Assembly: GCA_965235115.1 (NCBI GenBank) | Contig: OZ249438.1 | Location: 22,630,001-22,694,000, forward strand | Source of the DNA: Laetmonice hystrix | Taxonomy: Eukaryota | DNA length: 64,000 bases | Direction: 5' to 3' | Shown: piece by piece, positions 1-64,000 of the stretch | Layout: the number at the start of each line of letters is the position of its first letter | How positions within the stretch are numbered: position 1 is the first letter of the stretch | Position numbers and translations under genes: made by a program | Notes under the pieces: model-generated | What the model saw: only the letters and a program-made list of their open reading frames with translations | The model's database searches: none | What the model was told of the DNA's origin: nothing

Positions 1-1759
1 AGATTGTCGTTGATGTGGGAGGGGATGTGGTGTGATGGGCATGGTGTGAACTCGATATCGGTGTGTTAGATTGTCGTTGATGTGGGAGGGGATGTGGTGT
101 GATGGGCATGGTGTGAACTCGATATCGGTGTGTTAGATTGTCGTTGATGTGGGAGGGGGTGTGGTGTGATGGGCATGGTGTGAACTCGATATCGGTGTGT
201 TAGATTGTCGTTGATGTGGGAGGGGATGTGGTGTGATGGGCATGGTGTGAACTCGATATCGGTGTGTTAGATTGTCGTTGATGTGGGGATGTGGTGTGAT
301 GGGCATGGTGTGAACTCGATATCGGTGTGTTAGATTGTCGTTGATGTGGGGGATGTGGTGTGATGGGAATGGTGTGAACTCGATATCGGTGTGTTAGATT
401 GTCGTTGATGTGGGAGGGGATGTGGTGTGATGGGCATGGTGTGGGATATCGGTGTGTTAGATTGTCGTTGATGTGGGAGGGGGTGTGGTGTGATGGGCAT
501 GGTGTGACCTCGATATCGGTGTGTTAGATTGTCGTTGATGTGGGAGGGGATGTGGTGTGATGGGCATGGTGTGACCTCGATATCGGTGTGTTAGATTGTC
601 GTTGATGTGGGAGGGGGTGTGGTGTGATGGGCATGGTGTGAACTCGATATCGGTGTGTTAGATTGTCGTTGATGTGGGAGGGGATGTGGTGTGATGGGCA
701 TGGTGTGGGATATCGGTGTGTTAGATTGTCGTTGATGTGGGAGGGGGTGTGGTGTGATGGGCATGGTGTGAACTCGATATCGGTGTGTTAGATTGTCGTT
801 GATGTGGGAGGGGATGTGGTGTGATGGGCATGGTGTGAACTCGATATCGGTGTGTTAGATTGTCGTTGATGTGGGAGGGGATGTGGTGTGATGGGCATGG
901 TGTGGGATATCGGTGTGTTAGATTGTCGTTGATGTGGGAGGGGGTGTGGTGTGATGGGCATGGTGTGAACTCGATATCGGTGTGTTAGATTGTCGTTGAT
1001 GTGGGAGGGGATGTGGTGTGATGGGCATGGTGTGGGATATCGGTGTGTTAGATTGTCGTTGATGTGGGAGGGGATGTGGTGTGATGGGCATGGTGTGAAC
1101 TCGATATCGGTGTGTTAGATTGTCGTTGATGTGGGAGGGGATGTGGTGTGATGGGCATGGTGTGACCTCGATATCGGTGTGTTAGATTGTCGTTGATGTG
1201 GGAGGGGATGTGGTGTGATGGGCATGGTGTGGGATATCGGTGTGTTAGATTGTCGTTGATGTGGGAGGGGATGTGGTGTGATGGGCATGGTGTGAACTCG
1301 ATATCGGTGTGTTAGATTGTCGTTGATGTGGGAGGGGATGTGGTGTGATGGGCATGGTGTGAACTCGATATCGGTGTGTTAGATTGTCGTTGATGTGGGA
1401 GGGGATGTGGTGTGATGGGCATGGTGTGGGATATCGGTGTGTTAGATTGTCGTTGATGTGGGAGGGGATGTGGTGTGATGGGCATGGTGTGTTAGATTGT
1501 CGTTGATGTGGGGATGTGGTGTGATGGGCATGGTGTGAACTCGATATCGGTGTGTTAGATTGTCGTTGATGTGGGAGGGGATGTGGTGTGATGGGCATGG
1601 TGTGAACTCGATATCGGTGTGTTAGATTGTCGTTGATGTGGGAGGGTAAGTGGTGTGATGGGCATGGTGTGGGATATCGGTGTGTTAGATTGTCGTTGAT
1701 GTGGGAGGGGGTATGGTGTGATGGGCATGGTGTGAACTCGATATCGGTGTGTTAGATTG
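1..1759. repeat. 67-bp minisatellite (GT-rich), about 27 copies, truncated by the window start
   Basis: Unit agattgtcgttgatgtgggaggggatgtggtgtgatgggcatggtgtgaactcgatatcggtgtgtt repeats head-to-tail. A 63-bp variant (gtgggatatc) and shorter deletion variants are interspersed. Confidence 0.97.
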
Positions 1760-4700
1760 GACTGGTGTATATATCGGAGAGGTAATCGTCTCACCGACCG
1801 TCATTGGGTTGAGACGCTATACGCCGGCCGCCTGGTCTGGAGTCCGGACTGTGTCAGCAGACCTCAGGCCCGCCTCCCACGCCATGAGACAGCAGTGAAC
1901 GGTTGTTTTGACTGATCGTGGCGGCCAGAGAAGGTACAGAACTTCCCCGGCTCGCATGTTGCCAATATGTGATATCAGTCCTATCTGGGCTGACATGTTT
2001 TCTCGAGTGCTTCGCTCAATGACATGGTGTCATGCCAAAGTAGGATTTCGTTCGGGATACATTCCGTCCGGGTTACATCGGTGTCCTATTCGTCAACTAT
2101 ACTCTGGCGCTCCTCTAATATAATGTATGGTGACCATATCAGCAGCGACCGAGGTCAGGTTGTTAGGGGGGTGGGTGGCTAAAAGAGCTAGGTAATTAAA
2201 GATATATAATAAAATGGAACCCTACAGTGTTGTTTTACATTCATGCATGGCATCAGCATGGCTTGTCATCCATGTGCGGCGTTGTACTTTATATATCGGT
2301 GAGAGGAGGTTTGCGGTATACCTACACCATGGTACAATAAAGTCTAACATTTCAATTTATAACGTGTATAATTTTACAGGGAGGCGTAACTTTGGAAAGT
2401 GCATATTGTATACAGGGGGTCAGTGGGCCGTCAGTGGTTCGAAACGATCCGCTTACACAGTTAAATCTACCCGTATCTTCTCCCCTTTGATCTTTCTACC
2501 CCCGTGAGATGATCCTGGATTACCTAGACTTGAGCAGCTCAATGGAATCACGATACCATCCCAGGTCGAGGTGATCCTGGCTGCGACCAAAGCTTCACCC
2601 GGCAACATAATATTATATAGCCATACACTTCAAACGCATACAATGGCCGCTAAGCGTCTTAGCATTATCGGACAGTGTGAGCTATAGGAACATTAACGAT
2701 CTGTGATTTAGCGGGCCAGGCAAGGGTCACACCCTGTTTGTAATACACGTTTGGTTTCCGGAGCCGAGTGCATGGCACATGTAGAGAATAACTCAACAAC
2801 AGCTCTGCATAGGCTGGGGTAGAGAAAGGAATCACACTGTTGTTCGAAAGAAAACGGTCACAACGGTTACCGGTACCGTGTGCTTCCTCCACGCTAACAT
2901 TATATACAAAATGTATACTTTTGATATGTCTACATGTATGATTCCATGTATCGTACATGTACATGTGAATTTGTATAATTCAACTATCTCCCTGCCCGTC
3001 AAGTTTGTATATCGTTAGAAGGAGTTGAAACGGGTCAGTTGAACGCACACGTGTGACCTTTAATCAGACCAATGAGAGGTGAATTCAAAGAGCGTTCCTG
3101 AAATGGGATCCCTCTCCATGGAGGATACGGGCAGCGGGCTAAACTGACATCAAAGAAGGTCATAAGGGACGGGTCGGAAACCCTGTCCAAACATCAATTT
3201 GGCTGCCATTTCGATCAACAGGACGGAGAGCGACCAGCATGCAGTGATCAAGGAGCTGTATCAACTGGAGAATAATGTACAAATATAGAGTATATATACG
3301 TACGTATGGGTGTACGGTACCCATGCAGGCATTCATACATACAAAATAATGTCATACCAGGGAATGAGGCTGAAACAGTTTGTCAGTCAAAGACCATCGC
3401 GACTAATTCGATTGGAGTGATCAAGGGACTCGTGCCCTGAGTGTATTATATTGATAAGAATGGAATCATATTGATAAGAAAAGAATGTTTTATAAAAGGC
3501 GTTCCAATCACAGAACGACGAGGGCGTGGTATGCTGGTTCTTTTCTTCGGAAGGCGACTGACCTGAAAATGAGAGCTGGCAGCTAGTTAAGACTTGGGGG
3601 CACAGATGTCGAACAGCAGCTATCAGAGAGTCGTGTGATGTAGTCTTTGTGTTAATACCGACTGTTTCACTAACTCCGATCTGGCCTAGCTCGAGGGTGG
3701 GGGTGGGCGATCTGGGAGGGTTGGAGTTGTGTGTGTGTGTGGCAGTGGGGGGGGGGGGGGGGGTACGCTGGATGTCACGAACGTGGCTCCCACCCGAGCC
3801 TCAATCTAATGGTATGTGGTCAAGTTAATAGTAGTCTCGGTTTGTCGTTGAAGTGTGCGGCAGGGAGCTGGTCTTGGATCAAGTTTCTGGGACCCAGGTG
3901 TTGGCGTCGGGGCCCCATTTGTATTTCCTTGCTACCCACCCGGGTAAGCGAGTCACAGACGGGACTTTGGCATCTGCGCTTCCATTTCCGAGTTGTTTAT
4001 TTGTAATTCAAGCACATCGGTTCTATTCTGGCGAAAGATTCGGGACTGTCGCGAAGTTTCCCATACGGTGACAGTGTCACGCAATCTACCAGCCGACCAC
4101 GAGTGAAGTCTCTCATCTCCACATGCAGTGGAGGCAAGGAAAGCTGCTCTCGCGAGATTTGACGAAAAATGAGATGACGTCACTTCGGTTGACGTAGAGC
4201 CATCACAACGACACAGCTGGCTGACATTTACTGTCAATGATCTTCACTCATTGACTTAGCACACAGTTATGATATGTTGGCGCTACTGTGTAAATTTGAC
4301 AACATTTAAAATGTGGCTACATGGTATTATGCTTTACGAGAGAACATCGCCAATTTGTCAATCAGGGAGACATGAACACAATCATATCTCGTCTGTTGGT
4401 GAGTTATGTGAGGGGACATGATCATCCCGCCTGCATGGTTTACTATCTGCTGCTATATATGAGGGAGATAAATATCCAGTAAATAAGAAGCTATGAAAAA
4501 ATGAAAATAATAAAGCACAATCTTATCATGGCATTACGTGAAATATTTACATTCCCATTATGGCGACTTTCGTCGATATGCAGCAGTCGACTTCGTGAAT
4601 CAACGCCAATTTCAATCACCTAAATTACAGAGCCACTAGACCAAATAACACTGGGTCGCAAAGGTCTTTTATTCAGGGATTGCTTGAATGTTTGCACCGA

Positions 4701-7700
4701 GAATGGTCACACTATCGCTCGAGACATTCTCAGGTTATGACCAACATACAACATGTACCGAGGGCACTTAATCATGCCACTTCTCATTCAATTCCTTGCA
4801 GTTCAATGTTGTATATTCATAAACTTTTACCAGATAGCTAAACTCCGACAGACAACTTTTCAACAAGAACATATTTCTAGAATTGCTCTCTCTCTCTCCT
4901 TGTTATAATTGCTCGGACATTGGTCAATATTTCACTATCTTGTTTTAAAACCGATAAAAACCTTTCGGATCGAGTCTATTTCAGGGGGCGGTGAGAATAT
5001 TGACCAATAGATCTATTCTGTGCGGCTGTCCAAAAGACACAGTCGGTCCATGCAAGAAATGATAGATGGCAAGTAAACGTAGATATATTTGGGCTTGGTT
5101 GCCGTATTTAGGAGTAGGTGATGGATTGGACACATGAGTATAATTGTAGATATTTTACAAAATCATAATTGTGGCCATTGCAACAAACCACAATATTGAT
5201 GTTAATGGTTAAAACAACATGCATGCAAGCATAGTTATTGTTAGAAATCAAATTAGTTGCGGTGATTCAAAGTCCAAAGTTGCATGACAAGGCTACGAGT
5301 ATAATAACATCATAGGAAATATGATAACTTTCATTTCAAGTCCTGCGGGATAAACAGTCAGCAAAGTCTACACACAAACTGAGATATTTTACGCTTTAAC
5401 AAATAATATTGTGCGATTTTACAATAGTTCTTCCTTTGTCAGGGTATAAATATACGAGTGTAATATGCATATAACATAATGTATACATGGATAATACATG
5501 TACGGGTGTATATGGATATTATTGGCCGGATGCAAGGACGTAGTTAGTCTCGAGATTAACTCAATCCGTGGATTAACGCCTATTCCCAGTTGCGAACTTT
5601 CTAGCCTTTTCTCTTTTTTGGAGACCGGCCCTTATTTCGCTGACCAAGCACAATAGAATTCATTTAAACATGACTACCAAACGTACCCAACCTTAAATCT
5701 AGGTTAGTTAGTAAGTTAAGCCATTCTTGGGATTACCCAAATGTTCTTGCATCCGGCCACTTATGTATTTTTGCTGCAATATGATATTTATATACGTCAC
5801 GTTAATACCAAGCCTTCTATATACATTGTAATAAACAGCATGTGTTTGAGAATCTATAGATATACATGTATGCACAGTCCCATACATTTTTTTCAAGAGC
5901 CTTTCCTTTCCTCCATATAACCCTAAGCCTATCATTTCCCTTTTAGGCCTGCTGACTTTAATGGGATACCGTTGACACAGATGGAAGATAAACAAAATAA
6001 AAGATAATACGACAAAATACCAATAAGCTTGTATGATTCTTGACTGTCCTTACCTTTCTACAAACCCGGGTAACAAGATGTACACTTGGTATCATTGTCT
6101 CGCTGATTGCTGTTACGCCGCCCTCGGGACAACCGACGCTCCGAGTCGTCTCGATTCGCAACCAGATGGCGCTCCGGTATTACCACTGGCTTCCCAGACC
6201 TTCCACAAGGTGCTGCGACTGATGACGACTCCGTAAAGCGGGCGTTTCACAGTTAGTAAGCATTCAGTTATAGTCAGTACTCGACACCACTTGACCTGTC
6301 TCATGTGGAAACTTACCTAGGTCCCGAAAGATATAGTACAAACTTCTTATCTATCGACTCTTTCAAAATAAATTACAACTGTAGATCTATAAGCGAAGAT
6401 GATTTAGCACTAGGCTTATTCAAGGCCCCTGTGTATTTTCTTTCTTGTTGGCTTATTGTTTTTAGGTACAGGCTGAAATAATTAGTCAGTTAGACATCTT
6501 CTCTAACAGGGATTCATTGGACATACTGACTTCAATTGTTTATGTTTATCTAGCATCCCAATCTGGATGAAATGTTGGAGTTGCACACATCAATGTCCTC
6601 GTAGTAATAAAGAAGCGGGCATGGCCACCGTGAAAACCAAAGGTTTGTGTTGTTCTGTTGTAAAAAAATAATGTAGTAATATACTTTTTAACATCAGCTG
6701 TCCAAGATACAAACTGGTTTGGACTCTATAACCTTACTATTGAATAGTCGGGAAAGAACTTTTACAACTGTGTTTTTCAATTAAATGAACCGTGAACAAC
6801 GTTTGCCATCTATTCTACCAGGCGTGGAATGGATCGTGAACTATTTAGGCCTAGTCTGCATACTTTTTGGTCAATACTCTTACAAGATCCGCCTCCGAGA
6901 CTCGGTCGGTGAGTCCTGCGTTTTCCGTTAGCCAAAACCACATGTACAGGGCTTCGAATTTGTTCGAGAACAGGATGGAGGGTTCTCAGTCGTCGGCAAC
7001 GTCACGTAACAGGTCAACATCCGCGTTTTGCTTGATGCATCACTGACAATAGGGCCCGGGCAGCACAGCCGCGTCATGTCAGTCGGTTTGCCGCCATCTC
7101 TGACCTGCCAGGTTTGTCGTCTGCTGCACATTTCGTCCTATCAACACGGACACACCCAACCACAGATCCCGCGTCACATCACGTCTGCGCTCCGCGCTCC
7201 TGCAGGCAATTAGTGAGCAAGGCACAGCTGACCCCTTAACCCCAAACTTTGCACCACTTTTCAAATGAGGCAGTTGTTCATCGACAGTGCAGTCATCGGC
7301 TTTTACTCACTGGAGGAACTGCAGTGTATATGGAAAGGCAGCTGACTGTATTGTCGCCATAAGTGCTAAAAGACACACTTGCCTACTTGAGTGTTACAAA
7401 CGAATACCCCGGTGTATCAGCTTTCTATTTATTTTACAAGCGTATGCATTCTTCTACCAGTTCGTGTTTGCTTTTGCCTCTTTTCTGTGTGTTCATCATT
7501 ACTGGGTGCGTGCCAGAGTTCAAAAGTTGGTGACAGAATTACAAACTACTTGTTCATTGATGACAAAGAACCATGCGTCGTAAAGTGTGTTTGGCGTGCT
7601 CGTGCAAAGTCACGTGTTCCTATTCCCCCTTAACAATGGACCTGTAGAGAGCTGAGTAACTTGGGCGACACAGTATCCAAATATACTGCTGTTATGCCAA

Positions 7701-9618
7701 CCTTTTTTTTGCAGAATGTCTAGGTGACGCTTCGCTAATAACTGTTCAGCCACTGTTGTCCACGCATGTAAGGTAATATGTACATTACAACTTTAGTACC
7801 CGCATGTGGATTCCTGTTTTAAGTTTGAGAGCACACCTTCAATATGTTTATAGGGTTCCTCTACCATCATGTTTTCATAAAAGGGGGCGATATGTATCAA
7901 ACTTTAAAAGTCACTTCTCATTTTCTAGAAGTACAATACAACATCAGAATCGACCATCATGGCAATCCATTCTGGTTCAACCCGGATGTAATCCATTAGT
8001 ATAGAAAGAAACTCTTGTGGAGCTAGAATTTCAACCATGGTACGTGTACCATATGGGTTATAACGGTTAAAGTACCCATACTGTATAATGTACCTTACTA
8101 CTTCAATGATCACTTGATATCTGGTTGTAAAGGGATAATGTATTCTGTATCGCAGCAATAATTTCTCACTTCAATGAGACCACTTTGTGACGCTATAGTC
8201 ATACATAGTCACATAGTCAGCTGCCATGGGCGATATTATATAGGGGCAAAACACAATAAAGGTTTCCAGTTCTCAACCGTATAGAAAAATTTAAACGTTG
8301 AAGTTTACCTATCTTGGAAGCTAAAGAAAGAAATATGACTGTCTGGGGAATAGTATAAAGAGCCACAGGCACAGAGACATATTTCTTGTGGAGGAGGGCG
8401 GAGCTAGGTTTGGAGGTTGGCGGGAATGTCCCATGAAACAAGGTCGGGTAGATTGGTGGCGTATGGTGGACTGATATCTACGGTGAACAATCAGAGCCAG
8501 AGGGTAGAGATCGGGTGACGGCCAGTCAGCTAGGGTAACACTCACTCCTGTCACACCCCCTGCCACAGCCCACCCCCAGCTCGCTACCACTGTAACACAG
8601 CTGCCCCACGCCCGATCCCCCTTTGACCTAGAGCCAGCCAACTCCCGGCAACAGTGCAAACAGACCTAGCACATCGCCCTCACTGCCTCATAAATCCATA
8701 CTCGAAAATAATGAAGTCTCAATTGAGGCATCGTAGTAACAACGATGTAGGCGGGGTTTCCATTGAGAAAACATATGAATCAGGCGTTGATATATAAAGG
8801 CGGGTTCAAACGTGGAAACTGCTACCAGTATTTAACCCTCAGTACCAATTAAACCCTTACGATAGGGGCGAATTATAGCAGTGTGTTGGACTGGTTGGAG
8901 GACGAGCGTGAAAACCAGGAGTGGTCGGTCTGGTTACAGTCACGTCAGATTTCTCCCTACCATTGGGTAATGAGAATATACGGCATGGAGGCTCACCTTA
9001 CGAAATAACTCGACAGCAACGCCACCGAGAAGATCAGCCAAGGCTTTAACCGAGAAAAGGGCAATTACTGGTGTAATGATCTCATTAGTGAAGATCCTAG
9101 TGTTTGTAACCAGCACCAGCCGTTTTGAATAGACAACTTATGAAGTCCAAGGATCAGCAGCCCTGCGACTGTCGGGGGGAACGCGCCCTTTTCATCAGCA
9201 GTTGATGGACGAAAAAGGGGTCAACGAGTTCCCAAGTACACCCAATACAGATGGTCGTTACCTCTGACATAATTCATGAAAACAGACATGACCGGGCATG
9301 CAAAGTAAGTTACAAAGATAAGTCATAAAGAGAAGATCATGGCGAGCAGAATTTAAAAAGAACTAAAATAATCTTCACACGTAACAGCAAAAACGTAACG
9401 TTGATGATAACAGTCATTAGGAGGATAGCAAAAAGTCAATACTTCACACAACAATGACTTGTTTCATTAAACTAGAGTGTAGCTAAAGAAAGTATGGAAT
9501 ATGAGAAAGGGGGAAAGAAGGGGGAAGGTCAAAGTGAAGGAAATACAGGAAGTTTAGAAAAAATGATGAACTGTTCGCGACACGTTGTGACAAATCTCGC
9601 CCACAAACCATTATTTCT

Positions 9619-9776
9619 NNNNNNNNNNNNNNNNNNNNNNNNNNNNNNNNNNNNNNNNNNNNNNNNNNNNNNNNNNNNNNNNNNNNNNNNNNNNNNNNNN
9701 NNNNNNNNNNNNNNNNNNNNNNNNNNNNNNNNNNNNNNNNNNNNNNNNNNNNNNNNNNNNNNNNNNNNNNNNNNNN
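9619..9776. other. Assembly gap (158 N)
   Basis: Run of N in the sequence. Confidence 1.
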
Positions 9777-10805
9777 GGACAGAAGGAAGCGGGATGATGG
9801 ATTATTACCGTAATGACCTTCCAAAGCGTGACCGTTTGAATTTGGATCCTCGATCCCAAGCTGGTGTTATGCTGGCTTGTCTCTGGCTGAGGTACAGCAT
9901 TGTTGGCTGACAGCTGGCAATCCTTTACACCCGTGGTAGCTCCGGCCCAGCGGTGGTCTGGCTATATCTATTATATAAAAAAGGTCTCAGATCGGCAGGC
10001 TAGCAAGAGGCTATCACTTTAACGACGATTAAAACAGCAGACAGACCACATCGCTGAATGGCCTAGCTGTGAAATGCCATAGTATCAGGGCAATAACTCC
10101 GGTAAAAACATGCACACATATAATAAACAAATCCCATAAAAAATCAACGGCTAACTAACCCCGCCCGTACAACGTATACATTCCTTATTTTATTTTCAAA
10201 TAAGAGGGCAATGTATTAGACATTGGTTGGTTGTCGTTATCTTGTCTGTGCGATCACCCCGTAGGGAGCATGTGTCTTTAAGTCCTGTCTCATCTCGATA
10301 TAGGCAATGATCGAGTCGTGTAACTGCTCTAGTGCAAGGTACTGCCTCTCAGCTGATAACACAGATCACCTTGCGCTCGTTTTGCATGACTATAGAATGG
10401 CCGTGGGCCTACATTTAGCTTCATAAAGGAGGGTCTTCACATTGACAAAGACCGAGATACCAGAACACGGTAGTCGGGCAAAGAACAATTTACGTTTCTA
10501 TAGACTTTGAAATCGGCGAGCAGCATACCGACTGGATAGCCATGCCGACTGATTGACGCAGGGTGCTAGGTAAATGACGGGGTTTAACCCCACACCGCCT
10601 GCGGATATTTGCACCTCGAGGTCCCTGTAATGATTACCCTAACTTGAGAAATTGCCAATAATCCATCATCTTCGGGCCAAAAAGGAGCCAGATTGTATCC
10701 CCGGCCTTACCTGCTCCCATGGCGGTGTATAATTTCACGAGTGACACTTGTAACCGACACCCTGTGTGAGGAACGTCTGATGATGAACGTGAGACAAAGT
10801 AATCG

Positions 10806-12971
10806 TGGGACCGTCACAGGGCAACCCCCACCCCCTCCCCCTCTACCTGGGACCGTCACAGGGCAACCCCCACCCCCTCCCCCTCTACCTGGGACCGTCA
10901 CAGGGCAGAACCCCCCCCCCCTCTACCTGGGACCGTCACAGGGCAGAACCCCCCCTCCCCCTCTACCTGGGACTGTCACAGGGCAGAACCCCCCCTACCT
11001 GGGACCGTCACAGGGCAGAACCCGCCCCCTCCCCCTCTACCTGGGACCGTCACAGGGCAGAACCCCCCCTCCCCCTCTACCTGAGACCGTCACAGGGCAG
11101 AACCCCCCCTCTACCTGGGACCGTCACAGGGCAACCCCCACCCCCTCCCCCTCTACCTGGGACCGTCACAGGGCAGAACCCCCCCTCTACCTGGGACCGT
11201 CACAGGGCAGAACCCCCCCTCTACCTGGGACCGTCACAGGGCAACCCCCACCCCCTCCCCCTCTACCTGGGACCGTCACAGGGCAGAACCCCCCCTCTAC
11301 CTGGGACCGTCACAGGGCAGAACCCCCCCCCTCTACCTGGGACCGTCACAGGGCAGAACCCCCCCTCTACCTGGGACCGTCACAGGGCAGAACCCCCCCC
11401 TCTACCTGGGACCGTCACAGGGCAGAACCCCCCCCCTCCCCCTCTACCTGGGACCGTCACAGGGCAGAACCCCCCCCCTCTACCTGGGACCGTCACAGGG
11501 CAGAACCCCCCCTCTACCTGGGACCGTCACAGGGCAGAACCCCCCCTCTACCTGGAACCGTCACAGGGCAGAACCCCCCCCCTCTACCTGGGACCGTCAC
11601 AGGGCAGAACCCCCCTCCCCCTCTACCTGGGACCGTCACAGGGCAGAACCCCCCCCCTCTACCTGGGACCGTCACAGGGCAGAACCCCCCCTCTACCTGG
11701 AACCGTCACAGGGCAGAACCCCCCTCCCCCTCTACCTGGAACCGTCACAGGGCAGAACCCCCCCCCCCCCCCCCCCTCTACCTGGGACCGTCACAGGGCA
11801 GAACCTCCCTCCCCCTCTACCTGGGACCGTCACAGGGCAGAACCCCCCTCCCCCTCTACCTGGGACCGTCACAGGGCAGAACCCCCCCTCTACCTGGGAC
11901 CGTCACAGGGCAGAACCCCCCCTCCCTCTACCTGGGACCGTCACAGGGCAGAACCCCCCCCCCTCTACCTGGGACCGTCACAGGGCAGAACCCCCCCCCT
12001 CTACCTGGGACCGTCACAGGGCAGAACCCCCCCCCCCCTCTACCTGGGACCGTCACAGGGCAGAACCCCCCTCCCCCTCTACCTGGGACCGTCACAGGGC
12101 AGAACCCCCCCCCCTCCCCCTCTACCTGGGACCGTCACAGGGCAGAACCCCCCTCCCCCTCTACCTGGGACCGTCACAGGGCAGAACCCCCCCTCCCCCT
12201 CTACCTGGGACCGTCACAGGGCAGAACCCCCCCTCCCCCTCTACCTGGGACCGTCACAGGGCAGACCCCCCCCCCTCTACCTGGGACCGTCACAGGGCAA
12301 AACCCCCCCTCCCCCTCTACCTGGGACCGTCACAGGGCAGAACCCCCCCTCCCCTCTACCTGGGACCGTCACAGGGCAGAACCCCCCCCCCCTCTACCTG
12401 GGACCGTCACAGGGCAGAACCCCCCCCCTCTACCTGGGACCGTCACAGGGCAGAACCCCCCCTCTGCCTGGGACCGTCACAGGGCAGAACCCCCCTCTAC
12501 CTGGGACCGTCACAGGGCAGAACCCCCCCCCCTCTACCTGGGACCGTCACAGGGCAGAACCCCCCCCCTCTACCTGGGACCGTCACAGGGCAGAACCCCC
12601 CCCCCCTACCTGGGACCGTCACAGGGCAGAACCCCCCTCTACCTGGGACTGTCACAGGGCAGAACCCCCCCCCCACCTGGGACCGTCACAGGGCAGAACC
12701 CCCCTCTACCTGGGACTGTCACAGGGCAGAACCCCCCCCCCCCCCTCTACCTGGGACCGTCACAGGGCAGAACCCCCCCCCCCTCTACCTGGGACCGTCA
12801 CAGGGCAGAACCCCCCTCTACCTGGGACTGTCACAGGGCAGAACCCCCCCTCTACCTGGGACCGTCACAGGGCAGAACCCCCCCCCCCTCTACCTGGGAC
12901 CGTCACAGGGCAGAACCCCCCCTCTACCTGGGACCGTCACAGGGCAGAACCCCCTCCCCCTCTACCTGGGA
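10806..12971. repeat. Minisatellite of about 35-45 bp with a variable poly-C tract, roughly 55 copies
   Basis: Constant core ctctacctgggaccgtcacagggcagaa followed by C-runs of variable length, sometimes interrupted by T. Confidence 0.97.
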
Positions 12972-13575
12972 TAAAGTCAGTCGGGGGGGGGGCAACGGTG
13001 CGTGAATGACGCCTATGATGTATTAGAGTTCTTTAACAGGCACAGGGTATATAGGATGCATGCATCCTATGACCCTAAAAACATTATACACACAGCCCCA
13101 TATACATACCTGGTTATATTATATGTAAACATCTATAATATACGTGTATAAAATGTGTTTTGCACACTCACACACCACCATACACAGTGAAGTGCAATTT
13201 GCAGTAGAGCCACTTGTTTTTTTGGTCCAGTTTAATCGATCCATTTAATAATTTTGTTAACCTGAAAGTTGTGATTGACAAATAACAGGTCGAAGAAAAA
13301 TGCCTAATTAAAAACCTAGATGTCGCCACTGTAAGATGCACATACATACGTGTCATAATATCAAGTTATAAAAACACTCTTCACCTCTAACTAACATGAT
13401 CTTCATGAGATTATGGCCATACGTCACATATTTACGGAAAATGTCAACATTACATGCACCAAAGACCAAACAGTGGCCAGACATATAATACTCATTAAAC
13501 AATGTCAGTGATCTGAGAAAGTCACCGCCGTATTGTCGACAGGAAGCCTCCCTTACCATGACACCGGCCTCTCAT

Positions 13576-14110
13576 GGTCACACGGGGCCATACAGTGCCA
13601 TACAGGGCCGCAGGAGATCACACGGGGCCACATAGGGCCATAGAGGGCCACAGGAGGTCACACGGGGCCACAGAGGGCCATAGAGGGCCGCAGGAGATCA
13701 CACGCGGCCACAGAGGGCCATAGAGGGCCACAGGAGGTCACACGGGGCCACACAGGGCCATAGAGGGCCGCAGGAGGTCACATGGGGCCACAGAGGGCCA
13801 TAGAGGGCCCCAGGAGATCACACGGGGCCACAGAGGGCCATAAAGGGCCCCAGGAGATCACACGGGGCCACAGAGGGCCATAGAGGGCCGCGGGAGATCA
13901 CACGGAGCCACAGAGGGCCATAGAGGGCCGCAGGAGATCACACGGGGCCACAGAGGGCCATAGAGGGCCGCAGGAGATCATACGGGGCCACAGAGGCCCA
14001 TAAAGGGCCCCAGGAGATCACATGGAGCCACAGAGGCCCATAAAGGGCCCCAGGAGATCACATGGAGCCACAGAGGGCCATAAAGGGCCCCAGGAGGTCT
14101 CATGGGGCCA
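13576..14110. repeat. 40-bp minisatellite, about 13 copies
   Basis: Unit cacacggggccacagagggccatagagggccgcaggagat, built from four related 10-bp sub-repeats. Confidence 0.95.
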
Positions 14111-14211
14111 GACGTGTCACTCAGCCTCATTTCCTCTTTGAACACCCTGGAAAAGCAGCAGAAAGAACTCTTTCTGTCTCTCTAGCTTTCCATCGCTCTC
14201 TCTGGTTGATC

Positions 14212-14220
<9 letters not shown>

Positions 14221-14250
<30 letters not shown>
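14221..14250. repeat. (TC)15 microsatellite
   Basis: Perfect dinucleotide run. A shorter (CT)n run lies at about 14806-14825. Confidence 0.95.
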
Positions 14251-14254
<4 letters not shown>

Positions 14255-15712
14255 AGAATGTTCACATACTTAGAAACATTAACATGTAGCGATATTAATT
14301 CAGAAAGAAAAGAAAAAGCAATGGGGGAACAAGAGAACGCTGATTCACATGAAATTGAATTTATTCAAACAAAGGCGTCACGAAGGATAAGATTGGCAAG
14401 GTGACGTTTAAACCGGACGAAAAAGAAAAGTCTATTTTATTGGATGAGTCTGGGGTCTATATATAGGACTCTGTCTGTCTTTCTCTGTCTCTGTCTCTGT
14501 CTGTCTCTCCGCTATGACCGCGCGCCTGTGCCTTGCTGTGCGGGGGCACGGACATCGTGTGTGAGGGAAGTGCATGTTATGAAAGTCTAGAACTGTACAA
14601 ATAAGCAGATGGAAAAGTTTCCTTTGTAATGTTGGGTCAGGGAATGACCCCCTGATGGGCGACCTGATTCTGTTGGCGCGCTGCCGTCGTATATCGCCGG
14701 CCCAGGGGTCAGAGTCTGCGACAAGAACCGTGCAGACTCTGCTGGCCAAGCCGCCTAACAAACACGGGATTGTGGCCAGGGGTGTGTGGGAGGGGAATGG
14801 ACGTCCTCTCTCTCTCTCTCTCTCTTTCCCCACATCTCCATCTCTCTCTCTGGCATTTTTCTTGTGTAAAAAATGAGTATGTTTCGAGTTGTATGTTTAT
14901 GTTTGCAGTCATGGGAGGGGGTGATGAAATGTATTCCAAGTGGTTGTGATTTATTGATTAGCATTGCTAATAATGTTCTACACCTACAACAACCGCGTCA
15001 ATATACCAGAGTTAAAATAATGGAAAGTTAATACTTGTGTCAATAAATACAGGGAGGGGGTCGTGAATATAGGGGCGGCGAGGTGCGGCAATCGAGGACT
15101 GCGTCATGATGGTGATTTTCTTACAAAACTGCTTATAATCTGACATTCTCAAATCCTAGATCTGGAAAATAATAATGGACAAGGACGACTGAAAATCTTC
15201 CAGCAGTTCAATTAAAAGCACTTTTTAAATGCATTTTTAAAAAGAAAAGTTGATGCGATGTAATTTTATGACAAACTACAAACTCTGCCGTTTGTAACTC
15301 AAAGAAATTAATACTTTCATAGACCGAACATAAACAATAGTGACGTTCATGCTACATCCATTGGTGATTAAGGCCCTGACATCTCATTATCATGTCAAAT
15401 GTTTATGGTGTACTTATGTTTAATATTATTAAATGGGAATTATGTCAGCTCGACGAATTATGCACGATACGTTGTATTAAAATTGACCAAATCTGAGACA
15501 ATATCACTAAATGAGATGAACATGCTATAATTACTCCTATTATAATCAGGCCATTTGTAGCCAGGCGATCATGTTTCCTATTACCTAATAAAAACAGAAA
15601 TACTGTAACATGATCTTCATTCTTCGATGTGGAGTTTAGAACAAAGACTTAGAGCAACAATACGCGAGGTGTTGTCTCCTTGAGATCGACATGATCCTGC
15701 TGGTGATTCCAG

Positions 15713-17203
15713 GATCCGGGCCTCTGGTCCATGGGTCCATGTCGCCTTGACTGCGTGTATTCGGCCACTGGTCCATGGGTCCATGTCACCTTGACTAAGT
15801 GGATCCGGCCTCTGGTCCATGGGTCCATGTCACCTTGACTGAGTGGATCCGGCCTCTGGTCCATGGGTCCATGTCACCTTGACTGAGTGGATTCGGCCAC
15901 TGGTCCATGGGTCCATGGGTCCATGCCACCTTGACTGAGTGGATTCGGCCACTGACCCATGTCACCTTGACAGAGTGAATTCGGCCACTGGTCCATGGGT
16001 CCATGTCACCTTGACTGAGTGGATTCGGTCACTGGTCCATGGGTCCATGCCACCTTGACTGAGTGGATTCGGCCACTGGTCCATGGGTCCATCTCACCTT
16101 GACTGAGTGGATTCGGCCGCTGGTCCATGGGTCCATGTCACATTGACTGAGTGGATTCGGCCGCTGGTCCATGTCACGTTGACTGAGTGGATTCGGCCAC
16201 TGGTCCATGGGTCCATGTCACGTTGACTGAGTGGATTCGGCCACTGGTCCATGGGTCCATGTCACCTTGACAGAGTGGATTCGGCCATTGGTCCATGTCA
16301 CCTTGACAGAGTGGATTCGGCCGCTGGTCCATGGGTCCATGTCACCATGACTGAGTGGATTCGGCCACTGGTCCATGTCACCTTGACAGAGTGGATTCGG
16401 CCGCTGGTCCATGGGTCCATGTCACCTTGACTGAGTGGATTCGGCCACTGGTCCATGTCACCTTGACTGAGTGGATTCGGCCGCTGGTCCATGGGTCCAT
16501 GTCACCTTGACTGAGTGGATTCGGCCGCTGGTCCATGGGTCCATGTCACCTTGACTGAGTGGATTCGGCCGCTGGTCCATGGGTCCATGTCACCTTGACT
16601 GAGTGGATTCGGCCACTGGTCCATATGTCACCTTGACTGAGTAGATTCGGCCACTGGTCCATGGGTCCATGCCACTTTGACTGAGTGGATTCGGTCACTG
16701 GTCCATGGGTCCATGCCACCTTGACTGAGTGGATTCGGCCGCTGGTCCATGGGTCCATGTCACCTTGACTGAGTGGATTCGGCCACTGGTCCATGTCACC
16801 TTGACAGAGTGGATTCGGCCACTGGTCCATGGGTCCATGTCACCTTGACTGAGTGGATTCGGCCACTGTTCCATGTCACCTTGACTGAGTGGATTCGGCC
16901 ACTGGTCCATGTCACCTTGACTGAGTGGATTCGGCCACTGGTCCATGGGTCCATGTCACCTTGACAGAGTGGATTCGGCCGCTGGTCCATGGGTCCATGT
17001 CACCTTGACTGATTGGATTCGGCCGCTGGTCCATGTCACCTTGACTGAGTGGATTCGGCCACTGGTCCATGGGTCCATGTCACCTTGACAGAGTGGATTC
17101 GGCCGCTGGTCCATGGGTCCATGTCACCTTGACTGAGTGGATTCGGCCACTGGTCCATGTCACCTTGACTGAGTGGATTCGGCCGCTGGTCCATGTCACC
17201 TTG
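15713..17203. repeat. 44/35-bp minisatellite, about 36 copies
   Basis: Unit tggtccatgggtccatgtcaccttgactgagtggattcggccac. The short form lacks one copy of the 9-bp internal duplication (ggtccatg-g). Confidence 0.96.
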
Positions 17204-20200
17204 CCGTGCAGTTTTAAGAAGTTAGTTCCTACAGCTGGAGGCATGAAGGGAACACTGGTTTTTTAAAACACATAAAGGAGTGTAAGGAGGTGCTAGGACA
17301 TCCAGTGTAAAACTTGGGGGAATTCCTCGTCGGACTATACAGGATTACAGGCATTTTGAATGATCTTTACGGCTGTGGTCCAAGTATTTTACGGTCTTAC
17401 GATGAGATATCCTGATTGCTAGTACATTTATTCCGTATTGAACGTACATACGTCACAGCACTTCCTGCTGCCAGGACAGACACACCCATTGAGACAGACC
17501 GAGTTACGGGTGGAGATACAAGGGTGGTGGGCTCATGACACTGTTCGGATAAACATCTCAGTCTGTTCGCTGTCGGTCGGCATGCACGCCGGACATGGTA
17601 TACCGGAATAAAAGCCAGCGGATTACTCTGGGAACACAGTCGCTGAATCTACCCGAACTCTGTGTGTCCTGGTGGCGGCAAGGGCGGCAAGGGCGGCAAG
17701 GACTTAGATCTGGGGGCGGATAGTAGCGGAGGTCAGAGGTCAGCCACCTCATGTCCACCATTGTGTCCACACTTGACCGAGCTTCAACAATGCTTGTGCC
17801 CCTAGCCGCTACCCAAGCGCGTCCAGGTCCCGTCAAATCGTGTGGGGTCCACAGGCTAAGCTGCCAACTCGACCGGCTTTCGAGTCAAGAAAAGTAATAG
17901 TTTTCTACTCCAAATAACCCCCGGGACAGTATTTAAGGCACAATGAGTGCAGAGGCCAAAACGAATCATTAGAAGTCGGGGGATGCCTCGCCGTACGACT
18001 GGGATAATGGCAGTACAAGATTTATAGGGAATCGCCTCGGCGCTATTCAGATAATCACTATTTTTTCTCCGATACAAATAAGCATTAAGGCCGAATAAAT
18101 GAAACCTGATGAGGCCTATGTGCCGTAGACAGGCAGGCATTATCCTTCACGACTGGAACTCGCACCCTGTGGTGGGAGCAAGCGTCGGGCGGACGTTAGG
18201 TTCGAGGCCCCCGGGCGTTTACCCATAGTGCTCTGCTGGTCGCTCTCTCAGCAATACTAGGCCGCTGGCCCAATATCTACATTGCCCCTATTGTGCGGCT
18301 TTGGTTTTTGTGTAAACGTTACGAATCAACGGGTCTAATTGCTTTCAGGCTTGATGGATTAGGAGGAAACGGCAAGACGGAGTGAATGGAAGTCAATGAC
18401 GTTGACCGCCACAGGTCGTCATAGATCACTGTGATGTCTGGTGTGAATGCCCGACCGAGAGAAAGTCTCTAAACGGAAGTCAATCAGAGACAAGTCGGAG
18501 AACAAAATATACAAGTGTTTTTATACGTCGTAACGGGGACGTATTACATATACCCTACGGTTCTACATACTCCGTAAACACTTCCATCGAGTAAACATAC
18601 TGGCAGAGGGCAATTGCATATAGGGCTTACTTATATATAGATCTATACGTTAATTGTATACAGCATGTGTAAAACACAATGTGGAGTAAGTATGCAAAGA
18701 ACATACATGTTGTAAGTAGGCGTAGATGTATTAGGTAGAGGGCATACTTTGGGTAATTGTACCTGGTAAAGTTAACGGACACACATGATGCACTACTACA
18801 CAGCACGAACGCTGAGCTAAGTGTATAAATAGTGTTCGTATATGTAATTCGTTTCTTGTCAGACGGTTTCCCGTTACATAATGGATACCAGAGTGACAGG
18901 CGGGCCCATCTGTTGAAGCTAACACTCAGGGGCCGGTCGTGGGAGTACCCTGCTGGGTAACTAAGCTCAGCCCTGACGTCTTTTTCTGATACCGGGACTT
19001 TGCGCACCTGACTTTACGTGTCGAGGCTAGAATTATAGCACGACGTTACAATGACGCTCATTATCAGACGTGTTTGCCCTAGTGCCCGTCTTCCTTCCTG
19101 TCCATGACAAAAGGCTCGACACGACTGAGACGAGAAAGGCTAACATTTTCTGCCCGGCAGACTCGAGGGGTGTTTGATGGGGCGGTGGGTTAAACAGCTT
19201 GAGGCCGGAGATTGCATAGTCCCGTGTACCAACGCCACAAAAAGGCAGAGTTGAAACGTCTGCCCGTATTGAGCTGTTTAATTTTGTCTGTGTGCATTCA
19301 GCCCGAGGCCTTTCCCCTCTCTAGGTAATTATAGCAGGTTACTTTGGGGTCCGCCCCGGCTTTTAGGGTGGCTTGGGGGGAAAAGTCGCAAACCGCAGTG
19401 CTGGGAGAAAAACCAACAGCCTTTCTCTGCGAACGTCCTTTATTCTCCAAGCAGGGTTTGATGTGTAAAGTATGAGCTCGGTCGGCGAACATCAGTCCGT
19501 GGAGGGAAACAGGCCGGATGTAAAACACCCAGTTAAATCTGTCTAAAGCTAACAACGGAAGTGCACAGTTACATTTTGTATACTGTAACATGGAGTTTCC
19601 ACATCATCCTGGGACCCCAGACTCCGCCCTGCCAACTCACCATCCCGTAGATAGGAGGTAAACACAGATTGCGTAATCCCTCCTAACATACCCGTTTCCC
19701 TTGAACACCCATGGCATGGTCCATGCCCTCTGGCATCCCCTATGTTCTCTCCCTTCAGTCCGTTAGCAGCAAATGAGCTCCTGACAGTGTGGAAAATGTT
19801 TGGTAAACGCCCGTAATAATATAGCCTCTATGTAGGTAAGCACTCCCGCACCTGTCTTTTAATTAACCGGCCGCCACTTTGGGCTGTGACCTTCGGCCGT
19901 GGGTCAGCGGGAGTGGCGGCAAGCCAACCGGTCGTGGCGTACACAAGACAAAAGTCTTCCAAGCGGAAGATGAGCAAGGTCGTTTGAATGATGTTATACC
20001 GCAGGCAAATTTGTAATCAGACACTACACAGATGTATGCTATGGAAAGTGAAATATCGCCAAGATAAAAGTCTACTTGACACAGTTTGTATTTTGTCTGC
20101 CGGTTGGTCAGTGTTGGATGGAAGGGGCCAAACTTAGCACGGAAGTCAAGGCATGTTGGTACGCTTGGAGAGGGCCTCGAACCAGCATTCTCTCCTGCCC

Positions 20201-23200
20201 AGACAGCCGGAAGCTATAGGGGCGAGTCTGCGTTATTGGACGCCATTAAAGAGGGGATCTGGTGACATATCTTAAGGCTACATCCATTGTGTCCGGAGTG
20301 ACTTCTGACCGGTCACTCCTCACTGTGACAGGCATCGCTCACACGACAGACCCGTAGATGACCATTCAGATTTTAAACACTACTTTTTATACGAAACCTC
20401 CCGTGCACTCCGAGCTTGGAAAGCCAATTTCAAAATATATGGTGTGTATGCACGTAAACATTATACAGCACGTACAAAATAATACAAGCATATCAGTCTA
20501 GGCTGATATAAAATATCATGTTTATCAATCATAAACGTAAAATAAACCGCACTGGACCAATAAAATACTGACCTTATATCACAAGCATCATTATAAACGG
20601 TCCTCCGCCTACCCACTTTTATTTACTTTTTTTCCTAATTGCACTCAGTTGATAAGATATTGCAAATCATAGCGACACTGTGGAATAAACGTCCTTGACG
20701 ATGAGAAAGCAGTCTAGGTGTAGCCCGGAGCTTTTTGTGGACCTAAGCAAAGAGCTGGCAGCGAGAATAATAAAGTCAATTGCTCGTGCTCTCTGACTTT
20801 AATTGAGTAGAAAACGAAGGGGTCCCTCCACCTGTTCACCAAAAGATTATATCACGTGGGAAACACATGATCCGGAAAGAATATGGGAAGGTTCTGTCGC
20901 TGAGAATGCTATCTGCTGTAGGGGTGCTGCAAGTAAGAAAAGAAAGAGAGAGAAAAAATAACGTAAAGGGCAAACGACTAATCATAATGTAGAGAATATG
21001 GGTAAAAAACGATTTCATGGAAAGGGTCTCACGGTCGCCAACTAGGTGATATGTAATAACAGAGAAAGAAACGTAAATGCTAGGATGTAAGGTGTGCATC
21101 TACCTACACAAGGAGGAAGAGATCACCGGCTGCGTACATGGGAGGTAAATAATCTGTGTAGAAAGGCCGTAGTCCATTGGTTAAGTAGCAGTATAGGGAC
21201 GTGTCAATTGTGTCAAGACCTACGTTTGATACTGACCGGTTTGATACGGTTACAGCATAACTTGGTTCCACTATATGGAAAACACATTGCCCAGCCTAAT
21301 GAGGTACACATGGTGGTATCAAAGTCGAAAGTCTGACTCGAGTGAATAAAAGAACACAGTTAGTCGGAATAAACACGGATGTATTACTGCCTGTTTAAAC
21401 TCAGTATAGTGTTAACCTCTATAGTTACGAAACCTGACATGGTGTTATAAAAAGATGTTAATTAAATGATGGTGTACATCTTTTTCTTGCGGGAAAGAAA
21501 CCGTAAGGTATGTGTGTCTCAACGCATGGACACAGTTGAATGATTCATTGTATAAGTAGGTCCTATCAGAGCACAAACCTTTAAGATTTATTTTCTGGAG
21601 TTCATATAAATCCTTTATATACAGACGGACTTCGCTGAACTTTAATCTCTGGCTGATGTGAAGTGAACTTGTGTTGAGGTTACTTTTCCAGCATGACATT
21701 CGGCATTTAGAAAGCTTAAATGCATAATGTCTCATGGCAGTACATGACATGATTAATTATTGAAGAATGCCATAAATGAGTATGAAAAATAAGTTGATTA
21801 ACGTGATGGACTTCTTTCCCCCACCAAAATGACCTTCGGTGTAAGATTATTTTCACAACGCACTGCGCCGACTGTCAGGCCGGCACGACCCCAAGACGCA
21901 GTGGTAATATGGGGATGTCAAACAGGATTTGACAATTAATTCCACTAATGACCCTGCTCGAGTTGATGCAAGGCACATCGTGGCTTTCTTAGGGTTGATG
22001 GCTATCTATCTGTCATCGAAAACATCGTACGTGAAACGCACTCAGAACCCCAGACGATGCACTTCCTAATGGGCCGGGAATAGCAGAAACATGTCCCGGC
22101 ATGCATTGGGGGTGATGAGGGGGGGGGGTGTTCGTTCGGGGGAGGGGGGGGGGGTGTTTGGGTGGTGGTTGTCTCTTTCCCGAACCCTAATATTAAAGGG
22201 CAACATAATATTCCGCATGCAATTGGCCATGGGGCGTCTCAACTATAAGGTAATGCCTGTGCCATTGTGTTATGTGTGGTGTCATATTGACCGTGCAGGT
22301 TGGACGAAACGACCACAAATCTCGTTTGAGGGTTAATCCAAGCGCGGGATAATACAAGGAAACCTAACCTTCGAATCACCATCGACCATTGTGACTATTC
22401 TTCTGCAATCATCAATAATAACGGTAGTTGATCCACAAAGGCGAACGCCTGGCAAATTGGCTCGGGTCATGTGACCTCTTCCTGAAGTGGCGGTGGTGTT
22501 TGGTGGTGGTGGGAGGGTGTTTGGTGGGGATAGGAGGGTGGTGGACGGGAGAGCTGGCCAGACTCTGAGTCAATCTTCTATTGAAGAGAGAAGTGGTAAG
22601 ATAAATGGTCCCCGGTGACTCGGTCCTCAGTGAGTGGAGCTCGGACTCTCAGTGCCCACTCGCTAGGCCAGAACATTGTTTAATCTTCTGGAAGACTGCC
22701 GACATGTTGGCACGAGCGCCACGTTCGTGACAGCCGACCACCACCGTCCGTCGTCGGTTGTTCTACTGCCTGACAATGTAATACTGGTTCCAGATTGAGT
22801 GCCGCTGAGACCATTCAACGGCTCGAGGCTCCTAATCTCATTTGCGGTTTTGATTTGAGCAATAAATTATTCAGCAGCCACCGCAGAACGATTCACCAAG
22901 TCGGCAAGACCAATGTCGTCTGGGCGTACAAGAGTTGCAGTTTGGTAGCTATGACATTTCTTTGTCGGAGTTCGCCGGCACTGACAGCTTGTAAACTTAC
23001 TCCAAGGGCTGGTATAAACAATTCTGTCCCTTCCACTCCGTCGAGATTACCATGGGCGATATTAGCAGAGGCAGACGACATTTTGCCAGTGTGAGATAGG
23101 CCATGAGCTTTCCTCACGGTCTCGCCAGCTGCCACATGGAAGAAACCTTCTAATAATCTCTGCTGATAGATTTGGCCAGAATGCCATGTTTAGACCCACG

Positions 23201-25088
23201 TGACGCAAAGGATATTTTCACTAATCGCCAGGAAACTGAGCGCTATGGCCATATGGCCTCTTCATTCGGGGCCTCACAACTATCAACTCAATTTAGTCAA
23301 ACATTTACGTCTGTCAGCAACTTTTCGAGCACAGCATTTTCGGTAAACCTAGAAAGACAGATGGGGTCAGACGGTATCGGATGTCCGTGCCTCATATTTT
23401 ACTGTCAGATTTTAAACATAGTCGGCCGATTTCGTGTTACAATTTAGATAAGGAATTCTCGAAAGTGTAACCCAATCTGGGTGCTTTAATTAACACGATG
23501 TGTTCTTTACATAAGGATGCTGTGTCCGCGCAGGCCATGTCGAGCGAGTGTTGGCAGAAACGTACCGGCCGACCATCTCTCACGAGATCTAGGCGAAGAC
23601 AGGCGTATTTTCAATGTAAACTTCAAGGGCTCCGAACGAGCGCGGCCTAACCCACCCATCATCGTGGAGCTTTCCACCTGGAAACGCGCAAAGTCAAAAC
23701 GTCGCCCACCATCAAACGTGTCTGTCGATTCGGTATTGGCGCGAGACTAGCTGTCGCGAGACCGCCACGTGGCCAAGTCCTTCAGCCTGCCAACAGCCGC
23801 CAAGAAACGAAGCTTATTTTGGCATCCAGTGGCGTGCTGGGCTAATGTACTCGGCTCCTCTCTGAAGTCGTGACGACACAGTCTCCTCGTTAGGCCTCAC
23901 AGTTGGAGACTGCGTGGTTGGTAATTATATATCTCCTAGGTAGGCCTATACGATGGTCCACAATCAGCAACACAAGCGTGCGCTCTACTTCCTAGAAGAA
24001 CGCACAACGCATCTGTAAGATACAAAAATGACGTAAGTGGATGTGGGCCTGGCTTGCTGCATGGCCCTGAGACTCTATATAAACGGGACCGTACCTGAAA
24101 GACATCGCGATGTTGCTGTTTTATGGCCATCATTTCTGCCTCATTTAGTCACGGAGCTCTGTGATGGAGAGAGACTCCGAAGACTGTGCCGTCGGATGGG
24201 TGCTGGCAGGTCCTGTCACGCTCCTGACCCTGGTCACTATACTATGAACTTCAAACAATCTCCAATAAATTATGAATTAGTCGCGTTATTATAACAGTTC
24301 TCCTCATCAATAATACAGGAGCACATGATTTGCAGGCCAGAGGAACGTCTTGCCATCAGAAAAAATGTGTAATTGGTTGAGCAGGCGTTTCCTGTGACTA
24401 ATAGCTTCTGGATTAACCCTTGTAGAAATGTTACTTTTCTAACCATCATGTAAAGTATCTTCCTAATGGTGATAATAGAGAGGTCTTTTAAACAGACCAT
24501 CATTTTTATCGCGGGCACGGACAGCAAAACATTGTTCCTTCTGGATATTTAGAAACGAGGACAGTGAACGTGCAGTTTAAGATTATCATTAAACGCATAA
24601 TCACATCCCTATGAGGCCAACACTGTAACGTTCAATACTGTATCTATGAACACAAATTGGTCAATTGTGTATTATAAGTATAACTGATACAAACTTGGAA
24701 ATGGTAATTAAAGAGTTGAGCGGTTTTGCATGCCGGTGCCTTATTTCTCTAAGTAATGCCATCCATAATTATGGAAGAGATGTGAAGATAAGGCCAATAC
24801 CAGGTGAAACGGACGTAATTGAGGTCAAGGAAGGCATGGAAAGAATACTTTCGGCGGCCACTTATCTCTTATTCTACCTCAAACTCAAACGAGATACAGG
24901 CCAAGTGCTTCCCGTTCCTGGCTCGTACAACCACCCTGTAATCGGTGCCAATATATAGTCATACTCAAAGAAGCGGCCGCTCCGATCGGCAACGAAGGCA
25001 ATTCTCGGTGTTTGGCTTCTAGGAAGGGGACCAGTGGGTGGGTGTGCTCTGGCCAACAACCTGATCGCTGAAACCGACCAAACTAACG

Positions 25089-26171
25089 TCAGCCGACCTC
25101 CTGGTGAATCTGAATGTTTGCGGGTTCAGAACACCGCCATACGTGAGGTATCAGCCGACCTCCTGGTGAATCTGAATGTTTGCGGGCTCACAACACCGCC
25201 ATACGTGAGGTAGGCTATCAGCCGACCTCCTGGTGCTCACAACACCGCCATACGTGAGGTATCAGCCGACCTCCTGGTGAATCTGAATGTTTGCGGGCTC
25301 ACAACACCGCCATACGTGAGGTAGGCTATCAGCCGACCTCCTGGTGCTCACAACACCGCCATACGTGAGGTATCAGCCGACCTCCTGGTGCTCACAACAC
25401 CGCCACACGTGAGGTATCAGCCGACCTCCTGGTGCTCACAACACCGCCACACGTGAGGTATCAGCCGACCTCCTGGTGAATCTGAATGTTTGCGGGCTCA
25501 GAACACCGCCATACGTGAGGTATCAGCCGACCTCCTGGTGCTCACAACACCGCCATACGTGAGGTATCAGCCGACCTCCTGGTGAATCTGAATGTTTGCG
25601 GGCTCACAACACCGCCATACGTCAGGTATCAGCCGACCTCCTGGTGAATCTGAATGTTTGCAGGCTCACAACACCGCCATACGTCAGGTATCAGCCGACC
25701 TCCTGGTGAATCTGAATGTTTGCGGGTTCACAACACCGCCATACGTGAGGTATCAGCCGACCTCCTGGTGAATCTGAATGTTTGCGGGTTCACAACACCG
25801 CCATACGTCAGGTATCAGCCGACCTCCTGGTGCTCACAACACCGCCACACGTGAGGTATCAGCCGACCTCCTGGTGAATCTGAATGTTTGCGGGCTCACA
25901 ACACCGCCATATATACGTGAGGTATGAATCTGAATGTTTGCGTGCTCACAACACCGCCATACGAGAGGTATGAATCTGAATGGTTTCGGGCTCACAACAC
26001 CGCCATATACGTGAGGTATGAATCTGAATGTTTGCGGGCTCACAACACCGCCATACGTGAGGTATCAGCCGACCTCCTGGTGCTCACAACACCGCCACAC
26101 GTGAGGTATCAGCCGACCTCCTGGTGAATCTGAATGTTTGCGGGTTCACAACACCGCCATACGTCAGGTAT
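25089..26171. repeat. Modular 62/44/46-bp minisatellite, about 20 copies
   Basis: Long unit gtgaggtatcagccgacctcctggtgaatctgaatgtttgcgggctcacaacaccgccatac. Variants delete either aatctgaatgtttgcggg or cagccgacctcctggt. Confidence 0.95.
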
Positions 26172-29167
26172 GCCTTACTTGTCGTTTAGTATTTTTTTCA
26201 TATACAGTAGACCCTTCGTCCTTGTATATGTGCAGACATGATAACGATGGCCACATATAGACAAACAAATAAAAAGGAGCTATATGTTTACATATAAATA
26301 CACATCTGTGTGAGTCCATATCTATATACAATTAACACCTATATCTGGCGTCCCATCCGCTCAGCCAAATACACAGTACAGTGTATGTTTGGACGCATCC
26401 ATTATGGATCCACATATACATATACGTACATATATACATATATGCACGATTATAGATTGGTAGCTTAGACCCACAAGGTATAGGGAAGGCATATACGCCG
26501 CGGCATCATTTAAATTCTGGTACTCCTTTGCCCTCTCCCACACTATCAGGGTCACCCGGAGAGTGAGCCAACAACTACTTTACATAAACCAACAAAAAAA
26601 TGTACACAAGTTGGCAGCCCCTGATATTTACATTCCAGCATCACAGGCCCGCCCTAGATGGAAATTACATAATCCACTCAGTGGCGTATCTCTCGGAAAT
26701 ACAAAACACATAAATACCACATAAATACCACATGCTCCGTGAATACTGCTCACGGAAAATGAAAAGAACCATAGTGTTTCTCCTTCGGATGAACAATGAA
26801 AGAGAATCAATAAGAAAACGTTGCCAAAGACAGTAGCAGCACTTTCAAAGAGGCATTTAATGATTTATGGTTGACTTTATCATCGATGATTCCTTCCTGC
26901 TCTGCAAGTCGCCGCTATTGTTATGGGACGTGATGATTATTTTTATTTTGACTAATTACAAGGGGGCGTGAGAGGAAGAATAATATCTAATTTGCTGACT
27001 AATGACTTCAACAAGGTCTCGCCAAGTTTTTGTCCTCGGTATGGTGAGGTCGTATTAGTAACTATTCATATTATAATTTGATAGCAAACGTTTGTGACAT
27101 TAAAGGCCAAATCCACTACTCCTACGTAGATGGCCGTTTGATGAGTGGAAGGGTACCGTATTAAAGCATTTTCTAAGCATATACCGTATTATAATCGGTG
27201 ACTACACTGTTTTCTAACCTTTATCAGAATTTAAACTAAGAGTTGAGTTCTCGGCAGGAGAGACGGACCTAAGTAGGTCAAGATATGACCTTGGTATGAG
27301 GAAAGAGGACAGTGACCTTGACCGGAGATGGACCCTGGGTGATCCCCGCCAGGTGGACACAACAATACAATGATGCCGTAATGATCACGACAATACATTA
27401 TGGATGCGGGCAAGCTTTAAATACGGGGCCCTGCACTTTGGCGGTTTAACGAATGACCTGATGGTCTGAAACAAAATGTACTCGACAACGGGACCCTTTG
27501 ACAGGTCATCAGTCTGGCAGCGCCCAGTTGAAGGACACACGGTCTGTCTATGTTTACCATGCTCATGTTTCCTTGGGTTGACCCCATTTACTATAATGTG
27601 ATCACCGTGTAATAACTTATCCCATTCGATACCCGCTTTCAATAATAAGAAACGTGATACCCACACACGGTGACAACGCCATGTTTTAAACACTCCAGTT
27701 GTTGGGAGGAGGCGCTGCTCTTTTTGAAGTGAAGCATCTAATAACCATGTCTAATAACCTGTTCCAGGACCGGGGGGGGGGGGGGAATCTCACCAATACA
27801 ACTCTTATAATAGACTAGTTTCCATGGACTGCGAAATCATCGTAACATATCTGATCAAAATCATCTCCAAAAAAATGTTATACTCTGATATTACAACCGT
27901 GCCAACTGATGATCCTTGTACTGGTTCGGGTACACGTATATAATTAATCGTGTTTAATATCTGAGGTTTTAACATCCCTATAGGACTCCGACAGATGGGC
28001 CAAGAAACACGTTATAATGGGGCGCCCGTCACTGCCAGCTGGGTACGACTGGTTTATATGCAGACACTGTGTGTGTTCCTTCTTAAGATCCTTATCGAGG
28101 ACTACCTGTTACCGGGCATTTACAATCCTACCCCCACGCGGCAGATGCACCCCGAGTCAACAAGCCGGGCTTGTTTGAAGCGTTCAATGCAGATGACGGT
28201 ATGACCCTTGTGACCTTTGCGGGGTGGGTCCAGTTCACGTACAACTTGAGCGCTGACTCGCAGGCCTGGGGCGAGGCGGGGTGGTGGTGTGAAGGGTGGG
28301 CAATGATGGGGTGGGCAGGGGGTGATTTCAAGTAGACTAGTTAATATTTATCGAGATGACCTTAGTACCCACTAAATGCTCAAGGCATAAAATGGGGCAG
28401 AGGATTATTTATGCATGCCAGGCATATATGTCTGCGCATATGATTGGGCTGGGAGTGGAAGGGTCAATGCTTGCATTACGTCACCTGAACGATATATCAA
28501 AACTCAGTGGTATGTCGGTGTACGAAAGCAAAATGTTGCACACGTTGCGGGGTGGGCGAGGGAAGATAGCGGGAGGAGGGAAAAAACTGTGGAAAACCTA
28601 CATTCCGGTTACGTCTGCTGGTTGATCAAACGGAGCTCGATGTGACACTTGAACTTTTGCTGGTTGTTAGTGGTAGCAGTCACCGAGAGGAGCACAGGGG
28701 CCCGAGTGTCACTTCAGGAGGCAGGGGGCCAGGAATCTCCGGCCCACCGATTGACACTGACGGCCCGGGCCGGGACGGCACACGGCCGCAACGCTTACCG
28801 GGGCGGGCGGCCGGCCGTGCTAATGTGTCGGGCTGCCATTCTCCCCGGAGGCAGCGCCGAACCCTCCCGCCCGGCCCAGGCCCCAGTCCACGGCCTCGGG
28901 CTCCACCGACAAACCAACTGACTGACAAGTGGCTCATTTCGGAGGCTACACGGACACCCACTAAACAGACCTAGACAAGTGGGGAGAGCCGGCGGCGGCA
29001 CCTCGCCTGCCTGCCTGCCCGTCCGCCTGCCCGCCTTATTACGCTGCTCAGGACAGCGGAAAATGGTCGATCCGCAGGCTACCAAACTCTCGGCAGCGTT
29101 AACCTCCCTAACGGCTTCCAAGTTAGCTCCTTTAATTACCATCTCTCCACCTGTTATTGTCGACTGA

Positions 29168-29431
29168 GCTCCCCAGGCCAACCCGCCGCCGTGTTTCGGT
29201 ACACAGGGCCCAAGCGCAGGCTCCCCAGGCCAACCCGCCGCCGTGTTTCGGTATACAGGGCCCAGGCGCAGGCTCCCAAGGCCAACCCGCCGCCGTGTTT
29301 CGGTACACAGGGGCCAGGCGCAGACTCCCCAGGCCAACCCGCCGCCGTGTTTCGGTAGGCCTACACAGGGCCCAAGCGCAGGCTCCCCAGGCCAACCCGC
29401 CGCCGTGTTTCGGTACACAGGGGCCAGGCGC
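29168..29431. repeat. 52-bp GC-rich minisatellite, 5 copies
   Basis: Unit gctccccaggccaacccgccgccgtgtttcggtacacagggcccaagcgcag starts at 29168, 29220, 29272, 29324 and 29382. The fourth unit is 58 bp. Confidence 0.93.
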
Positions 29432-30410
29432 GGCTGTCGATGAGCGGCCTTTAGACTTCCTCTGTGTGCTCCACAATGTTACATACAAACTACCATCGCC
29501 TCCATGTGCCTGCCATATGTGATTGCATACAAGGCTGACATAATAGGTACCAGATACCAATCTATGTCAGCTACACCTCGGTCGTGACGTGACATTTGTG
29601 CCTCCAAGGACCACCTCAGGAAGGCAAAGTCTATGATATATGCTTCATTATTCATGTATATGTAACCGTTTTTACACGCTGTCGTTCGAGGTCTCTCCCC
29701 AGTAATAACACACACTGATGGGGGTTAATGTCAGGTATAACGAGTCACCGTCGCCTCAGGCCATTCTGCCGTACCTTTCCAACCAATCGGCAGGATTTTC
29801 TATGTCACCTGTGAACATGAACATAATGATATTATACGTGGTTACTCCAACCCCTAGTGCGCATAAAAGGGAAATAGATTATAACCATATCCATTACAGG
29901 TGCCTAGACGGCGCGTGTGACACATTTCTCGGTGTCAACCCTTTCACACGCGACCGACATGAAATAATCAAAATCTGAAACGTCGCATCATCGAGGGTTT
30001 CAGATACTTTACTTTGATAAAATAGTCGTCGGTTATAATTCTCAGTCGAGTGCTGTTCATTCTTCGTATTTATTAGGCTATCATGAATTCTTAGAACCGC
30101 CATTTTATCTTGGCTGTCTTCTGCCGACAGCCCCGCCCCGACAGGCGAGGGAGGAATGTAATGCAAATACACATTCAACCCCCTACCGACAGCCAATTCC
30201 CATGATTTAGTATATTTGTATAATTAATTGACGCAAAGCATCTAATTGGATTAACGTAATTTGCTGTATTAATAACGAGGATATTCCCTGGATTAAAAAT
30301 TCATACGAATTGACAAGGACAGAGCCAGCTGTCTGAGTGAGTGACGTACGCCTACTTGTACCGAGCCACTGTGTCGCTATTATTATTATGGATATGGGAT
30401 ATGCCGCTCT

Positions 30411-30801
30411 ATGGACTGGTCACAGAGAACGTGCCGCAATGGACCGGTCACACAAACTATTAACTGGTCACAGAGAGCATGCCACGGTGGACTGGTCACA
30501 GAGAGGTGCCGCTATTGACTGGTCACACAGAAAGTGTTGCTATAGACTGGTCACAGAAAGCCAGCGTGCCACTAGGGACTTGTCACAGAGAGCGTATACC
30601 GTTTTGGACTGGTCACACAGTGAGTGTTGCTATGGACTGGTCACAGAAAGCGTGCCACTATGCATGGACTTGTTCCAGAGAGCATGTGCCGTTTTGGACT
30701 GGTCACACAGAGAGTGTTGCTATGGACTGGTCACAGAAAGCGTGCCACTATGCACTTGTCACAGAGAGCGTGCCGTTTTGGACTGGTCACACAGAGCGTG
30801 C
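30411..30801. repeat. Degenerate minisatellite (core tggactggtcacagagag)
   Basis: More than 10 diverged copies of ggactggtcacag with variable spacers; the distal part shows a longer repeating block. Confidence 0.8.
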
Positions 30802-30884
30802 CCGCCGTGACGCTCGAAAACATGTCAATTCAGGACTTCCCAGCATTCATTGCTAGTCATGAGTCCGCCATGGTCCTTACTGTT

Positions 30885-32110
30885 GAACCTCTACTGTTAT
30901 ATTCCCTTCCCCTCCATTACTGTTCAACTTATACTGTTATATATCCCTTGCCCTCCCTTACTGTTCAACCTCTACTGTTATATCTCCCTTGCCCTCCCTT
31001 ACTGTTCAACCTCTACTGTTATATCTCCCTTGCCCTCCCTTACTGTTCAACCTCTACTGTTATATCTCCCTTGCCCTCCCTTACTGTTCAACCTCTAAGG
31101 TAATATCTCCCTTGTACTCCCTTACTGTTCAACCTCTACTGTTATATCTCCCTTGTACTCCTTTACTGTTCAACCTCTACTGTTATATCTCCCTTCGCTC
31201 CCTTACTGTTCAACCTCTACTGTTATATCTCCCTTCCCCTCCTTTACTGTTCAACCTCTACTGTTATATCTCCCTTCGCTCCCTTACTGTTCAACCTCTA
31301 AGGTAATATCTCCCTTGTACTCCCTTACTGTTCAACCTCTACTGTTATATCTCCCTTGTACTCCTTTACTGTTCAACCTCTACTGTTATATCTCCCTTCG
31401 CTCCCTTACTGTTCAACCTCTACTGTTATATCTCCCTTCCCCTCCTTTACTGTTCAACCTCTACTGTTATATCTCCCTTCGCTCCCTTACTGTTCAACCT
31501 CTACTGTTATATCTCCCTTGTACTCCCTTACTGTTCAACCTCTACTGTTATATCTCCCTTGTACTCCCTTACCGTTCAACCTCTACTGTTATATCTCCTT
31601 TGCCCTCCCGTACTGTTCAACCTCTACTGTTATATCTCCCTTGTACTCCCTTACTGTTTAGCCTCTACTGTTATATCTCCTTTGCCCTCCCGTACTGTTC
31701 AACCTCTACTGTTATATCTCCCTTGCCCTCCCTTACTGTTCAACCTCTACTGTTATATCTCCCTTGCCCTCCCTAACTGTTCAACCTCTACTGTTATATC
31801 TCCCTTCGCTCCCTTACTGTTCAACCTCTACTGTTATATCTCCCTTGCCCTCCGTTACTGTTTAACCTCTACTGTTATATCTCCTTTGCCCTCCCTTACT
31901 GTTCAACCTCTACTGTTATATCTCCCTTGCCCTCCGTTACTGTTTAACCTCTACTGTTATATCTCCCTTGCCCTCCCTTACTGTTCAACCTCTACTGTTA
32001 TATCTCCCTTCGCTCCCTTACTGTTCAACCTCTACATTTGTACTGTTATATCTCCCCCTTACTGTTCAACCTACTGTTATATCCCCCTTACTGTTCAACC
32101 TCTACTGTTA
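30885..32110. repeat. 41-bp pyrimidine-rich minisatellite, about 30 copies
   Basis: Unit cccttactgttcaacctctactgttatatctcccttgccct, degenerating at the right end. Confidence 0.96.
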
Positions 32111-32789
32111 TTATCTCTCTTTCCCTCTATGTCGAGTACAGTACACTTTCTTAGTAGGTTTAAACACATGCACAACTAGAGCTATTTTCAAATTGCTAAT
32201 TAATCAATTCCGTTATACGCGTGTATTCCTTTTGCCCATGATGTGCCAACATCCGCCATGCAGCCTACTTTTATATTTGTTTACTACCAGTATATGTGTA
32301 TAGTTTATTTATGTTTACTACCAGTATATTGTAGTGGTATTCTTATATACCACTGGTGGCGATCAACGTGAAGGATACAGACAGAAAACGGATGTGGGTC
32401 GATAGGAACACATATATCAGTGGACGACCAATAGGGGTGGGTGCAGCATGCAGTTTCAGTTCCAACAATACAATTGTTTTATCACGGTTTCATATCTGGT
32501 CACAAGTGTCCGCGTACAGTGTCAACCAACTGATCCATAGGCGTGGAACATACAGGCATTATACACTAGTGGTTGTTGGTGACCTATCATTATGTAATAC
32601 GAGGCAGCCTGTCATCATAAGGTTGGGAGCTCTCACATCTGGCCGGACGGTTACATGTTCGGAGCTCCTATACAATTACATACACAGTGAAACCTGATAT
32701 TAATCCTTCTCAGGTTACACTTATCTATGTTATCATTCATCTTCTCAAACATCGGGGTACACTATAGATACGGAGCTTTTGTTACTTCT

Positions 32790-33295
32790 CTGAGCGCCTT
32801 GTAACACGGCTTGGCCATGTGGAGGCGGCCAGGGTCGACCCTGTACGCCGACCGACCGCTGTCTGAGCGCCTTGTAACACGGCTTGGCCATGCAGTGTGG
32901 AGGCGGCCAGGGTCGACCCTGTACGCCGACCGACCGCTGTCTGAGCGCCTTGTAACACGGCTGTACGCCGACCGACCGCTGTCTGAGCGCCTTGTAACAC
33001 GGCTTGGCCATGCAGTGTGGAGGCGGCCAGGGTCGACCCTGTACGCCGACCGACCGCTGTCTGAGCGCCTTGTAACACGGCTTGGCCATGCAGTGTGGAG
33101 GCGGCCAGGGTCGACCCTGTACGCCGACCGACCGCTGTCTGAGCGCCTTGTAACACGGCTTGGCCATGCAGTGTGGAGGCGGCCAGGGTCGACCCTGTAC
33201 GCCGACCGACCGCTGTCTGAGCGCCTTGTAACACGGCTTGGCCATGCAGTGTGGAGGCGGCCAGGGTCGACCCTGTACGCCGACCGACCGCTGTC
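32790..33295 (-). repeat. 78-bp minisatellite (7 units) resembling a degenerate tRNA-Leu on the minus strand
   Basis: Units start at 32790 (73 bp), 32863, 32941 (42 bp), 32983, 33061, 33139 and 33217. Minus strand reads ATGGCCAAGCCGTGTTACAAGGCGCTCAGACAGCGGTCGGTCGGCGTACAGGGTCGACCCTG. The repeat is certain; the tRNA origin is an inference. Confidence 0.9.
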
Positions 33296-34307
33296 GAGGT
33301 GCATGTCGACGAGACACGAGTCAGTCTATCTGGCCAGTTAACACGGCCGTCCCTGAGCTTGGAGTCATCATCCATGCTCACCTGGGTCGCATTAGTCACA
33401 TATTTTGTCACTCCATCTTCTTAATTAATAAACGATTGAACGCCAGAGCGCGTCAATTGTCTTGAAGGCGATATAAATGCGCCCCGTCCTCCTCCCTTGC
33501 TGCATGACTGAGGTAGCCCCCATATAAACGGTCGGCGCTCTCTGATCGTACCAGAAGCCATGTTGACGTTTTTTTTTATAACCACCGGGCCTTGCCCAGG
33601 GTTGGCTTGTTAAAGGTGACAGTAGATACAAGGCGTTCACGTCGACTTGTCAACCACAAACCACGGCTGGCTCGGCCGGCACAGAATGAAGCAAGCCCTG
33701 GCGACATGATTTCAAACACCTTTTAAAACACTGGCAGACGTTCTAGGGTTTAGGATCGATAAGAGTGGGTGATAAAGATGAGACAGCGAAGATTGTGGGT
33801 GAAGGGGGAGAGGTGTGTAAGGTAGTGGGAGGATGGGGGACAGGGAGGACCCGTTCACAGTCGGACTGGTCGCGACAATGTCTGTCACCTTGGTTTGACA
33901 GAGCTAGTCGTGATAAACAATCCACCAGGCTCGACGCTTTGTCCAACACCATTTCAGCTCTCCGTTTGCACAATTCACCATTTTTTCCCACTAAAGTAGA
34001 ACGATTATTGTACTTCTGAAGTGATCTGGAAATATGTGCTATTTTGCATTTCCCTTCGAATATAATGTATACGCCAGAGACCAATTTCTACCCTCGCTGA
34101 CCCATGCACATAAATGTACTATACAGCTTGTATCTCAGGGGAAGACTGCTATGTAAATATAGAATGAAAAACAAAAATTAACACCAATGCCATTTCCAAG
34201 AGACACCCCGTTAAACACTCACCTTGATAATCGGTATACATGCATAAATTGACCTGCAACAATGAAACCGATGAATTTGACCTTCACATCAACCGATCAA
34301 CACTCGA

Positions 34308-34987
34308 TGATTTGTGTGCACCCTCGGTGATACACGTATCCCCTTATAATAATACTATACACGGTGCACATGATCTGCGTGCACCCTCGGTGACACACGT
34401 ATCCCCTTATAATAATACTATAACAAGGTACACATGATCTGTGTGCACCCTCAGTGATACACGTATCCCCTTATAATAATACTATACACGGTGCACATGA
34501 TGTGTGCACCCTCGTTGATACACGTATCCCCTTATAATAATACTATAACAAGGTACACATGATCTGTGTGCACCCTCAGTGATACACGTATCCCCTTATA
34601 ATAATACTATAACAAGGTTCACATGATCTGTGTGCACCCTCAGTGATACACGTATCCCCTTATAATAATACTATACACGGTGCACATGATGTGTGCACCC
34701 TCGTTGATACACGTATCCCCTTATAATAATACTATAACAAGGTACACATGATCTGTGTGCACCCTCAGTGATACACGTATCCCCTTATAATAATACTATA
34801 ACAAGGTACACATGATCTGTGTGCACCCTCAGTGATACACGTATCCCCTTATAATAATACTATACACGGTGCACGTGATGTGTGCACCCTCGTTGATACA
34901 CGTATCCCCTTATAATAATACTATAACAAGGTACACATGGTCTGTGTGCACCCTCGGTGATACACGTATCCCCTTATAATAATACTA
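34308..34987. repeat. 61-64-bp minisatellite, about 11 copies, with a trimeric higher-order pattern
   Basis: Unit gatctgtgtgcaccctcagtgatacacgtatccccttataataatactataacaaggtacacat. Two end variants occur in the order B A B A A B A A B A. Confidence 0.95.
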
Positions 34988-37118
34988 ATAATTGTTAACA
35001 TGGAGTTATAGGCTGCGCGCCAACACGCTATAGGCCAGCTTGGCGCTGACAGGCAGCCGTGGCTAGATGCTTGGGGTGACGCCAGGTGACAGTGCCACTT
35101 CTAAGACATGTCTCGTGGCTAGCCCCACCGAGCGATCAATGCCATGTCCTACCTCAGCCTCATGACTGCCTGGCTTTAGCACGGGAGACCCCCATCAATT
35201 ATTCAAAGCCACGCTGATATGAACCTTCATACCAGGGCACACGGGGGCACAGAGAGCCGTCACAAAATTAAGACATCACTCAAAAGCACCGGGTACAAGT
35301 TCTAAAAATCCTTTATTTATAATTTCGAGAGGTTGACATTTCATCAGCTTGCAGTGAAATATCTATTGTTCGACATAGAGGATGCAAGCAAATGAACACA
35401 GGTATGTTGCTTAACTTAACCTTAATATGCTACAGCATTAATCATTCAAAGTACACTTAGAGAACTTGCCTGAGAGGATTTTTCCCCCATCCAATCCCAA
35501 ATACAGTCATATTTCACATTACAGAATATGTAGGCATTGAGTATTTTGGCATCGGAAAAAAATAAAATAAATCGGGTAATTCAAAATATGACACGTGATA
35601 AAGAAACGCATGATATAGCAACAAGATCATTCTTTCGACAACAATGCATTCTGATGACGTCACACATGCATGTGTGTTGCGCACTATTTATTGTATCCAC
35701 TATGTCTGTTGATATAGTCAGAATGTCTTAACGAACTGTTCAGTTTGAGTTAGGCCAAACCTTTAACATAGAGATGTATATATACATGTACATGCACAAC
35801 ACCATACAATGGGCGTCACTAGGATCACCATTGTACAAATAACGACAAATGAGCCCACCCCCACATGAAACATACATACTCCGTCCTTGCGCTAAAAACA
35901 TTGGATGAATAATTATAATTATAAATGAATGAAATCGATGAATGAAGCACCATCATGATCTGTCTTTTTGTTCCTCTGATTTGAAAGGGGCGAACTTATG
36001 TACACCCACCCCGTGTTAGACACTTCCTTCTAATTATGAGAACATTTTGTAGGGCTATATTATTGAGAATTCCAAATATGGCTTTTTTAAAGGCTCAAAT
36101 GCCTCTACTTCTACACGGATGCGACACTGGGTTGTTCTAGGTCAATATACCATTGTATAGTATAAACACTACATTCTCAATGCCCAAATAGTATAGCCTG
36201 ATATACACATGGCCTACTAGATTTGCAAAACGGAAATTTCTTTTCCCCTAAAACACATAATGTTTCTCCGAGCACAATAAGATGCCCTGCTGAGATACGC
36301 TTTCGAATATTTATACACTTTTAACATGGCTTGAGTATCTAGATTATACCTCTAACACTGAAGGTATTGCACTGAAATCATCTAAAGTAACTTGTTGAGA
36401 GATAAGGTGATAAAGAGGTATATATTAAGATAGCATTAGTCAACTTGATGAGAAAGTCATAAAAGGTTTGTGTCCTTACGCATGCTGACGAGGCCGGTGC
36501 TGTACGTGGAAGCTGAGCGCCCATGCCTGGTGTCACCTTTCTAACGCCAGCCAGCCGGGGTCACGTATGTATTTCACACTGACCTTTAAACACACACACA
36601 CACAAAAGGTTTGTGGCCAGAATCAGTCCTAATTGTTTCTCCACAGCACTGGGCGAGAATCACATGACCGAATATTTTTTTGTCAACGCGGCATGCCAAG
36701 TAAGCTGTGCACGTGATACATTGTACAGTAGTATAAGGGGTGTGACAAACACCCGACTGATCCATGCTAGAGTTGTGAGGCAGGTCGTCAACTGGGTCGG
36801 ACCGAGTCCGGGCAGGGGGGCACTGTGTAGGAGTACGGCCGGGGGGTTGCCCCCCGACCCCCTCCGTGTGAACTGGCCGGCTGTCCACCCCCGGAACATC
36901 CCCAGCGTTCCCACTGTCAGCGTCTTCCAAGGTCCGGACCCATAGATCACCAGTAAACTAGCACTCGAGCCTTCAGTGGATCTCCCTGACCATGCACGAG
37001 GCGACAGGCGAGGGTGTCGTGTAGTGTCAGATATGTTACAGATTGGGGAATGTGAGAGAGGAAGCGGGCAGGGGTACGAGTTAGGAGTTCAGTGATCACG
37101 TAAAGAGAAAACCCATCT

Positions 37119-37356
37119 ATTAACTGTTGGCCTGCATGGCAGTAAGAGTCCAGAGATTGCATTAACTGTTGGCCTGCATGGCAGTAAGAGTCCAGAGGTT
37201 GCATTAACTGTTGGCCTGCATGGCAGTAAGAGTCCAGAGATTGCATTAACTGTTGGCCTGCATGGCAGTAAGAGTCCAGAGGTTGCATTAACTGTTGGCC
37301 TGCATGGCAGTAAGAGTCCAGAGATTGCATTAACTGTTGGCCTGCATGGCAGTAAG
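37119..37356. repeat. 42-bp minisatellite, about 5.7 copies
   Basis: Unit attaactgttggcctgcatggcagtaagagtccagag(a/g)ttgc, with the A/G variant strictly alternating. Confidence 0.95.
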
Positions 37357-38376
37357 GGTCGAGGATCTGTGTGAGAGTTGATGTAGATTAACCTGCCGAT
37401 CAAGGAAGTCTGTCATTTACAATGACGTCCATACACCCCATGAAAACCTTTCCAGCAAGGTACAGATGTGGCCACAGGTGTTGGTAGATGATTATTACCA
37501 TCATCGTTTTCTTCATCAATGTGATGACTGAGTTGAGGATGATGATACGGTCACTGTGTTGGACTGCCTTCATCTCAATAATCATTAAGTCCTCTAGCCG
37601 CTGGTATACGTGTGGTGCGGGAATAAAAGAAAATAAAAGAAAGAAAATGGGGACAAAGTCATAATATACAGTGGCAATGCGTCATTCGGCAGTCGCTGTA
37701 ATGTCTACAGCACGGTCATAACAATTATACATAAATAAGAAACAATGTTTTGTTTGTCTTTCTTTGTTGTTCTTGTTTTCAGGCTTTGCCATCGAGCGCA
37801 AACATAACTCGTGTAAGTTATATTGTTGGTGGTGGTATTGGTGGTGGTGGCGAGTGTCCACTGCAGGTCCACATTCTTCAAATCGCACATCAGATAAGCA
37901 CACCCAACTGCTGTTAGATGTTAGCAGGCCGAGTGAAACCCAACTTTTGGACAGTTCAAGCCTTGCAGAATTTGCTGCATGGCTGGTGACGGGCATGACG
38001 GTGGATGCCTGACTTGGTGCCCGGGGTCGGGGGACAGTACGGGCGGCAGGCGGACACAGCGAGACCAGTAGGCCTGTCACTGATTGCCATCCAACCATCG
38101 ATCAAGCCACCGTCCAAATCAGCCCTCATGCATTGATTGCAGCGATACAAGTCCTTAACGCTTGCATTACAACTGCGCCCCTCCATCGTTAAGATGACCC
38201 CCGAGAATGCGTGTTTATAAGTTACAGAGAAACCGGGTAGTTTCTTCTGGTGTCAACTGGTGGTGGTTGAGGGGGTGGGGGCGAGGGCTGGGACTGATGG
38301 GACTGATCGACTGCCTGACTGACTGGCGTATATATTATTATATATAAGTGAAGATGTGCGCCGATGGCTGAGACTA

Positions 38377-38722
38377 TCACAAGCTCTGGTAGTCGGCAAG
38401 CATTCCGCCGACATCGTTGTTGTTGACGTTGGTGTGGCCGGGCGGGCCGCCTCCCCCGCCGTGCGCCGAGAGTAGCCCGGGCATCAGATTGTTCGTCGGC
38501 AGAGAGGACGGCTTCTGCAGTTCAGTGAACATGCCCTGCGAGTGAGGCGGTGTATCGGGTAGTTTGGGTGTGGTCACTCCGGTTTGACCGTTAATTTCCA
38601 TGTCGAGATCCATATCGGGTGAATCGGGTGGTTCCTGTTTGGTGGTTTCCCCGTCCAGTGAGCCCCCGCCCCCGCCGCCACTGCTGTCATTAGCCGTCTG
38701 CTGTTGTGAGCCCGTGTTGTCG
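38377..38722 (-). CDS. Six1/2: Six1/2 (sine oculis) exon 2, low-complexity C-terminal region ending GGMLADYQSL*
   Basis: Minus-strand acceptor ttacgttttcacttgcag|C ends at 38723. Phase 2 matches the exon 1 donor (GA|C = Asp). 346 nt of open frame to TGA at 38379-38377; Gly/Pro/Ser-rich, as is usual for a transcription-factor tail. Confidence 0.85.
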
Positions 38723-39767
38723 CTGCAAGTGAAAACGTAATGGTCATCATTATAGTCAGTATGTGGTCCACATATATACATCTGAGCCGGACCTCACACC
38801 CGGCCATGTTACGTCGACAAACAGCTCAATTATCGTGTATTTTACCTTTAGTTAGAACACATGACAATTACACGTGTATCTATATACGATACATAGTAAT
38901 AACATGTTATAGGCGCCACTTTGACTTCAGAATGGTTACCTGTACATAGCCTGAATAGTCTGTACAGCTGTTTCACGAACGTACGGCCTATAGCTCATAG
39001 CCACCTTCTTATCAAAATCTACCAAATATAAATACCATCAATAAGTGAAGACAAGAACCATTATGACATATTGGCCGTAGATATAGGATGCATGTGTATA
39101 AACTTATAAGCCTATATTCAATCATGCACATACTATTAAGTACGGGTATAATAATTCCATTAAAATAACCTGCAAATCGATTTGAGACTAACAAAATGAC
39201 CCTTATTATATATTATATGGTGCATGAATAAGCTGAATGTAGCAGAAATATTCACGATATGTCAACTTATGCTGCAATAACGTAACCGTCAAGGTCTAAC
39301 CCGATGTCCATATATCATTCGCTGTGTGATGGGATATAGGCCTACAATTTCCAGGACTATACTAGTGTAGACGTATGATATCAAGGTACTTTCCATACTG
39401 TAATCACGCTCAGAGAATAACGACCGAAAGCACACGCTCCACATCCAGAATGGAGGCCGAGGATGAAAATGCTAGTGCCGTTACGAAGGCGGATCAAGTT
39501 ACATGGACGCTAGACGGCCGCTTTCGCTAGCCTCTCCCTCGTGATGTTGTTACTGGGCCGGCCGCCGGGGTGGGGTGAGTCGGGGCGGGCGGTGGACCGG
39601 GCACAGGCAGACACACACACCGATCAATAGACGTTCTACCCTCTCTCTCTCTATCCTGATGACTAGAGCTCAGTACGACCACGACGTCAACACCTTGTCT
39701 ATATCCACTCAACTCCAATATTAATACAAATACATCTGACCCAGATTACGACACGATGTGATTGCCA

Positions 39768-39821
39768 GCTCTGTGTGTCCGACCGGTTCTGTGTGTCCGA
39801 CCGGCTCTGTGTGTCCGACCG
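39768..39821. repeat. 18-bp tandem repeat, 3 copies
   Basis: g(c/t)tctgtgtgtccgaccg three times. Confidence 0.9.
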
Positions 39822-40004
39822 GGGGGCACGTATTGACGACATTAGGATAGGTTAACATCGACGTCAACACAACACTTCTAAAAATCACAATCTACAGGAT
39901 GGATGACGCGTGTCGTACTAGTCTTCTAAAACTGCGGAATTCTATCAATATCCTTGCTGAAGTGTTCCCTGTCCGATATTTTACCTTAGCTGTGCCAGTG
40001 TCGG

Positions 40005-40170
40005 CAACCTAGGCCTATAGGATGAGATCTTAATCACACAACCTAGGCCTATAGGATGAAATCTTAATCACACAACCTAGGCCTATAGGATGAAATCTTA
40101 ATCACACAACCTAGGCCTATAGGATGAAATCTTAATCACACAACCTAGGCCTATAGGATGAAATCTTAAT
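40005..40170. repeat. 34-bp minisatellite, 5 copies, left flank of the 334-bp array
   Basis: caacctaggcctataggatga(g/a)atcttaatcaca at 40005, 40039, 40073, 40107 and 40141. One further copy lies at 43473-43509. Confidence 0.95.
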
Positions 40171-43100
40171 GTTCGGTAGAAATCATGTGTAGCTCTAACT
40201 AGGAAAATATGGATTCCGTCTCATTTAAAAAAGATGTGTGTAGGGGGGAGGGTCCATTGTCCTGCTCGACCACCAAAGCTCCTTTTTTAGGGGAGTGGCG
40301 GTGGCCTAGTGGGCATGGATGTCGACACCTTATGCTATGCGAATGGGTGCAGTAATCTTAGGGCCTGGGTTCGATTCCTGTAGAGGACTATACAACTTTT
40401 CTCTTTAGGGACATTGTCAAAGTAATTGGGTTACCCCTGATGCCCGTGCATTTCAAAAGAAAAATACAGTCTACGCCAGTGCCAGGATTACCTTAACAGT
40501 CAATGTTCGGTAGAAATCATGTGTAGCTCTAACTAGGAAAATATGGATTCCGTCTCATTTAAAAAAGATGTGTGTAGGGGGGAGGGTCCATTGTCCTGCT
40601 CGACCACCAAAGCTCCTTTTTTAGGGGAGTGGCGGTGGCCTAGTGGGCATGGATGTCGACACCTTATGCTATGCGAATGGGTGCAGTAATCTTAGGGCCT
40701 GGGTTCGATTCCTGTAGAGGACTATACAACTTTTCTCTTTAGGGACATTGTCAAAGTAATTGGGTTACCCCTGATGCCCGTGCATTTCAAAAGAAAAATA
40801 CAGTCTACGCCAGTGCCAGGATTACCTTAACAGTCAATGTTCGGTAGAAATCATGTGTAGCTCTAACTAGGAAAATATGGATTCCGTCTCATTTAAAAAA
40901 GATGTGTGTAGGGGGGAGGGTCCATTGTCCTGCTCGACCACCAAAGCTCCTTTTTTAGGGGAGTGGCGGTGGCCTAGTGGGCATGGATGTCGACACCTTA
41001 TGCTATGCGAATGGGTGCAGTAATCTTAGGGCCTGGGTTCGATTCCTGTAGAGGACTATACAACTTTTCTCTTTAGGGACATTGTCAAAGTAATTGGGTT
41101 ACCCCTGATGCCCGTGCATTTCAAAAGAAAAATACAGTCTACGCCAGTGCCAGGATTACCTTAACAGTCAATGTTCGGTAGAAATCATGTGTAGCTCTAA
41201 CTAGGAAAATATGGATTCCGTCTCATTTAAAAAAGATGTGTGTAGGGGGGAGGGTCCATTGTCCTGCTCGACCACCAAAGCTCCTTTTTTAGGGGAGTGG
41301 CGGTGGCCTAGTGGGCATGGATGTCGACACCTTATGCTATGCGAATGGGTGCAGTAATCTTAGGGCCTGGGTTCGATTCCTGTAGAGGACTATACAACTT
41401 TTCTCTTTAGGGACATTGTCAAAGTAATTGGGTTACCCCTGATGCCCGTGCATTTCAAAAGAAAAATACAGTCTACGCCAGTGCCAGGATTACCTTAACA
41501 GTCAATGTTCGGTAGAAATCATGTGTAGCTCTAACTAGGAAAATATGGATTCCGTCTCATTTAAAAAAGATGTGTGTAGGGGGGAGGGTCCATTGTCCTG
41601 CTCGACCACCAAAGCTCCTTTTTTAGGGGAGTGGCGGTGGCCTAGTGGGCATGGATGTCGACACCTTATGCTATGCGAATGGGTGCAGTAATCTTAGGGC
41701 CTGGGTTCGATTCCTGTAGAGGACTATACAACTTTTCTCTTTAGGGACATTGTCAAAGTAATTGGGTTACCCCTGATGCCCGTGCATTTCAAAAGAAAAA
41801 TACAGTCTACGCCAGTGCCAGGATTACCTTAACAGTCAATGTTCGGTAGAAATCATGTGTAGCTCTAACTAGGAAAATATGGATTCCGTCTCATTTAAAA
41901 AAGATGTGTGTAGGGGGGAGGGTCCATTGTCCTGCTCGACCACCAAAGCTCCTTTTTTAGGGGAGTGGCGGTGGCCTAGTGGGCATGGATGTCGACACCT
42001 TATGCTATGCGAATGGGTGCAGTAATCTTAGGGCCTGGGTTCGATTCCTGTAGAGGACTATACAACTTTTCTCTTTAGGGACATTGTCAAAGTAATTGGG
42101 TTACCCCTGATGCCCGTGCATTTCAAAAGAAAAATACAGTCTACGCCAGTGCCAGGATTACCTTAACAGTCAATGTTCGGTAGAAATCATGTGTAGCTCT
42201 AACTAGGAAAATATGGATTCCGTCTCATTTAAAAAAGATGTGTGTAGGGGGGAGGGTCCATTGTCCTGCTCGACCACCAAAGCTCCTTTTTTAGGGGAGT
42301 GGCGGTGGCCTAGTGGGCATGGATGTCGACACCTTATGCTATGCGAATGGGTGCAGTAATCTTAGGGCCTGGGTTCGATTCCTGTAGAGGACTATACAAC
42401 TTTTCTCTTTAGGGACATTGTCAAAGTAATTGGGTTACCCCTGATGCCCGTGCATTTCAAAAGAAAAATACAGTCTACGCCAGTGCCAGGATTACCTTAA
42501 CAGTCAATGTTCGGTAGAAATCATGTGTAGCTCTAACTAGGAAAATATGGATTCCGTCTCATTTAAAAAAGATGTGTGTAGGGGGGAGGGTCCATTGTCC
42601 TGCTCGACCACCAAAGCTCCTTTTTTAGGGGAGTGGCGGTGGCCTAGTGGGCATGGATGTCGACACCTTATGCTATGCGAATGGGTGCAGTAATCTTAGG
42701 GCCTGGGTTCGATTCCTGTAGAGGACTATACAACTTTTCTCTTTAGGGACATTGTCAAAGTAATTGGGTTACCCCTGATGCCCGTGCATTTCAAAAGAAA
42801 AATACAGTCTACGCCAGTGCCAGGATTACCTTAACAGTCAATGTTCGGTAGAAATCATGTGTAGCTCTAACTAGGAAAATATGGATTCCGTCTCATTTAA
42901 AAAAGATGTGTGTAGGGGGGAGGGTCCATTGTCCTGCTCGACCACCAAAGCTCCTTTTTTAGGGGAGTGGCGGTGGCCTAGTGGGCATGGATGTCGACAC
43001 CTTATGCTATGCGAATGGGTGCAGTAATCTTAGGGCCTGGGTTCGATTCCTGTAGAGGACTATACAACTTTTCTCTTTAGGGACATTGTCAAAGTAATTG

Positions 43101-43473
43101 GGTTACCCCTGATGCCCGTGCATTTCAAAAGAAAAATACAGTCTACGCCAGTGCCAGGATTACCTTAACAGTCAATGTTCGGTAGAAATCATGTGTAGCT
43201 CTAACTAGGAAAATATGGATTCCGTCTCATTTAAAAAAGATGTGTGTAGGGGGGAGGGTCCATTGTCCTGCTCGACCACCAAAGCTCCTTTTTTAGGGGA
43301 GTGGCGGTGGCCTAGTGGGCATGGATGTCGACACCTTATGCTATGCGAATGGGTGCAGTAATCTTAGGGCCTGGGTTCGATTCCTGTAGAGGACTATACA
43401 ACTTTTCTCTTTAGGGACATTGTCAAAGTAATTGGGTTACCCCTGATGCCCGTGCATTTCAAAAGAAAAATAC
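40168..43473 (+). repeat. 334-bp tandem array (9.9 apparently identical units) containing a tRNA-derived/SINE-like head
   Basis: caatgttcggtag recurs at 40501, 40835, 41169, 41503, 41837, 42171, 42505, 42839 and 43173, an exact 334-bp period. I found no differences between units by eye. Confidence 0.97.
40295..40400 (+). ncRNA. tRNA-like Pol III module, first of 10 copies (others start at 40629, 40963, 41297, 41631, 41965, 42299, 42633, 42967, 43301)
   Basis: A box TGGCCTAGTGG (40302-40312), B box GGTTCGATTCC (40368-40378), TTTT at 40397-40400, and T6 just upstream. The acceptor stem does not pair, so it is SINE-head-like rather than a true tRNA. Transcription is not shown. Confidence 0.55.
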
Positions 43474-43509
43474 AACCTAGGCCTATAGGATGAGATCTTA
43501 ATCACACAA
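43473..43509. repeat. Single copy of the 34-bp unit, right flank of the 334-bp array
   Basis: caacctaggcctataggatgagatcttaatcacacaa, identical to the first left-flank copy (G variant). Confidence 0.93.
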
Positions 43510-44039
43510 GGAACATGATGCTTTGCAGCGGGTTAATAATGGCGCTACAATTACCAATAGTAATTTTCCGGTCGTACACAAGGATGAGATTATTCTGGGT
43601 GTGCATGCACTGTGTGTATATGGGGGGGGGCAGAGTGGAGGCCTATCATAATACCTAGGCTGTAAGTGCAAATAAAAGTACTGCCGCTAAAACTTTTCTT
43701 TCACATGAAATTCTCTCAAATGTTACCATCATATGCCTAATTTGGAGATTGGCAAATTGAATTATACTAAAAATGATTTTTAATTTGGTGATTTAAATTT
43801 TTCTCAATCTATCTACTGGTAATGAAGAAGAAAGAGAAACTCGGCGGTAATGATGACTGATGTCTGAGTGTTTGTGCGCAGTCTTGTGAACACAATGTGT
43901 GGTAAGTTTTCACTCTGATCATGTTTACTGTGCTACATTAGTCACATTGTTATCAATGTTGATATAACGTAAACGGTGTCTCATCGGGGCGAACACTGAC
44001 TCGTCATTACCCTGGCTACGTGTGAAATGGAATGGGTGA

Positions 44040-44177
44040 GGGGGGCGAGGAGGAGGGGAGGAGGGGAGGAGGAGGAAGGGAGGAGGGGAGGGGAGGAGGG
44101 GAGGAGGAGGACAAGGAGGGGAGGAGGAGGGGAGGAGGACAAGGAGGGGAGGAGGACGGGGACGAGGAGGAGGGGAG
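44040..44177. repeat. Purine-rich (GGA/GGGGA)n low-complexity tract
   Basis: About 140 bp made almost entirely of G and A. Confidence 0.85.
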
Positions 44178-44336
44178 AGTACCAGCATTTTGATCACTGA
44201 CAAGAATCAAGCCCGCGTCAGTAATGTATTGCTTGAAGGCGAAGGTCATTTCATTGATCACACTTGAATTAATTCGCCCATCGTCTGGCGGCATTTGGCT
44301 TTTACTCCCTCAGGGACTAATCACCACTAATCTCAA

Positions 44337-44410
44337 GGAATCGAACCATTCCTGCGTCACTCCACCCCCGTGGTGCCAAGCGTCGACCACAAGATAAACC
44401 TGGCTGCCAA
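44337..44410 (-). mobile_element. Possible degenerate tRNA-derived SINE head
   Basis: Minus strand has a perfect B box GGTTCGATTCC (44347-44337), preceded by GTCGAC and GGGTGGAGT blocks resembling the 334-bp unit. The A box is not recognisable. Confidence 0.3.
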
Positions 44411-46210
44411 ACCTGCCCCCGACCCTAACCCCCTGCACCACTCAGATCAAAGACTGGGACATGATCATCGAGTTGTCATTCTCGGTAATAACAGCGTCCC
44501 GACATGGAGCATAATACAATTACAATTACATCTTCATTAGATCTTAACTCTGCCGCTGACCCATGGGGTTGGGCTTGTCGCTGGAGGACCCCATCACGAC
44601 AACCACCTCATTCATGGAGCAATGATTCGGCACACATTTATCTAAACGCCTGATCGGACGTCGTCCTGTCTAGTAATCAGCGGGACTGCGGTGATCGGGA
44701 CTGGTTTGGGCTGACACAGATTTGTCACCGATAAAACGACTCATATAACCGTGGTCAGGTCGTCCCCCCAGCCCCACCCTCCCTACTCATTATCTCATCA
44801 AGGGGCTAATGTGATTTCCACTGAGATGCTAACATTTAGGCGGGTTTCCAGACAGGAAGCTTATTAAACGATGATCTTTAGTCGAATCCATGTATTGTTC
44901 ATTTAGGCGTTGGGTTTCCGGCGGACGGTGCACGCGAGCGGGGTGCGTGCTGCGCGGGCCGGCGGCGTGCGTGTACCGACCGCCGCCGGCCACCGACCGC
45001 CACAGCCTCATTTGTTGCCGGGGTCGGGATCACGGCAGCCACGACGCAGGCTTATTAGCAAATACAGAGAAATGACGTGGGGATATAATTACAAAAAGAC
45101 GCCGGCTATTGTTAATTGTAATGATTTTGTAATAATCCACCCGCGCCCTTTGCGAGTCTGGTTGTAGCCCGTAATGATTTGATTAGGAAAAACAAGCACG
45201 TTTGAGGGTCGGTGTGAGGCCGGGCCGAGCCTGATGGAGCGTGGCTGGGTGACGGCAGGGAGGGCTCGGGATGCGGCGGGATGCCAGCGGCAGCGGGCCG
45301 GGCCGGGCGGCCACCCTCACCCCGGCCTGCTGCCAGCACTCTCTCCGGTATACGGGCAGGTACCGGGCGGACTGCCTGGCTGGCTGCCCCGCTTTCTGCC
45401 TCTTGGCTTGGGCCTTGGCACACGTGCTACCCCCCAAGTCAATTCGCCTGAACCAGATGCATATTTAAACACTTTCTGACCCACATATAGGATGCTGTTT
45501 GTTAGTATACAAATACAAGCAGTCTGATATAGATCGGGCGACACCAGTCGTTTACTGTATACGTAGAGTTTATAATGTATAGATAGTGACAGTCAGCGGC
45601 AATAATTCACCATGTCAGGTGTGTCGGATTCACGAGAGGGTGGTCCGTATAGAGCTGTATAGAGAACACTGCCGCCTGCAGCTTGTGATCATGGCCTGCT
45701 TGACGTGGAGAAGACCAGGTTAAAACAATGTCACCCTGACACAGACAACAACAGTGATTATTGGAGGAGGTGCTCGCCGACAGCAGCTGAATCATTCACT
45801 CTGCTCTACGTACACATCCTCCCTCTGCCCATCTCGCTCTCCAAACCTACCTTCGTGTTTGCTTACAATATTTGATCAAAATTCGGTACACGCTGGGGGG
45901 CGACTTGACACACATTTACCGTATCAACAGCGCGGCGGCTGGCTAAAGCTAAGCTGACGTATTGCCAGCACCTTAGAACACCGTTCTGCACAGGTAGTCT
46001 ATTAATAATTCCTGTCATGTGAATCACGCTTGGCTAACAAGAGCTATTATCACCCTCCCGTACACCCCCCCCCCACACACACACACACTTTTTACCCTGG
46101 CATCCATAGGACAGTTGTCTCTTTGCCCTCACGACTCTGCCATACGATGCATGATTTCTAAGATTTTCTCAGGTATTAGGAAGTAAATGAAATAAATGAC
46201 ATTGTACTTA

Positions 46211-46978
<768 letters not shown>

Positions 46979-47009
46979 TTATTTTTAAGCGACATTAACA
47001 GAGCGGACC

Positions 47010-47120
47010 TGCGAGCTGATTGGTCGAGCGCCGCGACCCCGTGCACATATCGATATTCATACAATGCGCTACGAAATTATTTTCCATGGCAACGCTGTCA
47101 ATCATGTAACCCAATAGGAG
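47010..47120 (-). promoter_or_regulatory. Candidate Six1/2 proximal promoter (two CCAAT boxes, PBX/MEIS-PREP decamer, RFX X-box-like site)
   Basis: GACCAATCAGC on the minus strand at about 47025-47015, TTTTCCATGGCAAC 47080-47093, TGATTGACAG on the minus strand 47104-47095, and CCAAT 47111-47115, all 180-280 bp upstream of the first ATG. Confidence 0.5.
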
Positions 47121-50100
47121 CGGAGGTGTCCCCCGGCTCGCCGACACCAAAACACATGGACTAGCACGCGGCGTGGGGGAGCACCATTGCATGTCGGTCC
47201 ATGCTGACTTGCCTGCTATAGTCGGAGACAGCCAATGCTCATTTGACGAGTGGGGGTTTGTGTGTGCGCAGTTAGAAGAAGCCAGAGAACGGAGTAGCCA
47301 GTGCGACGAGAAAGCGTGTCCTACTCTTGACTGCACAAGAGGAACACATCAACTGCGCCGAGCGACCACACAAGTCAGAAGCGTGAAATTACACATGTGC
47401 GCATGCTCGTAGCGCCGATGCAAGATGTCGGCCTGTGTACGTCCTGTGGTGGCGTCCATCAGCCCCGTGGGTAGTCAGGGGGGGATTCCCCCGCCCCTCG
47501 CCTGCCTGAACTTTTCACGGCCCTACCCCAACCCTTTGTCTTGTCCTTCCGGAGATGACTATCCGAAAACACCCCCATTACGTACTGAGAGGCCTATGGG
47601 GCGGAGGAAACTTTATGGCAGGGGAATTTGCCTCCCCATTGGAAATCAAGAGATTGGGTCTAAGATAAGAATCGCCGACGGCCAATGGGCAAATGGGTTG
47701 ACATGTTTGTAAAGATAATATTTGACAGGTTCGGAATTAGAGGAATGCTTTTTTACTTTTGACAGGGGTAATATTGACAAAACAGCTGTTTGTGGGAGTC
47801 TGCACCAATGTAGAGAGGCAGCTAGTCATCCGTCAAGCTCGGGTATCGGCCGGAGCACGGGAGGGCAGGAGGAGGAAACTTTATCCGCCTCCCGGCGCGT
47901 TCCTCGCCAGCCCTCCTGCTCTATCGCCCCAGCAGAGCCGGCGTCCAAGCCAGGGCCGGGTCGGGTTTCATTCCCCTATGCCCGATCTGTTGATTGTTTT
48001 TGCTCAGCCTCTACTGCTCTCGTTGCTGCCTTGGCGTTTGACCAGGGAGTGGCAGAGTATGCGCGCCATCGCAGGCGTCCCAGCCAGGATGAGGCTTCTC
48101 CGATGGCTACCATCACGGCGGGCGGTATATCAGGTTACTGGTCGCCATTCACCGCCTGCAAACCCTCAGACAAAGCACTGGTGCGAAAATTGTGCTTTTC
48201 AAGCCAATTATTTCCACGCTCCAGTGCCAGACAGCTACGACAGTAATCTGGCATCGTAAGCCTATCCGGACCTATCTGGGCAACGAGTACATCTTGTCCA
48301 GAAACGGACAAGCGCGACTTTTTGTTCCTGTCAAGGTTAGGTCGGAGGTCTTTGAGTTAGAACGTGCGCTGACAGTCGTGCTAGACGACAACCAGTGGAG
48401 ACAAGATTCTTGCGTCCTATCGCTAGCAATTCTCCTAACCACCTGCAAAAACAAAAGCGTGCAAGACATAAGCCATATGGCCTGCCTAATTACGCTATCG
48501 CCATCCGACAAGAGAAACGGGAACTTGTGCCATAAACTGTAGACCTTCTAACCCTTGTCACACTTCTGAGGCCGGCCTTGACTTTTATATCTCACTGCTT
48601 AGAGACTGTTATTAACAGTTAGTCATCTGTGCTGTGGAAATACATAGTGCAGGCTGGCTCAGTGAGTGAATGGCGTATTGTACTTGGATTGCCTTTTCCC
48701 TCAGTGGAGGTCAGTTGCTGGGCTGGCATAGACTCTCAGCCTGTTACGTTGGTTCTACTAGTCGGTTCGGTGAATCTGGGGTTTATTTATTTGTGAAATA
48801 GAAATTCACACGGTTCCGACGGCAAATCGTTGATACCCCCAAATTTTATCGTCTCCATGGTAACCTAATGCAGGTTGCACAGAGGGCCATGTTTAGGGTA
48901 AACAACATAAGGGGTGCTTGGGGTAGGGTTGAAAGTGGTTGCTGGATAGGGGGTTGACGACCCAAACCTATGATTTCACCAAGTCACTCATATACCATCA
49001 GTGCAGGCAGCACGACCAAGCCATATCACCCATCAAACAACATTGTGAGGACCTCCGCGACCCCCTCAAAAACATCTGCGCCAACTGGTCGTGCCCCATA
49101 AAGACCGCCAAGAGTTCTGAACAGATCACCAACAACCAGTACCGACCGAGTACAGTAGATGTGTCGACGGATTCGTCCATCTCGTCCATCACTGCCTTAC
49201 ATCAAACTTTCTCCTTCATCTCTTTCTTTTAAAGGTTCAGGAGTCGTGATGGGGACCCTTACAGAGCTATGCCCATTGTCAATATTGTGAAAACGTTCGC
49301 CTCATAGAGTATAGGACATATACATGTGGCAAATGTTAATGCCAGGCTGGGTGGACTGACGTTTGCAGGTCCTGGTATTCTCTGTGTGACCCACATTTTG
49401 TCGGTTTCTCAACTTCCTTGACATGTAACATGGTCTGAGACTCGGATACAGTGACATGATGCCCCACTGACATTCTCCTGACATATATACAAATGTCCCA
49501 TTGCTCCTACAATTATTGATAGTGCAAATGTTATCTTTGCTCTAATGTTGTATACAATAAAAAAATTAAAGAAGGCTAGAAATGTGGCAGACAAGACGGA
49601 AATGTTTGACAACCCACGCTAAATCCAAGAAATATATTTTATTTGGAGTTTCCAACAGGGGTAATAATGTTCATATTTATGATCACGATGAGCAGTAAAT
49701 CGATCTGCCTGTATGCTCGTACTTCCAGTAGTGTCGCATTAGTCGCCAGGCTCTGATTTACTGTTACAAAGTTTTGTTTGGGAAGGTGTTAAAGGATCGT
49801 TTTTCTCAAAGAACCATTCAACATGAACTGATAGGATCTTTAAAACCAGGTGTTCCAAGGGTGTGACAGTGGGTTACATAACGTGTAGGGTGTGGAGAGC
49901 ATCTGTTACATCAGGCTGACATCATGACCTTAATCTACTGTTACAACCTCAGATACCCGACTCCCTACAATTAACCCCTTCAGGCGGCCGTTTGAAGGCA
50001 CTCTCAACTACAATGTCTTCATTAATAATGAAGACAAAGTCGATGATATTTCTTCACCCTCACATGTACTTATTAGACTTAGGGAGTTTCCAGCAACTCT

Positions 50101-53100
50101 TCATTAACGATCTTCATTACCTGATTCCACACGGACAGGGTAAGGAAGGGTAATCTGTCTCGTTACCCCCTGTGCCACCCTCCACCCCTTGCTGCTAACG
50201 AACCCTGAACACTCTCAGCTACCCTGGATCATACACCTGTTGCGAACAACCTTGATTAGTGACGGCCGCGACATGACTGGCCATCAAAGAGCAGCGCGTC
50301 CCTAACAACTGCTGGCAGTGACGACTGAGCCCAGAACAGAACCCTCTCACGGTGGGGTGGGGTGGGAGTGGGTGGGGTGGGGGGCTCTGTGGTCCCTCCA
50401 TTTAGTCCAGTATCATCACCTGACTGCGAGCTGCCTGTTCTGGCCCCCATTGTGTACGGCGAGACGACGGCGGAGGAGGCTGGGTCTAACAGCTCTCCTC
50501 GCCAAATAAAGTTACAATGACTGCTGACTGGCTGTTTTGCGCATCGTTACCTGGACAATAGAGGCAGAGTCCAACCAATTTCACGCCTTTGAGAAGTCTT
50601 TTAGCTGCTCGTGGTCATTTGTTACTGACCCTATGAATAAATACTCGACAAAAGGATGCGTATTGTTGGTGATCCTGTATGGATGGATCATTAGCGGAGT
50701 CGTCCTTTTCAGACAGGCTGCAGTCTGAAAGGACTGTCGTAATTAAAGTTCATACATTGATTTCGCTGCAGACCAAACTTGTTGCTGTACCAGCCACAGC
50801 CTATCCATGTATGGAATGAGACGTCAGTCGCATACACGTCACATCAAGATATTCTGAGTTTAGTTTTCAATATTATTAGCATACACTGATGTAGAAATAT
50901 AACATACTTTGCGAATGACTGCCTACAATAGGCTCAACGCTAGAATAACATATATGAAATATGGCGTTCCTACCTTGCATTACAGCATTAAGGAATGTGA
51001 CAATGACCTGAGTTCAAAGGGTCAGCTAATGACGATTATTTGAAGTGGTGTTGAATAACAAAAGTCTGATTCGGTGTTTTGTGGCGGGCTTCAGTGAGCA
51101 ACAGATACCACCATTAGCGGCGCGCATAGCTGTTTTGGTCACGTGGGTCGCTGTCTAAAATTGCCGGCTCATTTTGTGACCCATCGTATGCAAGGGGCGC
51201 ATTTACAGATACTCACTGGTCAAAATCTTTGCTATTCGGATCCCATTTCTGATGTAAACAAACTGGAAAACGTGGAATATCAACAGAGAGGGGAAAAGAT
51301 AGGGGTAAAAACCCGCGTTTTTAGTTAACGCTTTGCTGCAGCGCGCGGTCTTCTGACAAGTAGGCTAACGGCTAAAGACGTGACTCTCAAACGCACGAGC
51401 ACTCTGTCGCCAGGCTTAAAAAATCTACAATATATGATGGTGAATCTTTCACAAGAGTAAACATGGCTTGGAGATGTAAGTGGTTAAGACGAATCATCCC
51501 TTATAGCTTCGATAACCCGGGTGTATCACAAATAGTCCTTGTGTTATAGCACAGAAAAAGGATCATGCCTTGCACACAGGTATGCAAACAGCAAAGTGCT
51601 GCATGTTTTATATATGAACCTACACAGGGTAGGAAGAAAATCGGCTGGCATTTGTTTGCTGAACTGTGAATAGAGCACTGGGGGTATCTTGTTTCAAATT
51701 TGATCAATATTCAGAGATCAAATTACCAACTTTTTCATGGCATCGCTTATGTGCTTCTGGTAGGCTTTAGCGCCTTGATATTGGATAGTATGAATGGGGT
51801 AGGAGAAGTGAGGAGAAGTAGGTCAGGATAAGGCAACCAGACGACTGTACAGGAGGCAAGCTAACCTCGAGACCTGTCTTAACCAATCTACAGCCTGCCA
51901 TAGTTCGATTTCCCGTCCGGCACACCACCTACGGGTTACGGCTGGTCTTCTATACGGGTATCAGGTATCAGTGGCCCAGATGGCAGACAAAGTAAAGGTA
52001 TTTAAAGGCTATAGTGTAAAGCGAAGTAGGAGGTCAGATGGGGGCTTGAAGGATGCGGAGGAGAGGGAGCTGACGGGAGGGAGGCTGGAGACTAAGCGGG
52101 ATACGTTGGGTGCGGAGGCTGGCTTGGCGCCTTGCTTCCCAAAATAAACATGACCGACTAGCCGGACGTTGACGCGACATCAACAGCAGCCATGTCGGCT
52201 ACATTCTAACCTTCCTTCACCAACGCACCTTCTTCTTTCTCAATTCGAGTTCACTTTGTGAACGGGAGAAAGTTCGCACTCGCCATCCATTATAATAAGC
52301 ACACTCTATGATGGTGGCGGAGGCCCAGCCGGGCACCCTCCATCTCATTTCCCGTCGATATGTCATATAAAGGTGTTGTTACACACGGCCATGCAGACAA
52401 AGTTAGGCAGTAAGCTACCCACCATCTCCATCTGTACTATCGGCTTCATCACTTCCCAGCATCATCGGCCCTTCTTCCTGCTCCAGCCCGGCGACGAATT
52501 ATTCCCAAAGCCAACAAGCGCTAATAGCGCTGAATCGCTAGTTCAAATATTTAAATGGTTTTACGTCGGCGTTGGTGGTAAGCTAACAGCGAAGCGGGAC
52601 GGACTTCCTAAGTTGGTGGATGCGTACACGACGAGGGCAGGGAGAGGGGTTGCTGCATGTGCGAAATGCAGTCGGCGCTGCTTGTTGATGAATGGCGTAT
52701 CGGATGTCACTTAATGGCCGCCGTTCGCTATCCGAGCCCCGCGCTCAACATTCGAGAACAGCCGCACGCTCAGCCTTGACCTCAAAACCAGACCACCGGT
52801 CTCTCTCTCCTCTCACTCTCTCTCTCAGCCCCGAGAAAACGGGCACTCACTCCTGGCGGATTAACACTGAACATATCTTCTCTCGGACGGGTTGAAATAA
52901 AACGTGATTTCTAGCTGGGCAGTATTGATTGTGGGCAATACTATAAATGTTTCACTGCCGAATAAATCGCGCATCATGGTAAAATGGATTTTTTTTTAAA
53001 TCCGGGAAAGCCGTTTGAAGAGCCGTTATGGCGCCAATAGAGATGTTTCTGTAGTTTACCCGTGCACTTGTTCCAAGGTGGACGAGTATTTGTACTGTGT

Positions 53101-56100
53101 GAAAGCACAATGTATAGAGAGTTGACCCGCCGTTCTGTGTACGCCAAGTTACCTCCGCATACACGAGTTTTCACGCTTAAATAGCTCCCGTCGAGATAGA
53201 TCAGAAACAAGTTTTCCTTACATAAAACTAGCGCAACAACTTGTGTGGGGCACGCAGTAAGGTGTGCGCGGAGGGTTAAACGGGTTACGAACTCTGACCT
53301 CCGCGCAACATCTGCTACGGCTCCTACTAATATTTATATGATGAGACCTGAAAATCAGGCTGGCGAAATTTAATTTGGTCCTTGTCCCTCGTTTGTTGGT
53401 GCGATCAGATTGCCATTACGAGTCGGGTGGTCACGTAAACCGACGTGCCGACAGCGGAATAAAGCACGTTTGGGTATTGATTTATTCTGTTGTCTTAATT
53501 CGCTATGGTCTCTAGGGGGTAAACGAGAGTGGATCTCTGATTCATTGCTTGTCCAGTCAGTGACAAGGACAGTGTGGGAAAAACAAGCGACATGTCGGGG
53601 TGGGGGAGGGGTAGGGGGGTAGGGGCGGGTTTGAATCTACCGGCCCATTTTGCCCTAGGGGTTCTCATTGACCCGCTGGCCCCAGTGTTTCCCGGCTACC
53701 CCCTCCAAAACCCTCGACATAGCCGAAATGTGTTGTCCTAAATCGACGTGAGGCCGTTGGTTTCGCAGACCCAGTGGTAAGTGCCCCATCGTATCGAATG
53801 TTGATGGCATATGTTTCAGCTAATAAAACGAAACCCGACACCGCCAGAAATGGGGGCTCTGCCTGTCGAGCAAAGAAAGGGCGGCATCGACGGACCCTGC
53901 AATCAATGGCAGCTGAAAGCACATCTCCTTCGGTGAGAAATGATCAGTTGAGATAATTCTGATTATTTGGGAACTTCTTACCCTGAGTCTCAGCCCTGCA
54001 GACTGAACGTTTTGGCATTAGGGGGGAAGGCGAAGGTGTGCCCGACTATAAGGGCTGACCCATTTCCTTGCCTCCAAAACCAAAAGCCTATAATTTGACT
54101 AAACTTCTCTGACAGTTATAATATCCTGGCCGACACGGTGTGGCCTGGCGCCACGCGTTCTTTTCATTTCGCGCCCCTCCATTGAAAAGGTCGGAAACGT
54201 GGTAATTTTCTCAATACCGACTCCGGCGCTGCTGTACACAGCCCTTCGTGACGCCGCCGCTGACGGAGGTGACGTTTGCGTAATTATAATCTTGGGTTGC
54301 GGTCGGTGGCTGGGTGTTTGAGTCGTGTCGCCGTGTCTCACGTCCACACGGAGGAAACCACAATATGCTGAGACCAAGCATGGCGCTATGTGAACACCAT
54401 GGAGGGCGCATTGTGTTAAACGTCGGCCCTACATGTGTATACTTGTATACTTATCACCTACTTGACATGTAGACTTACTGCTAAAACACCTAGCCGTGTT
54501 TGACTATAGCTTTGACATGAAACCTCTAAGCGTTCCCACACATGTATTATTTTTTCCCCTTTCCTTCCTGGGATGGCATTCTGTCGGGTTTAACCCCTCC
54601 CCTCGACCGCCCCCTCCATTCCAAGGCCCTACCCTGTTGGGTGTGGTGGGACCGACGAAAGCCAAGACTAGCGGGCACCAATCGCTGACCCGGTAGGCGC
54701 GAGTGGTATTAGAGGGGACCATGTGTTTAGTGATCGTTGTTTGTCCATGCTCACTTTACAAGGGCCAAGCTATTATGCCCTTTAAAGCCGTCTCTCTGAG
54801 AGTCGTACCCATCCAAGGTCTTCAGACGGCTTAAGATGCCTTTAGAATACATATATACCTGAAACCTTTTGTCAAAGTGCCGATATGCTTGTTCTGTTTT
54901 GATAGCTGTTGTGTTCTGTGACTGTGAATAGCAATCTTTGCTTAACAGCGCCGTCTTGCTTGAGGAGAGGGCCGGACTGCTAAAGCCAACAAGGGTCGAG
55001 CCGGCCAGCAGCTATTGCCCTTTTGGCAGGCGCCATTCGCCGCAGGTCTTCAGACCTCGAGTGGTTACATTCAGCAACCCATCGAATAAACATATGTGAT
55101 TTCAGCCTCAATTGTTGAGGATAATGGTTGTAACATCGACTCCTGGAGATTCCTCTCTAAGACGCCAGGTGTAGCCGGCCATTGACGCCCACCCACCGCC
55201 CATAGACACCCAGCGAGCTTGTGGTTTGTATGCATGCCAAGCACCGATTTCACAATCGATGCCCCTCAAAAGTTACCACTCTTTTAAAGGTTCGGCACCC
55301 AGCCACTGCCAGCCATCAGTCAGCGTCGGTGGGCGGTAAAGAGGCGCGTTATGAGATTTGTATGAGCTCCGAGAACGGAAAGGGTTTTAGCGGGGGGGGG
55401 GGGAGAAGGAAGGGGGTGGGGTGTTCTTGATTATCGAACCCCTCTTTAAGCAGACCGGCCGGGGTTGTTCGCACGCTCGCCATATAAATGGTCAGTGGAG
55501 CGATCAGTGAGAGACAATCACTTCTTGGCGGCCACATTGAGCGGGGTCCGGGTTTTTCTGACGTTTACCTGGGTCGATAGGGGTTCGTCCCCACCGCGTT
55601 CACTGACAGGGCACAGTGTGTGGGACCTGAACAGAAGGGCTCCACTCGACCCTTTGTTTCCGACAGCCGTCAAACACGTCACTTGTAGACACAACCCCGC
55701 GCTCGTCCCAGACAAAGCCAAATGCACTAATTCATAGCACTCCCCGCAGCCGTGAACACTGCCGAGAGAAAAAGTCTTTGGTGATCGATCGATAATCGTC
55801 TATTTTTCATATATTGACATCGCTGTGGATGTTTGAGCCGATGTAAACTCTCGGCAGGCGTCTCGCATGAATGCAGCTGGCGCGAGGAGGCGTGAGACAC
55901 ACAATTGTTGGAGCGTGACAAACCCTATGCCTGAGGAGAACCATAACAAGTTCTTAATTGGTAATTAGGTTCCTAACACGTGTTCTTTTTACAATAGGAT
56001 CAAGTGGTAAATGTGAAGGAGTATCTCCCCAGGCAGTCCTAACCATTTATATCCACCTCCTAACTATTGATTGACAAGTTTCCGTCCGCAATTAACGTTG

Positions 56101-58014
56101 ATCTACTGGTACCTTACGATCTGTTTCCCAAGTCATTATCTCTACAACTGCCTGATACTGATCTTCATATTTTCCTGCACGAGGTGAACCGCATGAACTG
56201 TTCACTATATACGTATGGCAATCAGAGACAATGTGTGACTCAATGACCTCTATAGAGATAAACCGATAAATTTAACGCGATTTTCCAACCTTCTTGCCGG
56301 CTCATCCGAGCGACAGGAGGCCATCGTGATTTGTACTGGCGCTTAATCCATTTGATTTTTCCGTAAATAAGGTCTGGCGGGAGTAACTGGTCATGATAGG
56401 GCGCAAATAGAATCTGTGGCCTCGTGAACGGTGCTGTCACACCGGGGCCTCGACAGGCCTGGCGTCGACGATGTGAATCAATACACACTGACGGCTTTCC
56501 CAATTACATTTCACACAGGGTCTCGCGATTGAAGGACTTCCTTCAAGACACCCAATCCAACTAACACCCCGTCTTTCAGCTTCATACTTTCAAAGGTTAC
56601 GTTGGTGTTTTTGCCCAGAAAAAGTTCTGTGTGTATTCACAGTGATTATAGGTTCTCTTTGATAAGACAGACCGGTGCCAAAAGTAGGCCACTCCTGATA
56701 CTAATCACCACAGCGCCGGATGCTGCTGGATTCATACTGAGACAACATGCTAGGTTGGCGAGTTTTAGCACTTTGCTTTTAGGCTTCAGGATGTTGTGCG
56801 GTGCTGCCACAACCAAGCCGGTGCTTTCTCTGTATTATAAATCCTAATCGCTTCCTATTCCGTAGAATCCCCTCAGGGGTGCAGGCGGTTTGTTCTCGGC
56901 TTCAGGGCACGTGTTCGTGACTTTACGCGAGACTGCGGGAGCCTTCTGTCTATTAAGCATGCGCAGATTGTCGTGATCACTTGGCAGGAAATTGGCTTCA
57001 GGGATTTGTTAGTTGCTCCGGTGCTAACACTTCTTAGTTTTTCTTGGACCCAAACCGATTACGCTTTGATTGCCGTGCCGTCGAGAGCTCCGTTAATAGG
57101 CTTGGAGGTAAATAACCGGATTGGACCGAGCTCCCGCCACTTGGGAAGACTTGTGTCGTCACACATTCCGGATGTTGGCGTTCCTCTCCTTCCAAATGGA
57201 GATCTTCTGGCTGATAACAACGGCAAGCATGTAGGAGATCATGAGCTCTTTCCACCAACTACAAATTTATGAGAAACGACTACAGTTTGTAGTGCCCTAT
57301 TACGGTATAACTGCCGGCCGACTAAACAAACTCTTATACGGTACAGCGAACTCCATGGCCAAGGTCAGGTCGCTGGCATCCCACACTCATAATTGCCATT
57401 TTAAAGAATAATACGAAAGAGATTGATGGGCCCAGGACTTTGGGTTATTTACGCCCACATTGCCGAGCTGTTCTCTTAAACTGCTGCAAGAGAGTTGTTT
57501 TTTATCAAGTGCCGATCAGTCCTACCCAGAAGCGAGGCGCATCATTATGGACGGAGAGTTTGGTGGGGACAAGATAGTGAGAGATAGCGCTGACACTGAC
57601 GACCAACGAGGCGGCTCGGAGGCGTCCTACAGACGGGCAATTACTCGCACCCGACGGGCTGTGTGCAGCAAACCTGCGCTTCCATTCTCCCTGGCCAGCC
57701 CGTCGATACTCGTGTCAATCCTGGGGTTAATTCAATCAGAACCGCTGGTTTATTATGTCGAAATCCTCGGAATAACACACGAGTCCCGCATGACAAGGCG
57801 AGACCCACGTGTCAACATTCACCATGGACCTTCATGACGTAACTAATTGTACGAGTGAATCGACCCACACAGCGCCATCTACAATTGACACGCTGTGTCA
57901 CAAAATGCACATTCCATTTGCCCCAACTGCATATTGACGTGCTTCTTACTTGACACGCTTAACCCCCCAACATATTGGAGTTTTGACCCGAATATTTTCC
58001 CCCACGACTCTTTC

Positions 58015-58338
58015 NNNNNNNNNNNNNNNNNNNNNNNNNNNNNNNNNNNNNNNNNNNNNNNNNNNNNNNNNNNNNNNNNNNNNNNNNNNNNNNNNNNNNN
58101 NNNNNNNNNNNNNNNNNNNNNNNNNNNNNNNNNNNNNNNNNNNNNNNNNNNNNNNNNNNNNNNNNNNNNNNNNNNNNNNNNNNNNNNNNNNNNNNNNNNN
58201 NNNNNNNNNNNNNNNNNNNNNNNNNNNNNNNNNNNNNNNNNNNNNNNNNNNNNNNNNNNNNNNNNNNNNNNNNNNNNNNNNNNNNNNNNNNNNNNNNNNN
58301 NNNNNNNNNNNNNNNNNNNNNNNNNNNNNNNNNNNNNN
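58015..58338. other. Assembly gap (324 N)
   Basis: Run of N in the sequence. Confidence 1.
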
Positions 58339-61300
58339 AAACAATCACTTCTGCACGTCATGGCCCGAGGCCAGTTTGTGACGCTCCGCCAGGCAGTAAT
58401 TTCCGGCCACCAACAAGACTTCTCATACAATCCTGGTTTATGAACGATATCCACCTGTAAATAGTGATCGCATTTTTTCACCTTTATGATGGCGAGGGTA
58501 CCCGAACCAGTGACATGGCTCGTTGATTATACACATATCGAGGTTCTCACGTGTTAGGCTGGAGGCGATAGTCGGTACTCTTTAATTCAACAGCGACCGT
58601 CTGTAAGATAAATGGTAGACAAAACGTCTCGTCGTCAATGACACAGCACTGAGAAATAATGACCATTGGCCCCATCTCGTACTCATAGATCATCGACCGT
58701 ACAATGACTAGGGGCAGTTGTGCGAATGACGACTTGATGTTGTATACAACCATTACGGGCAACATCACAACATGACCGGCGGCCGTCAGGCCAATACATC
58801 ATAACCATATGTTTCACCAGCTCTGGTGTTCTGGTTATGGCCTGCCGACAGTTAGGGGTGAAGGCCCTACTCGTAAAACATAGTAGGATCGAGAAGGAAA
58901 GAGGAAACCTCAATTGAGATGGATTTCTCCGGGTAACGTTTTTAGACATTTCTCTCATGAATCTCACTAAAGGTTATATTTTAGGGGGTCGTCGGGTCGT
59001 TAACACATAGCTGTTAAAGGGGACTCGGTTTCAAAATAAAGTGAAAACGTACAATTTTCTTTTTATAATGTACCTAAAATGTGATACATAAGTCATTTAC
59101 CACATATCAGTTATGCAAATAGTGCAGGTAACAATAGGCTTGGGAGAAAAACTCCTATGTATCAGAAAATAAAGATTTAGCCCTGACTTGTGTATGGGAT
59201 CAATTATGATTCTTTATAGAAGACAGTGATATGACAGGGCATACCTTAGAGGAATACATGACCAGCAGCAGCCCACCTACCACCCACTTGTGTCAAATCA
59301 GGTTTGTTAAAACTAAACTGGAAATTATATTAACTATTCGTGTACAAATTATATTCTCCCGATTCTACAACGCCTGCTTACCATGGTGCATTCAATCATG
59401 ATACATTCACGAGTGCATGATGCGGGGATGGTCAGTCCAGAGCTGTCGAACTCATGTCTTGTTTGGAGTTGACGGAATTTGTTATGTGTGCCATGTCAGT
59501 GTGAACAAGTGAAATAGATGTGCTCTATCAAAAAGGAGGGATACAGCAGGGCAAATTAAGGCATTGTGCCCCTCCACCTTTTTATGTGACGGATGAAAGG
59601 ATGGTCCTTTGCCTATAGTATCCCTCCTGCGTTGTCTTATCAGCCCACACATGTATTGGTCACGCATGGCAGGTAGAGGTTTTATTCTGTGCCAGATATA
59701 ACGAGCACCTTAAGGTTCAACTAAGTTACCTTCTTTTCAGCGGTTTTACCAAAAACAGACGAGACGTCACTTGTGGCTATATACCTGTCGTCTTCCAGAC
59801 TAAAGAAGCCCGTGTCTTGGCGCCTTTTTCTCACTGTTAGTTAACTACTCCAGACAGGGTGCCCAGCAGGCGGGGCCTAACTCGGCGTCCCTTCTGGGCA
59901 TCTTAAAATTGCCTTAAACGTGCTGATTCAAATTTCCCCCGCTAGGGTCGTGACGCAATGTTGGCGACGTTGGATGGGGTGGGCGTGTGCCCTGGTAACG
60001 TCAGAATCTACACTGCCAGCAGGGCTCCGTGTGTGGGCACTGCCAATGATTTCAACATGGGAGAATTGAAGCACGCATCGTTTGAGCAGCTCGCATCAAT
60101 CATGGCCTTTCGACTCGAAATCAACGTCGTAAGACAGGCGCTTGATGCGGCTTGACAGGCAGCGTTTTTGAGATACAGCCTTGGAAATGTTAGACAGTGA
60201 AAGGCGGATCTAGGGTCGAGGTGTCCCTATCAGGTCTGGTGTGGCCTATCATACAATCGTGCTATCGTTATGTCAGTGACACGGCCTGACTCCCTAGCAC
60301 GGGGGGGAGGGGTAAAAAAAAGTCCCAACATGACCTGTCCCCCTGGCCTGAGGAGTACGGGACAGCCGTAGCATTATTAATGGAGGGGGCACCGACCGCC
60401 ATGGAGTATAGGATTTCCAAGGTGACCATAAGGTGGTTGGAGGCGGGTAGGGGGTTGTGAAGACAGCATGTGGACGGGAGCTGTCGATGAGGGTGGTCCG
60501 GGCTCGGTGGAATCAGGCCGGTAAACTTGCAGGCCGAGCAGGGCCGGGGAAGGCGGCGGTCACCCGCAGTGCCCGCTGATTAAGGCCGCGTCGTCCGATC
60601 TCATCGACCGTCTCCCTCACCCACCCTGCCCCATTAGTTGTCCGGTTTGACGCGTTCATATTGCCTGTCATATTCTAAACGCCAGCAAACTCCATGGTCT
60701 TCTCTGGCCCGCCGGTCTTCACCTCTCACACACCGGACCATTCCACGATGGGGTTATGTTACTAAACATGTTCGCGGCAGACTCCGCCCATGTGGCTGTG
60801 TCCGGCCGTGTCTGGTAGGAACCTCGAGAGTGGCAATCCATGCACCTAGCCCCGCCCGGCACCGACAAGACAAATTTAATTCGCCATATATTGTCACCTA
60901 ACGTGGGATGACATGACTGTGTGCGTGGACATGAGACACGCGGCGACACTAAGGCTAGTAGCACACTAATTGATATCGTATATAATCTCTACCAATAGAG
61001 CCATTCCACCAGAGTATATACGGAGACAAGTGGACGTGCCTGTCTAAATATCACGTTCAATCATAACTCGACAACCATGAACATGGGAGGCGGGGGGGGG
61101 GGGGGTTCGGACTCGGAGTAAACTAAGACAAATGGATTACTTTAGGTAAAACCTGTTTACTATAATGATATCAAGATAAACATCCTGGGAATCAGATACA
61201 AATTCTCAAGTGCAATCTATATGGAGTGAAGTGCAATAAGACAATACACTATCCTAGATCTCTATATACTCGCTGTATCATTTCCTCCCAATATAAGTAT

Positions 61301-64000
61301 GGTACATTATGGTATACCGGTGTAGTATACCCTAAGCATGGTACGACTGCCAATGGTAGAGTAATATACAACATTGTGTCTTGAATAGTCTCAGATTTCC
61401 GCCGACCTGTAAGATAATTACAGTTCATCCACACTATAATCACGACAACCAACCACCAACTGATGGCGCGTCTGTCTGCATAGCGCGTAACGTTGGGATC
61501 CAACGTCAGGTGGACGGCCGGTAACGCCCACGTCAGGTCTCACCTGTGATCGACCTGCCACCTATGAGATTATCTATGAGTGACGATGTCTGTCTACTAA
61601 CCATTAACAACCAGCTCAAAGGGTAAATAGAAAACCTCCAAGGGTTGACGGGGTCGGAAAGCCTGGAGACATATAGACGTGAAAACTAACAACTATTCAC
61701 AATCTCTTCACTCAATGGGCATAATTCACGGATATAATATTATCATTATTACACGGGTATAATACATCATTATTATACGGACATTAAATTCAATTCAATG
61801 CGGATGTTTTAACTTAAATTGGTCACTGATTGTGAGGATTTTTAAGCAGGCCTATACGAATTAATCTGAACGTATTTGATAGCGTTATGGAGACAAACAC
61901 AGGCAGCATTGAGATCTACTTGGATTAATTAGCCTTAGGCTATTTTAATTACGATGTGATGAAGGTCATATTTCTCCTATAAATAAACAACTGACTTGGT
62001 TGTATATCATGATGTTTTAGTACCAATAATACACACCGCGGATTGTAGATCGCCGCATTACTAGGTTTGTAGAGTTCATTATCATTTTGAAAAGCTCAAC
62101 ACTAATTTCCATGGTATTATTTATTTATTTATACACTGGTGCGACTGCAAGTATTAGTTACAAATACAGAAACCCCCTCCAAACATGAGTGTCAATTTAC
62201 ATGTTCTCAAATATACGTTGTGGCAAGGGACACCAAAATAAGTTCCTTTTTTATTGGATCGGCGATGGGAACATAAAACCGTTTTGGAAATTGTGTAATA
62301 CGTTGCACTATTAATGTCGAATGAAGGATAGAAATGTAATGGTATATTTTCAATTTGCCACATGCGAATCAATAACGTTCTTTCTCAAGGTCAAACTGCT
62401 CAAAATCAACAATTAAAAGCGGATCTAGAACAGAACAAATTCAGAGGGAAAGTTAAAAACTAACCCAGCAACCCGCGGGATATATATGTTGAAAACACAC
62501 TGGTGCGAACTACCAAACGTACGGAGGATCACATATGAAAATAGTCTCTAGCGTTGAGCTGGAGACAATGATATCGTTATGTTGTTGACTGTCAACAAAT
62601 GCGCGCCGCTGTCGTCTGCTGATGATATCGTGTCGTCTGCCTCGCCTGCGTCCTGACGCCTCCCGCTCGTCACGTGTTAACACATGATTACCCATTCTAA
62701 TCATGTGGCGTGTGCTCAATTACCGCCCCCAAAAATTAATTAAGTCCTTGACAAAATGATCATTAGCGAATCATCCTTTTATTGTAAAGCAGGGGAAACG
62801 CGGTCAGATAGGAAAACAAAGGGTAATACGTGATGCACCGCCAGGGGGCAGTGTCTGCGAGTTATTAGCAATTTGTGCAAAAACCTCGATCTAATGTCGT
62901 AAACCCTGCATCCATATTCGCTGACATTATATTCTCATAAATCCCAAGAGACTGAATATATATAACATTATTATACATTATAGTTCCTATGTTTTAATAT
63001 CAGGCTTTGTGTCTTGGCAATGTCTCATCAAAATAAAACATATCTTATATCTCCATCTCTTATAGTCTATACATATACATTAGATATAACTTCTTTCAAA
63101 ATGAAATAAAGCGATCATGGCAGAATGTTACATTTTCAAATTTCTACCAAATATAAATCCGTGACCCTGCTAGATTATAGCCTACTGAAGATTCCCTATC
63201 TGAAACCTGTCTTTGTGTACATCATTGTATATGCTATAAGCCATATATATATGACCGTTCAGCCAGTAATTCGCACGGTTGCGGCCAGGGGGCGTGACCT
63301 ACGTAGACTGCCACTGTCGGCCTCAGGCTTTCTGCGACAACTGCCTTTACATTCACCTTTCCCCACATATCTATAGGCCTACAGAAGATATATTTATACT
63401 TATTTGATATCTTATCGGAAATTAGATTATACGTGTTCTCGCTCATTTATATTGGATGTATTTGACAGTCGATCATAACACAAACTTAGATTATTGGATG
63501 CCTACATATTTCACAGTTAAAAAACGGTCTATACTGATATGTGGTCTGTCTTAGTTATGAAAGGCAAACTTTCGAATGGTGTCTGATTGTTTTGACGCGC
63601 AATCTGAGAAAGTCGGAACTATGTAGTGGGCATGCTATCTAAGCGGAGGGCGGGTAAGGATAAACACATGACCATGGCACACTAGTGCTGAATATCTGCT
63701 CGGCATTTGAGAATAGCATGCCAAGTGTTGTATATATCTTTAACAAAAGTAAGATCAACAGCGGCCTTCACCAGCGGGCTCCACGCCACACGTTTACATG
63801 GGCCAGCAAAGAGCGATCCCTCCCTCCTCAACACGCAAGACCATCAAAGGACCCAACTGGGGTTAAGAAAATGTGTAAACGAATTGCACTAAGTTATCAA
63901 GCAAACACAAGTGGTGGATGATAGTTTACCCTCAAACGCACGGTATACATACAAATCACCCAACGAGGCAAATTACAATGCAGGCGCAATTCCCCGCACC

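What the first reader, a model, noticed from the sequence alone, without database searches (positions are those of the whole stretch)
40168..43473. Ten identical tRNA-like Pol III cassettes in tandem inside the Six1/2 intron, antisense to the gene
Seen: each 334-bp unit has a T6 run, then a consensus A box and B box 55 nt apart (longer than in an intron-less tRNA), then a T4 terminator. This predicts a self-contained RNA of about 105 nt from each of 10 copies. The units look identical and the array makes up about 44% of the intron. Established: A+B boxes recruit TFIIIC/Pol III; Pol III-type satellites (Xenopus satellite I/OAX, schistosome Sm-alpha) and tDNA insulators are precedents. Inference: a very young or homogenised SINE-derived satellite that could produce an intron-antisense small RNA, cause Pol II/Pol III collisions, or insulate within a key sensory and muscle developmental gene. 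Perfect identity could also reflect assembly consensus.
Basis: partly seen in the sequence, partly recalled or inferred. Interest (0 to 1): 0.8.

Follow-up and report, generated by a model that had tools for sequence, protein, structure and literature searches.

The report
Young mobile tRNA-box repeat insertion
The ten perfect 334-bp repeats in the Six1/2 intron are real, but they are one very recent insertion of a genome-wide mobile element that copies itself in as head-to-tail strings, not a device specific to this gene.

Summary
Window 40168-43474 carries 9.9 copies of a 334-bp unit with no mismatch. Each unit has T6, a perfect A box, a perfect B box 55 nt later, then T4. The array lies antisense in the single 7,489-bp Six1/2 intron and fills 44% of it.

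The locus is not special. The same unit, often 100% identical, forms short arrays on most chromosomes (at least 284 matches, and 1,834 candidate regions with an older subfamily).

In 72 arrays I could read:
- 59 of 68 end at the same unit position (301-310, '...AAAAATACAGTC').
- 5' starts fall anywhere in the unit.
- Several arrays carry one private substitution in every monomer.
- One insertion in unique DNA has a perfect 107-bp target-site duplication.
- About half sit in minisatellites whose units begin ACAG.

My reading is a non-autonomous retroelement inserted by target-primed reverse transcription from a single unit-length template. It resembles a retrozyme or schistosome Sm-alpha, but no ribozyme and no tRNA fold were detectable.

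A Penelope-like partner fits the hallmarks, but I could not show it. Transcription, Pol III use and any effect on Six1/2 are untested.

This scan already met the same family on another piece of this genome (s1-319919) and read it likewise.

The parts
40168..43474 (+). Array of 9.9 identical 334-bp units (nine full copies plus a last copy of 301 nt). It is one insertion of the dispersed family and ends at the family's fixed 3' position.
40283..40288 (+). T6 run of the first unit (unit positions 116-121). It recurs every 334 bp.
40302..40312 (+). A box TGGCCTAGTGG of the first unit (unit positions 135-145).
   Evidence: intact in 12/15 copies below 95% identity
40368..40378 (+). B box GGTTCGATTCC of the first unit (unit positions 201-211).
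40397..40400 (+). T4 run of the first unit (unit positions 230-233).
40466..40471 (+). ACAGTC motif at unit positions 299-304. This is where arrays of the family end, and I infer it is the priming site for reverse transcription.
40472..40501 (+). 30-nt linker (unit positions 305-334, ending in a second ACAGTC). It is present between monomers and absent after the last one.
40005..40170 (+). 34-bp repeat x4.9 on the left of the array. The first copy has the variant GATGAGATC; the inner copies have GATGAAATC.
43473..43506 (+). Single 34-bp copy on the right of the array, with the same GATGAGATC variant as the outermost left copy. It is either a candidate 34-bp target-site duplication or the edge of a pre-existing minisatellite.
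46212..46963 (-). Six1/2 exon 1 (SIX1_SD plus homeodomain). The upstream limit is that of the open frame, not a mapped start.
38723..46211 (-). The single Six1/2 intron, GT..AG, 7,489 bp.
38377..38722 (-). Six1/2 exon 2 coding part, through the stop codon.

Best explanation
The array is a single, very recent insertion of a dispersed, non-coding retroelement whose unit is 334 bp.

Shown by the data:
- The family makes short arrays all over the genome.
- The arrays share one 3' end and are cut short at random on the 5' side.
- They are born homogeneous.
- They can be flanked by a long target-site duplication.
- They land preferentially in minisatellites whose units start with ACAG.

Inferred mechanism:
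- A nicked target end pairs with the ACAG(UC) motif at unit positions 299-304 of a unit-length RNA.
- A reverse transcriptase copies that single template round and round. The template could be a circle, or the enzyme could re-enter the same molecule.
- The enzyme falls off somewhere, and the 5' end is joined by microhomology.
- The tRNA-type A and B boxes probably give each unit its own Pol III promoter, as in a SINE.

The enzyme donor is most likely a Penelope-like element, at about 0.55 given a retro mechanism. In the Six1/2 intron the insertion is antisense and is most likely a tolerated passenger.
For: Dispersal and youth:
- At least 284 matches, with dozens of arrays at 100% identity.
- 1,834 candidate regions with an older subfamily as query.
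- Summed contig depth over the unit is about 1.2-1.8 million, against 33 on the unique flank. This is rough.

Ends:
- 59 of 68 readable 3' ends fall at unit positions 301-310.
- 5' starts are spread from 1 to 305.
- Array lengths run from 0.4 to 10.6 units.

Homogeneous at birth, meaning a private substitution present in every monomer:
- 119T>A in 10/10 (L048).
- 120T>A in 5/5 (L049).
- 162C>T in 6/6 (L037).
- Also L031, L035, L040 and L050, two monomers each.

Staggered-cut insertion:
- A perfect 107-bp duplication flanks the L035 array exactly and occurs only twice in that locus.
- Other insertions show no duplication and have short microhomologies.

Target:
- 29 of 59 arrays are followed by an ACAG...TAATCAC-type minisatellite unit.
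- The same junctions recur genome-wide in contigs (table 5c).

Promoter:
- The boxes stay intact in older subfamilies.

Penelope-like hallmarks described in the literature (PMC8557442, PMC3846280):
- 5' truncation.
- Head-to-tail multicopy insertions of non-autonomous elements.
- A 30-40-bp 'tail'.
- A bias for microsatellite targets.
- Clades without a hammerhead.
- Target-site duplications from none to 8-10 bp, with microhomology at the 5' junction.

Penelope-like elements in this genome:
- 124 GIY-YIG hits, mostly 759-aa open frames in tandem at about 5,581-bp spacing.
- One hit (C18:8003672-8003941, +) lies 1.1 kb upstream of an array on the same strand.
Against: - The partner is therefore unproven.
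- Only one of 124 GIY-YIG hits lies next to a listed array.
- A T4 sits between the promoter and the 3' end, and a T6 sits in front of every promoter. These would stop Pol III before a multi-unit or even a full 3' end-bearing transcript, unless T4 is leaky.
- No RNA evidence exists.
- No ribozyme, circle or significant fold was found to explain a unit-length or circular template.
- Homogeneous arrays could in principle come from copying already homogeneous source arrays.
Confidence: 0.7

Rival explanations
1. It is a retroposed concatemer, as above, but mobilised by a LINE rather than a Penelope-like element. That would make it a tRNA-derived SINE that happens to concatemerise.
For: A fixed 3' end, 5' truncation, variable and sometimes long target-site duplications, and microhomology at 5' junctions are also LINE/SINE traits (PMC9977147). 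The genome holds thousands of RT candidates (4,702).
Against: Precise multi-unit head-to-tail insertions with a roughly 30-nt linker are described for Penelope-like and retrozyme elements, not for LINE-driven SINEs. The unit has no poly(A) or short-repeat tail.
Confidence: 0.18
2. It is a DNA-level rolling-circle element (Helitron, Replitron or a Rep-type replicon). The fixed end would be the nick site and the variable end would be where replication stopped.
For: Rolling-circle copying naturally gives identical tandem units from one template. It also gives one fixed and one variable end.
Against: There are no Helitron termini and no hairpin near the fixed end. A perfect 107-bp target-site duplication argues against it. 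The minisatellite targets show ACAG microhomology, and no Rep was tied to the family.
Confidence: 0.06
3. It is an ordinary satellite seeded by a SINE, grown and homogenised in place, and spread by segmental duplication or extrachromosomal circles.
For: It is a tandem arrangement with perfect local identity.
Against: Different chromosomes carry arrays of different lengths in unrelated flanks. 59 of 68 arrays share the same 3' end. A target-site duplication is present. Circle reinsertion would give random ends on both sides.
Confidence: 0.03
4. It is a locus-specific functional array: ten Pol III genes for a roughly 105-nt RNA, or a TFIIIC insulator selected within Six1/2.
For: The A and B boxes are perfect and are flanked by T runs.
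Against: The identical unit occurs at many unrelated loci. There are zero substitutions in 3.3 kb, so there has been no time for selection at this locus. The putative RNA has no fold above background. No RNA data exist.
Confidence: 0.03

Closest known systems
Schistosome Sm-alpha / Sj-alpha SINE-like retroposons
   Same: The unit is about 335 bp, tRNA-derived with Pol III-type boxes, present in more than 10,000 copies, and found both in tandem arrays and dispersed (PMC2770079, PMC8490949).
   Different: Sm-alpha carries an active type I hammerhead ribozyme. Here there is no CUGANGA core on either strand and no Rfam ribozyme match at E<=1. tRNA finders classify Sm-alpha copies as tRNA-Gln-like, whereas this unit is not recognised as a tRNA at all.
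Metazoan non-LTR retrozymes
   Same: They are small (about 170-400 bp) units in short dispersed tandem arrays. They are thought to spread through unit-length circular RNA and are linked to Penelope-like elements (PMC7229834; preprint 10.64898/2026.07.22.740005).
   Different: The defining hammerhead is absent. This unit has an internal Pol III-type promoter. The preprint reports that vertebrate retrozymes are excluded from introns, whereas this copy is intronic.
Non-autonomous Penelope-like elements such as MRC1 / Chlamys-N families
   Same: They show 5' truncation, multicopy head-to-tail insertions, no canonical hammerhead in that clade, targeting of simple repeats, and recent activity.
   Different: Those elements share their 3' ends with an identified autonomous partner. 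Here the partner is not identified. Their targets are mono- or dinucleotide repeats, not ACAG-type minisatellites. No tRNA-type promoter is described for them.
tRNA-derived SINEs
   Same: They have an internal A and B box promoter, are short and non-coding, are dispersed in high copy, and are 5' truncated with a fixed 3' end.
   Different: SINEs insert as single units with an A-rich or short-repeat tail, and they avoid internal T4 or longer runs. This family inserts as strings of up to 10 or more units and keeps a T6 and a T4 in every unit.

Membership tests
tRNA gene / tRNA-like RNA | Cloverleaf fold recognisable by tRNA models | tested here: not met
   ARAGORN finds 0 genes. There is no Rfam tRNA match at E<=1. 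The fold z-score is +0.89.
tRNA-derived SINE | Internal Pol III A and B boxes | tested here: met
   Both consensus boxes are perfect and are kept in older subfamilies. This is sequence evidence only; promoter activity was not tested.
tRNA-derived SINE | Single-unit insertions with a 3' tail shared with a LINE partner | tested here: inconclusive
   Insertions run from 0.4 to 10.6 units.
Non-LTR retrozyme | Hammerhead (or other self-cleaving) ribozyme in every unit | tested here: not met
   An Rfam scan of the array on both strands at E<=1 finds nothing. A dimer has no CUGANGA core on either strand.
Non-LTR retrozyme | Short dispersed tandem arrays of a 170-400-bp unit | tested here: met
Non-LTR retrozyme | Unit-length circular RNA | not testable with these tools
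   No RNA run holds the unit. Only contigs were available.
Non-autonomous Penelope-like element | 5' truncation, head-to-tail copies, roughly 30-40-bp tail, simple-repeat target | tested here: met
   There is a 30-nt linker at unit positions 305-334. This is compared with the description in PMC8557442.
Non-autonomous Penelope-like element | 3' end shared with an RT plus GIY-YIG element of the same genome | not tested
   GIY-YIG open frames are abundant and tandem, but their DNA could not be fetched. Only one adjacency was seen, on C18.
Helitron | 5'-TC...CTRR-3' ends, a 3' hairpin, insertion at AT without a target-site duplication | tested here: not met
   The fixed end is ...ATACAGTC, with no hairpin seen at that end in the sequence. 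A 107-bp target-site duplication is present.

The most novel reading that the evidence does not exclude
This would be a retrozyme-like element that has replaced the self-cleaving ribozyme by a tRNA-type module. Each unit would be its own Pol III gene bounded by T runs. A unit-length, possibly circularised, transcript made without any ribozyme would serve as a single template for rolling-circle reverse transcription, by an enzyme related to telomerase. The same reiterative copying may also generate the ACAG-type minisatellites that flank the arrays. In the window, for example, the inner 34-bp copies all share one variant and the two outer copies share another.
Probability: 0.2. Interest if true: 0.75.

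Novelty: new variant of a known kind. Interest (0 to 1): 0.45.

Why it matters
For Six1/2 it matters little. The array is a fresh, probably neutral, antisense intronic insertion. On the gene's sense strand the unit offers no poly(A) signal and no strong splice site.

The family itself is of interest for mobile-element biology. It is currently active and very abundant. It combines a SINE-type promoter with retrozyme-type concatemer insertion, yet shows no ribozyme.

Because so many copies are identical and the insertions leave clean junctions, the family is a good natural system for two questions. One is how concatemers are made during reverse transcription. The other is whether minisatellites can be a by-product of that process.

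It is also a practical warning for annotation. Perfect tandem arrays with Pol III boxes in developmental genes of this genome are transposon insertions, not gene-specific devices.

Tried and rejected
- Known RNA families: an Rfam scan at E<=1 over 39500-44500 found nothing. ARAGORN found nothing.
- Hammerhead by hand: the only near-match is CUGAUGC...GAAA...GUC at unit positions 270-304. It lacks A9 and both helices, and it is expected by chance.
- Structure: the putative 113-nt RNA and the whole unit fold no better than shuffles.
- Purifying selection on the boxes: the family is too young for a test (1.5% mean divergence). The A box is not less variable than average.
- Partner hunt in held DNA: no RT or GIY-YIG was found among ten of the longest open frames (180 aa or more) of the 20 large loci, or in the window's long open frames.
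- Partner hunt by coordinates: I searched for the terminal 12-mer while excluding unit copies. This found one other repeat sharing about 24 nt (ATTTCAA..AAAAATACAGT). That sequence continues conserved past the motif in about 45 of 50 copies. None of the 50 lies next to a listed GIY-YIG or RT hit. It is not shown to be a partner.
- A second unit query with an older subfamily gave no further array/GIY-YIG adjacency.
- The JGI metagenome scan for the unit's 3' end found 0 matches.
- Expression: no run on record as RNA holds the unit. Run X6, of unknown kind, has unit contigs and none on the intron flank, with uneven depth. Contig depth cannot be read as expression, so I claim nothing from it.
- Copy number by spanning reads could not be tested, because only contigs were available.
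- Ferbeyre et al. 1998 is not held, so Sm-alpha is cited through later papers.
Full report
WHAT IS THERE

TRF reports one array at 40168-43474 with period 334, 9.9 copies and 100% matches. A base-by-base comparison gives no mismatch among the nine full copies. The periodicity starts at 40168 and stops at 43474.

Every unit has four features:
- a T6 run at unit positions 116-121;
- an A box TGGCCTAGTGG at 135-145;
- a B box GGTTCGATTCC at 201-211;
- a T4 run at 230-233.
Both boxes match the textbook consensus at every specified position, and they lie 55 nt apart.

The array sits in the only intron of a Six1/2-type gene on the minus strand. Exon 1 carries SIX1_SD and a homeodomain. The intron runs from the donor GT at 46211 to the acceptor AG at 38723, which is 7,489 bp. 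The array is 44% of it, and its boxes are antisense to the gene.

'tRNA-like' needs a limit. ARAGORN finds no tRNA in the window. Rfam finds nothing at E<=1 on either strand of the array. The predicted 113-nt RNA folds no better than shuffled sequence, with z=+0.89. Only the promoter boxes are tRNA-like.

THE LOCUS IS NOT SPECIAL

The same 334-bp unit gives at least 284 matches in the window's own genome. They lie in short arrays on most chromosomes, and more than 100 monomers are 100% identical to the window's unit. An older subfamily used as query raises 1,834 candidate regions.

In contigs of a whole-genome run of the same organism, the summed depth over the unit is about 1.2-1.8 million, against 33 on the unique intron flank. 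This is a rough figure, but it points to thousands or tens of thousands of monomers.

A marine metagenome of 2016 and a run labelled as another organism each hold the unit as a 364-nt cyclic contig with 1-3 differences. The unit and its tandem state therefore do not depend on this assembly.

Other arrays in the assembly show single-base differences in one monomer out of nine. Perfect identity here is thus not consensus smoothing.

ANATOMY OF THE FAMILY

I fetched 50 loci and parsed 72 arrays. Four regularities stand out.

1. Of 68 arrays with a readable 3' end, 59 stop at unit positions 301-310, inside '...AAAAATACAGTC'. The 5' starts are spread over the whole unit, from 1 to 305. Lengths run from 0.4 to 10.6 units. 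The window's array, at 9.9 units, is among the longest and ends at position 301.

2. Arrays are homogeneous in a telling way. A substitution absent from the common variant is present in every monomer of an array:
- 119T>A in 10 of 10 monomers (L048);
- 120T>A in 5 of 5 (L049);
- 162C>T in 6 of 6 (L037);
- further cases with two monomers each in L031, L035, L040 and L050.
Each array was therefore made from one monomer-sized template, not copied from a mosaic array.

3. In unique DNA the L035 array is flanked by a perfect 107-bp direct duplication. The duplication abuts both junctions and occurs only twice in the locus, so it is a target-site duplication. Five other insertions in unique DNA show none, and they have junctions with a few shared bases.

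4. About half of the arrays lie inside minisatellites whose units begin ACAG and often end TAATCAC (29 of 59 downstream flanks). The 3' junction falls on the shared ACAG. The same 'position 304, then a 27-28-nt minisatellite unit, then a 5'-truncated unit' joints recur genome-wide in the contigs (table 5c).

The window follows this pattern. A 34-bp repeat (ACAACC...TAATCAC) lies on both sides of the array. The outermost left copy and the single right copy share one variant, and the 3.9 inner left copies share another. This is either a 34-bp target-site duplication around newly made repeats, or a pre-existing minisatellite. I cannot tell which.

MECHANISM

Four features together are the signature of target-primed reverse transcription: a fixed 3' end, random 5' truncation, target-site duplications of variable length (0 to 107 bp), and microhomology at junctions.

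Concatemers that are homogeneous at birth add the need for a single reusable template. That could be a circular RNA, or re-entry of the enzyme on the same molecule. These steps are inferred, not shown.

The 30-nt segment 305-334 is present between monomers, is missing after the last one, and itself ends in ACAGTC. It resembles the 30-40-bp 'tail' described for Penelope-like elements. That group also shows 5' truncation, partial tandems, a bias for simple-repeat targets and clades without hammerheads. Its non-autonomous derivatives insert as multicopy head-to-tail strings (PMC8557442, PMC3846280, PMC9977147).

The genome holds 124 GIY-YIG hits. Most are 759-aa open frames repeated at about 5,581 bp, as expected of Penelope-like tandems. 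One hit lies 1.1 kb upstream of an array on the same strand. From the numbers of hits and arrays I estimate about 0.04 such pairs by chance.

The partner therefore remains an inference. A LINE partner is the main rival.

An earlier follow-up in this scan (s1-319919) read the same family on another piece of the genome as a ribozyme-free, Penelope-dependent concatemer element that homes to TACAG minisatellites. My independent census agrees on everything except the partner, which I could not test.

THE POL III BOXES

The boxes stay intact in copies below 95% identity, 12 of 15 for each box. The masters of older subfamilies therefore kept them, which suggests they serve propagation, as in a SINE.

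Four of 54 5' starts fall at positions 121-125, about 10-14 nt upstream of the A box, where a Pol III start would lie. I expect about 0.8 there by chance. This is a hint only.

Against a simple Pol III model, the T4 lies between the promoter and the 3' end, and the T6 in front of each promoter would end any transcript after one unit. A unit-length transcript running from about position 122 to the next T6 is the most that Pol III could make. That length fits the single-monomer template, but it has not been observed.

No run on record as RNA holds the unit.

CONSEQUENCE FOR SIX1/2

The insertion has no substitution in 3.3 kb and is identical to the commonest variant of the family. It is therefore too young to be a conserved feature of the gene.

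On the gene's sense strand the unit has no AATAAA or ATTAAA, no GTRAGT and no polypyrimidine-AG. On the other strand it would offer two acceptor-like sites per unit. The antisense orientation is thus the harmless one.

Collision, insulation and small-RNA effects remain possible. They are not supported by anything I could compute.

COMPARISON AND NOVELTY

The closest described element is schistosome Sm-alpha. It is a roughly 335-bp tRNA-derived SINE-like unit found both in tandem and dispersed, but it carries an active hammerhead.

Metazoan non-LTR retrozymes share the array architecture and the proposed circular-RNA route. Their defining ribozyme is absent here.

Non-autonomous Penelope-like elements such as MRC1 share ribozyme-free head-to-tail insertion. 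No tRNA-type promoter is described for them.

I therefore class the family as a new variant of a known kind. The finding as given is an ordinary, though unusually clean, transposon insertion.

Noticed in passing
window 1-1759, 10830-12971, 13578-14110, 15719-17195, 25089-26109, 29168-29435, 30409-32089, 32789-33295, 34307-34987, 37119-37360: The window is crowded with minisatellites of 28-124-bp units. The one at 10830-12971 (about 34-37 bp x57, G+C-rich) creates a spurious 770-aa open frame with no Pfam match. The one at 32961-33295 is 78 bp x4.3 at 100% identity. Several units contain TCACAG or TCACAA, like the targets of the 334-bp family.
   Followed up: partly
window 44300-44360: About 840 bp right of the array, in the same intron, a B-box match (GGTTCGATTCC) lies on the minus strand next to GGGACTAATCAC, a motif like the end of the common target minisatellite unit. 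It may be a relic of an older related insertion.
   Followed up: no
window 18199 (+), 20183 (-): Two further isolated B-box matches (GGTTCGAGGCC) occur without an A box. They may be remnants of other tRNA-derived repeats.
   Followed up: no
window 44038-44177: A purine-rich GAG/GGA low-complexity tract lies inside the Six1/2 intron.
   Followed up: no
G000:C21:23120155-23170389, C7:18340570-18374328, C10:9850518-9867530 and others: GIY-YIG hits in 759-aa open frames recur at about 5,581-bp spacing, which looks like Penelope-like elements in tandem. A second set with 789-aa frames lies at contig ends (C2:22011, C6:5237, C15:38002, C17:28026, C21:23535194-23561744). That placement suggests chromosome-end association.
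   Followed up: partly
50 sites, e.g. G000:C1:63784322, C8:14264078, C30:10640305: A separate dispersed repeat shares ATTTCAAGCAACAAAAATACAGT with the unit's 3' end. As in the unit, a roughly 30-nt stretch follows, ending in a second ACAGT. It then continues conserved. It is not adjacent to any listed RT or GIY-YIG hit.
   Followed up: partly
L033:1330-1870, L041:1700-2240, L031:2320-3090: The ACAG-type minisatellites that host the arrays also host small elements with terminal inverted repeats. In L031 they contain an inverted duplication of a whole array-plus-minisatellite block.
   Followed up: no
L013, L016, L035, L048, L049 (unit positions 119-122): Independent variants cluster in the T6 run (119T>A, 120T>A, 120-122 TT>AAA, 121 deletion). 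It is the most variable stretch of the unit (5.4% non-consensus against a mean of 1.5%).
   Followed up: partly
window 9619-9776, 58015-58338: Two runs of N (158 and 324 bases). They were left as they are.
   Followed up: no
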